The notes under the pieces: model-generated | Seen by the model: only the letters and a program-made list of their open reading frames with translations | Told to the model about the DNA's origin: nothing | The model's database searches: none | In this document: piece after piece, positions 1 to 64,000 of the stretch | How positions within the stretch are numbered: the stretch's first letter is position 1 | How the letters are laid out: the number at the start of each line of letters is the position of its first letter | Program-made: the position numbers and the translations under genes | Assembly: GCA_043814965.1 (NCBI GenBank) | Contig: JBDRJN010000032.1 | Coordinates: forward strand, 20,126-84,125 | Direction: 5' to 3' | Source of the DNA: Candidatus Omnitrophota bacterium | Lineage (GTDB): Bacteria; Omnitrophota; Gorgyraeia; Gorgyraeales; Gorgyraeaceae | Length of the DNA stretch: 64,000 nucleotides

Positions 1-1249
1 TATCATTTGTCTCTGCTGATCTAGCCTGGTCAGCATCTTTTTGCGTCACATCCTGCTTTAATTCTTTTTCAGCTCCTATACTTACAGTATCAGTGACCTT
101 GTATTCGCTTCCTATGATCTGTTTATTGGTCAGTTCTTCTTTTTCATTCTTAGACTGCTCTATGGCATAGTTTATTTCTGTCTTATTCAATATCTCTTTT
201 TTTATAGACACTCCCTTGGTATCCTTATCGTACTTTAATGATATGTCTTTTAACCCAAGGACTTGAGTGATCTTATTGCCGGACCCAGAAAACACAAAAT
301 AATCTATAAGGTCCTTTGCAACATCAGGAGAGAACTCGCCTTTTGCCAGACTCATTTCAGTGCCTTGCCATGTCCTATTGGTAGCAAGCCTTAATAAAAG
401 CCTTTCTTTGGGAAGAGGCGGATCCGATGAAAGCCTTAGATCTGGGTTTTCTATGCTCCCCTTTAACCCTATATTGATCTTTGTGTCTCCTACAGTTGAA
501 GCGCCTTTTAGGTCAAAAGATGGAGTTTTGGGGTCTCCGTTAAAGAATATCTTACTTTTTTGTATATATATAACAGCTGTCTTTGGCCCTGATACTGAAC
601 CTTTGTCAATAGAAAGTCCTCCATACATATTCAACCCGGTCATGACATCAATCAATCCCAGGTCAAAGGATATTTGAGAGTCTACGATAGAAAAACTATT
701 ATTATAGGTAAGACGCCCCAGCTTTAGTCCTCCTGTGATATTCGGCCTGGATAAAGGCCCTTTTAAATAAATGTCTATATTATTTATATTTCCGGAGATA
801 TCTCTGAGTGAATCATTAGAAGTCAATAACTCCTTGATCATTGCCAGATCTAAAGAGCTGGAATATATATTAAAATTTAGATCATTATTTTCGCAGTCCC
901 CATGAAAGATCATTAAACCTATTCCTGGCATATTAAGTTTTCCGTTCTTTATACTAAAAGATATCCCTTCTAAACCAAGAGATTTGATGCGAGCGTCCAA
1001 TCTTCCGATATTAATAGTCGATCCGCCTGGCAGGCCTTTCAGGTCCTTTATCAATATGTTCTCGAAGGATACCTCCTCTGATATACTGCCATCTATCTCG
1101 TCAATACTGATCTCTTCTCCTCCGGAAAACCTGGAAAGGATAAATCTTACCATCATGCTCGAGCCTTGGGTCGTATAAAAAAGAAAATACCCCGAAGAAA
1201 AAATAAAAACGATAGTTATTAAAATTATAATATATATCTTTTTTTGCAT
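1..1249 (-). CDS. Membrane-anchored AsmA/TamB-like envelope protein, N-terminal ~415 aa. The gene runs off the window start and is missing from the ORF track.
   Basis: Hand translation of the minus strand from the ATG at ~1249 gives MQKKIYIIILITIVFIFSSGYFLF (TM anchor) followed by >400 aa with no stop down to position 1. It is rich in beta-strand repeats. The + ORFs at 360..677 and 984..1178 lie inside it and are spurious. Confidence 0.45.
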   Translation of the reverse strand, partial: MQKKIYIIILITIVFIFSSGYFLFYTTQGSSMMVRFILSRFSGGEEISIDEIDGSISEEVSFENILIKDLKGLPGGSTINIGRLDARIKSLGLEGISFSIKNGKLNMPGIGLMIFHGDCENNDLNFNIYSSSLDLAMIKELLTSNDSLRDISGNINNIDIYLKGPLSRPNITGGLKLGRLTYNNSFSIVDSQISFDLGLIDVMTGLNMYGGLSIDKGSVSGPKTAVIYIQKSKIFFNGDPKTPSFDLKGASTVGDTKINIGLKGSIENPDLRLSSDPPLPKERLLLRLATNRTWQGTEMSLAKGEFSPDVAKDLIDYFVFSGSGNKITQVLGLKDISLKYDKDTKGVSIKKEILNKTEINYAIEQSKNEKEELTNKQIIGSEYKVTDTVSIGAEKELKQDVTQKDADQARSAETND

Positions 1250-1292
1250 ATTATGCCGGAAAAATAATTATCATCATTGCAGCGCTTCTACC

Positions 1293-2357
1293 CTAACCTG
1301 AAATAACTTTTTCATACAAAGCAATATAATCCTCCACCATCCTTTTTCTAGAATAGTTCTCTTCTACATGCTTTCTGCAATCTCCTGGGTTTATCTTGTC
1401 TACTTTTTTTATAGCCTCTACCATATCACTTTCTGTATCAACTACAAATCCAGTCTTGCCATCTATTATTACTTCTGGGGCTGCGCCTCTTTTAAGGGCG
1501 ATCACAGGGGTCCCGCATGCCATAGATTCTATCATAACTAGCCCGAAAGGCTCTTCCCATTGGCTGGTAAATAAAGTGCACTTTGCCCTCCTGTATAGAT
1601 CTTCTAGCATATCCCTTGGGAGGTCTTCGTGAAGTTTTAATATCAGGCCTTTTGGAAAATTATCTATAAGGGGTTTTATCTCTTTTCTAAAAAAATCTTT
1701 TTCGAATTCCTCGCTCATCTTGACAGCCATGACCAGGTTTACATTTGCCTTGTCCGCAACACGTATTGCCATTTCAAGGCCCTTTTCCCAGTTTACACGG
1801 CCTACAAAAAGAAAGAAATCTTCCTTTATCTCACTGCAATCTACAGCATTAACATCTATAGAATTATGTACAGTGCCTATAAAATTAATATGGCTATTAA
1901 GCATAAGGTGGTTTTTCTTTTGGTTCTCTGATATAGAGACAAAATAATGGGATTTGTCTTTTGATAATTCTACGCATTTATTTATAGTAGCCTCATTTGC
2001 CGGGCCGTGTAAAGTATGTATAACTGGTATCTCGATATTGCTTGGCCGCTTGGAAAGCATATGATTGTGTATTATGTCTACTTTTTCATGAGCTGCCATG
2101 CTGTAAGTATATTTACTGGCTAGTTCCCCTACGAATAATTTTTCTCTCAAGGTAGATTCTAGGCCTAATTTGAGTTCGGTTTCTTCAAGATATGGGAAGA
2201 GCCGTGAAGAGACCTTTGAGTCTCTTGGCGCAAATAATAAGACATCGTGCCCCAAAGATACCAGGCCTTCTGCAAGATTATATACAACTAATTCTATACC
2301 GCCATAACGCAGCGGGGGAACAGGTATCCATGGAGGCGCCATAATAGCTATCTTCAT
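1293..2357 (-). CDS. GT4-family glycosyltransferase
   Basis: 354 aa. Carries the EX7E-type C-terminal motif (EPFGLVMIESMACGTPVIA) and the GT-B fold signature. Confidence 0.8.
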   Translation of the reverse strand: MKIAIMAPPWIPVPPLRYGGIELVVYNLAEGLVSLGHDVLLFAPRDSKVSSRLFPYLEETELKLGLESTLREKLFVGELASKYTYSMAAHEKVDIIHNHMLSKRPSNIEIPVIHTLHGPANEATINKCVELSKDKSHYFVSISENQKKNHLMLNSHINFIGTVHNSIDVNAVDCSEIKEDFFLFVGRVNWEKGLEMAIRVADKANVNLVMAVKMSEEFEKDFFRKEIKPLIDNFPKGLILKLHEDLPRDMLEDLYRRAKCTLFTSQWEEPFGLVMIESMACGTPVIALKRGAAPEVIIDGKTGFVVDTESDMVEAIKKVDKINPGDCRKHVEENYSRKRMVEDYIALYEKVISG

Positions 2358-2362
2358 AATAT

Positions 2363-2926
2363 TTACATATTCCCTATTTTACTGATCAAGTTTCTTCTTC
2401 CAGTATAGCTAAAAGTATCGCTTACTGTACGGATATCCTCTATAGTATAAAATGCCTTTGGATTAAAACGTTTTATAGTATCTACTGCTTTTGGCATGTC
2501 TTGTCTTTTTAGAATAGTATAGATAATATTTACTTTTCCAGACACACCCTGTCCATCAACACTTGTCACTCCATACCCCTGGTCTTTTAAAAATTCGACT
2601 AGCTGTGTCGCGTCTTTACGGGTGATGACCCTTATTACTTGAATACCTATCGCGAGTTTTTCTTCTATGATCATGCCCACCCATGTACCAGCAGCAAATC
2701 CCCCTGCAAAAGAAATATAACAAGCAATATTAGAAAGATTCAAAAATACCTGCCTTATTGCAAAAAGCCAGATAATTACCTGCACAAAACCCAGGAACGG
2801 CACTATATTTTTCTTGCCTCTTGAGATAAGCAGTATCCTGATCGTATCTAAAGATACATCCGTAACCCTTGCAAAAAATATCAATATGGGTAAGACCACC
2901 CATTGGAATAAAGATGAATCTGACAC
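2363..2926 (-). CDS. YitT-like membrane protein with a DUF2179 C-terminal domain
   Basis: 187 aa. N-terminal TM helices, then a C-terminal DUF2179-like segment (VTSVDGQG...AFYTIEDI). Confidence 0.55.
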   Translation of the reverse strand: MSDSSLFQWVVLPILIFFARVTDVSLDTIRILLISRGKKNIVPFLGFVQVIIWLFAIRQVFLNLSNIACYISFAGGFAAGTWVGMIIEEKLAIGIQVIRVITRKDATQLVEFLKDQGYGVTSVDGQGVSGKVNIIYTILKRQDMPKAVDTIKRFNPKAFYTIEDIRTVSDTFSYTGRRNLISKIGNM

Positions 2927-2942
2927 TGCGCGCTATCCTTTC

Positions 2943-3614
2943 TTAGAGAAGCTTTTCTCCCCTCAATATATTAGGCAATTGAGATTGGTCTATCCTGATA
3001 CCGCCATCGTGTTCTATTTTTAATGTATAGAGCATCCCTGGTACAAATATGTTCCCGGGCGCTTCTATCTGTGCGTTCTTTATACCTGTCTTTTTTCTTT
3101 TAGCTTCATCCAATGCATATTCCCAAAAACTATTCCAAAGCTTTTCTTCAAAAATATTTTTCGATCCTTCTATACGATAACCATCCGGAACATTGTAATA
3201 ACTTGTTATTTCATACTCCTCGGTGTTTGCTCCATCCAGCATGAACGCCTTTAAAAATATATAGGCGCTCTTGCCCTTCAATCTATCTAAAGATCTTACA
3301 TGTATATCATCAAAACGTATCACTAGCGACTGAAACTGTATGATATTGCCGCTAAAAGTAAAATATTTAGCCTCCAAAGGCTGTCCTTTTGAATCGTATT
3401 CCAAGAATTTTATAGTAGTAAGGTTCTTTTTTTCTTTTTCATCATAATTTACCCCTGTAACTAATACCTCGGCGAGTCTAGAATCAGCCTCCAATCTTGA
3501 AATTATTTGTCTCAATATTCTGTTTTCATTCGTATATCTAAAATACAAAAAACCCCCTAAAAGACATAAACATATAAATATTGATATTAGAATATTTCTT
3601 AATAGGGCTTTCAT
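2943..3614 (-). CDS. Hypothetical membrane-anchored protein
   Basis: 223 aa with an N-terminal hydrophobic anchor (ILISIFICLCLLGGFLYF). I recognise no family. Confidence 0.45.
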   Translation of the reverse strand: MKALLRNILISIFICLCLLGGFLYFRYTNENRILRQIISRLEADSRLAEVLVTGVNYDEKEKKNLTTIKFLEYDSKGQPLEAKYFTFSGNIIQFQSLVIRFDDIHVRSLDRLKGKSAYIFLKAFMLDGANTEEYEITSYYNVPDGYRIEGSKNIFEEKLWNSFWEYALDEAKRKKTGIKNAQIEAPGNIFVPGMLYTLKIEHDGGIRIDQSQLPNILRGEKLL

Positions 3615-3760
3615 ATTCCTGTACCTCTTTTCTCAGGGAATCCTTCCTTATGCTGAAACTAATAACATTATACGAGACTTGTATTTATTAGGCAAGAGGT
3701 AAGAAGTTGGGAAATACCTGCGTTAGCAAGGCCACAGAAATAATATGTGGTTAGCTATGG

Positions 3761-6753
<2,993 letters not shown>

Positions 6754-6853
6754 TTAATGAGTATTGAAGTTGCGTAAAATTTATTTTTCGCAACTTCACT
6801 CCTTTCTTTTATTTCTTTTGAAAATGCGAATTATATCCGCCTCAGGCGGATGT

Positions 6854-9800
6854 CTATTTTAAAAAATCTTGTATACTTTTTACATCAAAATCTTCTTTCA
6901 ATACGCTTTCTATGCCATTTACAGCTGCTTGCGCTCCCTGCATAGTAGTTATGCATGGGACCCCATGCATAACTGCTAGATTTCTTATAGGTTTCATATC
7001 TGATTGACTCCTTTGACCAGTAGGAGTATTTATAATAAGCTTTAACTCATTGGTCTCGATCAATTTCAATATATCTTCATCTCCTTCTGAGATCTTGCCA
7101 ACGACCATTACTTTTATGTTGTTGGATGAAAGCGCTTTTCCTGTGCCTGATGTAGCGATTATCTCAAAGCCCATATCAAAAAGCTTTTTTGCAATAAAGA
7201 CTATATTGCGCTTATCACTGTTTTTAACACTTATAAACACTTTTCCTTTTAAAGGAAGCACAACTCCTGCGGCGAGCTGTGATTTATAGAACGCCTTTCC
7301 AAATGTAGAGTCTATCCCCATAACTTCCCCTGTTGACTTCATCTCAGGCCCTAATAATATATCCACGCCTGAAAACCTGGTAAAAGGGAGCACTGATTCC
7401 TTGACAGAGACATGCGTTACTTCCTTTTCTTTTGTGATCCCAAGTTCTTTAAGAGTAAGGCCTGCCATGACCTTTGACGCTATCTTTGCCAGAGGCACGC
7501 CTGTGGATTTACTTACAAAAGGTACTGTACGGGATGCCCTGGGGTTCACTTCCAATACATATACAATATCCCCTTTTACTGCAAACTGTATATTCATAAG
7601 GCCTATCACTTTCAATTCTTTCGAAAGTGAAAGCGCGTGTTTTTTTATCTTATCTATTATATCTTTTCCTAAAGTATAAGGCGGAAGGACACATGCTGAA
7701 TCCCCCGAATGCACACCTGCTTCTTCTATGTGTTCCATTATACCGCCTATTATCGTATCTTTTCCATCCGAGATACAATCCACGTCCACTTCTATCGCGT
7801 CTTCCAAAAATTTATCTATAAGGATCGGGCCTTCTTCTGAAGCCTCTTGAGCTTCTATGATGAATTCCTTTAAAGATTCTTCATCATAGACTATCTTCAT
7901 GGCCCTTCCGCCTAATACATAGCTAGGCCTTACAAGCACTGGATAGCCTATTTGGGATGCTATTTTTATCGCCTCATCTTGTGATGTAGCAGAACCATTT
8001 GGCGGTTGAGCGATCTTTAATTTTTTAAGAATGGCTGCGAACTTATCCCTGTTTTCAGCATCATCTATCGACTTTACGCTTGTACCGATAATAGGGGCGC
8101 CTGCTTTTTCAAGCTTATGGGCCAGATTCAAAGGGGTCTGGCCTCCGAATTGAACTATCACGCCGTCTGGTTTTTCCTTATCAATAATATTCATAACATC
8201 TTCGAATGTCAGGGGCTCAAAATATAACTTATCAGATGTATCATAGTCGGTCGAGACCGTCTCAGGATTTGAATTTACCATGATAGTCTCATATCCTAAT
8301 TCTTTTAATGCAAAAGAAGCGTGGCAACAACAGTAGTCAAATTCTATGCCCTGGCCTATCCTATTAGGCCCCCCGCCAAGTATCATTATCTTTTTCTTAT
8401 CTGATACCCTTGCTTCACATTCACTTTCGTAGGTTGAATAATAATAAGGCGTGTATGCTTCAAATTCTGCCGCGCAAGTATCGACAAGCTTAAATGTAGC
8501 GATGATACTTTCCTTTTTTCTCAAATTTCTTATCTCTTCTTCTCTGACTCCAGCCATATTGGCAAGCTGAGCATCGCTAAAACCATTTTCTTTTGCTAAT
8601 CTTAAGGTTTCTTTGGTAAATTTTCCTGACTTTTTAAGTTCAGTCTCAAGATTTCTTTCTATCTCGACAAGTTCTTCTATGTTCGCTATAAACCATGGGT
8701 CGATCCCTGTATACTTACAGATCTCTTCAAGCGTATAACCTTTCTGGAGCGCGTATTTTATATAAAAGATCCTTGATGCGTTCGGTTCGCTAAGCCTATG
8801 CTCTATCTTTTCGGCTGATATATCTTTATAATCCAGTTTATTATCTAACCCGACATGGCTTATCTCAAGGCCTCTTAGAGCCTTTTGTAAAGATTCCTTG
8901 AATGTCCTGCCTATTGCCATAGTCTCTCCGACTGATTTCATCTGTATCCCAAGGATATCTTTTGCTTCAGGGAATTTTTCGAATGTAAACCTAGGGACCT
9001 TTACTACGCAGTAATCTATCGCAGGCTCAAAACTAGCTGGCGTTTCTTTCGTAATATCATTTTGTATCTCGTCAAGCGTATAGCCTACTGCTAATTTTGC
9101 AGCGAATTTTGCGATAGGAAAACCTGTTGCCTTGCTTGCAAGAGCTGATGAGCGGGAGACCCTCGGGTTCATCTCTATAACTACCATCCTGCCGTCTTTA
9201 GGATCGACCGCAAATTGTATATTAGAGCCTCCCGTTTCGACCCCTATTTCTCTAATTATGGCAATAGAGGCATCCCTCATCTTCTGGTATTCCCTATCAG
9301 TCAAAGTCTGCTGAGGAGCGACTGTTATAGAATCTCCCGTATGGATACCCATTGGGTCAAAATTCTCTATAGAACAGACTATCACCACATTGTCCCTTTT
9401 ATCCCTCATGACTTCGAGCTCATACTCTTTCCATCCCAGTATAGACTCTTCTATCAAGATCTCGTTTATCATTGAACTCTTTAGCCCTAGAGAAACTATT
9501 TTTTCAAACTCTTCCTTTGTCCTGGCGAACCCACCGCCAGTCCCTCCCAGAGTAAAGCTAGGCCTTATTATAAGAGGAAGCCCTATCTCTTTCATGACTC
9601 GCCTTGCATCATCCATGTTGTACGCAAGCCCGCTTTTTGGAAGGTCCAAACCTATCTTTATCATTGCTTTTTTAAAACATTCTCTATCTTCAGCCTTTTT
9701 GATCACCTCGTAATCAGCCCCTATCATCTCTACATTATATTTTTTAAGCACTCCGTCCTCTACCAGCTTCATCGCAGTATTGAGCCCTGTCTGGCCGCCC

Positions 9801-10069
9801 AAAGTAGGAAGAAGCGCATCTGGCCTTTCCTTTGCTATTATCTTCTCCACTACACGTGGTGTAATAGGCTCTATATAAATATAAGGCGCTGTCTCTGGAT
9901 CTGTCATTATAGTGGCTGGGTTCGAATTGATAAGGACCACCTCATAACCTTCTTCTTTTAAGGCCTTGCAAGCCTGAGTACCGGAATAATCAAATTCACA
10001 AGCCTGGCCTATTATTATAGGCCCTGATCCAATTATTAATATTTTCTTTATATCAGTTCTTTTTGGCAT
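6854..10069 (-). CDS. carB: Carbamoyl-phosphate synthase large subunit
   Basis: 1071 aa with duplicated ATP-grasp halves and an MGS-like C-terminus. Confidence 0.95.
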
Positions 10070-10178
10070 ATCGTACCTTTAGTATGTCTGACAGGCAATC
10101 TAAATTGTAATGCGGGAGAATAAGGTGCACAAAATAAAGATGCTTTTTTCAGGACTCCCGGCCTGTCAGAAATAATCA

Positions 10179-11252
10179 CTACTGATCTATCATACTAATA
10201 AAATCATCAAATAAATACTCTGCGTCATGAGGGCCTGGGCCATGTTCAGGGTGAAACTGCACGCTGAACATAGGGTGTTTTTTATGGCGCATGCCTTCAA
10301 GCGTGTTATCATTAAGATTTATATGGGTTATATCTATATCTTCTTTATTCAATGAATCTATATCTACGCAAAATCCATGGTTCTGGCTCGTAATAACTAC
10401 TTTACCGCTTCTTATATCCTTTACAGGATGATTACCTCCATGATGGCCGAACTTCAGCTTATATGTCCTGCCTCCTAGGGCGATCCCAAGCATCTGGTGC
10501 CCCAAACAGATACCAAAAATAGGCACTTTACCTAAAATGTTTTTCAGTGTTTCTATCTCATATGTAACTGCTTCCGGATCTCCCGGGCCATTAGAAACCA
10601 ATACACCATCCGGCTTATGGCCCAAGATCTCTTTTGCGGATGAAACAGCAGGTACTACTATTACTTTGCAGTCTCTTTTTTCTAAGTTTCTTAAGATATT
10701 AAATTTTACACCAGAATCGATCACAACTATCTTTCTTGAGCCTTTATCACTCCATATAAAAGGCTCTTTATGCACAACCTCTTTTACAAGGTCTACACCT
10801 ACCAGGCCTAAGGAAGATCTCGCTTTTTTAACAAGGCTTTCATCATCCAGGTCTTCTGTTGATAATACTGCTTTCATCGCGCCCTTAAGCCTAATATGCC
10901 TGGTAAGGGCTCTCGTATCAATGCCTTGTATCCCTATAATATTATGTTCTTTTAAGTATTCGTCCAAAGGCTTCTTGGCTCTAAAATTACTGACTACCCT
11001 ACTAAGCTCTTTTATAACAAAACCTTCTAAAAAGATACCTCTTGATTCATTGTCTTCATCGTTTATTCCGTAATTACCTATCAATGGATAAGTCATAGTA
11101 ACTATCTGGCCTTTATAGGATGGGTCTGTCAATATCTCCTGGTAGCCCGAGAGAGATGTATTAAAAACCACTTCTCCTGTTCTCTCTCCGCGCGCACCAA
11201 AAGAGCGACCTTCAAATACCTTTCCGTCTTCAAGCGCTAATTTTATATTCAT
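10179..11252 (-). CDS. carA: Carbamoyl-phosphate synthase small subunit. The start is trimmed to MNIKLALEDG.
   Basis: CarA N-domain (EVVFNTSLSGYQEILTDPSY) and a GATase with GICLGHQ. The track start at 11303 would overlap the upstream gene by 50 nt. The internal Met matches canonical CarA N-termini. Confidence 0.9.
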   Translation of the reverse strand: MNIKLALEDGKVFEGRSFGARGERTGEVVFNTSLSGYQEILTDPSYKGQIVTMTYPLIGNYGINDEDNESRGIFLEGFVIKELSRVVSNFRAKKPLDEYLKEHNIIGIQGIDTRALTRHIRLKGAMKAVLSTEDLDDESLVKKARSSLGLVGVDLVKEVVHKEPFIWSDKGSRKIVVIDSGVKFNILRNLEKRDCKVIVVPAVSSAKEILGHKPDGVLVSNGPGDPEAVTYEIETLKNILGKVPIFGICLGHQMLGIALGGRTYKLKFGHHGGNHPVKDIRSGKVVITSQNHGFCVDIDSLNKEDIDITHINLNDNTLEGMRHKKHPMFSVQFHPEHGPGPHDAEYLFDDFISMIDQ

Positions 11253-11253
11253 T

Positions 11254-13839
11254 TCAAGGCCTTTTCGATTCTTGGAAACATATAAGTCTTTGTGATACAA
11301 CATCTGACATGATCCTTAATTTTTTATCCTCTACATCATATACACTTACGACACCTTCATACTTTATGGATCCCGGCATAAGTCTTTTAAAAGAGTCTTC
11401 CAGCTGCTTAAACCATTCATTATTCAACGAGACGTCTTTCTTTTCCGGAAAGAGAGCAATATAAAATATATTTGTCTCCACTAAATCCTGGAAAAAGTGT
11501 GTCCCAAAAGATAACTCTGGCATCAGATTGCCAGCTGAAAAAGCGATCTCTGCTAGAACTGTTACATTATTTATCTCGGCAAATTTTACTGGTACGCCCA
11601 AAGACGGGGTCGTAGTGCCCCATCTCCCAGGCCCCATCAGAAGAGTAGGCAGCGTAAGCCTATCTTCGATGCTCCTGTTAAGATTTCCCACTATGCGCGC
11701 GATCTCATATTTGTCTGACAACGTAAGTTTACTATATCCTTCAGGATCAACATATATTATCCTTTTTATACATTGCGAGATGTTTCCCCCTAGAAAATAC
11801 CCTTGCGATCTAAAGAATATATCTTCTTCCTTTATAGCCTCTGGTATCTCGACTTTATTACTCAATCCCCATGTCTGTAGAGGCCTGCACTGCAATAGAT
11901 TTACCTTGAACGTACCATCATTTGTAAAATTTACTGTGAATTCTATTTCAACAGGATAATTATAGCTTTCTTCGAGCGCCCTCAATATCTTCCTAAAAGA
12001 ACCCGCTATCTTATTATCTTTAAACACATTATCAAGTGTCAAGATCCAGTATTCTTTTTCTTTCATGGAGCTTTCTTTCATCATTCGCATGGCTTCATAG
12101 TCTTTCACTGCCATACGGTCCAGGCCCATATATATATTTTTATCTACGAGGTCTCCAAAAGCAATAGTCTGGAATGCGTTTTCTTTTGTATTTATAATAT
12201 CGACTTCGTGCTGTGAAAATTTTCTTAGGTCATCTTTTTCCGCATATGGCCTTTTCAAAGGATCATCAAGCACGACCATCCTAGGATAATCGCCTTCAAC
12301 GCGGTTAACCGCCCTTGTTCCAAGACCGAACACCAGCCTAAGCATACCAGCTTTTGGGTCCATGCTCTCATTCCAAACATATGTATTGTGGGATATGCCG
12401 ACCCCTGCAAGATCAGGAAAAAAATAATATTTATGATGCGCTCCTGAAACCCTCTGCACCAAGAGCGCCATCTGTTCATCTAGCTTATCAAGCCCTCTTT
12501 GTTTTCTATACACAAGCGCGTCTTCGCTCATAGTGCTTGCATATATCCTCTTTACAGCATCCGCAAATTGAAGATACCTTTGTTCAGGCGTACCTTGATT
12601 TGCTAAAAATATACTTTCGTATTTTCCGGCAAATGCATTACCAAACCCATCTTCCAGGAGAGAGCTTGAACGTATTATAATAGGTGATGACCCAAAATAT
12701 TCTATGATCTGCTGGAAATGCTCCATTATATTCTCTGAGAACACCCCGTAAAGCATCTTGTCTTTCAATAGCTTCGCTGTCTTGTAATATCCTTCTTCTG
12801 TCTTTTGCTGCATGCGTAATTTCCACAATTTGTTCTCGACAATATATGAATAAAAGATATCGGATCCTATATAAAATGAGTCGTGCGGCTCTGAGAGGTT
12901 TTTCCAATCAATGGACTTGGCCTTCGATAGGATCTCCCGGGCCAAAAGCATCCCTACTGTCTTACCTCCGACAAAACCTGTTCCTATCAGCCGTGATTTT
13001 ATATCTATGATCTTCTCCAGAGAAAAATTTCGCACTGCTAGGGACAGGATCTTCTTGTTTTTTGTGATCATTATGCTGCATAATTTTTTTATGGTGCTAT
13101 TTATCTTTTCTTTTGAAGCACCGTTCCTGGCCAATCCTTCTGCCTCCAGGAACAGGCGGTCCCAGTAATCAAGGTTCCTCTTTGCGCTTTCTGCTCCTTT
13201 TTCTCGGATATATGAAAGTATTTTTACAGCATTAACGCTGTCAGCGATAGGAATATATTTATTTTTATTTCTTTGATGAGGGAGGAACATCGTAGGCGAA
13301 TATCTGTTCCATACTTTCAATGGATGTATATAAGAGCTCCCCTCGCAATGATACACATCCATAAGTAATTGTGTTGTCTCGCGTATACACGCTATAGATT
13401 TAAAAGAATGGTTGTTGCGCAATATAGAAAAATATGTAACGGTCTTGAGTTCATAAAGATAAGGGCATGTCACCATGAAAAAATTTCCTATCATAAGGTC
13501 AGTAGCCCATGCCAAAAGAAGCTCTGACAGGCAATCAAATACATAATATGCCCCTTCGCCTTCCTGTGTAATAATATTGTTTATTTTAGTAGTAAAAGAC
13601 TCGAATCCCGCATAAGCATTGAGCTCATAACGCTTAATACCCTTTGAAGGCTTGAGCAATTCCTTATGAGAAGCAAACCTCATATATATAATGTTCTTTT
13701 TATCTTTTAGGGCTTGATCTACAAAAGGCTTTGCAAGATCAATATAGTCTTTTATATCATCTATCTGCCAGACTACATTGTCTCCTGTCTTAAGCCCTGT
13801 TATTACATCATCCAGACCCTTGATGCCAGTACTTATCAT
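11254..13839 (-). CDS. PEP/pyruvate-binding (PPDK_N-type ATP-grasp) domain protein with a degenerate RecA/KaiC-like N-terminal domain
   Basis: 861 aa. The middle and C-terminus carry GGKTVGML, IIRSSSLLEDGFGNAFAGKYESI and LVQRVSGAHH, which are typical of the PEP synthase / PPDK nucleotide-binding domain. The N-terminus (GIKGLDDVITGL..G.NVVWQ) resembles a KaiC/RadA fold but lacks a Walker A motif. I saw no phosphohistidine swivel domain. Confidence 0.65.
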   Translation of the reverse strand: MISTGIKGLDDVITGLKTGDNVVWQIDDIKDYIDLAKPFVDQALKDKKNIIYMRFASHKELLKPSKGIKRYELNAYAGFESFTTKINNIITQEGEGAYYVFDCLSELLLAWATDLMIGNFFMVTCPYLYELKTVTYFSILRNNHSFKSIACIRETTQLLMDVYHCEGSSYIHPLKVWNRYSPTMFLPHQRNKNKYIPIADSVNAVKILSYIREKGAESAKRNLDYWDRLFLEAEGLARNGASKEKINSTIKKLCSIMITKNKKILSLAVRNFSLEKIIDIKSRLIGTGFVGGKTVGMLLAREILSKAKSIDWKNLSEPHDSFYIGSDIFYSYIVENKLWKLRMQQKTEEGYYKTAKLLKDKMLYGVFSENIMEHFQQIIEYFGSSPIIIRSSSLLEDGFGNAFAGKYESIFLANQGTPEQRYLQFADAVKRIYASTMSEDALVYRKQRGLDKLDEQMALLVQRVSGAHHKYYFFPDLAGVGISHNTYVWNESMDPKAGMLRLVFGLGTRAVNRVEGDYPRMVVLDDPLKRPYAEKDDLRKFSQHEVDIINTKENAFQTIAFGDLVDKNIYMGLDRMAVKDYEAMRMMKESSMKEKEYWILTLDNVFKDNKIAGSFRKILRALEESYNYPVEIEFTVNFTNDGTFKVNLLQCRPLQTWGLSNKVEIPEAIKEEDIFFRSQGYFLGGNISQCIKRIIYVDPEGYSKLTLSDKYEIARIVGNLNRSIEDRLTLPTLLMGPGRWGTTTPSLGVPVKFAEINNVTVLAEIAFSAGNLMPELSFGTHFFQDLVETNIFYIALFPEKKDVSLNNEWFKQLEDSFKRLMPGSIKYEGVVSVYDVEDKKLRIMSDVVSQRLICFQESKRP

Positions 13840-13860
13840 TTTAAAGACCCCTCGTATAGA

Positions 13861-15327
13861 TCACATGACTGGTAAATTGCTCTCACCCATAAGATACTTG
13901 TCGATCGAATGAGCAGAACGCCTGCCTTCTGAAATAGCCCATACTACCAATGACTGTCCGCGATGCATATCTCCCGCGGAAAATATCTTATCAACCGATG
14001 TCATATAATTTGCATCTGTTGCTACATTCCCCGATCTATCCAATTGCACTTTTAGATCCGAAAGCAGGCCCTCTCTTTCAGGATGTAAAAAACCTACTGC
14101 GAGTATTACCAGATCTGCTTGTATCTCGAACTCGCTTCCCTGTATCTCTTTCATCACAGGGCAAATATTGCCACTCTCTTTTGTAAACTCCACTTCCATA
14201 CAAGAAAGTTTTTTTATACGGCCTTTATCTCCTATGAAACGCTTTGTAAGGACAGCCCAGCGACGGTCCGCTCCCTCTATGTGGCTGGACGATGTTTTTA
14301 ATAAAAGCGGGTAGGTTGGCCATAGGCAATCATGGCTGCGGCATTCTAAAGGCTTAGGCATGACCTCTATCTGCACAACGCATTTGGCGCTTTGTCTATT
14401 AGCAGTACCTACACAGTCTGAACCTGTATCGCCTCCTCCTATAATAACAACTTTTTTATCTTTTGCATCTATAATCTCATCTACCTGTATTTTTTCGCCC
14501 GATACTCTCTTATTCGCCTGACAAAGATAATCCATTGCAAAATATATGCCCTCAAGATCTCTTCCTTCTATCTTGAGGTCCCTCGGGACTCTCGAGCCTC
14601 CTGCAAGACATATCGCATCAAATTCATCTAAGAGCTTGCTAGCAGGATATCCTTTCCCTGCTTCTACGCCAGTTTTAAAAATAACCCCTTCTTTTTCCCA
14701 TATATCAATACGTCTATCTATAAGGTATTTTTCGAGTTTAAAATCTGGTATACCATAACGCAATATACCGCCTATCTTTTTATCCTTCTCAAAAACAGTC
14801 ACGCTGTGGCCCGCTTTATTAAGCTGCGCTGCGCATGATAAACCCGCAGGGCCTGAACCTATAACAGCTACTTTTTTGCCGGTCTTATATTTTATCTTAT
14901 TTGGTTTTATAAATCCTTTTTTAAAACCTGTCTCTATAAGTGCTAGTTCATTCTCGCGGATAGTAACAGCATCGCTGGTTAAGCCCAGCACGCACGCATA
15001 TTCACATAGCGCAGGGCATACTCTGCCTGTTATCTCTGGAAGATTATTTGTAGCATCCAAAAGCTGTAATGCCTTTTGCCATTTACCATGGAACATGTAA
15101 TCATTCCATTCCGGTATATAATTTCCTATCGGGCAGCTAGAATGGCAGAATGGTGTAGCGCAGTCCATACAGCGCGAGGCCTGTTCCATTGACTCTTCTT
15201 CAGGCCGCAGCCTACAGACATCCTTGAAATCCTTGATACGTTCACAGACTTCCCTGTGCTCTCCACTTTTTCTCGCAATCTTTAAAAAACCCCTGAAATC
15301 ACCCATCATATTCCTCCGTAAGATCAA
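13861..15327 (-). CDS. gltD: Glutamate synthase (NADPH) small subunit
   Basis: 488 aa. 4Fe-4S Cys cluster near the N-terminus and a dinucleotide-binding VAVIGSGPAGL motif. It overlaps the gltB stop. Confidence 0.9.
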   Translation of the reverse strand: MILRRNMMGDFRGFLKIARKSGEHREVCERIKDFKDVCRLRPEEESMEQASRCMDCATPFCHSSCPIGNYIPEWNDYMFHGKWQKALQLLDATNNLPEITGRVCPALCEYACVLGLTSDAVTIRENELALIETGFKKGFIKPNKIKYKTGKKVAVIGSGPAGLSCAAQLNKAGHSVTVFEKDKKIGGILRYGIPDFKLEKYLIDRRIDIWEKEGVIFKTGVEAGKGYPASKLLDEFDAICLAGGSRVPRDLKIEGRDLEGIYFAMDYLCQANKRVSGEKIQVDEIIDAKDKKVVIIGGGDTGSDCVGTANRQSAKCVVQIEVMPKPLECRSHDCLWPTYPLLLKTSSSHIEGADRRWAVLTKRFIGDKGRIKKLSCMEVEFTKESGNICPVMKEIQGSEFEIQADLVILAVGFLHPEREGLLSDLKVQLDRSGNVATDANYMTSVDKIFSAGDMHRGQSLVVWAISEGRRSAHSIDKYLMGESNLPVM

Positions 15328-18300
15328 GACTTTCTTCTATCTTTATGCCTTCAAGGATGCGTTTATATTCTATAGGTATGACTTTGACGAACTTTTTAAG
15401 TTCTTCGTGCATGGAATTTATTATTTTTTTTGCTTTATCGCTTTTTGTGTATTTAAAATGATTATGAAGGAGATGATAAACAGTATCCTTATCTTCATCT
15501 TTTACCTTTTCCAGCTCAACCATGTCTGTGTTGCATCTCTCTTTGAAATTCCCATCTTCGTCATATACATAAGCTATGCCGCCGGACATTCCTGCTGCAA
15601 AGTTTCTACCTGTCTTTCCAAGTATGATTATCCTTCCTCCTGTCATATATTCACAGCCATGGTCCCCTACGCCTTCTACTACAGCATAAAGACCTGAGTT
15701 TCTTATGCAGAATCTCTCTCCTGCCATTCCCCTGATATAGGCTTCTCCGGATATGGCCCCATAAAAAGTAGTGTTGCCTATGATAACATTCTCATCGCTT
15801 TCATATTGAGACCTTTTGTCCGGGTACACGATTATTTTCCCTCCTGAGATACCTTTTCCCACATAGTCATTCGTCATGCCCTCTAGTTCAAATGTAACTC
15901 CTTTTGCAAGAAATGCACCAAAACTTTGTCCAGCTATTCCCCTGAATTTACACACTACAGTATCTTCCAAGAGCACACCATCACCGCACCTCCTACAAAT
16001 CTCTCCGGAAAGCATCGCGCCTACGGCTCTGTTGGTATTATTTATCTCTGCCAAAATACTGACTGGTTCATTTTTTTCTAAAGAATCCTTGCATTTCCTG
16101 ATAAGTTCTCTATCTAGGGATGCTTCAAGCCCTATTTCTTGTCCAGGTTGATAGCGCCTCCCTATATATTCTGGAAGATCAGGCTTATAAAGGATCCTGG
16201 AATAATCTATTCCCTTTGCTTTCAAGGGCACAATATCTTTATTTACATCAAGAAGCTCTACTCTGCCTATCATCTCGTCTATAGTCCTTACGCCTAACCT
16301 TGCCATTGTCTCGCGAAGTTCCTGCGCTACAAAATTAAAATAGTTCACTATATATTCCGGCCTTCCCTTGAAATTTTTCTGTAAAATACTGTCCTGCGTA
16401 GCGACTCCTACTGAACAGTTGTTCAGATGGCAATGCCTCAGCATGACACATCCGCTTACAACAAGCACAGCAGTACAAAAACCATATTCCTCTGCTCCTA
16501 ATATTGCTGCGATCGCTACGTCCCGGCCTGTTCTTATCTGGCCGTCTGTCTGTATCCTGACCCTTGAACGCAAGTTATTAAGTACAAGTGTCTGGTGAGT
16601 TTCGGAAAGCCCCAATTCCCAAGGAAGCCCTGCGTATCTTATAGAACTTCTTGGAGATGCGCCTGTACCGCCGTCTCCACCTGATATAAGGATCATATCA
16701 GCATGGCCTTTTGCTACACCCGCCGCAACTGTCCCAACTCCTACTTCAGAGACAAGTTTTACGCTTATACGCGCTTTTGGATTTGCATTCTTCAGGTCAA
16801 ATATGAGCTGCGCAAGGTCTTCTATAGAATATATATCATGATGCGGCGGCGGAGAAATAAGAGTAACTCCAGGGGTTGTATACCTTGTTTGCGCGATAAC
16901 TTCACTTACTTTATGTCCTGGCAGCTGGCCGCCTTCCCCAGGCTTTGCGCCCTGCGCGATCTTTATCTGTATCTCATCTGCATTGACAAGATAGTTTATA
17001 GTGACCCCAAACCTTCCGGAGGCAACTTGCTTTATAGCGCTTCGCCTCGAGTCTCCGTTTGGTAAAGTTATAAACCTGTTGGGGTCTTCCCCTCCTTCAC
17101 CAGTATTGGATTTTCCTCCGATCCTATTCATGGCTATAGCGATCGTCTCATGCGCAGGCCTTGAGATAGAGCCAAAACTCATAGCCCCTGTTGCAAAGCG
17201 TCTCATTATGCTCTTTACTGGCTCGACTTCTTCGATAGGAACAGGACTTGTTTCCTTGAACTTCAATAAGCTTCTTAAGGTCGTAGGATTGTTTGATTGA
17301 TCGTTTATCATCCGCGCGAACTCTTTATATTTATTATAATCATTATTTCGCGTTGAATCCTGTAAGCTCGCTATAGTCTTAGGATTCCAGAGATGGAACT
17401 CCCCATCCTTTTTCCATTGATATACCCCTCCGCTTGTTAGGTAAGGGGTATCTACGCCTCTTTCAGAATAAGCGTGGTCATATCTTTTTATAGTCTCTTC
17501 TGCTATCCCTTCAAGCCCAACCCCTCCGATCCTAGAAACAGTGCCTGTAAAATATTTATCTATGATAGACTCGTTCAGGCCTAGGGCCTCGAATATCTGA
17601 GCGCCTCTATAACTTCTAAGAGTAGATATGCCCATCTTGGAAAGTATCTTTAATATGCCTTCTCTTATCGCCTTATTGTAATTCTTAAGGGCCTTTTGTA
17701 TATCCAAAGAAAGCTCTTTTTCTGTTATTAGATATTCTATTGCTTCATATGCAAGATACGGATTTACACAACCTGCGCCATAGCCAAAAAGCAAAGCAAA
17801 ATGGTGCACCTCTCTTGGTTCCGCGCTCTCGACTATTAGCGCAACCTGTGAGCGTATGGTCTGCCTCACTAGATGTTGGTGAACAGCGCTTGTAGCTAAA
17901 AGCGCTGGAAGAGCAATATTGTCTTTATCGCTCCCCCGGTCACTCAATATTATAAAAGAATAGCCTTTTTCAATAGCATATTCTGCCTCAAAACATATCC
18001 TTTCAAGCACCTTTACAAATCCTTCCTTACCGCTCTTTGCATCAAAAAAAGTATAGATAGTCTTTGTCTTAAAACCATTTATGCTGATATCGCGTATCTT
18101 CTCAAGCTCTCCATCGGTCAATATAGGATTTCTTACCCTGATCTTATGGCTATGCTCTGGGGTTTCTTCTAAGATGTTTTTCTCCGGGCCTATAAAGCTC
18201 TCCAGGCTCATGACAAGTTTTTCTCTTATAGAATCTATGGCTGGATTTGTCACTTGCGCAAACAGCTGTTTAAAATAATTATAGAGCATCTGCGGTTGTT

Positions 18301-19840
18301 CTGACAAAAAGGCATGAGGAGTGTCATTGCCCATACTACCTACGGGCTCTTTGCCATCCTCTGCCATAGGCTTTAATATCAACTTAAGGTCTTCTCTGGA
18401 ATAACCAAATGCCTTGAGACTGCGGATTATGTCCTCGGATCTTTGTTTGTTAGTCCCGCTAGCCATAAGTTTATCAAGGTCTACCATGCTCTTGGTGTTC
18501 CATTCACCGTATGGACATTGTAAAGACACCCTCTTTTTTATTTCAGGATCATGTACTATAGAACCTAATTCAGTATCTATAAAAAATATCTTTCCTGGTT
18601 CCAGCCTCCCTGAAACCTTGATATCCGAAGGGTCTATGCCAAGAACCCCTACCTCTGATGCCATAACTACAAAATCATTTTTAGTCACTATATAGCGCGC
18701 AGGGCGCAGGCCATTTCTGTCCAAGACAGCTCCTATATTCTTTCCATCCGTAAATGCTATCGCAGCTGGCCCATCCCAGGGTTCTGCAAAACATGCATGA
18801 TATGTATAAAAATCCTTGAGTTCTTTTGTCATAAGGTTGTTATGCTCCCAGGCTTCAGGGATAAGCATCATCATAGAACTTTCAAGAGACCTGCCTGAAA
18901 GGACCAGAAGTTCAAAAAAATTATCTATTGCGGCAGAATCGCTTCCGCCTTCAACAATAACTGGTTTTATCTTTTCTATGTCTGTAGCGAATAAACCGCT
19001 TGCAAGCAACCGTTCTCTTGCGCTTACCCAATTGATATTGCCTCTTATAGTATTTATCTCTCCATTATGGGCTAAAAATCTAAAAGGCTGCGCCAGGTCC
19101 CAGGTAGGAAAAGTATTAGTGCTGTAACGTGAATGCACCAGGCATAAGGCGCTCTTTATATTTTTATCCTTGAGGTCCAGGAAAAAATTCTCAAGCTGGG
19201 TAGGCATAAGCAGCCCCTTATAAGAAAATGTACGGCTGGATATATTGGTAATATAGAAAGCTCTCTTTTCCTCTAAGCTGGAGTTACGAATAGCATTATC
19301 AACTTGTTTTCTTATTAGATACAGCCTTCTCTCAAAGCTTAATGCATCCTCTTTGGTCATGATCTTTTTATTGCTTCCTATAAATATCTGTTCAAATACC
19401 GGCTGAGCGTCTCTTGCAGTCTTGCCGATATCAGAATTGTCTATAGGTACTGTACGCCACCCCAATAAAACCTGGCCTTCTTCTTTTATGATATTCTCGA
19501 AAACCTCCTTACAGAATTTTCGCTCTTTATCTTTCTGTGGCAAAAATATTAGGCCAGTTCCATATGAACCCTCTAGCGGTAGATCAATCTTGGCTTCTTT
19601 CGCTGCCCTTATAAAAAACTCATGAGGTATTTGTATTAATATACCGGCGCCATCGCCTGTTTTTGGATCTGCCCCTACTGCCCCGCGATGAGACAACCGC
19701 CTTAATACCTCTATACCCTGCTTTACAATAGAATTCGATCTTTCTCCTTTAATATTGCAGACAAACCCCACCCCGCAGCTATCTTTTTCAAATTGCGGAT
19801 CATACAGTCCTTGTTTTTCTGAAAAATAAGGTTGCCTCAT
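15299..19840 (-). CDS. gltB: Glutamate synthase large subunit
   Basis: 1513 aa. N-terminal Cys amidotransferase (CGVGF), a central FMN domain, and a C-terminal GXXG repeat domain. Confidence 0.95.
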   Translation of the reverse strand: MRQPYFSEKQGLYDPQFEKDSCGVGFVCNIKGERSNSIVKQGIEVLRRLSHRGAVGADPKTGDGAGILIQIPHEFFIRAAKEAKIDLPLEGSYGTGLIFLPQKDKERKFCKEVFENIIKEEGQVLLGWRTVPIDNSDIGKTARDAQPVFEQIFIGSNKKIMTKEDALSFERRLYLIRKQVDNAIRNSSLEEKRAFYITNISSRTFSYKGLLMPTQLENFFLDLKDKNIKSALCLVHSRYSTNTFPTWDLAQPFRFLAHNGEINTIRGNINWVSARERLLASGLFATDIEKIKPVIVEGGSDSAAIDNFFELLVLSGRSLESSMMMLIPEAWEHNNLMTKELKDFYTYHACFAEPWDGPAAIAFTDGKNIGAVLDRNGLRPARYIVTKNDFVVMASEVGVLGIDPSDIKVSGRLEPGKIFFIDTELGSIVHDPEIKKRVSLQCPYGEWNTKSMVDLDKLMASGTNKQRSEDIIRSLKAFGYSREDLKLILKPMAEDGKEPVGSMGNDTPHAFLSEQPQMLYNYFKQLFAQVTNPAIDSIREKLVMSLESFIGPEKNILEETPEHSHKIRVRNPILTDGELEKIRDISINGFKTKTIYTFFDAKSGKEGFVKVLERICFEAEYAIEKGYSFIILSDRGSDKDNIALPALLATSAVHQHLVRQTIRSQVALIVESAEPREVHHFALLFGYGAGCVNPYLAYEAIEYLITEKELSLDIQKALKNYNKAIREGILKILSKMGISTLRSYRGAQIFEALGLNESIIDKYFTGTVSRIGGVGLEGIAEETIKRYDHAYSERGVDTPYLTSGGVYQWKKDGEFHLWNPKTIASLQDSTRNNDYNKYKEFARMINDQSNNPTTLRSLLKFKETSPVPIEEVEPVKSIMRRFATGAMSFGSISRPAHETIAIAMNRIGGKSNTGEGGEDPNRFITLPNGDSRRSAIKQVASGRFGVTINYLVNADEIQIKIAQGAKPGEGGQLPGHKVSEVIAQTRYTTPGVTLISPPPHHDIYSIEDLAQLIFDLKNANPKARISVKLVSEVGVGTVAAGVAKGHADMILISGGDGGTGASPRSSIRYAGLPWELGLSETHQTLVLNNLRSRVRIQTDGQIRTGRDVAIAAILGAEEYGFCTAVLVVSGCVMLRHCHLNNCSVGVATQDSILQKNFKGRPEYIVNYFNFVAQELRETMARLGVRTIDEMIGRVELLDVNKDIVPLKAKGIDYSRILYKPDLPEYIGRRYQPGQEIGLEASLDRELIRKCKDSLEKNEPVSILAEINNTNRAVGAMLSGEICRRCGDGVLLEDTVVCKFRGIAGQSFGAFLAKGVTFELEGMTNDYVGKGISGGKIIVYPDKRSQYESDENVIIGNTTFYGAISGEAYIRGMAGERFCIRNSGLYAVVEGVGDHGCEYMTGGRIIILGKTGRNFAAGMSGGIAYVYDEDGNFKERCNTDMVELEKVKDEDKDTVYHLLHNHFKYTKSDKAKKIINSMHEELKKFVKVIPIEYKRILEGIKIEESLDLTEEYDG

Positions 19841-20064
19841 ATCTTGAATTTCTCCGAATCTATACCCAATCTTCTAACTTTATTATAAAGGGTATTTCTA
19901 TGGATACCCAGCATTTTCGCTGCTATTATCTTGTTGCCAAAAGACCTCTTTAGCGCTTTTTCAATAAGCATCTTTTCCATGCCCCCTATTACAACCGAAT
20001 AGATATGGCCTTTATGGATCATTATGAAATCATCATCTATGTTATCAATATCTTTACTCATCAT
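19837..20064 (-). CDS. Small stand-alone Fis-type (NtrC C-terminal-like) HTH DNA-binding protein
   Basis: 75 aa. IEKALKRSFGNKIIAAKMLGIHRNTLYNKVRRLGI matches the Fis / NtrC HTH_8 signature. A 4-nt ATGA overlap with gltB indicates translational coupling. Confidence 0.65.
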   Translation of the reverse strand: MMSKDIDNIDDDFIMIHKGHIYSVVIGGMEKMLIEKALKRSFGNKIIAAKMLGIHRNTLYNKVRRLGIDSEKFKI

Positions 20065-20087
20065 TCCAGTGCTATTCTGCCTAAATC

Positions 20088-20141
20088 TTATGCAGTATTT
20101 TTTAAAAAATTTTAATCATTATTGCAGGGGAGGGGTATCCC
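20088..20141 (-). terminator. Rho-independent terminator downstream of glnA1
   Basis: Perfect 13-bp GC-rich stem (TTGCAGGGGAGGG / CCCTCCCCTGCAA, loop GTAT), followed on the minus strand by a U-rich tract. Confidence 0.55.
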
Positions 20142-20165
20142 TCCCCTGCAATATACTGATCTTGA

Positions 20166-21494
20166 TCAAAGGATCGATAGATATTTATCCAATTCGTACT
20201 GAGGTACCTGTATCCTGTAACTATCCCATTCCTTTTTCTTCAGCTCTATGAATCTCGGGAAAATATGTGCCCCAAGGGTCTTTTTAACTAATTCACTTCC
20301 TTCTGTAATATTAATAGCCTGGCCTAAGTTATCAGGTAAGGTCTCTATACCTTGCGCCTTTCTTTCATTGTCGCTTAGATGATATAGATTGCCTTCCATT
20401 GCACCAGGGCATTTATAGCCTTTCTCTATCCCCTCTAATCCTGCATGAAGCATTGCTGCAAATGTGAGATATGGGTTACATGCTGGGTCACATGCCCTGA
20501 ATTCACACCTTGTAGCCTTTTCCATACCAGGATGATATAAAGGGACTCTGACAAGGGCTGATCTATTTCTGCGAGACCACGCGACATATACAGGCGCTTC
20601 GTAACCAGGCACAAGTCTCTTGTAAGAATTTGTAGTTTGAGCAAATATAGAACAGATCTCTTTTGAATGTTTTAATAGGCCTGCTATGTATGAACGCGCT
20701 GTATCAGACAGGTTATCCTTTGTGCTTTTATCAAAAAATGCGTTCTTCTCACCTTTAAATAGTGACTGGTGAGTGTGCATACCTGAACCATTCTGTCCAA
20801 ATATAGGTTTAGGCATAAAAGTAGCGTACACCCCGAATTTGCTGGCGATCTCTTTTACTGCTATTCTATAGGTGATGACATTATCTGCCATCTTTAATGC
20901 GTCATCATATCTCATATCGACTTCATGTTGACTTGGCGCAACTTCATGATGAGAATACTCTATCTTGATGCCCATCTTCTCTAAAGCCAATACCGTCTCT
21001 CTTCTTAAGTCACTTGCTACATCCAAGGTCGTAAGGTCAAAATATCCACCTTTATCAAGTATCTCTGTGCCCTTATCATCCTTAAAATAGAAAAACTCCA
21101 GTTCCGGGCCTAGATAAAAATGATCGTATCCCATATCAGATGCTCTTTTTAGGGCCTTTTTCAAAACATACCTTGGGTCACCTTCATAAGGCTGTTTATC
21201 TGGTGTCAAAACATCACAGATCATTCTTGCGACAGCCTTTTCGCTCGGCCTCCATGGAAGCAGGCAAAAAGTGTCAGGATCAGGGAGAGCTATCATGTCG
21301 CTTTCTTCAATATCCTGGTATCCTGTGATAGATGAACCGTCGAATCCCATACCATTTTCCAAAGCGCCTTCCAGCTCAGAATCAGTTATAGAAAAACTCT
21401 TCACCTGGCCCAATAGATCCGTAAACCAAAGCCTGATGAATTTTACATCCTTTTCCTTAACAAGCTTTATTATATCCTTCTTTGTCATACCCAT
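20166..21494 (-). CDS. glnA: Glutamine synthetase type I. The probable start is MGMTKKDII.
   Basis: GS signatures: GFDGSSI, SHHEVAPSQHE, NGSGMHTHQS and NSYKRL, plus a candidate adenylylation Tyr (NLYHL). The track start at 21530 lies inside the leader hairpin. An AAAGGGG SD sequence precedes the ATG at ~21494. Confidence 0.9.
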   Translation of the reverse strand: MGMTKKDIIKLVKEKDVKFIRLWFTDLLGQVKSFSITDSELEGALENGMGFDGSSITGYQDIEESDMIALPDPDTFCLLPWRPSEKAVARMICDVLTPDKQPYEGDPRYVLKKALKRASDMGYDHFYLGPELEFFYFKDDKGTEILDKGGYFDLTTLDVASDLRRETVLALEKMGIKIEYSHHEVAPSQHEVDMRYDDALKMADNVITYRIAVKEIASKFGVYATFMPKPIFGQNGSGMHTHQSLFKGEKNAFFDKSTKDNLSDTARSYIAGLLKHSKEICSIFAQTTNSYKRLVPGYEAPVYVAWSRRNRSALVRVPLYHPGMEKATRCEFRACDPACNPYLTFAAMLHAGLEGIEKGYKCPGAMEGNLYHLSDNERKAQGIETLPDNLGQAINITEGSELVKKTLGAHIFPRFIELKKKEWDSYRIQVPQYELDKYLSIL

Positions 21495-21527
21495 TTTTAC
21501 CCCTTTCTCGGTTTTTTGCCTCGTATT

Positions 21528-21676
21528 CATTAAGTAGAAAAGACGTTCCTATAGCGCTTGTCCTAGCTATAAGAACGTCTTTGTTCTATCTGGGTGATTA
21601 ACACAAACTTTGTGCTTATCTACCTATACTGGTAGCCTTCATATATACAAGTAAAAAAAGAGTGCTTTTGGTAACT
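21528..21676 (-). promoter_or_regulatory. Conserved nitrogen-regulon leader module, copy E1. Upstream of glnA1.
   Basis: On the gene strand the module contains, in order: AGTTACCAA, then 12 nt, then TTTTTACTTGTATA. Next come the palindrome GCACAAAGTTTGTGT and the hairpin AGAAC-AAAGAC-GTTCT. A 9-bp stem follows (AAGACGTTC...GAACGTCTT, enclosing TATAGC...GCTATA) with UUUUCUACUU after it, ~35 nt before the ATG. Confidence 0.55.
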
Positions 21677-21760
21677 TATTTTTTATCTAAAAGAGTCTAA
21701 AAGTAGACGTTCTATCCGAGTACACCCTACAGCACAATGATTAACGAATTAATATAACTA

Positions 21761-22102
21761 TTATCCTATTGCCTCACCGCCTCTTTCTCCTGTGCGGATC
21801 CTGATGCATTCATTGAGATCATATACAGCTATTTTCCCGTCGCCAATATTGCCAGTCCTAGCTCCTTTGATAACCGCACTTATAGTAGGCTCGACGAAAT
21901 CATCATTTACAAGTATCTCCAGCTTGATCTTGGGAATCAGGTTTACCTTATAGATCTTTCCTCTGTAAGATTCAGTATAACCTCTTTGCTGACCGCAGCC
22001 TTTTACTCTGCTTACTGTCATCTTAAATACCTCGGCCTTGAATAGTTCAGCTTTAACCGCATCCAGTTTTTCTGGCTGTATGATCGCTTCTATTTTTTTC
22101 AT
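21761..22102 (-). CDS. glnB: Nitrogen regulatory protein P-II
   Basis: 113 aa with a T-loop ([12 protein letters not shown]) and the GlnB signature. Confidence 0.9.
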
Positions 22103-22115
22103 TTACTGCCTCCTA

Positions 22116-23351
22116 TTATAAAGACTCCTCAGGATATGCCTCTATCTTGTGAATAGACAGATCCGCTCCTATTAATTCAGAGTGTTCATCAAGTCTTATA
22201 CCAAAAGTCTTCTTAAGTATAAAATAAACCAGGCTTCCGCCTATAAGCGCAAACACGATTGCAGCCAGTGACCCTATCAGCTGCGCTGATAAACTCACGC
22301 CTCCGAGCCCTCCGAGTATCTTCTTGCCGAAAATACCGCAAGCAACTCCACCCCAAGTTCCAGCAACTCCGTGAAGAGGCCAGACCCCCAATACATCATC
22401 TATTTTCAATTTCTCAGTCTCTGTCTGAAAAAGTACTACAAATATCACAGCAGCTACTGCTCCTGTAACTAGCGCGCCCATTGGATGCATCACATCCGAA
22501 CCAGAACAAATAGCTATCAGTCCTGCAAGCGCTCCATTATGTATGAACGTAACGTCGTTCTTAGACACGATCAAAGCTGCTATTATCCCTCCTACCATAG
22601 CCATAAGCGAATTGATAGCTACCAATCCGGAAATATTCTCTAATCTTCCTGCGCTCATCACGTTAAAGCCGAACCATCCTATACAAAGCAGCCAACTTCC
22701 AAGAGCCAGAAAAGGTATATTGCTGACTTTTATAGGCTGCGACTCGCCATTTTCATATCTCTTAAGGCGAGAACCCAATATTATGATAGCAGGCAGCGCC
22801 AACCATCCTCCCATAGAATGAACAACTACAGAGCCAGCATAGTCATGAAATGGTATACCCCCTGTAAAATTAGCCAGCCACGAACCAGCCTGGCCCAAAA
22901 GCAGATTTTTACCCCACACCAATGATTCGAAAAACGGATAGACCGACCCTACAAAGATCCCTCCTGCCAGAGCCTGGGTCCAAAACTTGGCCCTTTCAGC
23001 TATCCCTCCTGAAATAATAGCAGGGATGCACGCTGCAAAAGTCAAAAGAAAGAAAAAGTGCACTATATCAAAACCCTGGTTGGGGCCTAATAATTCAGAT
23101 GCTGGCTTCAAAAAACTTATCCCATAGGCGATCGGAAAGCCTATGATAAAATATATGACCGTGGAAAACGCCCAGTCAGTGATTATCTTCACCAATGCAT
23201 TCACCTGGTTCTTTTTCCTCACTGACCCTACTTCCAAAAAAGCAAAACCCGCGTGCATAGAGAAAACAAACATCGCTCCCAAAAGTAAAAATAAGATATT
23301 ACTGCTGGCAAGCAACTTTTCAAGGCTTATCGACAACATCTGCATATTCAT
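22116..23351 (-). CDS. amt: Ammonium transporter
   Basis: 411 aa Amt/MEP family protein with multiple TM helices. It lies immediately upstream of glnB. Confidence 0.9.
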   Translation of the reverse strand: MNMQMLSISLEKLLASSNILFLLLGAMFVFSMHAGFAFLEVGSVRKKNQVNALVKIITDWAFSTVIYFIIGFPIAYGISFLKPASELLGPNQGFDIVHFFFLLTFAACIPAIISGGIAERAKFWTQALAGGIFVGSVYPFFESLVWGKNLLLGQAGSWLANFTGGIPFHDYAGSVVVHSMGGWLALPAIIILGSRLKRYENGESQPIKVSNIPFLALGSWLLCIGWFGFNVMSAGRLENISGLVAINSLMAMVGGIIAALIVSKNDVTFIHNGALAGLIAICSGSDVMHPMGALVTGAVAAVIFVVLFQTETEKLKIDDVLGVWPLHGVAGTWGGVACGIFGKKILGGLGGVSLSAQLIGSLAAIVFALIGGSLVYFILKKTFGIRLDEHSELIGADLSIHKIEAYPEESL

Positions 23352-23357
23352 GCCTCC

Positions 23358-23497
23358 TTTTTACTAAAACAAAAGAGGCGTCCCTATAATTTTTTACAAC
23401 AATAAGAACGCCTTCGTTCTATTAGCCTTTACACAAACATTGTGCTTAGATACCTAATTACTTATATAAGTAAAAATAGAGGTAGCTTGGTAACTTA
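23358..23497 (-). promoter_or_regulatory. Conserved nitrogen-regulon leader module, copy E2. Upstream of amt1-glnB1.
   Basis: Blocks on the gene strand: AGTTACCAA, then 12 nt, then TTTTTACTTATATA. Next come the palindrome AGCACAATGTTTGTGT and the hairpin AGAACG-AAGG-CGTTCT. A stem AGGCGT...ACGCCT is followed by CUUUUGUUUU ahead of the start. Confidence 0.55.
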
Positions 23498-23591
23498 GGC
23501 CAAATCTTAATTGATAATTTATTGTTTAATCTTATATACCTGCGTAAAAGCATTATTCTAAGCTAGCCGGAAAATAGCTGATTAGAAAAAA

Positions 23592-23803
23592 GATAAAAGG
23601 AATTCTGTAAGCGAATTTGAAAATTTAACCTTTTATGAAGCGTTTTGGCGGTTTTTAAAAGGCTCGAAACTATCCGAAGCCAGCACGCCAGATTTTGTGC
23701 TGGCAAGTTTTTCGAGCCCCGACAAAATGCGTAATAAAAGGTGTCCCAAAGTAAATTCTATAAGTGGGAAATTTTCACCTGAGCGAACGGAATTCCTTTT
23801 ATC
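23592..23803. repeat. 212-bp element bounded by a perfect 14-bp inverted repeat (GATAAAAGGAATTC / GAATTCCTTTTATC). It encloses a nested GC-rich hairpin.
   Basis: The inverted repeat and the inner hairpin (GGCTCGAAA..GCCAGCAC..GTGCTGGC..TTTCGAGCC, 23661-23718) were read directly from the sequence. On the minus strand the outer stem is followed by UUUUUU. No ORF lies inside; the + ORF 23697..24038 is spurious. Confidence 0.5.
23648..23718 (-). terminator. Terminator-like nested hairpin downstream of glnK2
   Basis: A 9-bp outer stem and an 8-bp inner stem, followed by UUUUAAAAACC on the minus strand. Confidence 0.45.
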
Positions 23804-23830
23804 TTTAAACAAATTACTAACTATAACTTG

Positions 23831-24172
23831 TTACCCTATTGCCTTTCCTCCAGTTTCCCCTGTACGGATCCTTATACATTCAGGAAGGTCCAGCACAAAT
23901 ATCTTCCCATCTCCTATATTGCCCGTCTTGGCGCCTTTTATGATAGCATCAATAGTAGGCTTAACAAAATCCTCATTTACCGCTATCTCCAACCTTACCT
24001 TTTTAAGAAGATTTACATCATGTATAACTCCTCTATAGGTTTCTGTAAAGCCTTTTTGCTGTCCGCAGCCAAGCACATTAGAGACTGTCATCTTGTAAAC
24101 CTGCGCATCGTAAAGCGCTTTTTTAACATCAGGTAATTTATGCGGTTGTACCATTGCTATTATTAACTTCAT
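23831..24172 (-). CDS. glnK: P-II protein, GlnK-type, amt-linked
   Basis: 113 aa paralogous to the glnB at 21761. It lies immediately downstream of the second amt. Confidence 0.9.
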
Positions 24173-24256
24173 ATTACACCTCCGAAATTTTGCGAAGCAA
24201 AATTAAGCCCCGAGCAGCAACAGTCAATAACTATGCCGCGAGGGACAAGTTATGCT

Positions 24257-25513
24257 TTATTGGGTAGTAAAGATCTCGAATCCAGCGTATGATTCCATGC
24301 CATGCTCTCCTATATCTAGGCCTTTCAGTTCCTCTTCTTTTGAAACTCTTAGCCCTACTGTCTTATCTATTAATTTAAAAATAATGCTCATTGATGCGAC
24401 AATAAAAAGCGCTACTGATAGAACCCCCAGAGCCTGTATCCCAAGCTGAGTAAAGCCTCCTCCATAAAAAAGTCCGTTATTCGCAAGGCCAAGCGCTTTC
24501 TGGCCGAACAATCCTATAGAAAGAGTGCCCCATATACCATTTATGCCGTGTACAGGAAAAGCTCCCACGGGGTCATCTATGTGAAGTTTGTCCAATATAA
24601 CCACTGCCAATACTACTATAAACCCACCTATCATACCTATAATAATAGCTGCCCATGGCTCTACATATGCGCAAGGAGCAGTTATCGCTACGAGCCCTGC
24701 CAATGCTCCGTTCATTGCCATAGAGAGATCTGGTTTTCCAAATATCTTCCACACAGCAGCCATGGCTGTAAGACATCCTAAAGCTGCGGCGAGATTAGTA
24801 TTAATAGCTATTCTTGATATTAAATCTCCGTTTCCCACCCCAAGCGTAGAACCCGGGTTAAACCCAAACCACCCAAACCACAGTATAAATACCCCTAAAG
24901 AAGCCAGAGGTATTGAATGTCCTGCTATAGCATTTGCGGAACCATCAGCATTATATTTTCCTGTCCTTGGCTTTAACATTATAGTGCCTACCAGGGCTGC
25001 TACACCTCCTACTAGATGTACTACAGTAGAACCTGCAAAATCAGAAAACCCCAGCTTAGCCAGCCATCCTCCGCCCCATATCCAATGGCCTACGACCGGA
25101 TATATAAAAGCGGATATCAGAAAGGAATATACCAAGTATGCCTGAAACTTCATGCGTTCAGCCATGCCTCCCGCAACAATCGTTGCTGCTGCGCCGCAAA
25201 ATGCTGCCTGGAATAGCCAAAAAGCATATAAAGGTACGCCTGCGCCTGATTCAGCGCCATTCAAAAACCAGCCTTTTAATCCAATAAAACTATTTCCTGC
25301 GCCAAACATTATTGCATAGCCAAATACGAAAAATCCTAAAGACGCCATACAAAAATCCAGGAAATTCTTGGTCAATATGTTACATGTGTTTTTTGCCCTT
25401 ATGAATCCAGCTTCTACCATACCAAATCCAGCTTGCATAAAAAACACTAAAAATGCTGCCAACAATACCCATACAGTATCAAGCCCTGCCCTTAGATCAA
25501 CTAAAGTTTCCAT
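24257..25513 (-). CDS. amt: Ammonium transporter, second copy
   Basis: 418 aa Amt family protein. Confidence 0.9.
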   Translation of the reverse strand: METLVDLRAGLDTVWVLLAAFLVFFMQAGFGMVEAGFIRAKNTCNILTKNFLDFCMASLGFFVFGYAIMFGAGNSFIGLKGWFLNGAESGAGVPLYAFWLFQAAFCGAAATIVAGGMAERMKFQAYLVYSFLISAFIYPVVGHWIWGGGWLAKLGFSDFAGSTVVHLVGGVAALVGTIMLKPRTGKYNADGSANAIAGHSIPLASLGVFILWFGWFGFNPGSTLGVGNGDLISRIAINTNLAAALGCLTAMAAVWKIFGKPDLSMAMNGALAGLVAITAPCAYVEPWAAIIIGMIGGFIVVLAVVILDKLHIDDPVGAFPVHGINGIWGTLSIGLFGQKALGLANNGLFYGGGFTQLGIQALGVLSVALFIVASMSIIFKLIDKTVGLRVSKEEELKGLDIGEHGMESYAGFEIFTTQ

Positions 25514-25524
25514 AATCCCCTCCT

Positions 25525-26289
25525 TTATAAGCTAAAAGCTACTGTCACTCCTCCATAAAATTCGTTATCGTAATTGCCGTCATCTGCGTCCTTAAGGTCT
25601 CCGAAAGGCATGTCATAATTTATAACAGGCGATATTGAACAGATATCTGTTAATTTGATAGTAAGCCCTGCTCCAAGATTAACATGCCCTCCTTCTCCTT
25701 TAATAAACAACTCCTTGTTGTACCCAACTCCTCCTGATAAGTCCAAGGTTACTGGAGAATCTCCTACAGGCTCAGAATGGCTAAGACTAAGATAAACATA
25801 ATCTCCGCTTCCTCCTCCTGAGTCTTCTTCTCCAAAATCATGATAAAACGTTATAGAAGGAGAAAGTAATGTATCCAAGCTTGTTCCTATAAACCATTCC
25901 CTGCTGGCTCCGTCTGCTGCCGGAAAATCATAATACGTAAAACCTCCTGAGAGCGACACTGGGGTTCCAGGGATAGGATAACTATAACTTATAGAATAAT
26001 CCACCTCTTCGGAAGATGTCAAAGAATCATCCGAATCTATATCAGCGCTTCCCCAAATGCTTGTCTCAAAATCATAACCACTAACATAGACTCCTGGCTG
26101 AACCACTGGATCGCCATCAAGTTTTATACCTCTCCATATGTATTTCGAGAAAAAGCCAATATCCGAAAAAACGCTGATATCATGCCCTTCTAACAAAGGC
26201 TTTGTGTCTTCTGCAAAAACTCTCCTGGCCGTGAAACTGACCGAAAAACAAATCATTAATATCAATAATCCTTTTATAAGCTTCATCAT
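25525..26289 (-). CDS. Small outer-membrane beta-barrel, porin-like protein. It heads the amt2-glnK2 operon.
   Basis: The likely true start is MMKLIKGLLILMICFSVSFTA (signal peptide), with a GGGGAAGGGA SD just upstream. The track start at 26361 would run through the terminator hairpin. The protein has alternating beta-strand patterns, acidic loops and a C-terminal ...VTVAFSL. Confidence 0.5.
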   Translation of the reverse strand: MMKLIKGLLILMICFSVSFTARRVFAEDTKPLLEGHDISVFSDIGFFSKYIWRGIKLDGDPVVQPGVYVSGYDFETSIWGSADIDSDDSLTSSEEVDYSISYSYPIPGTPVSLSGGFTYYDFPAADGASREWFIGTSLDTLLSPSITFYHDFGEEDSGGGSGDYVYLSLSHSEPVGDSPVTLDLSGGVGYNKELFIKGEGGHVNLGAGLTIKLTDICSISPVINYDMPFGDLKDADDGNYDNEFYGGVTVAFSL

Positions 26290-26304
26290 TCCCTTCCCCT
26301 TTTT

Positions 26305-26415
26305 TGTAAAAGTTAAAAAATAAAACAGGCGTTCTTTATAAGAACGCCTTCGTATCAACACAACTATGTGTCTTTATCTGCTTATACAAGTAAGAATTTG
26401 ATTACTTTGGTAACT
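26305..26415 (-). promoter_or_regulatory. Conserved nitrogen-regulon leader module, copy E3. Upstream of porin-amt2-glnK2.
   Basis: Blocks on the gene strand: AGTTACCAA, then 12 nt, then TTCTTACTTGTATA. Next come the palindrome ACACATAGTTGTGT and ACGAAGGCGTTCTTAT, which forms the 5' arm of a strong terminator (GGCGTTCTT-ATA-AAGAACGCC plus UGUUUUAUUUUUU). The start follows ~35 nt later. Confidence 0.55.
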
Positions 26416-26472
26416 CCGTATCAAACTTTAACATAATTTAATTCTGGGACTTGGTATTGAGCAGATCACTTT

Positions 26473-26988
26473 TTAATCAAACTTCCTATGCCATTTTTTT
26501 ATTATGTTCTTCTTATGCTTTAGGATCATGACATGGGATATATTCATCTCTTTTGCAGCTTCCCGAACTGTATATCCCTTAAGGAGATACGAGAGTACGG
26601 TCTTTTCGCTATCCGTCAAGCCTATGCCCTTCAATTCATCAACCGTAAGCCTGCGCTCCATGCTATCCGGAAAGCTTTCCTTTTTGTCTTCAAGGATATC
26701 GCCTAACGTCAGGTCTGTTGAAGGAATGATTTCATTGAGACTTGTTAATAATGCCTTTGGCCTTCCTTTTCTTAAAAAATTTTGAATATGGAACTCGCAC
26801 CCTTTGATAATATAACTCTCATTCTTATCGATCGGGGCCCCATACTTATAATTCTCTAGTAAATACAGGCACATCTCCTGATAAAGGTCATCTTCGCTAT
26901 AGAATCCTTTTAAGATATGCCTTCTAGCAATAAGCTTAAGCGTAGGAGTTATTTTTTCAAGTAGTATCCTAAAATCCATAAGTATCAC
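26473..26988 (-). CDS. ECF-type sigma-70 family factor
   Basis: 171 aa with a region-2-like segment (DDLYQEMCLYLLENY) and a region-4 HTH (LTDSEKTVLSYLLKGYTVREAAKEMNIS). An AGGTGA SD precedes the internal ATG (MDFRILL) at ~26979. Confidence 0.6.
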   Translation of the reverse strand: MILMDFRILLEKITPTLKLIARRHILKGFYSEDDLYQEMCLYLLENYKYGAPIDKNESYIIKGCEFHIQNFLRKGRPKALLTSLNEIIPSTDLTLGDILEDKKESFPDSMERRLTVDELKGIGLTDSEKTVLSYLLKGYTVREAAKEMNISHVMILKHKKNIIKKWHRKFD

Positions 26989-26995
26989 CTATTGA

Positions 26996-27045
26996 CTAAA
27001 AATAAAAAAGTCCTTTCCAGTAGAACTCTCTACCAAAAAGGACTT
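26996..27045 (-). terminator. Intrinsic terminator immediately upstream of the ECF sigma gene
   Basis: 9-bp stem (AAGTCCTTT...AAAGGACTT) with an inner hairpin, followed on the minus strand by UUUUUAUUUUUAG. Confidence 0.5.
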
Positions 27046-27054
27046 CATTGTCCT

Positions 27055-27087
27055 ATAAATATAAAAAGCGTTCCTTTCCTGGAACGC
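27055..27087 (-). terminator. Second tandem terminator in the spacer between the 266-aa gene and the ECF sigma gene
   Basis: GCGTTCC-AGGAAA-GGAACGC hairpin followed by UUUUUAUAUUUAU on the minus strand. Confidence 0.5.
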
Positions 27088-27250
27088 CTCATCGCCTTTA
27101 TATTGAGCACTATCTTTGTACTCAATATAAGTTTACCATCTTATGGGTGTACTGTCAATAGCCTTTTTTCTACTAGGGTTTTTCGCTGAGAAATCCAAGC
27201 GTCTTTTTGAGGCCCATCTCACAAAAAAAGCGAAGATCGTTTATAGCTTA

Positions 27251-28051
27251 TTATTCTCCGCTGAATGGAAGGAGTTTTTTGATAGTATCTCGTGCCTTCT
27301 TTGTAGCATCTTCTGCAGTATCTTTAAGTTTTCCTCCTGCGCCAAGCGCTGCACCTTTGGTATCTTTTACCAGGCCCGATGTAATACCAAACGCATCACT
27401 AAGGCCTTCTTTTAAAAGCCCTGATTCAAAATCTGTAAGGCTTGATATAGTTGTATTCATAAGCGCGTTCATTACTATAATATTCGTAAGGGCTTTAGGG
27501 TCAGTGATATTTCGATACGTAGCGTCTATATTGACCTTGAATTCTCTGGATTTTCCTTCCGGACCTTGCGTATAATCCTTATATACGACCTTGCCTATCT
27601 TAAGTTTTAATAAATCTATCTTTAGGTCTACTGCTCTCTTCTCTTCTTTTGTCCCGGTAGATGCTCCTTCTTTTTTCAGTGTCTTTAATGAATCTATATT
27701 AAGCTTGCCTGCGCTATTTTTTACAACAATAAGTTCTTTTAAATATAATCTTACTTCTTCTAGATGCACTTTTCCCTTTAAAAGGCCTTCTAAGTCATAG
27801 TCTACGTATATCTCTGGAAGATCAGCCATAAGCCTTTCTTTAAAACTATCTGGATTAAGCATCCTCAATTCTTTTATATCCACAAATGAATTGAATATCC
27901 CGACTTTAAAACTACCTACTTCCATCTTGAGTCCCGTTACAGCTCTTATAGCCATTGATACAGAGTTCTTTATTATAATGTCCTTTTCTAAAAAAAGTAT
28001 ACCCAAAGCAAGGGTTAAAATAATGATAATAATAAAAATTATCTTTTTCAT
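27251..28051 (-). CDS. Hypothetical membrane-anchored periplasmic protein
   Basis: 266 aa with an N-terminal TM (IIFIIIIILTLALGILFL), followed by a Lys-rich soluble domain. I recognise no family. Confidence 0.45.
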   Translation of the reverse strand: MKKIIFIIIIILTLALGILFLEKDIIIKNSVSMAIRAVTGLKMEVGSFKVGIFNSFVDIKELRMLNPDSFKERLMADLPEIYVDYDLEGLLKGKVHLEEVRLYLKELIVVKNSAGKLNIDSLKTLKKEGASTGTKEEKRAVDLKIDLLKLKIGKVVYKDYTQGPEGKSREFKVNIDATYRNITDPKALTNIIVMNALMNTTISSLTDFESGLLKEGLSDAFGITSGLVKDTKGAALGAGGKLKDTAEDATKKARDTIKKLLPFSGE

Positions 28052-28060
28052 ATTAAACTC

Positions 28061-28786
28061 CTATTCTGACGATCTTATAATAAGTGAATAGCCAAGGACT
28101 CCTGGATTCTGTATTAGAAGTGGGGTCCTTTTTTTATCATCAGCTAGATATAATTTAAAATGAGGCGGGTCGCTTATAAAAGCATGCGCTGCATATTTTC
28201 CCATCGGAGTCTCGATAGCCTCTTTTCCTTTATAGCTAACGATAAAATCAAGCGTCGGAAGAGATATATGAAACTTCTCTTTTTCTTTGAAATCAGCCTT
28301 TGCCCTGCAAAAATAAACTAGAAGTATCGCATTGTGGATCGGCGAATCTTTCTTTATAGAAGACTTTTTTGTCCTGAGGTTGCTTTTTGAGGTTATATCA
28401 ACTCTAAAATCTTTCTGGTCATAGGTCTCTATTATAGAATCATTGAACCCTATCTTTTTTTTGACCATGCGCCTTACTTCTTTTGGAAGGAATGTCCTCA
28501 TATCTCCGAATATCTCTTCTGTATCTTTAAATGAAGCTGCTTTCGTAAAAAATGTGACATGATATAACTTTTCGCCTCGTAATTCTTCTTCGCCGCGAAA
28601 ATCCAGTATAGCCTCTCCTATCCTAAGGCCTTTATACTTCACATCATATGTTAAGCGTTCATTTTTTTCAAAAGGTAAAGGCGTATTATACTCGATGCCT
28701 AAAACACTCTCTGAGGCGTGGTTATCGGATATAAAGACAGTCAGGCAAGATACTGCCATCATAAAGATCAAAGATATATTTTTCAT
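28061..28786 (-). CDS. Hypothetical secreted protein
   Basis: 241 aa with a signal peptide (MKNISLIFMMAVSCLTVFISDNHA). I recognise no family. Confidence 0.45.
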   Translation of the reverse strand: MKNISLIFMMAVSCLTVFISDNHASESVLGIEYNTPLPFEKNERLTYDVKYKGLRIGEAILDFRGEEELRGEKLYHVTFFTKAASFKDTEEIFGDMRTFLPKEVRRMVKKKIGFNDSIIETYDQKDFRVDITSKSNLRTKKSSIKKDSPIHNAILLVYFCRAKADFKEKEKFHISLPTLDFIVSYKGKEAIETPMGKYAAHAFISDPPHFKLYLADDKKRTPLLIQNPGVLGYSLIIRSSE

Positions 28787-28796
28787 GATTTTTAGG

Positions 28797-30131
28797 CTAT
28801 AGGATCGGCAAATATTTATCTATCTCATATTTAGAGACCTGGGCCTTGTATTCATCCCATTCTAGATATTTATTCCTTATAAAATATCCAAAGACCTTGT
28901 CCCCCAAAGCCTCTTTTAAAAGAGAGCTCTTTTCAGCAAGCTTTATTGCTTCATATAGGTCTTCCGGCAGAGAATTGATGGTTGCTTTTTCCCTATCCTT
29001 TTCCGTCATCTTATAGATGTTGTCTTCTGCAGGCTCTACGAGTTTATATTTCTTCTTTATACCTTCCAGGCCTGCCCTAAGCATCACTGAAAATGCCAGG
29101 TAGGGATTGCAGGCTGGATCAGGAGACCTGACCTCGATCCTTGTCGCGTGTTCTTTGCCAGGTTTATACATAGGGACCCTTACAAGAGCGGATCTATTCA
29201 TCTGTGCCCAACAGATGTAAACAGGCGCCTCATAACCCGGTATAAGCCTCTTATATGAATTGACCCACTGGTTTGTAACAACCGTGATCTCCGGGACATG
29301 TTTCAATATACCTGCTATAAAATATTTTGCTGTGTCTGACAGATGCCTTTTATCGGTCTTACTGAAAAATGCGTTCTTCTTGCCTTTAAAAAGAGACTGG
29401 TGCACATGCATGCCGCTTCCATTTATGCCATGTATTGGTTTTGGCATAAAAGTAGCATACACACCGTTCTGCCTGGCAACCTCTTTTACTACCATGCGGT
29501 ATGTCATGACATTGTCAGCCATCATAAGCGCGTCATTATATCTAAGGTCTATCTCATGCTGGGAACTAGCTACTTCATGATGAGAATATTCTACCTGGAC
29601 CCCCATCTTTTCCAGATTTATGACTGTCTGTCTTCTGAAATCCTGCGCAACATCCAAAGGCGTCAAATCGAAATATCCTCCTCTATCGAGTATTATTGTA
29701 TTATTAGGGTTATTAAAATAAAAATACTCCAGTTCCGGGCCTACATAATAATTGGTAAAGCCCATGTCTTTTGCAAGCTTGATGTTCCTCTTTAATACAA
29801 ATCTTGGATCTCCCTCAAAAGGTTTTCCGTTAGGCTGTAATATATCGCAGAACATCCTTGCAGAAAGCCCTTCTTTCTTCTTTCTCCATGGAATAAGCTG
29901 GAACGTAGAGATATCAGGAAAAGCTACCATATCACTCTCTTCGATGCGGGCAAATCCTTCAATGGATGAACCGTCAAAACCCATACCTTCTGACAATGCC
30001 TTATCAAGCTCATTTCTTGTGATAGTGACTCCTTTTTGAAAACCCAATACATCAGTAAACCAGAGCTTGATAAATTTAATGTTATGTTTTTTTACTAACC
30101 TTAAAACGTCTTTTTTGGTTTTAATTAACAT
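28797..30131 (-). CDS. glnA: Glutamine synthetase type I, second copy
   Basis: 444 aa with the same GS signature blocks as the copy at 20166 (GFDGSSI, SHHEVASSQHE, NGSGMHVHQS, NSYKRL). Its start overlaps the queF stop. Confidence 0.9.
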   Translation of the reverse strand: MLIKTKKDVLRLVKKHNIKFIKLWFTDVLGFQKGVTITRNELDKALSEGMGFDGSSIEGFARIEESDMVAFPDISTFQLIPWRKKKEGLSARMFCDILQPNGKPFEGDPRFVLKRNIKLAKDMGFTNYYVGPELEYFYFNNPNNTIILDRGGYFDLTPLDVAQDFRRQTVINLEKMGVQVEYSHHEVASSQHEIDLRYNDALMMADNVMTYRMVVKEVARQNGVYATFMPKPIHGINGSGMHVHQSLFKGKKNAFFSKTDKRHLSDTAKYFIAGILKHVPEITVVTNQWVNSYKRLIPGYEAPVYICWAQMNRSALVRVPMYKPGKEHATRIEVRSPDPACNPYLAFSVMLRAGLEGIKKKYKLVEPAEDNIYKMTEKDREKATINSLPEDLYEAIKLAEKSSLLKEALGDKVFGYFIRNKYLEWDEYKAQVSKYEIDKYLPIL

Positions 30132-30529
30132 ACTTTGCTCCCTTTGAATTCAGAACTTATAGTTGTTGTTATCCCCCCGCGAGTGTTAAATACTCCTTTG
30201 ATATATGCCCATCTTGGTTTGCAGGCCTTTACAAAATCATCTAAAATCTTATTTACCGCATGTTCGTGAAAAATACCTATATCCCTATAACTTACCAGGT
30301 ACATCTTTAAGCTCTTTAGCTCTACACATAGCTCATCAGGCCTATACTGGAGCATCAGGTTAGCAAAGTCAGGTAAGCCCGTCTTTGGGCATACACATGT
30401 AAATTCTGGATGTTCTAGATCTATCAAATAATCCTTATCAGAGTACTCATTGCGCCAGGTATCTATCTTTGGCATCTTGAGGCAGCGTACGTCTTTTTGT
30501 AGATCTCTGTAGGAATTTTTACTTGGCAT
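30125..30529 (-). CDS. queF: NADPH-dependent 7-cyano-7-deazaguanine (preQ0) reductase, type I (YkvM-like)
   Basis: 134 aa with the QueF motifs EFTCVCPKTGLPDF (catalytic Cys), ELKSLKMYL and the C-terminal NTRGG. Confidence 0.85.
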   Translation of the reverse strand: MPSKNSYRDLQKDVRCLKMPKIDTWRNEYSDKDYLIDLEHPEFTCVCPKTGLPDFANLMLQYRPDELCVELKSLKMYLVSYRDIGIFHEHAVNKILDDFVKACKPRWAYIKGVFNTRGGITTTISSEFKGSKVC

Positions 30530-30539
30530 AATATTTTTA

Positions 30540-31265
30540 TTACTTCATCTCATGCGTCATTACTATGGCTTCAGCGACATCCTTCATAGGCTTACGCCTA
30601 TCCATGCTGAACTTTTGTATCTTTCTAAAGGCATCTTCTTCTGTGAGACCTTCTTCTTTCATCAAGATACCTTTTGCTTTTTCTACTACTTTTCTTGTCT
30701 CGAGTTCTTCCTGTATAACACGCGTCTTTACCATAAGCTCTGTATTTTCTATAGCGATAGCTGCTTGATTTGCAACGCTTGTGAGGACGCTTATCTCTGT
30801 TTTTGAAAATTTATGCGGCTTTGAAGTGTAACAGTTTAAAGCTCCTATAACCTTATTTTTTACAGCTAAAGGCACGCACAAAAGTGAGGCAAGGCCTTCT
30901 TTTTGGGCAATATTTTTGTATTTGTATTCGGGATCCTTTAAAATATCCTCGACTACCAAAGGCTTATTAGCTGCGACTACTTTCCAGACCAAGCCCTCGC
31001 CTTTTTTTAGAGGGTCCTTACCTATATATTCTTCACTAATGCTTTGGGTTGCCCTTATAGAAAGATGTTCTTTTTTTTCATCCAAGAGCATAAGCGTACA
31101 GATCCTTGAATTCATGACTTCTGCTGTGACTGTTACGATAAGTTTGAGTATATCTTCTAGATAAAGATCGCTCGATATGGCTCTAGAGATCTTGGAAAGC
31201 GCTTCTATGGTATCAGCTGCTTTTGTATTCGTATTGGATCTTACTGCCTTATTTTTCTTTTTCAT
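30540..31265 (-). CDS. GAF-ANTAR domain RNA-binding antitermination regulator
   Basis: 241 aa. The N-terminal GAF domain is followed by a C-terminal ANTAR domain (ELETRKVVEKAKGILMKEEGLTEEDAFRKIQKFSMDRRKPMKDVAEAIV). It has a 4-nt overlap with lpxI. Confidence 0.8.
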   Translation of the reverse strand: MKKKNKAVRSNTNTKAADTIEALSKISRAISSDLYLEDILKLIVTVTAEVMNSRICTLMLLDEKKEHLSIRATQSISEEYIGKDPLKKGEGLVWKVVAANKPLVVEDILKDPEYKYKNIAQKEGLASLLCVPLAVKNKVIGALNCYTSKPHKFSKTEISVLTSVANQAAIAIENTELMVKTRVIQEELETRKVVEKAKGILMKEEGLTEEDAFRKIQKFSMDRRKPMKDVAEAIVMTHEMK

Positions 31266-32080
31266 ATAGCGATAACACTTAGCCCTATTTCGTTTGCCAT
31301 ATTCAATACTTTATCTTTATCTATGATAAGTGTCTTCTCCGCTTCTATTGCGATCGCCTTTGCTTTGACTTCCTTTAAAAGACTTATTGTGCCTGGCCCG
31401 ATCACAGGTATGTCAAATCTCATATCCTGCTTTGGTTTTGATACCTTTATTACTACAACCCCTTCTTTTCCGTAGAAAGCGCCTCTCTTTATCGCCTCGT
31501 CCGTCCCTTCTATGGACTCGACGGCCAAAACAGTTTTATCTTTTACTACAATGGTCTGGCCTATATCAAGGCCTGCTATTACCTTTATTATGTCTTTCCC
31601 GAACTCTATGTCTTCCAAGATAGTTTTATCTAAAGAGGAATTGGTCAAGATCCCTTTTTTAGGAAGTAGGTCTTCTAAAAATAAAGTGGATTTTAGGACC
31701 TTTATGCCTTTTTGCTCAAGAAAGCTTGCAACAGCGCCTATCAAAGAATCTGTCTTTTTATCCTTTACGCTTCCCAAAAGGCCCGCCATACTGCTATCAA
31801 GTTTTATGGATTTATCAAAGATAAGATTATGCCTGACCTGTCCAGCCATTACTACGTTGTTTATTTTCTCTTTTAATAATATCTCGAATAACTTTCCCAG
31901 TTCTCCAACGCTTAACCAGTAGATCCTGTCTACAATATTTTCTAATTCCTTCGATGTCTCTTCTTTTATCGCTATCCCTATTACTTCTACATTCTGTTTC
32001 TTGGCATTTTGAGCAAGAAGTAATGGAAATTTTCCGTTGCCTGCAAGCAAAGCTATTTTATTTACCACCTCGACAAACAC
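31262..32080 (-). CDS. lpxI: UDP-2,3-diacylglucosamine hydrolase, LpxI-type (DUF1009)
   Basis: 272 aa with an N-terminal IALLAGNGKFPL motif typical of LpxI. It is located after lpxA. Confidence 0.65.
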   Translation of the reverse strand: MFVEVVNKIALLAGNGKFPLLLAQNAKKQNVEVIGIAIKEETSKELENIVDRIYWLSVGELGKLFEILLKEKINNVVMAGQVRHNLIFDKSIKLDSSMAGLLGSVKDKKTDSLIGAVASFLEQKGIKVLKSTLFLEDLLPKKGILTNSSLDKTILEDIEFGKDIIKVIAGLDIGQTIVVKDKTVLAVESIEGTDEAIKRGAFYGKEGVVVIKVSKPKQDMRFDIPVIGPGTISLLKEVKAKAIAIEAEKTLIIDKDKVLNMANEIGLSVIAI

Positions 32081-32864
32081 CTCTTGTTGACTTTTTTATA
32101 AAATCTGTAAGATAATCTACTTCCTTCACTCCTTTTATCTCTTCTCTTACCTTATCCAGCCCGTTTTTAAATGAAAGCTTGCTTCTAAATAGTATCCTAA
32201 ACGCCTTTTTAAGTGCGGTTTGAGATTCTTTTGAGATCCCTGCCCTTGATAGGCCAATACTATTTAGCCCGTATATCCTCACGGGATGTCCGTCACAAGT
32301 TGAAAAAGGCGGGACATCCTGAACTACCTTTGAACATCCTCCTACGATAGAAAGCCTTCCTATTGTGACAAACTGGTGTATCGCTGTAAGCCCTCCTATT
32401 ACCACCCTATCCTCCAATGTGACATGCCCTGCAAGAGTCCCTGAGTTGGCAATGATACAATTTGACCCAACTTTACAGTCATGGGCCACATGAGAATATG
32501 CCATAAAGAGGTTTCCATCCCCTATCTGAGTGACGCTCCCCTCATCTGTACCAGGATTAAAAGTAGCGTATTCTCTGATCGTATTGTTTTTTCCTATCCT
32601 TAAGAAGCTTTTTACACCTTTATATTTAAGGTCTTGGGGGATCGAGCCAATACATGCTCCTGCAAATACATGAGTACCTTCTCCAATAGTAGTATAACCA
32701 TCTATTACTACATGAGGCCCGATCTTGACATTTTTTTCTATCTCTACGTTGGGCCCTATAATAGCATAAGGGCCGACCTCAATCTGGTCAGCCAATCTTG
32801 CTTTAGCATCGATAACTGCTGCGGAATGAATATTCATCTTTTTATTAAGCATCACCCAATGCAA
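32058..32864 (-). CDS. lpxA: Acyl-ACP--UDP-GlcNAc O-acyltransferase
   Basis: Hexapeptide-repeat LbH protein with an LpxA-type N-terminus (IHSAAVIDAKARLADQIEVGPYAIIGPNVEI). The true start is probably the internal Met near 32837. Confidence 0.9.
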   Translation of the reverse strand: MHWVMLNKKMNIHSAAVIDAKARLADQIEVGPYAIIGPNVEIEKNVKIGPHVVIDGYTTIGEGTHVFAGACIGSIPQDLKYKGVKSFLRIGKNNTIREYATFNPGTDEGSVTQIGDGNLFMAYSHVAHDCKVGSNCIIANSGTLAGHVTLEDRVVIGGLTAIHQFVTIGRLSIVGGCSKVVQDVPPFSTCDGHPVRIYGLNSIGLSRAGISKESQTALKKAFRILFRSKLSFKNGLDKVREEIKGVKEVDYLTDFIKKSTRGVCRGGK

Positions 32865-34158
32865 ACATAAGGTCTGCTTCGCTTACAACCTGTCCTTCAA
32901 CAAGCGCCTTTGTGTGCACAAGGCCTGTTTTCGAACGAAGCTTTACTACGTCTACTTCCAATCTAAGCTGGTCTCCTGGGACAACTGTCTTTCTAAACTT
33001 TGCCTTGTCCAAGCTCATAAAATATGCGATCTTTCCTACGTTCTCCTGCTTATTAAGCATCAAGACCCCTGCTACTTGAGCCATAGCCTCTATTATCAAC
33101 ACTCCTGGCATAACAGGCCTTCCAGGGAAATGTCCTGTAAAAAAGTGTTCGTTCACTGTAACATTCTTTATACCGACTGCTCTCTTATTTGGTTCTAATT
33201 CTATGATCTTATCGACCAAGAGGAACGGATACCGATGAGGAAGTATCTTCTGTATTTCAGTCGAGTCCAGTTCTATACCATCTGTAGCAACATATACCCC
33301 CTTCAAGCCGCCTACCTGAGATTTCTCTTTCTGCTTATTGATCTTATCGACCAGTTTTATGTTCAAAGGGTGCCCGCTTCTGACAGCTATAATATGGCCC
33401 TTTATATTGTAACCCAACAAATACAGATCCCCCAATAGATCCAGGATCTTATGCCTTGCAAACTCATCATCAAACCTAAGTACATTATCTATTATCTTTT
33501 CTTGCCCGACTACGACAGTATTTTCATAATTAGCGCCCTTCCCAAGGCCTTGCTGTTTAAGGTCCTTTACTTCTCTTTCAAGACAGAACGTCCGGGATGT
33601 AGATATTTCTTTTTCAAACGTACCTTCACTAAGACTGCAAGATATATATTGCGCCTTTAATAAAGGATGTTCGTAATTCAACGTGTAAGATATCTTAAAG
33701 TCTGTATCCGGGACGACCATTATCATCGCCCCATCTTGTTCTTCCCATATAGGAGAGCGGACTTGATAGACTTTTTTCGGGATCCCCTGGTCTTTAACCC
33801 CGGATTTTTTCAATACATCGATAAACCCTTTAGAGCTTCCATCAAGGCCTGGTAATTCAGGGCCATTTATTTCTACCAATATATTGTCGATCCCCATCCC
33901 CCATAAGGCTGCCATAAGATGTTCTATGGTATGGATCTCGACATTGCCTGTTCCTATAGAAGTCCTTCTAGGGCTTTTGTCCTGGTCTAGTATGTTCGCG
34001 ATAGTTGCATTAACCATAGGAGAATCCTTTATATCTGTTCTGATAAAATTTATACCTGTATTTGGAGAAGCTGGTTTAAACTTTAAGTCAACCTTTGCTC
34101 CCGTATGCAATCCTATCCCGCTGAGTCCTATTGCTGTTTTTATCGTTCGCTGTTCCAT
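32845..34158 (-). CDS. lpxC: Bifunctional UDP-3-O-acyl-GlcNAc deacetylase / 3-hydroxyacyl-ACP dehydratase (LpxC-FabZ fusion)
   Basis: 437 aa. Residues ~1-290 are LpxC (HTIEHLMAAL, zinc ligands). Residues ~295-437 are FabZ hot-dog (PHRYPFLLVD...HFPGRPVMPGVL). Confidence 0.85.
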   Translation of the reverse strand: MEQRTIKTAIGLSGIGLHTGAKVDLKFKPASPNTGINFIRTDIKDSPMVNATIANILDQDKSPRRTSIGTGNVEIHTIEHLMAALWGMGIDNILVEINGPELPGLDGSSKGFIDVLKKSGVKDQGIPKKVYQVRSPIWEEQDGAMIMVVPDTDFKISYTLNYEHPLLKAQYISCSLSEGTFEKEISTSRTFCLEREVKDLKQQGLGKGANYENTVVVGQEKIIDNVLRFDDEFARHKILDLLGDLYLLGYNIKGHIIAVRSGHPLNIKLVDKINKQKEKSQVGGLKGVYVATDGIELDSTEIQKILPHRYPFLLVDKIIELEPNKRAVGIKNVTVNEHFFTGHFPGRPVMPGVLIIEAMAQVAGVLMLNKQENVGKIAYFMSLDKAKFRKTVVPGDQLRLEVDVVKLRSKTGLVHTKALVEGQVVSEADLMFALGDA

Positions 34159-34241
34159 AAGGCCTTTCTCTTGACTTATTATAATGCAGATTTTATCTAC
34201 ACTATAGGCTAAAGATCCGGCACCTCTCGGTATCAGTATCT

Positions 34242-35276
34242 TTAATCTTTTTTATTGGCTCTTAATTTTTGTATCTCTTCCTCCAGAGTACGTATCTTCT
34301 TATATAACTCTGGCAGGTTTTGGACACACGCATTAATACGCTTGGCTGTTGTATGTGGTTTTGCAGGAAATCCAGAAACACAGGAATTTGACGGGATGGA
34401 TTTGGTTACCCCTGATTTTCCAGCTATTACTACGTTGTCTCCTACAGTAACATGGCCTATTATCCCGCTTTGGCCTGCTAATGTAACATTATTGCCAACA
34501 GTAGCGCTTCCTGATATTCCGCTCTGAGCAACTATTATAGAATTTTCCCCTATTACCACATTATGCGCTATCTGAACAAGGTTATCTATCTTTGTGCCTT
34601 TTTTGATAAGTGTCTTATCAAACCTGGCCCTATCAATCGTAACATTTGCCCCTATCTCGACATCATCCTCTATAATAACATTTCCTATCTGAGGTATCCT
34701 TTGGTGCACTCCTTTGACAGTTGAAAAGCCAAAACCATCACTTCCTATTACAGTGCCGCCATGTATAATGACTCTGTCTCCTATCTCGATCCTCTCTCTG
34801 ATTATCACATACGGATAAACAACGCAATCCTTTCCTATCTTTGTATGATGCCCGATGTATACGCCTGCGTATAAAATAGTGTTATCTTTTATCTCGACAT
34901 TGTCTTCTATAACAACATACGCCTGTATCGCTACATTCCTCCCTAGCTTTACTTTTTCTCCTATAACAGCAGTAGGATGGATGCCTTTTGGCCTTTTCAT
35001 CTCGTTTGGCGCCATCAATGCGACCATTTTTGCAAATGCAATAGACGGGTTCTCGGTCCTAATGATTGGCTTGGGCGATGATCTGACATCCTTTGATGTG
35101 ATTATAGCCGAGGCCTTTGTATGGTTCATCAAAGGGACATATCTGGAGTTTGCAACAAAAGTGAGATCCCCTTCTTGCGCTTCTTTTATCCCGCAAACGC
35201 CTGTTACGATAGTAGCCTTATCCCCTACCACTTCTCCATCAATTATATAGGCTATTTCCTCTAGTGTTTTTTTCAT
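34242..35276 (-). CDS. lpxD: UDP-3-O-acylglucosamine N-acyltransferase
   Basis: 344 aa with extended hexapeptide repeats and an LpxD N-terminal domain. Confidence 0.9.
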
Positions 35277-35288
35277 TACTTAAGTTCC

Positions 35289-35801
35289 TTATTTTTTATA
35301 ATTTTCATTCAATATCTTTATTATATCGTTCGTGATATTCAATGTATCAGCGCCATATAAAAGGACCCTGTCGTTCAATATTATAGAAAAATTATTTTTC
35401 TTGCCATACTCTTCTATAACGTCGTTCATCTCTTTTAGTATGTCTCTTACCATGTTATCTCTTTCTCTCACGAGCTCTGTCTTGGCCTCCTGGTCAAACT
35501 CCTGGAGAGACCTCATCTTTACTTCCACATCCATCCCCTTCTTTTCTTTGGTCTTCTCGTTCAAGAGATCCAGCTCGTCTCTCATCTTCCTTATCTCTTT
35601 TACTAGCTTTTCTCTCTCTTCCTGTTTTGTATTGCCTTTTTTCTCTAAACTCTTGTCAAAGTCTTTTGTCTTCTCGTATTCATCAAAGGCCCTTGAGAGA
35701 TCTACATAGCCTATTTTATCCGCTGCCAAAGCAGGTGATACATTAATAAGAAGGCTTACCAAGAATATGCTGACCAGGCTTATTACAAATAACTTTTTCA
35801 T
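35289..35801 (-). CDS. skp: OmpH/Skp periplasmic chaperone
   Basis: 170 aa with a signal peptide, a KIGYVDLSRAF motif and coiled-coil character. It sits between bamA and lpxD. Confidence 0.75.
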   Translation of the reverse strand: MKKLFVISLVSIFLVSLLINVSPALAADKIGYVDLSRAFDEYEKTKDFDKSLEKKGNTKQEEREKLVKEIRKMRDELDLLNEKTKEKKGMDVEVKMRSLQEFDQEAKTELVRERDNMVRDILKEMNDVIEEYGKKNNFSIILNDRVLLYGADTLNITNDIIKILNENYKK

Positions 35802-35859
35802 CTAACCCTCCATGATTTATCTATAACTACAACCGTAACCCGTTACCCGATACCCGATA

Positions 35860-38202
35860 TTAAAATCCTCTACTCATACTAAAATGGAACCTTCCCTTAT
35901 CTTCCTGAAAAGATTCTGGATTAATAGGAAAGCCGTAATCTAATTTTACAGGCCCTATGGGTGTTTTGATCCTCACGCCTATACCAGTGCCCAACTTGAT
36001 CCCTCCAATAGAAGTCCCTCCCTTGGGATTGCTATCAGGACAGCTCCATACATTGCCGGCATCAACAAATATTGCGCCTTTAAGGTTCTCTATGATGGAT
36101 AATGTAAGTTCCGCGTTAGCCAATGCTAATGTACCTCCACCAACAGGATCGCCTGATATATCTTTTGGTCCGATATCTCTTTCTTTATAACCTCTTATAG
36201 TATAAGTACCTCCAGCGAAAAACCTCTCATATATCGGGACCTGCGAAGAATCACCAAAAGAACTTACGACTCCGCCTTTAGCCCTTAACTCCAATACAAA
36301 AGGCCCTATTGTCGAGTAACGATTTGCGGAGTTTATCAACTTCGCAAAATCCTTATCTCCTCCTACAGGTCCTCCAGCAACCTCCATAGATTCACTCCAT
36401 ACTATACCCTTTGTAGGATTAAATTTATTATCTCTTGTATCTCTTGTGACCTGCATAAAAACACTGCTTATGGTATTCTCTCCCGCCTCATCTTTCAAAG
36501 ACTGCGATGCATCTACAGATAAGTCGGATATCTCTACTGATTCGATCTTGTATGAAAGATCTGCCCTCAAATACTCATTAAATTCTTTTCCGAATCTGAT
36601 AGCCCCTCCCTGCCTGTTTTCATCATACGCATATCCAGTAGAACCGCTTCTATTACGTTCTGTAGAATACAGATCAAAACCAAAAGAAAGCGGGTGATCA
36701 AATATCCAGGGCTCTGTCCAGCTCAATAGATAATTCTTTCGCACGCTTCCCATCTCTGCCCTTAACTTAAGGTCCTGCCCGTCTCCTGTGAACGTGGGGA
36801 AGTTCAGCATATCAAAATTACGCTGTTCCACCTCGACAAAACCTATTAATTTATCTATAGAGGAGAAACCGCCTCCAAAACTGAACTCTCCTGTCTTTGA
36901 TTCTTTTACTTCTACAACCATATCCTTTTTGGTAGAAGAACCTGTGTCTTCTATATCAAATATTATATCCTCAAAAAATCCAAGATTATATAATCGTTCT
37001 TTACTCCTCCTGAGCTTGGCCCCGTCATACTTATCCCCAGGGTTTAACCTAAGCTCTCTGCGAATGACAACATCTTTTGTCTTTGAGTTGCCTTTTATAT
37101 TGACCTTGTTTACATAACAGATCTCTCCTTCGACAATATTATATATAACATCTACCTTATCCTTATCAATATTAAGCACTGTGTCGGGTTTTACCTTTGC
37201 CATCACATAGCCCCTGTCAAAATAATATTCCTGCAGGCTTGTCACTTCCTTATGCAAGGCGCTTTCTGTGAATATATCGCCATCCCTCATCTTAAGTTGA
37301 GATTTTAATTCTTCTTCGGAAAATATATTATTGCCTACTATCTTGAAATCTCCCGATATATATTGCCTTCCCTCGTTGATCTTTATAACCAGTTCTATCC
37401 ATTTCTTTTTCTTTTTCTGATGGGAAATGACCTCATAGCTGGTTTCAGCATCTAAAAAACCTTCGTTTCTGTAAAAATTCTTTATACGCTCTGTATCGTC
37501 TTCTACTACATCCTGTTTATATATGCCTGATCTAAAGAACCCTGAGGTCTTACTTTTCATAATTTTTAGGACCCTCTTATCGCTAAACGCGGAGTTATCT
37601 AAAATGCTTATGGACCTTACAACAGCCTTTGGGCCTTCATCTATAATGAATGCTACCTCTGTGGCCTCTCCTTCTCCCTCCTGTTTAGCATTGATCTCGT
37701 ACTTAACCTCTACCCATGGATAGCCTGCCCTCTTATATAGATTAGTTATCTCTTCTGTATCTTTTAGAAGGCGTTTTTCATCCGCAAGCTCATTAGGCTT
37801 TGACTTGACTATAGTAAGCAGCTTTTCTTCTTTATGAAGGCGGTTTCCTTTGAACTTTATAACAGTAAGGAGCGGTTTTTCTGTTACTACAAAGATTACA
37901 CCTACCTTTTCGTCAACATCCTCAAGGGAAACGCTCACATCACTAAAAAACCCCATCAGATAAAGCCTTTTTACATCCTCGTTAACCACTTTATCCAGGA
38001 ACAAGTCCCCTTTTTTTGTCTTTAGCTTTGACAGTATCTTGGCTTCTGAGACAGTCTTGTTGTTTTCTACTTTCACATACTTGATGATCTTTTTCGGGGC
38101 GCCTTCCTCTGCGAGGATAGCTATAGGGCCGGTTGAATAGAACACGAACGATGTTGTAACTAAAAATATATAAAACTTAGTAAGAAAATTCGCTTTTTTC
38201 AT
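35860..38202 (-). CDS. bamA: Outer membrane protein assembly factor BamA
   Basis: 780 aa with POTRA repeats and a C-terminal Omp85 barrel. It forms the conserved bamA-skp-lpxD cluster. Confidence 0.9.
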   Translation of the reverse strand: MKKANFLTKFYIFLVTTSFVFYSTGPIAILAEEGAPKKIIKYVKVENNKTVSEAKILSKLKTKKGDLFLDKVVNEDVKRLYLMGFFSDVSVSLEDVDEKVGVIFVVTEKPLLTVIKFKGNRLHKEEKLLTIVKSKPNELADEKRLLKDTEEITNLYKRAGYPWVEVKYEINAKQEGEGEATEVAFIIDEGPKAVVRSISILDNSAFSDKRVLKIMKSKTSGFFRSGIYKQDVVEDDTERIKNFYRNEGFLDAETSYEVISHQKKKKKWIELVIKINEGRQYISGDFKIVGNNIFSEEELKSQLKMRDGDIFTESALHKEVTSLQEYYFDRGYVMAKVKPDTVLNIDKDKVDVIYNIVEGEICYVNKVNIKGNSKTKDVVIRRELRLNPGDKYDGAKLRRSKERLYNLGFFEDIIFDIEDTGSSTKKDMVVEVKESKTGEFSFGGGFSSIDKLIGFVEVEQRNFDMLNFPTFTGDGQDLKLRAEMGSVRKNYLLSWTEPWIFDHPLSFGFDLYSTERNRSGSTGYAYDENRQGGAIRFGKEFNEYLRADLSYKIESVEISDLSVDASQSLKDEAGENTISSVFMQVTRDTRDNKFNPTKGIVWSESMEVAGGPVGGDKDFAKLINSANRYSTIGPFVLELRAKGGVVSSFGDSSQVPIYERFFAGGTYTIRGYKERDIGPKDISGDPVGGGTLALANAELTLSIIENLKGAIFVDAGNVWSCPDSNPKGGTSIGGIKLGTGIGVRIKTPIGPVKLDYGFPINPESFQEDKGRFHFSMSRGF

Positions 38203-38217
38203 ATATTTATTATTATG

Positions 38218-38246
38218 AATATATCATATATCTATAATAGTGTCAA
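38218..38246 (-). promoter_or_regulatory. Sigma-70-type promoter upstream of bamA
   Basis: On the minus strand: TTGACA, a 17-nt spacer, then TATATT, ~15-45 nt before the bamA ATG. Confidence 0.4.
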
Positions 38247-38276
38247 TGTAAACCACGCTTAACCACAGCATAACAA

Positions 38277-39632
38277 CTATTCTATGATATCTTCCCCTTT
38301 TATCATAGATAAGCTCTCAAACCTGGCATATTCCTTAAGGAACGTTAATTTAATAGAGCCGACAGGGCCATTACGCTGTTTTGCGATGATCACCTCTGCG
38401 ATGCCCCTGTTTTCTTCTGTCGGAGTATAGTATTCTTCTCTCAAGATAAGGCCTACTAGATCTGCGTCTTGTTCTATAGCGCCTGACTCTCTCAGGTCAG
38501 AAAGCTGCGGCCTATGGTCCTGCCTTGTCTCAACTGCTCGTGAAAGCTGGCTTACTGCTATTAAAGGTACTCTCAATTCTCTCGCAAGGGCCTTTAAAGA
38601 ACGTGATATCTCGGATATTTCCTGCTGCCTGTTTTCAGCTCCACGGAGCCCCTGCATAAGCTGAAGGTAATCCACCATTATGAGCTGTATGTCATACTGG
38701 GATTTAAGGCGCCTTGCTTTTGCCCTTAATTCCAAAACTGAAAGGCCAGCTGTGTCATCTATAAAAATAGGCGCCTCTGATAGTTTCCCAGCGGCATTTG
38801 TAAGTTTTGGCCAATCAGACTGGGATAAAAACCCTGTCCTTACGTTATGGGCGTTGACTTTTGCGTGGCTGCAAAGCATCCTTTGGACAAGCTGCTCTTT
38901 GGACATTTCCAAACTGAATATAATAAGCGGCTTTTTTTCGACCACGCCAACATGTTCTGCTATAGAAGTCAAAAAAGCGCTTTTACCCATGGAAGGGCGT
39001 CCCGCGAATATTATAAGATCTGAAGGATGAAGCCCGGCTGTGATGCTGTCAAAATCCGTAAAACCAGTGGCAATGCCAGTCACATGAGCCTTTTTCTGAT
39101 ACAAAGTATCTATGGTCTCTATACTGTGTTTTATAACTTCTTTTATGGGTGAGAAATTCGTATCTATTTTTTTACTCGAGATCTCAAATATCGAACGCTC
39201 CGCCTTATCAAGGATCTTCTCTACCTCACCCTGGGAATCATAGCTTTCAGAGATTATATGCGTCGCTGTGGAGATAAGGTTACGCAGAATAGCTTTTTCT
39301 TTTACAATGCCCGCGTAGTGCTTGATATTGGCGGCTGTTGGGACAACTGTTGTAAGATTAGTGATATATGTAGCCCCTACGTTGTCTATCTCGTCTATTC
39401 TTTTAAGTTCTTCTATGAGGGTAACTATATCTACGGCCTTATTTTCGCTATATAGCTTAATAATAGACCCGAATACGACTCTATTTTTTTCACTATAGAA
39501 ACTGGTCGGCTCTAAAAACTCTATAGCATCTGCTATAGCGCTCTCTTCTATAAGCATAGAGCCCAAAACAGCCATTTCTGCCTCCATATTCTGAGGCGGC
39601 ATTTTTTCAAGATGTATATCTATTTTATCCAT
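38277..39632 (-). CDS. dnaB: Replicative DNA helicase
   Basis: 451 aa with a DnaB N-domain and RecA-like Walker motifs (GRPSMGKS). Confidence 0.9.
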   Translation of the reverse strand: MDKIDIHLEKMPPQNMEAEMAVLGSMLIEESAIADAIEFLEPTSFYSEKNRVVFGSIIKLYSENKAVDIVTLIEELKRIDEIDNVGATYITNLTTVVPTAANIKHYAGIVKEKAILRNLISTATHIISESYDSQGEVEKILDKAERSIFEISSKKIDTNFSPIKEVIKHSIETIDTLYQKKAHVTGIATGFTDFDSITAGLHPSDLIIFAGRPSMGKSAFLTSIAEHVGVVEKKPLIIFSLEMSKEQLVQRMLCSHAKVNAHNVRTGFLSQSDWPKLTNAAGKLSEAPIFIDDTAGLSVLELRAKARRLKSQYDIQLIMVDYLQLMQGLRGAENRQQEISEISRSLKALARELRVPLIAVSQLSRAVETRQDHRPQLSDLRESGAIEQDADLVGLILREEYYTPTEENRGIAEVIIAKQRNGPVGSIKLTFLKEYARFESLSMIKGEDIIE

Positions 39633-39638
39633 AGCTGT

Positions 39639-40082
39639 CTATTTCCTTACAACCCACACTTTTACATCCGCAGTGACTTCAGGATGCAGTTTTATACAAA
39701 CATGATAGACGCCCAGTTTCTTTATAGGTTCGGCTAGCTCTATCTTCTTTTTGTCAATAGAATAACCTTCTTGTTCAAGCGATTGCGCAATATCTTGGGC
39801 GTTTACGCTTCCAAAGAGTTTGTCATCGTCTCCTGATTCGACAGCGATAGTACAAGAGGCTAATGCAAGCTTATCCTTAAGCTCAACCATCTCTTTCTTT
39901 TGTCTTTCCAGGGCTAATACTTTTTTACGTTTTATATCTTCTACGATCTTCATGTTTGAATCTGTGGCAGGCTTTGCTAATTTCTTTGGTAACAAAAAAT
40001 TTCTTGCAAAGCCTTCCTTTACGTTAACTATGTCACCCATAGAGCCTACTTTTGCGATATCTTCTATTAATATAACTTTCAT
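39639..40082 (-). CDS. rplI: Ribosomal protein L9
   Basis: 147 aa. N-terminus MKVILIEDIAKVGSMGDIVNVKEGFARNFLLP. Confidence 0.9.
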   Translation of the reverse strand: MKVILIEDIAKVGSMGDIVNVKEGFARNFLLPKKLAKPATDSNMKIVEDIKRKKVLALERQKKEMVELKDKLALASCTIAVESGDDDKLFGSVNAQDIAQSLEQEGYSIDKKKIELAEPIKKLGVYHVCIKLHPEVTADVKVWVVRK

Positions 40083-40106
40083 TATGTACTCCTATGTTTT
40101 AAAATA

Positions 40107-40394
40107 TTATTCCCCTACATAAGGAATAAGGGCTATAAACCTGGCTATCTTTATAGCCTCGGCAACCCTTCTTTGGTGTTTTGCACAGTTTCCTGTTATG
40201 CGGCTAGGCAAGATCTTGCCTTTTTCAGTAATAAATCTCCTTAATTTCATAACATCCTTGTAATCGACATGGTCTACCTTGTCATCGCAGAATTTACAAC
40301 TCTTTTTGATAAATATCATCTTTTTCTTTGCAAGCTTTTTCTTTTTTTCTTTATCAAACCTGCTGCCAAACCTGCTAACCTTAGTTCTCTCCAT
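40107..40394 (-). CDS. rpsR: Ribosomal protein S18
   Basis: 95 aa with the CKFC...[14 protein letters not shown] signature. Confidence 0.9.
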
Positions 40395-40461
40395 TTAAAA
40401 CCTCCTCAAAAACATTTTTACTGCTCTTCTATAAATATATAACGTTGGCTAATGCCTTCAT

Positions 40462-40875
40462 CTAAAATGGGACTTCTTCGTCTGCCCTTAATACTTCTTC
40501 CTCTTCTTTGGCATTTATTACGGGTTCTTCTTGGTCCTGGCCAGGCCTAGGGCCTCCCAGGAACTGTACCCTGTCAGCAACTATATCAAGCATACTTCTC
40601 TTCTGCCCCTCCTGTTCCCATGAACGGTATTGAAGCCTGCCTTCTATAAAAACAAGCCTACCTTTACTTAAATGTTGGCTGCAGCTTTCAGCTTGTTTGC
40701 CAAATACGACTATACGCACAAAACATACTTCGTCCTTTTTTTCCCCGTTTTGCATAATATAACGCCTATTTACAGCAAGGCCAAAAGTAGCAACAGGCGC
40801 CCCGCTCGGAATATATCTCAACTCCGGGTCTCTAGTCAAGTTCCCTATCAAAAAAACTTTATTAAGACTTGCCAT
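40462..40875 (-). CDS. ssb: Single-stranded DNA-binding protein
   Basis: 137 aa with an OB fold (MASLNKVFLIGNLTRDPELRY) and an acidic C-terminal tail (DEEVPF). Confidence 0.9.
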   Translation of the reverse strand: MASLNKVFLIGNLTRDPELRYIPSGAPVATFGLAVNRRYIMQNGEKKDEVCFVRIVVFGKQAESCSQHLSKGRLVFIEGRLQYRSWEQEGQKRSMLDIVADRVQFLGGPRPGQDQEEPVINAKEEEEVLRADEEVPF

Positions 40876-40904
40876 TTATACCCCTCCTCAAGCTTTTCTA
40901 CTGT

Positions 40905-41186
40905 TTATAGCGCTATTATAAGCACTCTTAAGATAGAATCGTTCAAACTAAAAGATCTCTTTATCTTTGCTATTGCGCTAGTGTCGCCATGAAAATTCAT
41001 AAGATAATAAAAACCTTCTTTCTGCTTCTTCACAAGATAAGCTAGCCTCTGCTTGCCCAGGTCTTTCATATCATCCACGCTGCACTTATTCTTTGATACG
41101 ATCTCCTGGATCTGGCTTACTGTCTTCCCCAAGTCCTCGCTTGATAGATCCGGCTTCAATATAAACATCGCTTCGTAACTTTTCAC
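40905..41186 (-). CDS. rpsF: Ribosomal protein S6
   Basis: 93 aa. N-terminus MKSYEAMFILKPDL. Confidence 0.85.
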   Translation of the reverse strand: MKSYEAMFILKPDLSSEDLGKTVSQIQEIVSKNKCSVDDMKDLGKQRLAYLVKKQKEGFYYLMNFHGDTSAIAKIKRSFSLNDSILRVLIIAL

Positions 41187-41187
41187 A

Positions 41188-41769
41188 TTACCCCCTTATT
41201 TGATTTTTTATATTATACTTATTCATCGCGTTATCAATGCCTTCCTTTATCCAACATTCACAGGCTAAAGATGCCCTTGATAAGATACCAGGGATATCCT
41301 CTTTTTCCTTCTTTGTAAAACTATTAAGCACATAACTTGATGTATCTGAGATATCTTCCCTGCCGCGTATACCTATGCGCATCCTTGAGAAATCATTAGA
41401 ACCCAAACAAGTTATAACAGACCTCGTGCCTTTATGGCCAGCGTCACTGCCCTTAGCCTTTATCTTTATATCTCTAAATAAAAGCGCTATATCATCTACC
41501 ACGACCAAAAGATCTTTTAAGTCGAGCGAGAGCCAGTTAATAACGCTTCTTACTGAATTCCCAGAAAGATTCATAAATGTCTGGGGCTTGACTAAGTAAC
41601 AATTTTCCCCTTCTATGATACCTTCTCCTGCGCTGGCCTTAAACCTAATTTTGTTCTTGAATCTAATATTATTCTGCCTGGCCAATTCGTCCAAGACCAT
41701 AAAACCTGCGTTGTGCCGTGTAACAGCATACTCCTTCCCAGGATTCCCAAGGCCGACGATCAACTTCAT
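41188..41769 (-). CDS. pth: Peptidyl-tRNA hydrolase
   Basis: 193 aa with the MKLIVGLGNPGKEYAVTRHNAGF signature. Confidence 0.9.
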   Translation of the reverse strand: MKLIVGLGNPGKEYAVTRHNAGFMVLDELARQNNIRFKNKIRFKASAGEGIIEGENCYLVKPQTFMNLSGNSVRSVINWLSLDLKDLLVVVDDIALLFRDIKIKAKGSDAGHKGTRSVITCLGSNDFSRMRIGIRGREDISDTSSYVLNSFTKKEKEDIPGILSRASLACECWIKEGIDNAMNKYNIKNQIRG

Positions 41770-41782
41770 AATATATTTGTTA

Positions 41783-42493
41783 TTATTCGCCTTCTTTTTT
41801 GTTCTCTTCTTTGGAAGCCTCTTCTTCAGCCTCTTCCTTTTCTTTCTTCTCCCTTATCAATTCAGGCTCCTGCGTTTCTCCTTCTTGAGGCTCTGCTGCG
41901 ACTACGTCTTCCACTGTCTTAACATGTTCAACGCTAAAAGCAACCTCTTCGGCGTCGTTCAGTATCTTTACGCCTTCAGGTGCTTTAAGATCGCTTACAT
42001 GGATAAAATCCCCTATTTTTAGATTTGTTATATCTACCACTATCTTCTCAGGGATATTGGTAGGAAGGCACTCTATGTCTACTTCCCACAATACCTGCTG
42101 CAGCACTCCTCCATCCTGTTTTACGCCGATCGCTTCGCCCTTCGCTGTCAAACGGGTCTTTACTTCGATAGTATCCGTTAAAGAGATCTCCTGAAAATCA
42201 ACATGGAGAAATATATCTTTTATGGGGTCTTTCTGGATCTCTTTTATAATAACGGTCTTTTCTTTTTCTTTTTTAGCGCCTTTGATGTGCAGCTTCAAAA
42301 TGACATTTTCTCCTGCATCTGTATGAAGGGCCGTGGCCAGGGACTTTTTATCTATCTTTAGATTTAACGTCTCTTCCCCTTTTTTGTACACTACTGCTGG
42401 AACAAGCCCTTCAGAGCGTATCTTCTTGTTTTGCTCTTTCCCTTTTTCCTCTCTCGAACTTACATTCAGATCTACAAACTCCATTTTGATCAC
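41783..42493 (-). CDS. rplY: Ribosomal protein L25 / general stress protein Ctc. Long form with an acidic/Lys-rich C-terminal tail.
   Basis: 236 aa with an L25 N-domain and a beta-barrel C-domain. It keeps the conserved glmU-prs-ctc-pth synteny. Confidence 0.8.
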   Translation of the reverse strand: MIKMEFVDLNVSSREEKGKEQNKKIRSEGLVPAVVYKKGEETLNLKIDKKSLATALHTDAGENVILKLHIKGAKKEKEKTVIIKEIQKDPIKDIFLHVDFQEISLTDTIEVKTRLTAKGEAIGVKQDGGVLQQVLWEVDIECLPTNIPEKIVVDITNLKIGDFIHVSDLKAPEGVKILNDAEEVAFSVEHVKTVEDVVAAEPQEGETQEPELIREKKEKEEAEEEASKEENKKEGE

Positions 42494-42536
42494 TCCTTTT
42501 CAGATTTCTAGTTTATTCAATATATCAGATCGATCC

Positions 42537-43481
42537 CTAGTCAAACAGGCAGCTTACTGACTCTTCATTATGGATCCTTCTTATAGCCTCCGCCAAAAGA
42601 GGGGCTATAGACAATATCTTTATTTTTTTACTTGAACTCTTCCTGCCTAACGGTATAGTGTTGGTCACGAAGATCTTTTTTATTGGAGAGTCACTTATAC
42701 GAGCCATCGCAGGCCCAGACAAGACAGGATGTGTTATCGCAGCATATACTTCTTTGGCGCCTTTTTTCTTTAAGGCGCACGCTGCTTCTGCCAAGGACCC
42801 TGCGGTTGCTACTATATCGTCTATCAGGAGCACGTTTTTCCTCTTTATCTCGTTCTCCCCTAATATGTTCATAGCCTCCGTTTCCTCGCCGCTGATCCTG
42901 CGTTTATCAACTATAGCCAGAGGCACATCAAGCCTTTTTGCATAAGCCCTGGCCATCTTTATACCTCCTACATCAGGAGATACTACAACTAGGTTTTTAA
43001 ATTTTAACTTGTTTATATAGGTAACAAAAGTATTTACTGCATACAAGTGGTCCAGCGGGATATCAAAAAACCCCTGTATCTGGCCAGCGTGCAGATCAAC
43101 TGTCAATACCCTGTTAGCCCCTGCGGTAGTTATAAGATTTGCTACAAGCTTTGCGGTTATGGGTACTCTTGGCTGGTCTTTTCGATCTTGCCTGGCGTAT
43201 CCAAAATACGGGAGAACCGCTGTTATCCTCTTTGCGGATGCCCTCTTTAGCGCATCTATGAGGATCAAGAGCTCCATTAGATTGTTATTTGCAGGAGGGC
43301 ATGTAGATTGCACTATGAACACATCTTTCCCTCTTATGTTCTCTTCTATCCTCACTCTTGTCTCGCCTTCACTAAAAGCGCCTACAAAAGCCCTACCCAG
43401 AGGCATGTTAAGATATCTGGTGATCTCTTTTGCCAGCTCTGGATTAGAATTGCCTGTAAATATAGCAGCGGTCCTGTTCAT
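42537..43481 (-). CDS. prs: Ribose-phosphate pyrophosphokinase
   Basis: 314 aa with a PRPP synthetase signature (VVSPDVGG, DDIVATAGS). Confidence 0.95.
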   Translation of the reverse strand: MNRTAAIFTGNSNPELAKEITRYLNMPLGRAFVGAFSEGETRVRIEENIRGKDVFIVQSTCPPANNNLMELLILIDALKRASAKRITAVLPYFGYARQDRKDQPRVPITAKLVANLITTAGANRVLTVDLHAGQIQGFFDIPLDHLYAVNTFVTYINKLKFKNLVVVSPDVGGIKMARAYAKRLDVPLAIVDKRRISGEETEAMNILGENEIKRKNVLLIDDIVATAGSLAEAACALKKKGAKEVYAAITHPVLSGPAMARISDSPIKKIFVTNTIPLGRKSSSKKIKILSIAPLLAEAIRRIHNEESVSCLFD

Positions 43482-43492
43482 AATCTTGCTCC

Positions 43493-44758
43493 TTATTTAT
43501 TTTTATTCTTTTTTAATATTTTTGCGGGTATACCGACTACGGTTTTACCTGCAGGAACGTTCTTATTTTTAGTGATGACACTCCCTGCCCCTGTAGTAGC
43601 GCCCTTGCCTATTTTAACAGGTGCCACTAAAATACTGCCTGAACCAATAAACGCAAAATCATCTATGACAGTTTTATACTTATGGTTTCCATCATAGTTG
43701 GCAACTATAGTACCTGCTCCTATATTGACGGATTTTCCTATTACAGTGTCCCCTAAATAACACTGGTGGCTTATCTTTGTATTGCTTCCTACTCTTGTCC
43801 TGACTAGTTCAGCAAAATTGCCTATTTTTACATTTTTGTCAACTATTGTCCCTGAACGAAGCCTTGCGGATGGGCCTATTTTACACCCTTCGGCTATTTT
43901 AACACCGCTTTCTATAAAAGTATAGGGATATATAATAGTATCTTTTTTGATCTCAACCCCTTCTTCTATATATGTATTTGAAGGGTCTATTATCGTAACG
44001 CCTCCTTCCATAAGGCGTGACTCTATCCTATCCTTCACGATCTGGCCAGCTTTTATTAGATCCTTTCTTGTGTTTATCCCCAAAAACTCCTCTTCGTTAT
44101 CTGTAGAGACTGATTCGATGATACAGCTTGATCTGGACAATATTTCTATAACGTCTGTCAAATAATATTCTTGTTTTTTATTAAAAGGCTTTATCTTGCT
44201 AAGCGCGTCGAAAAGCACGTCCTTCTTGAAGCAATACACCCCCACATTGACCTCTTCTTTTACTTTGTCATAGATCTCCGCGTCTAGCTCTTCGACTATC
44301 TTGACGATCTTATTGTCTCCGGAACGCAAGATCCTACCATATCCAGTGGGATTTTTCAAGCAGCAAGTCAAAAGCGTACAATCTGCATTTCTGGATAGGT
44401 GCTTGTCTATTATTTTCTCTAATATCTCCTTTGTCAAAAGAGGGGTGTCTCCGTAAGACACCAATACAGATTCTATATCCTTATTTTTAAATACAAGCTT
44501 TTTGGCGCTCAAAACAGCATCTCCTGTGCCAAGCATCTCTTTTTGTATGGCGCATTCAAGCCCTGGTAAAGCAGCTTGTACTTCCCTGGCCTTATAGCCC
44601 ACGACCACTACGATATCCTTTATGCCTATTGATCTTATAGTATCTACAGAATACCCTATCATCGGCTTGCCGCATATAGGATGCAATACCTTTGGAAGAT
44701 CGGACTTCATCCTTGTGCCTTCTCCCGCAGCTAAGATAATTGATATAATTTTATTCAT
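43493..44758 (-). CDS. glmU: Bifunctional GlcNAc-1-phosphate uridyltransferase / GlcN-1-phosphate acetyltransferase
   Basis: 421 aa with an N-terminal nucleotidyltransferase (LAAGEGTRM) and a C-terminal LbH acetyltransferase. Confidence 0.9.
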   Translation of the reverse strand: MNKIISIILAAGEGTRMKSDLPKVLHPICGKPMIGYSVDTIRSIGIKDIVVVVGYKAREVQAALPGLECAIQKEMLGTGDAVLSAKKLVFKNKDIESVLVSYGDTPLLTKEILEKIIDKHLSRNADCTLLTCCLKNPTGYGRILRSGDNKIVKIVEELDAEIYDKVKEEVNVGVYCFKKDVLFDALSKIKPFNKKQEYYLTDVIEILSRSSCIIESVSTDNEEEFLGINTRKDLIKAGQIVKDRIESRLMEGGVTIIDPSNTYIEEGVEIKKDTIIYPYTFIESGVKIAEGCKIGPSARLRSGTIVDKNVKIGNFAELVRTRVGSNTKISHQCYLGDTVIGKSVNIGAGTIVANYDGNHKYKTVIDDFAFIGSGSILVAPVKIGKGATTGAGSVITKNKNVPAGKTVVGIPAKILKKNKNK

Positions 44759-44782
44759 AACCCGTACTCCGTAACCCGAAAT

Positions 44783-44856
44783 TGGCTGCCCGGCTAGGAT
44801 TCGAACCTAGAAACTCAGCTCCAAAAGCTGATGTGTTACCATTACACTACCAGGCA
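44783..44856 (-). tRNA. tRNA-Gln (anticodon UUG)
   Basis: A minus-strand cloverleaf. The anticodon stem-loop is cagcTTTTGGAgctg, the T-arm GGTTCGAATCC, and the 3' end is encoded as GCCA. Confidence 0.8.
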
Positions 44857-44879
44857 TTATCTAATCAGTCTACACCTAT

Positions 44880-45299
44880 TTAGTATTCTTCGGAAGCCCC
44901 TGAAACTATAGGGCCCTTTTTTCTCTCAGTCTCATAAGCTGCCAATACCTTCTTTTGGATCATATCCCTGCATTCAGCAGTTATAGGATGGGCTATATCC
45001 TTATGCTCTGATTGTCTGGCATCAGCCTGTTCTTCAGGCGTATGGGTCTCTCTTTGGGTAACCGGCAAGCCTGCCCCGCAAACATTGCAAAACTTGCTCC
45101 TGACTTCATTCTTGTGAGAACATTTTGGGCAAGCATATTTCATCTTCCTGGACGGCATCGCTACAAAAAGACCACCTTTTCCTTCTATGATCTTGATGTT
45201 CCTGACAACAAAAACATTGTCTATGGTTATAGTAGCATATGCCTTTAGCTTGTTGTTCAACCCTTCCTTAGGAAATATCCTGATCTCGGTTATCTCCAT
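44880..45299 (-). CDS. spoVG: SpoVG-family protein carrying an inserted 4-Cys zinc ribbon
   Basis: The SpoVG core runs MEITEIRIF...GGLFVAMPSRKM ... DIAHPITAECRDMIQKKVLAAYE. Between the two halves sits a ~45-aa insert containing CPKC...CNVC. Confidence 0.8.
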   Translation of the reverse strand: MEITEIRIFPKEGLNNKLKAYATITIDNVFVVRNIKIIEGKGGLFVAMPSRKMKYACPKCSHKNEVRSKFCNVCGAGLPVTQRETHTPEEQADARQSEHKDIAHPITAECRDMIQKKVLAAYETERKKGPIVSGASEEY

Positions 45300-46170
45300 A
45301 GATGCCTCCTTTGTAAGTTGTAGCCACTAATACATCCAAAGTTGTTTCATTAGATAATCGCTTTGATATACCAAGCGCCTTCTCTCTTTGCGTAACTGTA
45401 CAAAAAACCGAAGGCCCGCTCCCGGATAAGTGCCCGGGAGTATGAGCTACGTTCAAAAATAATGACTTTATCTCACAAACTTTTTCTCTGTAAACACCCA
45501 AAGACCCTTCAAAAGAATTAAAATAATTTTCATTTACTAAAGATATATCTTTTTTTTTCAAAGCATCCGCTAGCTTGTCAATATCTTTTCTATCAACTGC
45601 TTTTTCAGAGTCATCAAACCTTTCGTATGCCTCAGCGGTTGATATAGAAATATCTGGTTTTATGATCACATGGGATAATGTGTGGCCTATATCTAATGGC
45701 TCCAGGATCTCTCCTGTTCCGCTGCCCATGGCAAACGGATAGTCCATCATAAAAAATGGTACGTCCTTTCCTAAACTTCCTGCTATTGAAAAAAGCCTGT
45801 CTTCCGGAATGCCTAGTTTGAGTATTTTATTGATTGATCTCAACGCTGTGGCTGCATCGCTAGAGCCTCCGCCCAGTCCAGCTGAAACAGGGATATTCTT
45901 TTTAATATCTATTTCCAGGCCTATATCGACTCCTGCCTCTTTCAATAATATACTAGCGGCCTTGTAGACAATATTATCTTTTCCCCCAGGGCATGTAGGC
46001 GGTATCACATTTACTTTGATGCTATTGCCTTTTACTCTGATAAAAATCTCGTCTAAAAGGTCTATTTTTTCAAAGAGCGTTTTTATATTATGAAAACCAT
46101 CCAGCCTTTTCTCTAAAACATCAAGATATAAGTTCAGTTTCGCTGGTGCGTATAATTTTATCGCTTGCAT
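45268..46170 (-). CDS. ispE: 4-diphosphocytidyl-2-C-methyl-D-erythritol kinase
   Basis: 300 aa of the GHMP kinase family (PAKLNLYLDV, GLGGGSSDAAA). Confidence 0.85.
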   Translation of the reverse strand: MQAIKLYAPAKLNLYLDVLEKRLDGFHNIKTLFEKIDLLDEIFIRVKGNSIKVNVIPPTCPGGKDNIVYKAASILLKEAGVDIGLEIDIKKNIPVSAGLGGGSSDAATALRSINKILKLGIPEDRLFSIAGSLGKDVPFFMMDYPFAMGSGTGEILEPLDIGHTLSHVIIKPDISISTAEAYERFDDSEKAVDRKDIDKLADALKKKDISLVNENYFNSFEGSLGVYREKVCEIKSLFLNVAHTPGHLSGSGPSVFCTVTQREKALGISKRLSNETTLDVLVATTYKGGIYGDNRDQDIS

Positions 46171-47105
46171 CCTTTTCTCTTTATAACACGCTTTGCTGCT
46201 TCTTTTATATCTTCTGCTGTAAGGCCGAACAGTTTGAAAAGTTCTTTTGCTGAACCAGATTCCCCGAACTTGTCTTTCACTCCAATAAATTCGATCGGTA
46301 CAGGATAGTTCTCGGCCAAGATCTCGCTTACAATGCTGCCAAGCCCTCCGAACACCGAATGCTCTTCCGCAGTCACTATGGCATTAGTCTCTCTTGCGGC
46401 CTTGATCACAGCTTCTTTATCGATCGGCTTGAGAGTGTGTATATTTATAACCTTGCTGGAAATACCTTCTTTTTTCAATAGATCATGCGCCATCAATGCC
46501 TCGCATACCTCATTGCCGCAAGCCATAATAGTCACGTCTTCCCCTTCTCTCAATATATATGCCTTTCCTATTTCAAAAGGGTCTTCTGGTCTTGTGAGAA
46601 CAGGGCTTCCGCTCCTGCCGAGCCTTATATAGACCGGGCCATTATGCGAAGCGCATTTAATGGTCGCCTTTTTAGCCTCCAGCCAATCGCAAGGGACAAT
46701 GACAGTCATATTCGGCAAAACTCTCATAAGCGCTACTTCTTCTATTGCCTGATGAGTAGGGCCATCCGGGCCTACAGATATGCCGCCATGGGTACCTATG
46801 ATCTTCACATTTAGATTCATATAAGCTACTGAAACCCTTATCTGGTCCCAGGCCCTTCCTGCCGCAAAGACACCGAATGTGCACGCAAAAGGGGTCTTTC
46901 CGGAAAGCGCAAGGCCGCTAGCCGTAGATATCATGTCCTGCTCGCTTACTCCCATAGAAAAAAATCTCTCTGGAAACTTATCCTTAAACCATCCTGCCCT
47001 TGTAGATTCTGTCAGATCTGCCGAAAGGACAACTATATCTTGCCTCTTTTCTCCTAATTCTACAACCCCTTCGCCAAAACCATCTCTTGTCGGTCTATCA
47101 GTCAT
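46158..47105 (-). CDS. Transketolase, C-terminal subunit (split form)
   Basis: 315 aa containing the pyrimidine-binding and C-terminal transketolase domains. Confidence 0.9.
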   Translation of the reverse strand: MTDRPTRDGFGEGVVELGEKRQDIVVLSADLTESTRAGWFKDKFPERFFSMGVSEQDMISTASGLALSGKTPFACTFGVFAAGRAWDQIRVSVAYMNLNVKIIGTHGGISVGPDGPTHQAIEEVALMRVLPNMTVIVPCDWLEAKKATIKCASHNGPVYIRLGRSGSPVLTRPEDPFEIGKAYILREGEDVTIMACGNEVCEALMAHDLLKKEGISSKVINIHTLKPIDKEAVIKAARETNAIVTAEEHSVFGGLGSIVSEILAENYPVPIEFIGVKDKFGESGSAKELFKLFGLTAEDIKEAAKRVIKRKGCKR

Positions 47106-47106
47106 A

Positions 47107-47937
47107 TTAGCAACCTGTCTTTTCGAGTTCTTTCAGTGCCTTCTGTAGCTCTTCATCCGTAGGAGCCATACCATGGAACCTATTACAATTTTCAATAAAA
47201 GATACCCCTTTACCTTTTACAGTATGAGCAAGTATTACAGTAGGCTGCCCTTTTATGGTATCAGCCTTGTCATACGCGCTCATCACCTCTTTCAAGTTGT
47301 GTCCGTCTATCTCTATGACATGCCAGCCGAATGCCTTCCACTTTTCATCAAGCGGCTCTATATTTTTTACTTCTTCTGTTCTCCCATCTATCTGAAACTT
47401 ATTGAAATCCACTATACCGCATACATTGTCAAGCTTATAATGAGCCGCTGTCATGGCAGCTTCCCATATCTGCCCTTCGTCCAACTCCCCGTCGCCCATA
47501 GCACAATATACCTTTTTTGTTTCTTTGTTCAATCTCGCGCCTAAAGCAAAACCATTGGCAATAGAAAGCCCCTGCCCCAAAGAACCGCTTGAAACCTCTA
47601 TGCCTGGAAGCCCTCTTTGTGGATGGCCCTGAAGCCGAGTGCCCAACTTTCTTAACGTACAGAGTTCTTTCTTGCCAAAAAAATTCATATGCGCGAGTGT
47701 CGCGTACAACGCAGGACAGCCATGGCCTTTTGATAGAATAAATATGTCCCGCGTATTGCACAAGGGTTTATCCGGCTCGCATTTAAATTTATAAAAATAA
47801 AGTCCTACCAGTATCTCTACAAGAGAAAGCGATCCCCCCGTGTGCCCAGAACCAGCACAGTTAAGCATCTTAAGTATATCTATCCTTATCTCTCTTGCTA
47901 TATTTTCTAAAGTCTTCGTGGATGGGCTTGTTTTCAT
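47107..47937 (-). CDS. Transketolase, N-terminal TPP-binding subunit (split form)
   Basis: 276 aa with the GHTGGSLS and GDGELDEGQ TPP motifs. Confidence 0.9.
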   Translation of the reverse strand: MKTSPSTKTLENIAREIRIDILKMLNCAGSGHTGGSLSLVEILVGLYFYKFKCEPDKPLCNTRDIFILSKGHGCPALYATLAHMNFFGKKELCTLRKLGTRLQGHPQRGLPGIEVSSGSLGQGLSIANGFALGARLNKETKKVYCAMGDGELDEGQIWEAAMTAAHYKLDNVCGIVDFNKFQIDGRTEEVKNIEPLDEKWKAFGWHVIEIDGHNLKEVMSAYDKADTIKGQPTVILAHTVKGKGVSFIENCNRFHGMAPTDEELQKALKELEKTGC

Positions 47938-49505
47938 TTTTTATCCATTCTTGATTGTTCATCCTGTTTTAAATCTTCTAATTTTTTCTTTACCTCTTCT
48001 CTATTGTTCAGCGCAAAAGATATGGCCCAAGCCTCTTCTGCTTTTTCAAATTCTCCGGTCTTACAATATACATCTCCGAGATGCTCGTATATTATGGGGT
48101 CATTGTTCAACAACTCTCTCGCCTTTTCCAGCTTTTCTTTGGCTTCTTTGAACATGCTTTTTCTAAAATAAACCCAGCCAAGGCTATCTATATAAGCAGC
48201 ATTTTCAGGGTCTAGCTTTAAGGCCTTTTGTATAAGGTCATGGGCCTCGTCTAGATTGATATTTTCCTCCGAATATATATAACCAAGATAATTCAATGCC
48301 TCAGCATCATCCGGGTTCAGCTCTACAGATCTTTTTAAATTTGTTATAGCTTCTTTTCTTTGCTCAGTATCTTCCAGCATTGCCCCTAGATAGAAATAAG
48401 CCTTTCCATTAAACGGGTCTATCTCTATGCTTTTTTTATACTCTTCTATAGCCTTGTTCTTATCGTCCTTCTCGCTATAACAAAACCCTAGCGCCATATA
48501 TATGTCTTCTCTCCTCTTACCTAAGATCAATGCCTCTTCCAGCGTAGCTATCGCATCATCTATCCTGGAACCAGCGACATACATATAACTAAGTTCTATA
48601 TAAGGCACTACTTCTTCAGGGTCGGACTTTAATAGTTTTTTATACTGGAAGATCGCCTCTTCCATATCATCCATGCGAAAATATAACTGGCCCAACTGCC
48701 TATGAAGTTTTGTATTAGCAGGGTCTAGTTTCAAGGATTCCTGGTAATACTTGGCTGCGTCTTCTAGGTCATTGTTCAATTCACTCAACACTGCCAATGC
48801 TAAGATAGCCTCCAAATAATCAGGCTTTAGCTCAGTTGCTTTCTTGAGTTCTTTTATGGCATCCGGCATCTTAGATGCCCTTGCATAAATAATCGCTAAA
48901 TTAAAATGAAGAAGCGGGGAATCCTCTTTCCCGCTTATAAGTTTTTTGTATACCTCTATGGCCTTGTCTAAGTCATCCCCTAATATATATATATCGGCTA
49001 GAGAAGTTACAGCTGCAAGATCTCCTGGGTCTTTCTTTAAGATCTCTTCATATTCCCTTGCAGCCTTATCGTATTCTCCTTTAGAGCTATATATAAGGGC
49101 TAGGACAAGTCTTGCTCTTGAATGCTGAGGGTCAAGTTCGACTGCCTTTTTAAGCTCTAGCTCTGATTCATCTAGTTTGCCTAATTTAACGTATGAGGCA
49201 CCCAATTTGTAACGCAAAAAAGCTGAGGCGGGGTCAAGTTCGACTGCCTTGAGATATTCCCCTAAAGCATCTTTAGATTTGCCTTCGTTATCATACACCA
49301 TACCCATTGAATAATGGGCATAGGCCTTAGGAGATACTGGAGGAAAATCTTTGCTTTCTTCTGCTATCTTTAAGATCTCTCTACTGGAGGGGCCTTTTAT
49401 TGTCGAGTGCTTTTTAAGCCCAGCATTAGATGCACAGCCCCATATTCCTAAAGCTAAAATTCCAATTAAAACTAAGGTCTTAAGCTGTCTTGAAGTCATC
49501 GCCAC
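47934..49505 (-). CDS. TPR-repeat lipoprotein
   Basis: 523 aa with a lipoprotein-like signal ending ...LGIWGC, followed by more than 10 TPR repeats. Confidence 0.7.
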   Translation of the reverse strand: MAMTSRQLKTLVLIGILALGIWGCASNAGLKKHSTIKGPSSREILKIAEESKDFPPVSPKAYAHYSMGMVYDNEGKSKDALGEYLKAVELDPASAFLRYKLGASYVKLGKLDESELELKKAVELDPQHSRARLVLALIYSSKGEYDKAAREYEEILKKDPGDLAAVTSLADIYILGDDLDKAIEVYKKLISGKEDSPLLHFNLAIIYARASKMPDAIKELKKATELKPDYLEAILALAVLSELNNDLEDAAKYYQESLKLDPANTKLHRQLGQLYFRMDDMEEAIFQYKKLLKSDPEEVVPYIELSYMYVAGSRIDDAIATLEEALILGKRREDIYMALGFCYSEKDDKNKAIEEYKKSIEIDPFNGKAYFYLGAMLEDTEQRKEAITNLKRSVELNPDDAEALNYLGYIYSEENINLDEAHDLIQKALKLDPENAAYIDSLGWVYFRKSMFKEAKEKLEKARELLNNDPIIYEHLGDVYCKTGEFEKAEEAWAISFALNNREEVKKKLEDLKQDEQSRMDKK

Positions 49506-49541
49506 TGATGAAGATAAACCAAGATATTATCTTAGGTTACC

Positions 49542-49637
49542 CTATCGTTCTTTCTTCTTGTGTCTATCTCTTCTGCGTCTCTTCTTTCTCTTATGAGTAG
49601 AGATCTTTCTTCTTTTTCTTTTACGCCCGCAAGGCAT
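49542..49637 (-). CDS. 31-aa hyper-basic peptide (MPCGRKRKRRKISTHKRKKRRRRDRHKKKER). Possibly a bS22/THX-like small ribosomal or nucleic-acid-binding protein.
   Basis: The ORF track did not list it. A perfect AGGAGG SD lies 7 nt upstream of the ATG. It is tightly nested between the hisG stop and the TPR gene start on the same strand. About 70% of residues are Lys/Arg. Confidence 0.35.
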   Translation of the reverse strand: MPCGRKRKRRKISTHKRKKRRRRDRHKKKER

Positions 49638-49659
49638 ATTGATACCTCCTAAAACTTCT

Positions 49660-50532
49660 TCAACAAATAACTTTATTTAATGGGTACTCTATTATCCCTT
49701 GAGCACCTTGTTGTTTTAATTTGGGTATGATGGTCCTGACTATTGATTCGTCGACGATAGTCTCTATCGCGCACCAACCCTTTTGTGAAAGCTTTGATAT
49801 GGTAGGTTTTTTCATGGCAGGGAGGTTTGATATGAGCTTTTTAAGGTTCTTCTCCTCGATATTCATCTTAAGCCCGACTTTTTCTTCTGCCTGCAAGGCC
49901 CCCTGCAATAATAGAGCTATTTGTTCGATCTTTTGTCTCTTCCACTTATCCTTAAAGCTTTCCTTGTTGGCTACCATGAGTGTCGTGGATTCGCACAGAG
50001 TATCGACTATACGGAGATTGTTCGCCCGCAAGCTCGCCCCTGTCTCAGTAAGCTCTACTATCGCATCCACCAGCCCTGCTGAGACTTTTGCCTCGGTAGC
50101 GCCCCAGCTGAATTCTATATCAACGTCTATTTTTTTCTTCTTAAAATACTCTCTTGTAACATTTACAAGTTCTGTTGCTATACGTTTTCCCTGAAGGTCC
50201 TTTGGGGTCTTTATCTTTGAATCATTCGGCACTGCGAGTACCCATCGGACCGGCCTCAAACCTTGTTTTCCGTAAACAAGCTGGCAGACTTTTACAACGC
50301 TCCTGCCGCTTTCGTTGGTCCAGTCTTCTCCTGTGATCCCGCAGTCAAGCGCGCCATCAGCTACATATCGCGCCATCTCCTGCGCCCTCAAAAGGAATGG
50401 CTTGATCTCGTCATCATCTATTAATGGAAAATAACTCCTGGAGGATATAGATACATTAAACCCTGCTTTTTTAAACATTCTGCAAGTAGCCTCTTCCAGG
50501 CTACCCTTAGGAAGACCAAGTTTTAAACTCAT
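49660..50532 (-). CDS. hisG: ATP phosphoribosyltransferase (long form)
   Basis: 290 aa with a HisG catalytic domain plus a C-terminal regulatory domain. Confidence 0.9.
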
Positions 50533-50659
50533 CTTTTAAGTCCTTTTTCTTATTCTTTCTAGAATATAGTTTTTTGCTCTTCTTGACCCTTGTCTTAGGG
50601 TCTATGGACCAAGACCTGCGTATTTTTACTGGCCTTGCCTTTTTTACCATAGCGAAGCT

Positions 50660-50688
50660 ATTATACAGGTAAGGTATTGTTTTGTAAA
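50660..50688 (-). promoter_or_regulatory. Near-consensus sigma-70 promoter for hisG
   Basis: On the minus strand: TTTACA, a 17-nt spacer, then TATAAT, ~125 nt upstream of the hisG ATG. Confidence 0.5.
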
Positions 50689-50717
50689 GTGGAAATTTTA
50701 AGGGGTGTTTTCCACAA

Positions 50718-50750
50718 TGTAGGGGAGCCTTAAGGCTCCCCTACATTTTT
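50718..50750 (+). terminator. Orphan intrinsic terminator with plus-strand polarity
   Basis: Perfect 12-bp stem (TGTAGGGGAGCC-TTAA-GGCTCCCCTACA) followed by TTTTT on the plus strand. No plus-strand ORF lies upstream of it. Confidence 0.45.
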
Positions 50751-50927
50751 CGGTAAGTATTACCTGCTTTTTCTAAGCTTACGCTCTTGTGTTCTTAGTT
50801 TTTTCTTGATTATCTTTAATAAAAGGTAGGCCCTGACTTTACTTATCCTAAAAAATTTATGTTGTTGTTTCTTTGGTTGTAGAGCTGGCATTTATATTTT
50901 TTATACTATCCTTTTGTATTGTACGTC

Positions 50928-51005
50928 TGGCGTCCCCAACCGGATTCGAACCGGTGTCGTCAGATCGAAAATCTGATGTCCTAGGCCAGACTAGACGATG
51001 GGGAC
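50928..51005 (-). tRNA. tRNA-Glu (anticodon UUC)
   Basis: A minus-strand cloverleaf. The anticodon stem-loop is tcagaTTTTCGAtctga, the T-arm ACCGGTTCGAATCCGGT, and the 3' end is CCA. The 5' boundary is approximate. Confidence 0.75.
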
Positions 51006-51080
51006 GCATAGCGTAGGGGACACTTTAGTGTCCCAAAACATATTTAATAAGTCTATATTTTAAAGATCTATTTGTCAGAG

Positions 51081-53507
51081 CTATTCTTCTTCTGGGACTA
51101 CGCGGGCAACAGTAGCAACAGTATCTCCGGAGTCTAGTTTTATTATGCGGACGCCCTGTGTGCTTCTTCCTGTTGCTCTTATGTCCTTGGCAGAGCATCT
51201 GACTATCATGCCTTTTTCAGTCATCACCATAAGTTCGTCCCTGTCATTTACCATCAAGACCCCTGTGGCTTCTCCGTTTTTCTTTGTAACGCTCACATTC
51301 TTGATCCCTTTGCCTCCTCGAGACTGTATTCTATATTCTTTTATAGAAGTCCTCTTTGCAAAACCCTGCGAAGTAACGGTCAAGACAGTCGCATCAGGCC
51401 TTACTATGTCCATGGCTATGACTTGATCTTTTTTGCCAAGGCTAATGCCCTTTACGCCCTTGGCGCCCCTGCCCATGTCTCTCACCTGTTTTTCTGAAAA
51501 ACGAATAGCCTTTTCATGCGAAGCCATCAATATCTCATGGGTCCCGTCCGTCCATTTGACCTCTATTAGTTCATCGTCTTTCTCGACGGTGATGCCTATG
51601 ATGCCGCCTTTTCTAGGATTGGAATAAGCCATCAAGTTGGTCTTTTTTATAAGGCCTTTTTTAGTTGCCATGACAAGGAAAAGCCCTTCTTTAAATTCTT
51701 TCACCCGTACATAAGAAGATATCTTCTCGCCCTGAGAAAGTTGAAGGAGGTTCACGACTGCTTTTCCTCTTGCTGAACGGCTTACCTGGGGTATTTCATA
51801 GACCTTTAACCAATGCGTTCTCCCTTGGTTTGTAAAAAACAGTATATATTCATGGGTCGAGGCTATAAAAAGATGTTCTACGAAATCCTCGTCTTTCATG
51901 TCGATCCCTGTTACCCCTACCCCGCCTCTTTTCTGTTTCCTGTAAGAACCTACCGGGAGCCGCTTTATATAACCAGAATGGCTTATCGTGATCACCATAT
52001 CCTCTTCTGCTATCAGGCCCTCTATCTCTATCTCTTCAGCTTTAGCGACTATATCCGTCCTTCTCTCATCGCCGTATTTTTTCCTAAGTTCCGCCAGCTC
52101 CTCTTTTATGATATCAAGTACTTTTTTGTCACTCTTAAGGATAGACTTATACAGCTCTATTTTTTTTATTAATTCAAGATATTCTTTATCTATCTTGTCT
52201 CTCTCAAGAGCTGTGAGACGCTGAAGCTGCATCTCTAAAATAGCCTGCGCCTGGGCCTCAGAAAGTCCAAAATCTTCCATTAATCTGGTTTTCGCTATTT
52301 TAGGGTCCTTTGATTCCCTTATTGCCTTTATGATCTTGGTTAAATTGTCTATGGCTATCTTAAGGCCTTCCAATATATGGGCCCTTTTTTCTGCCTTGTC
52401 TAACTCGAACTGAGTACGCCTGCGTACGATCTCGATCCTATGTTTTATATACAGTTCTAAGGCCTCTTTTAGGTTCAATACTTTTGGCTTTAGGTCTACC
52501 AGGGCCAGCATAATAATGCCAAAGGTGGTCTCCATCTGCGTGCGTTTATACAGCTGGTTTAGTATTATCTGGGCATTCTGGTCTCTCTTTAGATCGACAA
52601 CAATCCTCAAACCATCCTTATCGGATTCATCCCTTATATCCGATATACCCTCGAGCTTTTTATCTTGCACAAGGCTTGCCATATTCTCTATAAGTTTTGA
52701 TTTATTGACCTGGTATGGGATCTCTGTGATAACAATGGATTCCTTGCCGCTTTTTTGCTGTTCGATGGAAGCCCTTGCATGGACCTTTAAAAGCCCCCTG
52801 CCTGTTTCATAAGCGCTCTTTATGCCTTCCCTGCCGCAAATAATCCCTCCAGTAGGAAAATCAGGGCCTTTGACTATCTTCATCAGGTCTTTTATGGAGA
52901 CTTCCGGCTCATCTATTATTTTTATAACTGCATCTAATACCTCTGTCAGGTTGTGAGGCGGTATATTTGTGGCCATACCGACAGCTATACCGCTAGAACC
53001 ATTTACAAGAAGACACGGGAGTTTCGCCGGCATTACTGTAGGCTCCTCTAATGTCTCGTCAAAATTAGGCGTAAAATCAACTGTGCCCTTTTCAATATCT
53101 GAAAGCATCTCCGCGGCGATAGCTGACATGCGCGCTTCTGTATATCTCATAGCTGCGGGGGCATCGCCATCCACAGACCCAAAGTTGCCTTGGCCATCGA
53201 TAAGAGGGTACCTTAAAGAAAAATCCTGCACCATTCTTACCATGGAATCATATACTGCCATATCCCCGTGAGGATGGTATTTACCAAGGCATTCTCCAAC
53301 GATCCTTGCTGATTTTTTGTAAGACTTTGTATGTTCCAGCCCAAGCTCTTTCATAGAATATAGTATTCTTCTATGGACTGGTTTAAGGCCGTCTCTCACG
53401 TCGGGCAGAGCCCTTCCTACTATTACGCTCATAGCGTAAGTTATGTAGGATTTTTTCATTTCATCTTCTATATATACTGGTATGAGTTTTTCGTTCTGCG
53501 CGTACAT
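51081..53507 (-). CDS. gyrA: DNA gyrase subunit A
   Basis: 808 aa. The active-site Tyr region is AAMRYTE, followed by a C-terminal beta-pinwheel. Confidence 0.95.
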
Positions 53508-53509
53508 AG

Positions 53510-56234
<2,725 letters not shown>

Positions 56235-56238
<4 letters not shown>

Positions 56239-57326
56239 GCAAGCTGCATAGGAAGCACTAGATACACGTACCAGTCCTCTATCCTTATAACAGCTGGTTT
56301 GTCCGGCCCTAATAACTCTATCTCTATCTCGTCTTTTGGTATTACCTTTAATATATCTATAAGATAGGCCGGGTTAAAACCCACCACAACATCGTGTCCT
56401 TTATAATTAGCTGCAAGTTCTTCTTTTACTTCTCCTATGTTTGGGCTTGATTTTGAGATTATGATCTTGTTTTTTAATATTTCGATCTTTATTGACCTCG
56501 AGTCCTGTGTTGTCAAAAGCGACGCCCTTCTTACGCTCGAGAGAAACTCTTCCCTTTGTATTAAGATCTTCTCTTTTGCTTCTTTGGGGATCACCTGTTC
56601 GTAGTTCGGGAAATCCCCTTCTATAAGCCTCGAGATGATCGTAATGTTGTTTAGTTCGAACCTGGCCTGGTTTTCTCCCAGCGTTATTTTCACATCCCCG
56701 TCGTCTTCTAAGACCCTGGTCAATTCATATATCGTTTTGGATGGGACTATTATAGATTTATTCAAAACCCCTTCTTTTAGGTCTTTTTTGATAAAGCTTA
56801 GCCTCTTTCCATCGGTGGTAACTATGCTGAGTTTATTATCATTAAATAAGAACAACGCGCCGTTCAAGACATATCTGGTCTCATCATGCGAAATCGAAAA
56901 ATGCACCATATTAAGCATTGTCTTTAGTATGTTTTGGTCTAGTATAATATTTTTCTCGTCTTTAAATTCTGGTAATCTAGGAAAATCTTCTTTTGGTAGG
57001 CCTAATAGCTTAAAATGGCATTTACTGCATTTTATTATAATAGAATTGTTTTTCATGGTACTTATGGATATGTCTTCGTTTGGTAATTCTTTTATAATAT
57101 CATTGAACCTCTTTGCTGGTATTGTAATAGCCCCCTCTTCCTCTACTTCCGCGGTTAGTGTGGATATAATACCTATATCTAAATCCGTGCTAGTAAGTCT
57201 TATCTGGTCATCTTTTGCTTCTATTAAAATATTTGATAGTACAGGTAAACTGCTTTTAGCAGATATCACGTTCTGGACATGTTGTATGTTTTTTATAAGA
57301 TCGTTCTTTAAGGCTTTTATTTTCAC
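56235..57326 (-). CDS. dnaN: DNA polymerase III beta sliding clamp
   Basis: 363 aa with three clamp domains and a GTG start. Confidence 0.9.
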
Positions 57327-57481
57327 AGTATCCCCCGATAGTCTTTTATTATCTTTTATATTGAAAGGTAGTCTTAATAGTACTAAATAATGTTGATATG
57401 TTGATAACTACCAAACCAATCCCTATCATTATAGTTAGGAATTAAATTTAGTCCACAAAAAAATATAATTTATTAACAATA
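57327..57481. promoter_or_regulatory. Candidate oriC / DNA-unwinding element in the dnaA-dnaN spacer
   Basis: AT-rich 155 bp containing degenerate DnaA-box-like 9-mers (TGTTGATAT, TGTTGATAA, TAGTCCACA) and an A/T run (AAAAAAATATAATTTATTAACAATA). It is adjacent to the global strand switch at dnaA/rpmH. Confidence 0.35.
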
Positions 57482-58819
57482 CTAACTATTTATCTCCAAC
57501 ATAAGCCGGTTTATAAAGTTCTTAACATTTTGATTCTTCTTTAAATCCTTCTGGATCTTATCACATGCGTGTATTACTGTAGAGTGGTCCCTTCCCCCAA
57601 AGCGCTCTCCTATATCCGGCAAGGTCATGTTGGTCAACTCTCTGGAGAGATACATGGCTACTTGTCTTGGGTAGACAACCTGCTTGTTCCTTTTTTTTGT
57701 CTTCATGTCAGATATTTTTATATCAAAATAACCCGCTACTTTTTTTTGTATAAGCTCAACGGATATTTTTTTATCTTTTTCTAAAAAGGCGTCTTTCAAG
57801 ATATCTTTGGTCAGCTCGAGGGTTATTTTTTTATTTTCTAACGATGAGTAAGCTATTACTTTTACAAGGGCCCCTTCCAGCTCACGGATATTGGTCTTTA
57901 TTGTTTCTGCTATAAGATACAAGACGTCCGTTGGAAGGTTCATAGCGTTTTTCTCGGCCTTCTTTTTTAAAATAGCTATACGTGTTTCCAGGTCCGGCGG
58001 CTGTACGTCAGTGACAAGCCCCCACTCGAACCTGGACACAAGCCTTTCTTCCAGGCCTGGTATTGTCTTTGGCGAGCGGTCGCTTGAAAGGACTATTTGT
58101 TTATGAGCGTCGTATAAGGCATTGAAAGTGTGGAAAAACTCTTCCTGAGTGGATTCTTTCCCAGCTATAAAATGCACATCATCTATTAGTAGCACATCGA
58201 CATGCCTGTATTTTTCTCTGAAACTGGAAGTAGACCTGTTTTTTATGGAATTTATAAGTTCATTTGTAAAACTTTCGCTGGAGGTGTAAAAGGTCTTAAG
58301 GTTTTTATGCATCTCTGATACATAATGACAAGCAGCCTGCATCAGATGGGTCTTGCCAAGCCCTACACCACCGTATATAAATAATGGATTATATGCCTTT
58401 GCAGGCGACTCGGCTATTGCCATAGTAGCGGCATGCGCGAATCTGTTGGAAGAACCGACAACAAAGCCCTCGAAGGTATAGCTGGGGTTGAGGTAAAATG
58501 GTTTTTTTTGCGCAGGTTGTTGCGAGGGTTGTATTATTTTGTCAGGAGAGCTATCTGCCAAACCAGACTGCGCCTTTACCTCGAATTGCAAAGACAAAGT
58601 CTTGCCTATGGTCTTTAAAATAGCTATATTTAAAGCATCTCTGTAGTGGTCATATATCCAATCCTTGAAGAAATTCGAGGGTACCTGTATAGATATGCTG
58701 TCATCAGATATCGAAACAAGGCGTGTCTGGATAAACCAGTTTTCAAAAGCCCTGTCCCCTATCTCTTCTTTTGTGTAAGCGAGGATTTTGTTCCATATGT
58801 TAGACAAGTCTGTAGTCAT
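57482..58819 (-). CDS. dnaA: Chromosomal replication initiator DnaA
   Basis: 445 aa with an AAA+ domain (GGVGLGKTHL) and a C-terminal DnaA-box-binding domain. Confidence 0.95.
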   Translation of the reverse strand: MTTDLSNIWNKILAYTKEEIGDRAFENWFIQTRLVSISDDSISIQVPSNFFKDWIYDHYRDALNIAILKTIGKTLSLQFEVKAQSGLADSSPDKIIQPSQQPAQKKPFYLNPSYTFEGFVVGSSNRFAHAATMAIAESPAKAYNPLFIYGGVGLGKTHLMQAACHYVSEMHKNLKTFYTSSESFTNELINSIKNRSTSSFREKYRHVDVLLIDDVHFIAGKESTQEEFFHTFNALYDAHKQIVLSSDRSPKTIPGLEERLVSRFEWGLVTDVQPPDLETRIAILKKKAEKNAMNLPTDVLYLIAETIKTNIRELEGALVKVIAYSSLENKKITLELTKDILKDAFLEKDKKISVELIQKKVAGYFDIKISDMKTKKRNKQVVYPRQVAMYLSRELTNMTLPDIGERFGGRDHSTVIHACDKIQKDLKKNQNVKNFINRLMLEINS

Positions 58820-58871
58820 AGGTCAGAACATTATAACAAGGACCAATTTCATTTTCAAGCAAAATTTTCTC

Positions 58872-58899
58872 TTGACGATAAAATGCAATGTGTTATAAT
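58872..58899 (+). promoter_or_regulatory. Sigma-70 promoter for rpmH-rnpA-yidD-yidC
   Basis: TTGACG, a 16-nt spacer, then TATAAT. An AGGAGA SD follows, then a GTG start. Confidence 0.5.
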
Positions 58900-58924
58900 A
58901 GCTCCCTTACAAGGAGAGATAATC

Positions 58925-59062
58925 GTGAAGAAAAATCTTACCCGAAAAAGCAATTTAAAGCGTAAACGCAAACATGGTTTTAGGCGTAGAATGCGTAGCG
59001 CCAAGGGGCGTAACATCTTGAAGCGCAGACGAAGAAAAGGCAAGGCTAGGCTTACTGTTTGA
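58925..59062 (+). CDS. rpmH: Ribosomal protein L34
   Basis: 45 aa (VKKNLTRKSNLKRKRKHGFRRRMRSAKGRNILKRRRRKGKARLTV), embedded in the longer track ORF 58646..59062. Confidence 0.85.
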   Translation: MKKNLTRKSNLKRKRKHGFRRRMRSAKGRNILKRRRRKGKARLTV

Positions 59063-59439
59063 TGAAACGCAACGCCTTTGCCAAAAAAGAGCGCCTAAAA
59101 AAATATGACCAAATCAAAGAGATCTTCCGCCGAGGCATCCCATTTAAAGGCAAGTTTTTAAAGGCATATTTCCTGGAAAGAGAAAAAGAGTTTTCCGGAA
59201 ACAGGGTTGCTTTTTTGGTCGGAAAACATTTATATAATAAAAAAGCAGTTTTAAGGAATCAGTACAGGCGGATCTTACGAGAGGCCTACAGGAACACAAA
59301 ACACAGCTTGGATGGTTCTTTTGATATAGTGCTCACAGCTGGTAGTATATCAAAAAATACGACCCTAGAAGCCATCAAGGGGGATCTTGAGAATGTCTTT
59401 AAAAGGTGTAATAAAAAATATAATAAGATTTTATCATAA
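59059..59439 (+). CDS. rnpA: RNase P protein component
   Basis: 126 aa, basic, in the conserved position after rpmH. Confidence 0.85.
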   Translation: MMKRNAFAKKERLKKYDQIKEIFRRGIPFKGKFLKAYFLEREKEFSGNRVAFLVGKHLYNKKAVLRNQYRRILREAYRNTKHSLDGSFDIVLTAGSISKNTTLEAIKGDLENVFKRCNKKYNKILS

Positions 59440-59611
59440 CTATTTATCCAGCTTTATGTTATGTAAATGTAGGTATTACCCTACATGCTCCAGTTATACT
59501 ATAGAAGCAATAGAAGATAAAGGCGTTGTTGTAGGGTTGGCCAAGGGGTTTTTAAGGATATTGCGTTGCAATCCTTTTTGCCATGGAGGTTATGACCCTT
59601 ATAAAAAGTAA
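59387..59611 (+). CDS. yidD: Membrane protein insertion efficiency factor YidD
   Basis: Carries the YidD motif (RYYPTCSSYTIEAI...RCNPFCHGGYDP). Confidence 0.8.
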   Translation: MRMSLKGVIKNIIRFYHNYLSSFMLCKCRYYPTCSSYTIEAIEDKGVVVGLAKGFLRILRCNPFCHGGYDPYKK

Positions 59612-59629
59612 AGTAAAGAAAGGGAGATA

Positions 59630-61213
59630 ATGGAAAAAAGACTTATTACAGCTGTAGTATTGTCTATGGTAGTATTGCTTTTATATCCGGCTATTGTAGC
59701 AAAATTTAACCCTTCAATAGCAACCAGCGATAAAGGCATGTTATCACAATTACCTGAAAATAGAGATGTTATAGACAAACCTACGATGATAGATAGTGTG
59801 ATACAAGAAGAGGCGGCCACAGCAAGCGCCGCATCAAATATATTTAATTTTAATAATGATAGATATGTCATAAATATATCAGATCTTGGCGGTGGGATAC
59901 GAGATATAGAGATACAGGATGGAATAAGGCCGGACACAAGATTAGTAGAGAATGCATTATATGGATCCAGCATTCTGTCAATGGAAGGCAAGGGGGCCCT
60001 GCAGGGTATATCATCACAACTATTTGATATAGAAGAAGCTGCAAAAAAAATTAGTACAGATATTAATGGCCTTACAGTTAAAAAATCTTTTGTGTTTTTG
60101 AAGGATAAGTATGCTATATCAGCGTCGATAAATATTAAAAACAATTCTGATACAAAAAAGTTTTATGCGTTTAGCCTTGTGACAGCTTCCAATATCTCCA
60201 ACAAAGATAAGTTTGAATCAAGGTATTTAGAGGCAGATGTATTATATAGCGATGGAAGATTTAAAAAAATAGGAGGCCCTAACTTTAAAGATAGTAATAT
60301 GTTAGAACAAAACAACATCACCTGGATCGCTTTAAAAAATAAATATTACTCAATAATAGCTGCGCCTGACTTTGATGTAAAAAGCGTTTTTACTAGAAGC
60401 AAAAACAAATTACCTGTAATTGGTCTTAATGTAGAAGATGAAACATTGCTGCCAGGAGAAAAAAAGACATATAATGTGTTGTTCTATATAGGGCCTACAG
60501 ACATAGAGGAACTAGAAAAAGTAGACTCATCTTTTGGCAAGGCTTTAAATTTTGGGATATTTACCAGCATAGGTCTTGTTCTTTTGAGTGTACTCAAGTT
60601 TTTCTACGGAATATTTAATAATTATGGCATTGCGATACTGCTTTTGACGTTTTGTGTGAGCATGCTGCTCTTTCCGCTTTCATTCAAAAGCATGCAATCA
60701 ATGAAAAATATGCAGGCATTACAGCCTCAAATGGAAAAACTCAGAAAAGACTATAAAGACAACCCGCAGAAGTTAAACAAAGAAATGATGGAGCTTTATC
60801 GTCGGCATAAGGTAAATCCAATGGGTGGATGTTTCCCGATGCTTTTACAGATGCCTATATTCATCTCTTTATATCAGACCTTGATGAGATCTGTTGAATT
60901 AAAAGGCGCTAGCTTTTTATGGATAAAGGACTTATCAATGCCAGATAGGGCATTTACTCTTCCTACGACATTGCCTTTTCTGGGAGATGCAATAAATTTG
61001 TTGCCAATTTTAATGATAGGTGCTATGATAATACAACAAAAGCTTTCTCAAGGCAAAGCTGCTCAGACCGAACAACAAAAGATGATGACATCGATAATGC
61101 CTGTGATGTTTGGCTTTATTTTTTATTCATTACCGTCGGGGCTGGTACTTTATTGGCTGACAAATACTCTAATCACAAGCTCTATGCAGTATATGTTGCT
61201 TAGAAAATCCTAA
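59630..61213 (+). CDS. yidC: Membrane protein insertase YidC
   Basis: 527 aa with a periplasmic domain plus the conserved C-terminal 5-TM core. Confidence 0.9.
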   Translation: MEKRLITAVVLSMVVLLLYPAIVAKFNPSIATSDKGMLSQLPENRDVIDKPTMIDSVIQEEAATASAASNIFNFNNDRYVINISDLGGGIRDIEIQDGIRPDTRLVENALYGSSILSMEGKGALQGISSQLFDIEEAAKKISTDINGLTVKKSFVFLKDKYAISASINIKNNSDTKKFYAFSLVTASNISNKDKFESRYLEADVLYSDGRFKKIGGPNFKDSNMLEQNNITWIALKNKYYSIIAAPDFDVKSVFTRSKNKLPVIGLNVEDETLLPGEKKTYNVLFYIGPTDIEELEKVDSSFGKALNFGIFTSIGLVLLSVLKFFYGIFNNYGIAILLLTFCVSMLLFPLSFKSMQSMKNMQALQPQMEKLRKDYKDNPQKLNKEMMELYRRHKVNPMGGCFPMLLQMPIFISLYQTLMRSVELKGASFLWIKDLSMPDRAFTLPTTLPFLGDAINLLPILMIGAMIIQQKLSQGKAAQTEQQKMMTSIMPVMFGFIFYSLPSGLVLYWLTNTLITSSMQYMLLRKS

Positions 61214-61222
61214 GAGGTCTTT

Positions 61223-61444
61223 ATGACAAAAGATAGTAAGATTTATATAAAAAAAGACTCGGAAGAAGTTGAGGTAGAGGCAAAAACAGCCCAGGAAGCT
61301 ATCAGAATAGCTCTTGATAGGTTAGGTACTACACAGGAAGATGTTGATATAAGGGTCTTGAGAGAAGAATATAAAGGTTTGTTTAGTATGCAAGGTTCTA
61401 AATTAGCCAAGGTTAATGTTAAAAAGAAGTTACATAAAAATTGA
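61223..61444 (+). CDS. Jag N-terminal-domain-only protein
   Basis: 73 aa in the jag position after yidC, with a Jag_N-like motif. No KH/R3H domains follow. Confidence 0.45.
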   Translation: MTKDSKIYIKKDSEEVEVEAKTAQEAIRIALDRLGTTQEDVDIRVLREEYKGLFSMQGSKLAKVNVKKKLHKN

Positions 61445-61465
61445 TACGGTTATAATACAGCATTT

Positions 61466-62275
61466 ATGGGCAAAATAATAGCTATTTGTAATCAAAAAGG
61501 TGGAGTAGGAAAAACAACAACCACTATAAATTTAGGCTACTATCTAGCATACAGAGATAAGAAAGTATTATTAGTAGATTTTGATCCTCAGGCAAACGCA
61601 ACAAGTGGTTTGGGCGTAAGTAAAACAGGCCTAACTCATAATATCTATGATGTATTGATCAATAATGTAAATATCAAAGATATCTTACAAGAAGTGTTCA
61701 TGCCTAATTTAAAGATAGCTCCTTCGAATATTGATCTTACTGGGGCAGAGATAGAGTTGATCAGTTTGATGAATAGAGAATATAGGCTTAAAAATGCATT
61801 AAAAGGCCTAGAAGAAGAATACGATTTTATACTTATAGATTCCCCACCTTCTTTAGGATTATTGACAATAAACGCACTCGCAGCTAGTAATTCAGTCCTT
61901 ATACCAATACAGTGTGAATATTATGCGCTCGAAGGCCTAAGCCAGTTACTTAATACAGTCAATATTGTAAAAGAAAACCTAAACCAAGAACTTGAAGTCG
62001 AGGGGGTTTTACTCACAATGGCTGACTATAGAACTAATTTAACATTAGAGGTGATTAAAGAAGCAAGAGGGTATTTTAAAGAAAAAGTTTTTAATACAAC
62101 TATTCCAAGAAGCATTAGGCTAAGCGAAGCACCTGGTTTTGGAAAACCAATACATCTCTATGACAAGAATTCAAGCGGTGCAAAAACATATCTTTCTCTT
62201 GCAATGGAGGTATTGGGTGAAAACATACAGGAAGGAGCAGAAGAATGGAAAAAAGAGTTCTCGGAAGAGGTTTAG
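61466..62275 (+). CDS. parA: Chromosome partitioning ATPase ParA/Soj
   Basis: 269 aa with a deviant Walker A motif (KGGVGKTT). Confidence 0.9.
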   Translation: MGKIIAICNQKGGVGKTTTTINLGYYLAYRDKKVLLVDFDPQANATSGLGVSKTGLTHNIYDVLINNVNIKDILQEVFMPNLKIAPSNIDLTGAEIELISLMNREYRLKNALKGLEEEYDFILIDSPPSLGLLTINALAASNSVLIPIQCEYYALEGLSQLLNTVNIVKENLNQELEVEGVLLTMADYRTNLTLEVIKEARGYFKEKVFNTTIPRSIRLSEAPGFGKPIHLYDKNSSGAKTYLSLAMEVLGENIQEGAEEWKKEFSEEV

Positions 62276-63111
62276 GAGCTTTAATTCCTGAAAGATCATC
62301 CATAGATAAGGAAAGGATCTTGGAATCAAAAATCAACCAAGGCATAGCCAATGTCCCTATTGATAAGATCAAGGCTAATAAATATCAGCCAAGGGGAGAG
62401 TTCGATAAAAAGGCATTAGAAGACCTGGCTAACTCTATAAGAGAAAAAGGCGTAATACAGCCTGTATTGATAAGGGCAAAACAAGATGAATATGAGCTTA
62501 TAGCTGGCGAACGCAGGTTTAGGGCAGCTCAGATCCTTAACCTAAAAGAAATCCCTGCTATAATAAAAGATGTATCAGATTTAGACTCTTTTGAGATATC
62601 AATAATAGAAAATGTCCAAAGAGAAGATTTAAACCCTATTGACCAGGCAAAGGCATATAAAAGGCTTGTGGATGAATTTAGCATGACACAAGAAAAGATA
62701 GCAGATACTATTGGTAAAGATAGAGCTACTGTTGCCAATATACTAAGATTGCTAAAGCTACCACAGAAGATACAGGAATATGTTTCACGTGGAACAATTT
62801 CAATGGGACATGCAAGAGCAATATTAGGCTTGTCAGACCCAAAAGAACAAATGAGGCTTTGTACAAAACTTGTCAAAAATGATCTATCTGTAAGAGATGC
62901 AGAGAGATACGCGAAAAAACTAGGAGTTTCTACAGTAAAAAAACAATCCAGCGTAGATCCGAATCTAGTATCTTTAGAAGAGCACCTGAGAGAAGTCTTG
63001 GGAACAAAAGTAAAGATATTGAGATCTAAAAAAGGTGGTAAAATAGAAATAGAATTTTATTCTGACTCAGAACTAGAAAAAATCATAAGTCTTTTAAAAT
63101 CAAATAGATAG
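62245..63111 (+). CDS. parB: Chromosome partitioning protein ParB/Spo0J
   Basis: 288 aa with GERRFRAA and a ParB HTH. Confidence 0.9.
   Translation: MEKRVLGRGLGALIPERSSIDKERILESKINQGIANVPIDKIKANKYQPRGEFDKKALEDLANSIREKGVIQPVLIRAKQDEYELIAGERRFRAAQILNLKEIPAIIKDVSDLDSFEISIIENVQREDLNPIDQAKAYKRLVDEFSMTQEKIADTIGKDRATVANILRLLKLPQKIQEYVSRGTISMGHARAILGLSDPKEQMRLCTKLVKNDLSVRDAERYAKKLGVSTVKKQSSVDPNLVSLEEHLREVLGTKVKILRSKKGGKIEIEFYSDSELEKIISLLKSNR
62781..62796. promoter_or_regulatory. parS-like centromere site inside parB
   Basis: TGTTTCACGTGGAACA matches the parS consensus TGTTTCACGTGAAACA at 15 of 16 positions. Confidence 0.55.
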
Positions 63112-63132
63112 GATTTTGGAGGGTAATGCAAT

Positions 63133-63636
63133 ATGTCTCAGCAAACATTAGTGCTTATTAAGCCAGACGGACTTAAAAAGTCTTTAACAGGCAATATCCT
63201 TACCAGGTTGTCTGAAACAAAGCTTGAAATAGTTGCAGCTAAAATAGTTAGGGTAAGTAAGGAGCTTGCGGAAGAGCATTATAAACACCTAAAACAGGAA
63301 AAGTTTTTCAAAGAGCTTATTAGCTATATACAAGGTGAATACCATGATAGACGTAAAGTTATGGCGATGGTCTATTGGGGAGATGACGCAATTGATAAAG
63401 TAAGGCAGCTTGCAGGAGCTACTAACCCAGAAGAGGCAGACTCTACTTCTATAAGAGGTGCTTTTGGCAGGATCACCACAAGAGGTGTATATGAGAATGT
63501 ATTACATGCCTCAGCAAACGAAAAAGATGCTGAACGGGAAATAAAGCTTTGGTTTGAACCAGGCGAAATCATAGTCGATCTATATCCTACCAAAGAAGCA
63601 GGCGCTACCAGTACGAAGAAACGTACGTGGCTATAA
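63133..63636 (+). CDS. ndk: Nucleoside diphosphate kinase-like protein
   Basis: 167 aa with an NDK fold (LIKPDG). The active-site motif reads NVLHASA rather than the canonical NxxHGSD. Confidence 0.75.
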   Translation: MSQQTLVLIKPDGLKKSLTGNILTRLSETKLEIVAAKIVRVSKELAEEHYKHLKQEKFFKELISYIQGEYHDRRKVMAMVYWGDDAIDKVRQLAGATNPEEADSTSIRGAFGRITTRGVYENVLHASANEKDAEREIKLWFEPGEIIVDLYPTKEAGATSTKKRTWL

Positions 63637-63662
63637 CAAGATATAAACGTTCAAGGTGTTTT

Positions 63663-64000
63663 ATGATCAAAAGCATGACAGGTTTTGGAAAAGGAGAGGA
63701 AACAAGCAGGCTGGGCAGTTTTACAGTAGAAATACGCACAGTAAACCATAGATATTTTGATCTATCTACCAGGATACCAGCTAGTTTTAGTCAATTGGAG
63801 GAGCACCTCAAGGCATACATCCATTCTTTTGTCAAGAGAGGTAAGGTGAATTGTTCTGTGTCTATCAAGAAGAACGGGAAGGATTTTGATTTTGTAAGAC
63901 TTGACGAAAAGGCAATGAAGAATTATTACAAGATCCTGTTAAACATGAAGAATAAGTTAAAGCTAAAGGACGATATCAAGCTTTCTCACATTTTATCTTT
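63663..64000 (+). CDS. YicC-family stress-induced protein. N-terminal part; it continues past the window end and is not in the ORF track.
   Basis: Hand translation gives MIKSMTGFGKGEETSRLGSFTVEIRTVNHRYFD, a typical YicC N-terminus. Confidence 0.55.
   Translation, partial: MIKSMTGFGKGEETSRLGSFTVEIRTVNHRYFDLSTRIPASFSQLEEHLKAYIHSFVKRGKVNCSVSIKKNGKDFDFVRLDEKAMKNYYKILLNMKNKLKLKDDIKLSHILS

Follow-up and report, generated by a model that had tools for sequence, protein, structure and literature searches.

A GAF-ANTAR protein as the probable antiterminator of nitrogen-assimilation leaders in Candidatus Omnitrophota

Regulator gene, nitrogen genes and their leaders

The window analysed here is a 64-kb stretch of Candidatus Omnitrophota DNA which encodes, on its minus strand, a GAF-ANTAR protein and a cluster of ammonium-assimilation genes preceded by four leaders with intrinsic terminators (E1 to E4, each identified by sequence, fold and covariance model). 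The features are the following.

30540-31265, minus strand: GAF-ANTAR regulator gene (open reading frame with ATG start, 241 aa)
Residues 36-173, about 155-205 and 184-235 of its product: GAF domain, linker helix and ANTAR domain (Pfam and AF2)
20166-21530, minus strand: glnA1, glutamine synthetase type I, behind E1 (Pfam Gln-synt_C, E 3e-129)
21537-21619, minus strand: leader E1, before glnA1
21761-23351, minus strand: amt1 (22116-23351) and a PII gene (21761-22102), behind E2 (Pfam Ammonium_transp, E 1e-88; PII by its translation)
23363-23449, minus strand: leader E2, before amt1-PII
23831-26289, minus strand: porin-like Gcw_chp gene (about 25525-26289), amt2 (24257-25513) and a PII gene (23831-24172), behind E3 (Pfam; translation)
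26313-26375, minus strand: leader E3, before the porin-like gene, amt2 and PII
26473-26988, minus strand: small sigma-70-family (ECF-like) gene, 171 aa, behind E4 (profile searches)
26997-27125, minus strand: leader E4, a tandem attenuator before the sigma-like gene
21649-21675, 23468-23494 and 26388-26414, minus strand: class-B promoter block GTTACC-N15-TTACTT of E1, E2 and E3, respectively (repeat family D2)

An earlier note on this DNA had placed a GAF-ANTAR protein at 30540-31265, within a lipid A operon and beside queF and glnA2, and both the protein and its placement are borne out. Pfam scores the GAF_2 domain of the product (residues 36-173) at 87.9 bits, where 28.6 is the cut-off (E 9e-25), and its ANTAR domain (PF03861, residues 184-235) at 79.2 bits, where the cut-off is 27.3 (E 1.9e-22); the latter match covers profile positions 3-54 of 54. 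The gene is preceded by lpxA and by lpxI (31262-32080), the stop of which shares 4 nt with the start of the regulator gene, pointing to translational coupling, and it is followed by queF (30125-30529) and the glutamine synthetase gene glnA2 (28797-30131). A consensus scan found no convincing minus-strand terminator from lpxA to 27250. The protein is 100% identical to an NCBI protein of a Candidatus Omnitrophota MAG, and no other product of the 64-kb window carries an ANTAR domain.

In the 171-aa product of the gene behind E4, Pfam finds GerE alone. Its reading as a LuxR/GerE regulator was dropped, as both NCBIfam and an ortholog profile point to a small sigma factor: the NCBIfam sigma70-ECF profile TIGR02937 aligns through positions 3-160 with residues 6-165 (E 4.5e-9, 36.2 bits, below the cut-off of 42.9), and the best PDB matches of a profile made from six orthologs are RNA polymerase sigma factors (3e-8 and 3e-5), with region 2 weak and region 4 clear. 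This gene is a probable member of the regulon, and its product is a candidate reader of the class-B promoters. The class-B block lies on the gene strand in all 27 occurrences in the window and the related loci described below, its spacer being fixed in 26 of the 27. A small Fis-type HTH protein is also encoded in the cluster.

The leaders are composed of two hairpins, P1 and P2, and in all four the second overlaps the 5' arm of an intrinsic terminator. They are scored here with covariance model R3, which was built solely from leaders of other genomes with the window sequences left out. In E1, P1 (AGCAC-AAAGUUU-GUGUU) is separated by a 12-nt linker from P2 (AGAAC-AAAGAC-GUUCU), and the terminator is AGACGUUCUUAUAGC...GCUAUAGGAACGUCU followed by UUUU (fold z -5.7; R3 39.8 bits, E 3.9e-7). 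E2 has P1 GCAC-AAUGUUU-GUGU, a linker of 9-10 nt, P2 AGAAC-GAAGGC-GUUCU and the terminator AGGCGUUCUUAU...AUAGGGACGCCU with a U-run (fold z -4.9; 35.1 bits, E 4.9e-6). E3 is more compact, with a hexaloop P1 (GACAC-AUAGUU-GUGUU), a linker of 0-1 nt, a weak P2 with one bulge (GA(U)AC-GAAGGC-GUUC) and the terminator AGGCGUUCUU-AUA-AAGAACGCCU with a U-run, which was independently flagged by the scan at 26349-26327 (fold z -4.3; 25.0 bits, E 0.001). E4 is a tandem arrangement in which P1 (GAGUAC-AAAGAUA-GUGCUC) lies within a 13-bp stem, P2 is degenerate, terminator 1 occupies 27090-27065, and the hairpin of the second module (GGAC-AAUGAA-GUCC) overlaps terminator 2 at 27046-27007 (fold z -8.7; 19.0 bits, E 0.025); the scan flagged the two terminators as well as a promoter of sigma-70 type at 27158-27130.

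The P1 loop carries A1 and G4 in four of four leaders and measures 6 nt in E3 and 7 nt in the other three, while P2 of E1 to E3 has a hexaloop with G4 in which position 1 is A in E1 and G in E2 and E3. The earlier view that only E1 holds a single ANTAR-like A1/G4 hairpin was thus too pessimistic. The same note had counted three leaders at 4-10 kb from the regulator gene; the sites stand, E1 to E3 lying on the regulator's strand at 3.4-9 kb downstream of it, and the number rises to four with E4. P2 is far weaker than the terminators (-0.3 to -5.6 against -13 to -22 kcal/mol; -3.2 against -20.9 in E1 and -5.2 against -17.3 in E2), so that termination would be the default state.

A covarying, terminator-overlapping motif

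In a covariance-model search with R3 over 128 kb of sequence, E1 to E4 were the four best matches of the window (E 4e-7, 5e-6, 0.001 and 0.025). Weak matches at 30101-30144 (the queF/glnA2 junction), 36879-36936, 37453-37500 and 9368-9415 were rejected as chance, all lying in coding sequence with no terminator context. A loose descriptor asked for no more than a 4-bp stem capped by an A..G.. loop, a further hairpin of any kind and a run of U; its 341 matches were mostly spurious, and it was given up for covariance models.

The conservation of the motif was analysed across 80 loci from other species (1.09 Mb), which had been selected for carrying the GAF-ANTAR gene. All 70 motif matches in these loci lie on the strand of the regulator, and in 67 of the 70 P2 overlaps a terminator with a U-run; such an overlap is seen at 3.6% of positions chosen at random and at 9.9% of the CGTTC sites taken together, and it is not a feature of the covariance model. 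Each leader stops at its terminator 40-300 nt ahead of the start codon, with no overlap between the two. The genes behind the motif encode glutamine synthetases of type I and GS-III, GOGAT types, GDH, Amt, CarB, the sigma-like protein and the GAF-ANTAR protein itself.

The stems covary. Among the matches in the related loci 92.8% of stem cells are paired as compared with 33-60% in slid controls (91-93% and 30-64% when a repeat of the count is included), and 64 cells show double changes against 24.5 in shuffles, a value equalled in none of 500; these pair counts lean towards structure, since the seeds were picked by a structure-aware filter, a bias from which terminator overlap, strand bias and gene context are free. 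Two P1 positions have 8-10 G-U pairs each, and one P2 position has 19-22. Of the 50 matches that did not serve as seeds, 45 show G4 and 43 show A1 in the P2 loop; in the P1 loop, 38 show A1 and 37 show G4. The P2 loop is a hexaloop in 49 of the 70 matches and has 8 nt in 16, while the P1 loop has 7 nt in 45 and 6 nt in nine; canonical dual hexaloops were seen in four relatives (L002, L008, L033 and L052). The first covariance model was made from seeds with 7-nt P1 loops only, because MAFFT mis-registered the mixed 6-nt and 7-nt loops, and it is therefore biased against leaders with a hexaloop P1 such as that of L033 at 9888. The linker between the hairpins varies from 0 to 25 nt across matches; those of the eut leaders measure 5-12 nt, and shorter or longer ones impair EutV (PMC3369931).

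Assignment of the regulator and competing explanations

The PDB relatives of the ANTAR domain found by phmmer are Rv1626, EutV (chain 6wsh, E 3e-11), NasR (chain 4akk, E 4e-8) and AmiR. In the EutV-RNA structure 11 residues contact the RNA, and Tyr164 stacks on G4 (PMC8934654). Eight of these 11 are kept in the GAF-ANTAR protein: R142, K143, K147, K149 and E160 of EutV correspond to R191, K192, K196, K198 and E208, and Y164, M172 and R175 to F213, M221 and R224, with F213 standing for the G4-stacking tyrosine. The remaining three, R168, N173 and R177, are changed to Q217, D222 and P226, the first two as in Rv1626. With the exception of K196, the kept residues are invariant in 10 orthologs. Besides the GAF domain, the AF2 model (overall pLDDT 81) shows a helix of 51 residues and a three-helix bundle, with helices at 155-205, 209-223 and 227-240 and a pLDDT of about 88-91 in this helical part. 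In this monomer model a long coiled-coil helix is predicted to run into the three-helix bundle, and it may be the basis for dimerisation.

On the side of the sensor, the best NCBIfam matches of the GAF domain are the GAF region of PtsP (EI-Ntr; 1.9e-17) and NifA (1.1e-16), the next match standing at 8e-10; phmmer against the PDB returns the PtsP entries 3ci6 and 3trc at about 1e-13, and the top three Foldseek matches are PtsP GAF domains at TM 0.85. PtsP and NifA are thus the nearest sequence families and the PtsP GAF domain is the nearest solved fold, at an identity of only about 25% and with the cAMP-binding GAF domain of Lcd1 (5w10) scoring nearly as high in Foldseek. [quoted passage not shown] Both relatives report nitrogen status, EI-Ntr through glutamine and 2-oxoglutarate and NifA through 2-oxoglutarate, whereas their output, a phosphotransferase in PtsP and an AAA+ activator in NifA, differs from the RNA-binding ANTAR domain of the GAF-ANTAR protein. 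By analogy with PtsP, the GAF domain most likely senses nitrogen status via glutamine and/or 2-oxoglutarate, two ligands that the earlier note had suggested as examples and that thereby gain indirect support.

The earlier note had named the GAF-ANTAR protein as a candidate antiterminator of the nitrogen leaders, and the related loci support this, motif and terminator accompanying its orthologs across the set. Had the orthologs been found beside entirely different leaders, the proposal would have suffered; the opposite was seen, with the same motif on the same strand before nitrogen-assimilation genes. The gene order lpxA-lpxI-GAFANTAR-queF-glnA2 is shared by the window and 20 close relatives. 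Orthologs at 62-71% identity have lost the lpx context, and in about 25 loci their neighbours are gltBD, glnA, amt or the sigma-like gene. The motif lies directly before the GAF-ANTAR ortholog itself in about 34 of 58 informative loci (30 model matches at most 700 nt upstream and four variant leaders). As the motif has the defining features of ANTAR targets, the 7-nt first loop excepted, the former doubt that the RNA serves a different regulator is largely removed.

What survives of that doubt is that the leaders may be real targets of another ANTAR protein encoded elsewhere, either a response-regulator ANTAR protein or a GAF-ANTAR paralog, with the product of 30540-31265 acting on other targets. 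The view taken here covers 64 kb of the genome, six related loci hold a nearby second GAF-ANTAR paralog at 52-57% identity, and ANTAR domains are thought to be unspecialised for particular RNAs (PMC7496416). We nevertheless regard this explanation as unlikely, given that the ortholog group bears the motif in its own leader, that linkage to the regulon genes persists in varied gene orders, that the window is without a second ANTAR domain, and that at least 454 species have a member of the family with 62% identity or more, together with conserved leaders.

The leaders could also be attenuators that work without a protein, riboswitch-like elements (for example glutamine-sensing ones) or targets of a non-ANTAR protein, their likeness to ANTAR targets being coincidental. 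The mostly 7-nt P1 loop, the poor P2 of E3 and E4 and the lack of an Rfam family to compare with (Rfam appears to hold no ANTAR-target family) would allow this, but the conserved features are those of ANTAR targets, namely A1/G4 in both loops, invariant closing pairs and the overlap of P2 with the terminator. At the gathering score Rfam found only two tRNAs in the window, and at E up to 5 it gave nothing meaningful in 19700-32200, neither the glutamine riboswitch (glnA RNA) nor another family. The leaders, of about 45 nt, are also too small and simple for a ligand pocket, and in related loci the second tandem module has wholly different stems with the same loops. Such an origin is very unlikely.

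Equally little room is left for an action of the GAF-ANTAR protein on the other genes of its operon (lipid A synthesis, queF and glnA2), or on translation, in place of the distal leaders; we rate it slightly lower still. The position of the gene within the lpxA-lpxI-queF-glnA2 order would favour the former, and actinobacterial ANTAR RNAs that overlap start sites and repress translation (PMC8164766; bioRxiv 660928) the latter. However, no credible motif was found in or before lpx-queF-glnA2, where the best match (8-12 bits, E about 1-2) is the coding one at 30101-30144, the lpx context is wholly absent from the more distant orthologs, and the distance between terminators and start codons does not fit control of translation.

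The least probable explanation, that the P1 palindrome GCACAAAGTTTGTGC is the DNA operator of a dimeric repressor and the hairpins are incidental, was rejected: although P1 of E1 is an almost perfect DNA palindrome just downstream of a promoter, and the cluster encodes both a Fis-type HTH and a sigma-like protein, the stems covary with pairing kept and with many G-U pairs that are sensible only in RNA, the loop is asymmetric (A..GUU.), strand specificity is strict (70 of 70), and in related loci unrelated stems (GAUAC and UUUC, for example) take the place of the P1 stem around an unchanged loop.

Proposed control of ammonium assimilation and its known counterparts

Upon the established domain architecture, covarying RNA motif, terminator overlap, regulon content and co-occurrence with the gene, we infer RNA binding, a ligand and a direction of control, and consider that the GAF-ANTAR protein is probably a one-component antiterminator of nitrogen-assimilation leaders with the GAF domain as its sensor. 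By default, the leader of a target operon would fold into the strong intrinsic terminator and transcription would stop. The GAF domain would read nitrogen status and turn RNA binding on under nitrogen limitation, whereupon a dimer, held together by the long linker helix, would bind with its ANTAR domains the two small hairpins of the nascent leader, P1 upstream and P2 with its 3' arm and last three loop bases doubling as the 5' arm of the terminator. With P2 held closed the terminator would be blocked, and RNA polymerase would enter glnA1, amt1-PII, porin-amt2-PII and the sigma-like gene; in related genomes antitermination would extend to GDH, GOGAT, GS-III, carB and the regulator itself. The presence of the same leader before both GDH and GS/GOGAT in relatives does not fit a simple switch for nitrogen limitation. 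The 7-nt P1 loop of E1, E2, E4 and most relatives, the G at position 1 of P2 in E2 and E3, the poor P2 of E3 and E4, and linkers of 0-25 nt, given that EutV is sensitive to their length, also count against the antitermination reading.

One close counterpart is EutV of Enterococcus faecalis, the reference for ANTAR-RNA systems, which shares two small A1/G4 hairpins, conserved closing pairs, a P2 lying over the terminator and a regulon of several operons (PMC3369931, PMC8934654). EutV is, however, controlled through a phosphorylated receiver and serves ethanolamine use, whereas the GAF-ANTAR protein would be a one-component sensor serving ammonium assimilation; in comparison with the eut leaders, those described here usually have a P1 loop of 7 nt, a far more variable linker (0-25 nt) and frequent tandem attenuators. 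Another is GnfK/GnfR of Geobacter sulfurreducens, an ANTAR antiterminator which was shown by experiment to relieve premature termination in the nifH, glnK and amtB leaders, and in which antitermination is likewise layered on a second nitrogen control at the level of initiation (PMC2995071). GnfR is a kinase-driven response regulator with an RpoN and GnfLM layer and with nitrogenase among its targets, as opposed to a one-component protein with an apparent small ECF-like sigma layer and with assimilation genes as its targets. NasR of Klebsiella oxytoca has the same one-component order of ligand domain, helical linker and ANTAR domain and antiterminates a nitrogen-assimilation operon, but it responds to nitrate and nitrite via a NIT domain and acts on the single operon nasF, where the GAF-ANTAR protein would have a multi-operon regulon and, in many lineages, autoregulation. 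Finally, in the ANTAR regulons predicted for Desulfotomaculum and Pelobacter, sites that overlap terminators precede the genes of PII, Amt and glutamine or glutamate synthases, and as many as 13 of them are spread over six transcription units (Ramesh et al., 2012, Figure 9, Table S2). These are other phyla in which no cognate regulator was assigned, whereas the GAF-ANTAR protein is assigned by linkage and autoregulation in 80 or more species that belong to Omnitrophota and adjacent candidate phyla.

The mechanism itself is already known, and what is new is the first GAF-type ANTAR protein with a definable target regulon. GAF-sensor ANTAR proteins are among the most abundant ANTAR architectures and none has been characterised (reviews 2012 to 2025); a literature search for ANTAR in Omnitrophota returned matches to "Antarctic" only. 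This family offers a concrete case, in which a short protein is joined by four defined RNA targets in one locus, a theme of ammonium assimilation and a specific ligand hypothesis. The ANTAR recognition rule of A1/G4 loops, closing pairs and P2-terminator overlap extends to a lineage in which the first loop usually has 7 nt, and this loop length matters for the covariance models by which ANTAR regulons are predicted.

More tentatively, and as a possibility short of an even balance, a highly conserved, RNA-binding one-component GAF-ANTAR protein, and not a master regulator that binds DNA in the manner of NtrC, GlnR, TnrA, NtcA or NrpR, may exert global nitrogen control and gate the whole ammonium-assimilation regulon by antitermination in Omnitrophota and in the adjacent candidate phyla Aerophobetes and Ratteibacteria. 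It would do so by sensing glutamine or 2-oxoglutarate directly with its PtsP-like GAF domain and in a feed-forward arrangement with the dedicated small ECF-like sigma factor, whose own gene lies behind an ANTAR leader and whose GTTACC-N15-TTACTT promoters would drive amt, PII and glnA. The locus provides a first view of the control of nitrogen assimilation in Omnitrophota, a widespread uncultured phylum.

The GAF-ANTAR gene and the nitrogen cluster downstream

The open reading frame that the earlier note placed at 30540-31265 on the minus strand and read as a GAF-ANTAR regulator was recovered at full length, and both domains scored far over the curated Pfam cut-offs (GAF_2, residues 36-173, E 9e-25; ANTAR, residues 184-235, E 2e-22). 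An NCBI entry from a Candidatus Omnitrophota MAG matches the protein with 100% identity, and no further ANTAR domain was found encoded in the 64-kb window. This part of the window has minus-strand genes only, with the operon order lpxA, lpxI, GAF-ANTAR, queF, glnA2, a DUF3108 gene and an AsmA-like gene. A consensus scan found no convincing minus-strand terminator between lpxA and approximately 27250, which places the regulator within one long operon. The features concerned are as follows.

31262-32080, minus: lpxI, its stop overlapped by the GAF-ANTAR start codon; lpxA lies upstream
30540-31265, minus: GAF-ANTAR gene, ATG start, 241 aa
30125-30529, minus: queF, beginning 10 nt after the GAF-ANTAR gene and overlapping glnA2
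28797-30131, minus: glnA2, glutamine synthetase, overlapped by queF
26997-27125, minus: leader E4, before the 171-aa gene
26473-26988, minus: 171-aa gene, GerE/LuxR match (Pfam)
26388-26414, 23468-23494 and 21649-21675, minus: GTTACC-N15-TTACTT promoters before the amt and glnA leaders of the window
26313-26375, minus: leader E3, before porin-amt2
23363-23449, minus: leader E2, before amt1
21537-21619, minus: leader E1, before glnA1

The strand of the regulator also carries, farther downstream, a nitrogen-assimilation cluster in the order 171-aa gene, porin-like Gcw_chp gene, amt2, PII, amt1, a second PII and glnA1, followed by a strong terminator, a 75-aa Fis-type HTH ORF, gltB and gltD. The window holds two type-I glutamine synthetase genes, both on the minus strand: glnA1 (20166-21530) stands behind leader E1, and glnA2 has no leader and shares the lpx operon transcript with the regulator. 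Long GC-rich minus-strand terminators at 23650-23730 and 20120-20150 close the amt2-PII operon and glnA1, respectively, so that E2 and the Fis-HTH-gltBD unit begin new transcripts. The stand-alone Fis-type ORF (19837-20064, minus; HTH_8, E 4e-13) overlaps the gltB start codon and has homologs in at least nine related loci, situated immediately behind the GAF-ANTAR gene or ahead of gltB, making it a conserved cluster member. The Gcw_chp gene (25525-26289, minus), which encodes a signal peptide and may specify an outer-membrane ammonium channel, opens the amt2 operon, as it also does in the related loci L057, L076 and L079.

Leader architecture

A repeat search of the window identified a 35-nt block (repeat family D2) common to three intergenic regions, each copy being followed by a small hairpin and then by a strong one that has a U-run. 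The three regions correspond to leaders E1, E2 and E3 of the earlier note; a fourth leader, E4, was found in addition. Fold z-scores against shuffled controls were -5.7, -4.9 and -4.3 for E1, E2 and E3, and the terminator stem is supported by a compensatory change (GACGUUC/GAACGUC in E1 versus GGCGUUC/GAACGCC in E2 and E3). In E1 the first small hairpin, P1, is AGCAC-AAAGUUU-GUGUU, and after a 12-nt linker the second, P2, is AGAAC-AAAGAC-GUUCU, of which GAC-GUUCU runs on into a 15-bp terminator and UUUU. E2 shares this design with loops AAUGUUU (P1) and GAAGGC (P2), while E3 has the P1 hexaloop AUAGUU and a weaker, bulged P2, GA(U)AC-GAAGGC-GUUC, adjoining a 10-bp terminator. E4 consists of a 13-bp P1 stem with loop AAAGAUA, a degenerate P2 and a terminator, beyond which follow the hairpin GGAC-AAUGAA-GUCC and a second terminator. 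Tandem attenuators of this kind also occur in L006, L009, L022, L026, L031 and L079; the second module, whose stems are unrelated (as in UUUC-AGCGUUA-GAAA followed by GGAU-AAAGAC-GUCC), retains the A1/G4 loops (A and G at loop positions 1 and 4) and has a terminator of its own, beyond the first.

The earlier count of a single A1/G4 hairpin, in E1, was too cautious, since the P1 loop carries A1 and G4 in all four leaders and the P2 loop carries G4 in E1 to E3. The known ANTAR substrate is composed of two small hairpins with conserved loop bases 1 and 4, P2 overlapping the terminator (PMC3369931); judged from sequence, this is also the architecture of E1-E4. P2 by itself accounts for -0.3 to -5.6 kcal/mol against -13 to -22 kcal/mol for the competing terminators, which are so much more stable that termination would be the default and a factor would be needed to hold P2.

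Distribution of the regulator and its RNA motif

The family is unusually conserved, with 73-86% identity to the GAF-ANTAR protein among the best 120 protein clusters, and a scan of species-representative genomes found relatives in at least 454 genomes. The best 80 of these at least 454 loci (62-84% identity; Omnitrophota, Aerophobetes, Ratteibacteria and loosely labelled bins) were annotated for gene context with the window proteins as probes. Many bins annotated by third parties as Planctomycetia, Actinomycetota, Clostridia or an archaeon carry this Omnitrophota-type protein (L003, L008, L014, L020, L035, L056 and others), and these labels are probably coarse or wrong. The order lpxA-lpxI-GAFANTAR-queF-glnA2 is retained in the 20 closest loci, queF standing between the regulator and glnA2 for no obvious functional reason. 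More distant loci lack the lpx context, and in about 25 the regulator has gltB/gltD, glnA, amt or the 171-aa gene next to it, with the genes arranged in several ways. The conserved linkage is with nitrogen assimilation, not lipid A. Several distant loci have an ORF of about 79 aa without a Pfam match between leader and regulator (L030 374-610, L040 3511-3651, L054 3223-3423, L027 550-782), of which the window has no homolog, and in six loci (L024, L045, L051, L055, L057, L062) another GAF-ANTAR paralog, sharing 52-57% identity with the window protein, is encoded at most a few kb upstream of the main ortholog.

A pattern scan found the P1/P2/terminator unit in many loci, often directly 5' of the regulator gene. 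A covariance model of the P1+P2 state, R1, was built from 20 seeds including E1 and E2; in the window it recovered these two, with E3 and E4 as the next-best matches and no other credible match. The window's sole Rfam matches at gathering score are tRNA genes at 44786-44856 and 50931-51005 (minus). Across 1.09 Mb of loci R1 gave 70 matches at E up to 1, all 70 on the regulator's strand. Although the model did not include the terminator, the P2 3' arm pairs into a hairpin ending at a U-run in 67 of the 70 matches versus 3.6% at random positions. Paired cells made up 92.8% of the alignment versus 33-60% in slid controls, and double-change cells numbered 64 versus 24.5 in shuffles (reached in 0 of 500), pair counts that lean towards structure because seeds came through a structure-aware filter and alignments were fitted to the model; strand bias, terminator overlap and gene context are free of this bias. 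Each hairpin has two invariant loop-closing pairs (A-U, C-G), recalling the sequence-specific closing pairs of eut sites. Among the 50 non-seed matches the P2 loop has G4 in 45 and A1 in 43, and the P1 loop is of 7 nt in 25 and of 6 nt in nine. A refined model left this picture unchanged, and R3, built only from leaders of other genomes, ranked E1 (E 3.9e-7), E2 (4.9e-6), E3 (0.001) and E4 (0.025) as its top four in the window.

The genes behind matches in these loci are the GAF-ANTAR gene itself (33), the 171-aa gene (6), and those for glutamate dehydrogenase, type I and type III glutamine synthetases, amt, carB, and large-subunit and archaeal-type glutamate synthases with a partner oxidoreductase. 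In L004 the match that precedes carB is weak. An AsmA/DUF748-like gene (27251-28051, minus) occupies the place where close relatives have gdh, which is missing from the window; gdh follows the DUF3108 gene behind an ANTAR leader in L002, L003, L004, L006, L008, L009, L012, L013, L018 and L079. Likewise gltBD has no ANTAR leader in the window and has one in L026 and L031. Of 58 informative non-lpx loci, 30 have a match no more than 700 nt upstream of the regulator, seven of these 30 in two tandem copies, and four more loci have variant leaders overlooked by the model. As the leaders precede the regulator gene in those loci, the family is predicted to be autoregulated in most lineages, and in the clade of the window the regulator would be constitutively embedded in the lpx operon.

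Predicted control and its signal

The ANTAR domain could be aligned to Rv1626, EutV, NasR and AmiR. Eleven EutV residues are reported to contact the RNA hexaloop (PMC8934654); eight of these are identical or conservatively replaced in the regulator, the G4-stacking aromatic Tyr164 corresponding to Phe213. Comparative genomics supports the earlier interpretation, and the GAF-ANTAR protein is quite probably the cognate antiterminator of E1-E4. RNA polymerase would start at each leader promoter and, without active regulator, the terminator would form and transcription stop. An active dimer would bind the nascent RNA, first at P1 and then at P2, and keep P2 closed, making the 5' arm of the terminator unavailable and permitting read-through into the nitrogen gene.

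In the AlphaFold model (pLDDT 81) the GAF domain is followed by a 51-residue helix and a three-helix bundle. The GAF domain, which would tune activity to nitrogen status, has its best NCBIfam matches in the N-terminal GAF regions of PtsP/EI-Ntr (E 2e-17) and NifA (E 1e-16), the next being 8e-10. PtsP GAF domains are among its best solved relatives by sequence and took the top three places in a fold search (TM 0.85, 25% identity), in which a cAMP-binding GAF domain scored almost as well. Glutamine is bound by the EI-Ntr GAF domain, and in E. coli 2-oxoglutarate exerts reciprocal control (PMC4848567 and its references). The ligands named in the earlier note, glutamine or 2-oxoglutarate, thus find support by analogy, and either is a possible, still tentative, candidate for the signal. 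A regulator that becomes active when nitrogen is limiting (low glutamine, high 2-oxoglutarate) is favored because the targets serve uptake and high-affinity assimilation; as glutamate dehydrogenase has the same leader in relatives, the scheme may be one of 'assimilation on demand' instead. We infer all three of RNA binding, ligand and sign of control.

The leader promoters fall into two classes. Leaders of the regulator, gdh, gltB and the 171-aa gene stand behind standard sigma-70 promoters (CTTGACA-N17-TATAAT), and those of amt, glnA1, GS-III and some others behind a distinct GTTACC-N15-TTACTT block. All 27 copies of the block in the window and loci lie on the gene strand, 26 with identical span, and it occurs in 12 of 13 loci with the 171-aa gene, usually right behind that gene. 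The 171-aa protein aligns end to end to an ECF sigma-70 model (NCBIfam) with a score under the cut-off, and the best solved matches of its ortholog profile are RNA polymerase sigma factors. It looks like a small ECF-type sigma factor and may be a dedicated nitrogen sigma factor whose gene stands behind an ANTAR leader. A feed-forward loop is a plausible hypothesis, with the antiterminator releasing a sigma factor whose promoters drive the operons that the antiterminator gates.

NasR, AmiR, EutV and Geobacter GnfR are established ANTAR antiterminators of nitrogen genes, and ANTAR sites before PII, amt and glutamine/glutamate synthase genes were predicted in 2012 in Desulfotomaculum and other bacteria. 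The mechanism itself is already known; the present system varies it in minor ways, with the 7-nt P1 loop, variable linkers, tandem attenuators and a possible sigma cascade. A literature search for ANTAR in Omnitrophota yielded no description of this system, and GAF-ANTAR is a common architecture with no characterized member. The system is clean and testable, and the comparative evidence would assign a regulon and a likely signal to this highly conserved GAF-ANTAR family.

What the first reader, a model, noticed from the sequence alone, without database searches (positions are those of the whole stretch)
44880..45299. SpoVG with a 45-aa zinc-ribbon insertion
The protein keeps the SpoVG core on both sides (…GGLFVAMPSRKM and DIAHPITAECRDMIQKKVLAAYE). 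It carries an inserted loop, KYACPKCSHKNEVRSKFCNVCGAGLPVTQRETHTPEEQADARQSEHK, with a C-P-x-C ... C-x-x-C arrangement. This occurs where canonical SpoVG has a short loop of ~9 residues. SpoVG is a nucleic-acid-binding regulator, so a zinc-ribbon module would change or extend its binding mode. The gene sits in the conserved ispE-spoVG-glmU-prs-ctc-pth context, so it is the orthologue, not a paralogue.
Basis: seen in the sequence. Interest (0 to 1): 0.5.

Follow-up and report, generated by a model that had tools for sequence, protein, structure and literature searches.

The report
SpoVG with an inserted zinc ribbon
This gene encodes the ordinary bacterial regulator SpoVG with a small four-cysteine zinc-ribbon module spliced into its nucleic-acid-binding loop. 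The insertion is real and strongly conserved, but it is the standard form of SpoVG throughout Omnitrophota and Planctomycetota and was noted in 2012 as a Planctomycetes marker, so it is no oddity of this genome.

Summary
ORF 44880-45299 (-) encodes a 139-aa SpoVG. Its core (residues 1-52 and 98-125) is interrupted by a Cys4 ribbon (C57, C60, C71, C74) plus a variable linker. There are 48 residues where S. aureus SpoVG has 7.

It is not an artefact. All 498 homologues with recognisable anchors carry the ribbon with fixed C-x2-C-x10-C-x2-C spacing. The ribbon is about as conserved as the core and always basic (mean net charge +4.2).

The gene is the syntenic orthologue (ispE-spoVG-tRNA-Gln-glmU-prs-ctc-pth). 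The window is from Candidatus Omnitrophota. The same homologous insert is universal in the sampled Planctomycetota (at least 587 GTDB species loci).

Gupta et al. 2012 already reported this 32-36 aa insert as a 'Planctomycetes-specific' signature indel, without recognising a zinc ribbon and without Omnitrophota data.

By sequence the ribbon belongs to Zn_Ribbon_1/DZR. The AlphaFold model superposes at 0.7 Å on solved RanBP2/NZF fingers, but the ZRANB2 RNA-reading residues are not conserved.

The ribbon directly follows the R51-K52 doublet that matches the S. aureus residues essential for DNA binding. My best explanation is an added electrostatic nucleic-acid-binding lobe. That is inferred, not shown.

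Verdict: a new member of a known kind, of moderate-to-low interest.

The parts
44880..45299 (-). spoVG coding sequence (139 aa plus stop): SpoVG with an internal zinc ribbon
   Evidence: ORF list. Pfam SpoVG 101.9 bits. 100% identical to NCBI MAG protein P0001, 'septation protein SpoVG family protein [Candidatus Omnitrophota bacterium]'.
45305..45311 (-). Shine-Dalgarno sequence AAGGAGG, 5 nt upstream of the ATG
   Evidence: Read directly from the sequence. Homologues all start MEITE, which supports this start codon.
45144..45299 (-). N-terminal SpoVG core, residues 1-52 (four beta-strands), ending ...GLFVAMPSRK
   Evidence: phmmer to 2i9z/2i9x/2ia9, residues 1-52. Model strands E3-10, E18-26, E30-40, E43-47. 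Mean majority-residue fraction 0.77.
45144..45149 (-). Basic doublet R51-K52, equivalent to S. aureus K50-R51, which are essential for DNA binding
   Evidence: Alignment to staphylococcal SpoVG. R51 is invariant and K52 at least 90% conserved. Mutagenesis in Jutras et al. 2013, PMC3688583.
45063..45143 (-). Zinc-ribbon module, residues 53-79 (MKYACPKCSHKNEVRSKFCNVCGAGLP). The Cys4 core is C57, C60, C71, C74 (nt 45075-45131 span C57 to G75).
   Evidence: Pfam Zn_Ribbon_1/DZR. Cys and spacing invariant in 498/498 sequences. Model pLDDT 72-78 with beta-hairpins. Superposes at 0.7 Å on Zn-bound NZF/RanBP2 fingers. Net charge +5.
45009..45062 (-). Variable linker, residues 80-97 (VTQRETHTPEEQADARQS), predicted partly helical (88-99) with low confidence
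   Evidence: Conservation 0.41 against 0.70-0.77 for ribbon and core. In that analysis the linker was measured from the residue after the ribbon's CG to the residue before DIAHP, and it is 17-37 aa across homologues. pLDDT 58-63.
44925..45008 (-). C-terminal SpoVG core, residues 98-125 (EHKDIAHPITAECRDMIQKKVLAAYETE). It includes the alpha-helix, where AECRDM corresponds to the S. aureus specificity stretch SDMRQE.
   Evidence: phmmer second block 97-126. Helix 108-128 in the model. Specificity stretch from PMC3688583.
44883..44924 (-). Short, poorly conserved C-terminal tail (residues 126-139, ending EEY). Homologues often have much longer disordered tails.
   Evidence: Alignment A1. pLDDT below 50 for 132-139. 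Tail comparison.
45268..46170 (-). Upstream gene ispE. Its stop overlaps the spoVG start by 32 nt.
   Evidence: NCBIfam TIGR00154 188.4 bits, cut-off 138.7. ORF coordinates. ispE-spoVG adjacency is also found in Planctomycetota loci L082 and L013.
44783..44856 (-). tRNA-Gln (UUG) between spoVG and glmU
   Evidence: ARAGORN. Rfam tRNA 66 bits.
40905..44758 (-). Downstream conserved block: glmU (43493-44758), prs (42537-43481), L25/ctc (41783-42493), pth (41188-41769), rpsF (40905-41186)
   Evidence: Pfam. NCBIfam GlmU 456 bits, cut-off 450. The same order occurs in Omnitrophota loci L001, L002 and L084.

Best explanation
The gene is the orthologous spoVG of a Candidatus Omnitrophota bacterium. 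SpoVG is a small nucleic-acid-binding global regulator.

In a common ancestor of the Omnitrophota and Planctomycetota versions, a roughly 24-residue Cys4 zinc ribbon plus a flexible linker was inserted into the short loop that follows the beta-strand ending in the basic doublet (R51-K52 here). That loop precedes the DIAHP motif and the C-terminal helix. These are the two elements shown by mutagenesis in S. aureus and Borrelia SpoVG to provide DNA backbone contacts and sequence specificity.

The ribbon most likely binds one Zn2+ through C57, C60, C71 and C74 and folds into a RanBP2/NZF-like two-knuckle ribbon. It displays four conserved basic side chains (K59, K63, R67, K69; net charge +4 to +5) next to the SpoVG binding groove. 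It would therefore act as an extra, largely electrostatic, nucleic-acid-contacting lobe that raises affinity or changes the footprint for RNA or DNA.

Shown here: the architecture, its conservation, orthology, the fold-level model and the taxonomic distribution. Inferred: zinc binding, nucleic-acid contact by the ribbon, and any regulatory consequence.
For: Identity and orthology:
- Pfam SpoVG 101.9 bits.
- Synteny ispE-spoVG-glmU-prs-ctc-pth in the window and in relatives.

Ribbon:
- Zn_Ribbon_1/DZR hits. DZR matches 84 of 86 and Zn_Ribbon_1 64 of 86 members across both phyla.
- C-x2-C-x10-C-x2-C in 274/274 and 498/498 sequences.
- C57, C60, N64, R67, C71, C74 and G75 are invariant across an 86-sequence alignment of both phyla.
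- The model ribbon has pLDDT 72-78 and superposes on Zn-bound Trabid NZF1 (0.7 Å over 27 columns), Nup153 ZnF3 (0.7 Å), eL40 (0.8 Å) and ZRANB2 ZnF2-RNA (1.9 Å).

Selection:
- Ribbon conservation is 0.70 against 0.74-0.77 for the core and 0.41 for the linker.

Nucleic-acid role:
- The insertion lies immediately after the R51-K52 doublet. This matches S. aureus K50-R51, and K50A or R51A abolishes DNA binding. The insertion also lies shortly before the helix stretch that sets specificity (PMC3688583; alignment).
- Ribbon net charge averages +4.15 (range +1 to +8, n=503), with K/R conserved at ribbon positions +2, +6, +10 and +12.
- Profile hits include the RNA-bound ribbons bL33, eL40, Nop10 and RPB12.
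- SpoVG itself binds RNA and DNA (PMC4959528, PMC11086051).
Against: - No experiment or complex model places the ribbon on nucleic acid.
- Model coordinates and PAE were not available, so the ribbon's orientation relative to the groove and the dimer is unknown, and the linker is low-confidence.
- The nearest solved sequence relatives (DZANK1 and a 'putative regulatory protein') and the best structural matches (NZF and Ran-binding fingers) are mostly protein-binding modules.
- The residues that read GGU in ZRANB2 are not conserved. The stacking Trp17 corresponds to variable E65, and Arg20 corresponds to S68. A finger with K,S at positions 19 and 20 fails to bind RNA.
- Positive charge could equally serve to bind an acidic protein or the protein's own acidic C-terminus.
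Confidence: 0.5

Rival explanations
1. The ribbon is a protein-protein interaction module. It would dock SpoVG onto a partner such as an RNase, RNA polymerase, the ribosome or a protease adaptor, or bind the protein's own acidic C-terminal tip as an autoinhibitory latch. Nucleic-acid binding would be left to the SpoVG core.
For: - The best structural matches are ubiquitin- or Ran-binding NZF/RanBP2 fingers.
- The best sequence-profile match is the DZANK1 double zinc ribbon.
- The ZRANB2 RNA-reading residues are absent.
- Homologues carry conserved extreme C-terminal acidic-hydrophobic tips (DIEL, DLEF, xFGAGIL), which are typical of short linear interaction motifs.
Against: - The NZF ubiquitin-binding 'TF' dipeptide after the second Cys is absent (S-H-K here), and bacteria lack ubiquitin and Ran.
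- No conserved hydrophobic surface patch is evident, and the conserved exposed residues are all basic.
- No conserved co-occurring partner gene was seen beyond housekeeping synteny.
- The insertion site is exactly at the nucleic-acid-binding pocket.
Confidence: 0.25
2. The Cys4 site is a zinc- or redox-sensing switch. Oxidation or zinc loss would unfold the ribbon and alter SpoVG activity, as in Hsp33 or RsrA-type switches (the comparison is from general knowledge).
For: - The four cysteines are invariant.
- The module sits where unfolding would perturb the binding loop.
- An additional cysteine, C110, is at least 90% conserved in the specificity helix in alignment A4.
Against: - No sequence feature distinguishes a regulatory Zn site from a structural one.
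- The non-Cys residues of the ribbon (N64, R67, F70, N72, G75 and the basic residues) are equally conserved. That argues for a folded functional surface rather than only a metal sensor.
- C110 is replaced by Phe in many Planctomycetota.
Confidence: 0.1
3. The insert is a functionally neutral, structurally tolerated lineage marker (a signature indel) that merely decorates a surface loop.
For: It was published purely as a taxonomic marker (PMC3444138). The linker half of the insert is variable in sequence and length.
Against: Ribbon conservation equals that of the core over sequences that are only 42-51% identical overall. The spacing and 7 invariant residues hold across two phyla and 498 sequences. 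This is incompatible with neutrality.
Confidence: 0.1
4. The insert is an assembly or frameshift artefact, or a gene fusion peculiar to this contig.
For: None found.
Against: - The frame is single and uninterrupted, with a Shine-Dalgarno sequence and an ATG.
- An identical protein is present in an NCBI MAG.
- Hundreds of independent assemblies from NCBI, JGI, ENA and Logan carry the same architecture.
Confidence: 0.01

Closest known systems
Canonical SpoVG (PF04026; B. subtilis, S. aureus/S. epidermidis, Listeria, Borrelia; PDB 2ia9, 2i9z, 2i9x)
   Same: - Same GLFVAMPS(R/K)(K/R) strand with the essential basic doublet.
- Same DIAHP motif and C-terminal helix.
- Same ispE...spoVG-glmU-prs-ctc-pth neighbourhood.
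   Different: - There are 48 residues instead of 7 between MPSxx and DIAHP: a Cys4 ribbon plus linker.
- Phe in 'EFRD' is replaced by an invariant His ('EHKD').
- It fails the NCBIfam SpoVG equivalog cut-off (94 against 108 bits) because the insert splits the match.
Planctomycetes SpoVG 'conserved signature indel' (Gupta, Bhandari & Naushad 2012, Front Microbiol 3:327, PMC3444138)
   Same: - Same insertion site.
- Homologous insert sequence: invariant C, C, N, R, C, C, G across both phyla.
- The Planctomycetota spacer is 43 aa, a 36-aa net insert, exactly as published.
   Different: - The window is from Omnitrophota (OP3), which that paper did not sample, so the insert is not Planctomycetes-specific as claimed.
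- The insert here is about 5 aa longer, in the linker.
- The paper never mentions zinc or cysteine, and no function was proposed.
- Planctomycetota forms add long RG-rich tails that are absent here.
Zn_Ribbon_1 / DZR 'FCxxCG' zinc ribbons (PF13240, PF12773; e.g. DZANK1, PDB 11xu)
   Same: - Best sequence-level family.
- The ribbon profile hits DZANK1 at E=2e-14, for example against CPKCGASNHLSARFCGSCG.
- DZR matches 84 of 86 members.
   Different: Here a single ribbon is embedded inside another domain's loop, rather than lying at a terminus or in tandem. The window protein scores just below the gathering thresholds when the whole protein is scanned.
RanBP2/NZF-type zinc fingers (PF00641; Trabid NZF1, Nup153, ZRANB2 ZnF2-ssRNA 3g9y)
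   Same: - Identical C-x2-C-x3-N-x6-C-x2-C spacing.
- Predicted fold superposes at 0.7-1.9 Å.
- Arg at the ZRANB2 R19 position and Asn after the third Cys are conserved.
   Different: - No Trp two residues before the first Cys.
- No aromatic at the base-stacking position 17.
- Ser or Ala replaces R20.
- There is no NZF 'TF' motif.
- The Pfam score is 14-17 bits against a cut-off of 27.

Membership tests
SpoVG (Pfam PF04026) | Profile HMM score above the curated gathering threshold over the full domain | tested here: met
   101.9 bits against 29.6, profile positions 1-81 of 82. 86 of 86 aligned homologues match.
SpoVG (Pfam PF04026) | SpoVG fold (beta-sheet plus C-terminal helix) superposable on solved structures | tested here: met
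   [not shown]
SpoVG (Pfam PF04026) | Conserved basic doublet required for DNA binding, and the DIAHP-helix element | tested here: met
   R51-K52 and D101-I-A-H104-P are present. R51, A103 and H104 are invariant. Functional role taken from PMC3688583.
SpoVG (NCBIfam NF009749 equivalog 'septation regulator SpoVG') | Score above the curated equivalog cut-off | tested here: not met
   94 bits against a cut-off of 108, with the match split into two stretches by the insert. This is consistent with NCBI's more cautious name, 'SpoVG family protein'.
SpoVG orthologue (as opposed to paralogue) | Conserved neighbourhood ispE - spoVG - glmU - prs - ctc - pth, and a single copy locally | tested here: met
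   Neighbours identified by Pfam and NCBIfam. No second copy in the 64-kb window. Same order in L001, L002 and L084. The whole genome was not available to exclude a distant paralogue.
SpoVG | Binds DNA and/or RNA | not testable with these tools
   Requires EMSA, anisotropy or CLIP experiments.
Zn_Ribbon_1 / DZR zinc ribbon (PF13240 / PF12773) | Two CxxC knuckles with ribbon spacing and the 'FCxxCG' signature | tested here: met
   C57-P-K-C60 ... F70-C71-N-V-C74-G75. Spacing is fixed in 274/274 and the ribbon is present in 498/498 sequences.
Zn_Ribbon_1 / DZR zinc ribbon (PF13240 / PF12773) | Profile score above the gathering threshold | tested here: inconclusive
   - Whole protein: 22.8 bits (cut-off 25) and 23.3 bits (cut-off 27.3).
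- Insert scanned alone: Zn_Ribbon_1 25.4 bits, which passes the cut-off of 25; DZR 26.2 bits, below 27.3.
- At E<=1e-3, DZR hits 84 of 86 and Zn_Ribbon_1 64 of 86 homologues.
Zn_Ribbon_1 / DZR zinc ribbon (PF13240 / PF12773) | Tetrahedral coordination of one Zn2+ by the four Cys | not testable with these tools
   There is only indirect support. The model ribbon superposes at 0.7-0.9 Å on Zn-bound fingers with the same spacing. Metal analysis is needed.
RanBP2-type zinc finger (PF00641) | Consensus W-x-C-x(2-4)-C-x3-N-x6-C-x2-C (PMC6384913) | tested here: not met
   The Cys and Asn spacing is met exactly. The Trp two residues before the first Cys is absent; that position is D, E, V, A or T. Consensus taken.
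RanBP2-type zinc finger (PF00641) | Profile score above the gathering threshold | tested here: not met
   14.1-16.6 bits against 27. Only 10 of 86 homologues reach E<=1e-3. No RanBP2 RNA-binding finger appears among the 69 PDB profile hits at E<=10; Vps36 NZF scores 0.36.
RNA-binding subclass of RanBP2 fingers (ZRANB2-like) | Aromatic residue at position 17 for base stacking, and the Arg19/Arg20 pair that reads GG | tested here: not met
   hhalign is ungapped: W17 aligns with E65 (a variable column), R19 with R67 (conserved) and R20 with S68 (Ser or Ala). Residue roles are from PMC6384913.
RanBP2/NZF fold class | Three-dimensional similarity of the ribbon | tested here: met
   Trabid NZF1 5af6_I: rmsd 0.7 Å, TMt 0.89, probability 1.00. 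Nup153 ZnF3: 0.7 Å. ZRANB2 ZnF2: 1.9 Å. E-values are 0.5-3 because the match is short, and it rests on a model with pLDDT 72-78.
Planctomycetes SpoVG signature indel (Gupta et al. 2012) | A 32-36 aa insert at this conserved SpoVG site | tested here: met
   Same site and homologous sequence. The Planctomycetota spacer of 43 minus the canonical 7 gives 36 aa. The window's spacer of 48 minus 7 gives 41 aa.
Planctomycetes SpoVG signature indel (Gupta et al. 2012) | Restricted to the phylum Planctomycetes | tested here: not met
   The window protein and all named close homologues are Candidatus Omnitrophota. So the insert is shared by at least two phyla.

The most novel reading that the evidence does not exclude
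The ribbon-bearing SpoVG may be a distinct 'PVC-type' RNA-binding hub rather than a decorated SpoVG.

In this reading a zinc finger of RanBP2-like fold sits in the binding groove. In Planctomycetota it is joined by RG/RGG-rich disordered tails and a conserved C-terminal docking tip. That combination parallels eukaryotic FUS/EWS/TAF15 (ZnF plus RGG). The protein might organise RNA-protein assemblies, or couple zinc or redox state to global post-transcriptional control, in lineages with unusual cell biology.

The shared insert would also be a rare genomic character specifically uniting Omnitrophota with Planctomycetota.
Probability: 0.12. Interest if true: 0.65.

Novelty: new member of a known kind. 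Interest (0 to 1): 0.3.

Why it matters
SpoVG is widespread and pleiotropic, and its biochemical mode of action (DNA or RNA, and how specificity arises) is still debated. Two large, poorly studied phyla use a version in which a conserved, basic zinc ribbon is built into the binding loop. That gives a natural 'gain-of-module' variant in which ribbon deletion and charge mutants should be informative.

Some planctomycetes are reported to be genetically tractable (from general knowledge), so this could be tested in vivo.

There is also a modest systematics point. An indel published as Planctomycetes-specific is shared with Omnitrophota. That either supports a specific relationship between these phyla or documents an ancient spoVG transfer.

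Finally, it explains why curated SpoVG equivalog models under-score these proteins.

Tried and rejected
1. **RanBP2-type membership.** The spacing suggested it, but Pfam scores are below cut-off, the Trp is missing, a PDB profile search found DZR-type ribbons instead, and the ZRANB2 RNA-reading residues are not conserved. I kept it only as a fold-level resemblance.

2. **A third host phylum.** I searched with 11 divergent representatives. Every named hit was Omnitrophota except one 'Chlamydiota bacterium' MAG. That contig has the same hisG-TPR-ispE-spoVG-glmU-prs order as the window, so it is most likely mislabelled. Contigs labelled Actinomycetes or Alcaligenaceae are likewise treated as binning or label errors.

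3. **First AlphaFold run.** With a shallow alignment of 35 sequences at 64% identity or more, it gave pLDDT 55-60 for the insert and was not used for the ribbon. A two-phylum alignment improved it.

4. **AFDB50 fold search.** It was unavailable, so I could not list UniProt organisms with this architecture.

5. **Model coordinates and PAE.** These are not exposed, so Cys-Cys distances, ribbon orientation and dimer context could not be measured.

6. **The listing of cluster members.** It gave no organism names for the long-tailed forms. A genome-contig scan resolved them as Planctomycetota.

7. **Paralogue search.** A search inside the window found none. The rest of the genome was not available.

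8. **Rfam and promoter/terminator scans.** These showed nothing regulatory specific to spoVG.

9. **Literature searches.** 'SpoVG + zinc ribbon' and 'SpoVG + Omnitrophica' found no description of the ribbon.
Full report
**1. Observation**

A Shine-Dalgarno sequence, AAGGAGG, lies 5 nt upstream of the ATG (sequence), and all homologues begin MEITE. Both support this start codon.

Pfam SpoVG (PF04026) covers residues 1-123 and profile positions 1-81 of 82 at 101.9 bits, against a cut-off of 29.6. phmmer against solved SpoVG structures (2i9z, 2i9x, 2ia9) aligns residues 1-52 and 97-126 as two blocks. Those blocks are only three residues apart in the crystal sequences.

The distance from 'MPSxx' to 'DIAHP' is 48 residues here and 7 in S. 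aureus SpoVG. The net insertion is therefore about 41 aa.

The inserted segment scores against zinc-ribbon models when scanned alone: Zn_Ribbon_1 at E=1.2e-5 and 25.4 bits, and DZR at E=9.3e-6.

**2. Not an artefact, and under selection**

The protein is 100% identical to an NCBI MAG protein from Candidatus Omnitrophota. The 120 best 90%-identity clusters all have the same architecture.

In a 35-sequence alignment, C57, C60, C71 and C74 are invariant, as are N64, R67, S68, K69, N72 and G75.

An exhaustive HMMER search of 1.84 billion 50%-identity representatives found 4,566 SpoVG-family representatives. Of the best 150, 149 carry CxxC...CxxC at this site. The exception is a protein of tandem canonical SpoVG domains.

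Across every sequence gathered that has recognisable anchors, 498 of 498 have the ribbon. The spacing is C-x2-C-x10-C-x2-C without exception.

In an 86-sequence alignment spanning both host phyla, the mean majority-residue fractions are:

| Region | Fraction |
|---|---|
| N-terminal core | 0.77 |
| Ribbon | 0.70 |
| Linker | 0.41 |
| C-terminal core | 0.74 |

**3. Orthology**

The neighbours are split transketolase, IspE, tRNA-Gln, GlmU, Prs, L25/Ctc, Pth and S6. IspE scores 188 bits on TIGR00154 against a cut-off of 138.7. GlmU scores 456 bits against a cut-off of 450.

No second SpoVG is present in the window. The same gene order occurs around ribbon-bearing spoVG in other Omnitrophota contigs. 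In Planctomycetota the ispE-spoVG adjacency is kept while the downstream genes differ.

**4. Distribution and prior art**

Most of the 150 representatives are 200-520 aa long. The best 80 were Phycisphaerae, Pirellulales, Thermoguttaceae, Gemmataceae, Planctomycetaceae and similar groups, plus one Omnitrophota.

A profile search returned 8,000 of 8,000 candidates at E<=1e-3, with Gemmataceae among the named hits.

Divergent short forms were all named Omnitrophota, apart from one 'Chlamydiota' MAG. That contig is syntenic with this window and is probably mislabelled.

[quoted passage not shown] The Planctomycetota spacer of 43 aa, minus the canonical 7, gives exactly 36.

That paper contains no mention of zinc or cysteine, and names OP3 only in its introduction. 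I found no paper that links SpoVG with a zinc ribbon or with Omnitrophica.

So the insert itself is known. Its zinc-ribbon nature appears only as unremarked precomputed Pfam hits, and its presence in Omnitrophota contradicts the published specificity.

**5. What kind of ribbon**

The consensus from 262 unique segments is K-[LMI]-x3-C-P-[KR]-C-x-x-[KR]-N-x-[VLI]-R-[SA]-[KR]-[FY]-C-N-[ED]-C-G-x-x-[LI]-P.

A profile of the ribbon, searched against PDB sequences, finds the following:
- the DZANK1 double zinc ribbon, E=2e-14
- a bacterial 'putative regulatory protein', E=1e-3
- knuckle-level matches to bL33, eL40, Nop10 and RPB12
- no RNA-binding RanBP2 finger

Pfam matches per member are DZR 84 of 86, Zn_Ribbon_1 64 of 86, and RanBP 10 of 86.

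| Structure | rmsd | Notes |
|---|---|---|
| Trabid NZF1 | 0.7 Å | 27 columns, TMt 0.89 |
| Nup153 ZnF3 | 0.7 Å | |
| Archaeal eL40 | 0.8 Å | |
| ZRANB2 ZnF2-ssRNA | 1.9 Å | 28% identity |

An ungapped hhalign against ZRANB2 ZF2 puts the variable E65 at the base-stacking Trp17, R67 at Arg19, and S68 at Arg20. According to PMC6384913, W17 stacking and the R19/R20 hydrogen bonds are critical, and a finger with K,S at positions 19 and 20 does not bind RNA.

Conclusion: by sequence this is a Zn_Ribbon_1/DZR ribbon. By fold it is RanBP2/NZF-like. It is not a ZRANB2-type sequence reader.

**6. Mechanism**

Jutras et al. (PMC3688583) showed that S. aureus K50 and R51 (Borrelia R53 and R54) are each essential for DNA binding, and that a six-residue stretch of the C-terminal helix (SDMRQE) sets specificity. 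In the present protein these are R51-K52 and A108-M113.

The ribbon begins one residue after the doublet. The polypeptide returns to the core just before DIAHP and the helix.

The ribbon's net charge is +5 here, and averages +4.15 (range +1 to +8) over 503 sequences. K/R is conserved at four ribbon positions, whereas the linker is roughly neutral.

SpoVG binds both RNA and DNA (PMC4959528, PMC11086051).

The most economical reading is that a zinc-stabilised basic lobe enlarges the nucleic-acid-binding surface. I put this at about 0.5.

The rivals are:
- a protein-docking or autoinhibitory module (0.25). The structural neighbours are mostly protein binders, and homologues have conserved acidic C-terminal tips.
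- a zinc or redox switch (0.1)
- a neutral marker (0.1). This is contradicted by the conservation.
- an artefact (about 0.01)

**7. Verdict**

The finding is real and correctly interpreted. However, it describes the normal SpoVG of two phyla, and the insert has been in the literature since 2012 as a taxonomic marker.

What is added here is the explicit Cys4 ribbon assignment with fold-level support, its placement at the mapped binding site, its conserved charge, and its extension to Omnitrophota.

I rate it a new member of a known kind, with interest 0.3.

Noticed in passing
Homologues P0127-P0270 (not in the window); compare window residues 126-139, nt 44883-44924: Planctomycetota ribbon-SpoVGs are 200-520 aa long. 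They have RG/RGG-rich disordered tails, a recurring 'EYDSLIADL(R/K)' motif and an extreme C-terminal acidic + (P/A/G)FG(A/E)G(I/L)(L/V/F) tip, sometimes repeated internally. Many Omnitrophota forms end in DIEL or DLEF. The window protein has only a 14-aa tail ending EEY. These look like short linear docking motifs of unknown partner.
   Followed up: partly
window 45268-45299: The ispE stop codon lies 32 nt inside spoVG, so the two ORFs overlap, with a strong Shine-Dalgarno sequence for spoVG inside the end of ispE. This suggests translational coupling. A 10-nt overlap is also seen in L084, but there is none in L001.
   Followed up: partly
window 44783-44856 (-): A tRNA-Gln(UUG) gene is wedged between spoVG and glmU inside the otherwise protein-coding conserved block.
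   Followed up: no
window 46158-47937 (-): Transketolase is encoded as two separate genes: an N-terminal TPP-binding half (47107-47937) and a pyrimidine-binding plus C-terminal half (46158-47105). The same split occurs in relatives L001-L003.
   Followed up: no
window 41783-42493 (-): Ribosomal protein L25/Ctc carries a long Lys/Glu-rich C-terminal tail (…EKKEKEEAEEEASKEENKKEGE).
   Followed up: no
P0175 (representative library): A 388-aa protein made of about four tandem canonical SpoVG domains without any ribbon. It was the only one of the 150 best representatives that lacks the Cys4 motif.
   Followed up: no
L084; L040, L054, L064, L065: MAG records labelled 'Chlamydiota', 'Alcaligenaceae' and 'Actinomycetes' carry Omnitrophota- or Planctomycetota-type ribbon spoVG. 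L084 has the same hisG-TPR-ispE-spoVG-glmU-prs order as the window. These are probably taxonomic mislabels or bin contamination.
   Followed up: partly
window 44880-45299: The NCBIfam SpoVG equivalog model scores 94 bits, below its 108-bit cut-off, because the insert splits the match. This probably explains the generic database name 'SpoVG family protein' for this whole clade.
   Followed up: yes
window residue C110 (nt 44970-44972): A fifth cysteine, inside the helix stretch that sets DNA specificity in S. aureus, is at least 90% conserved in the alignments used, but it is Phe in many Planctomycetota. Its significance is unknown.
   Followed up: no
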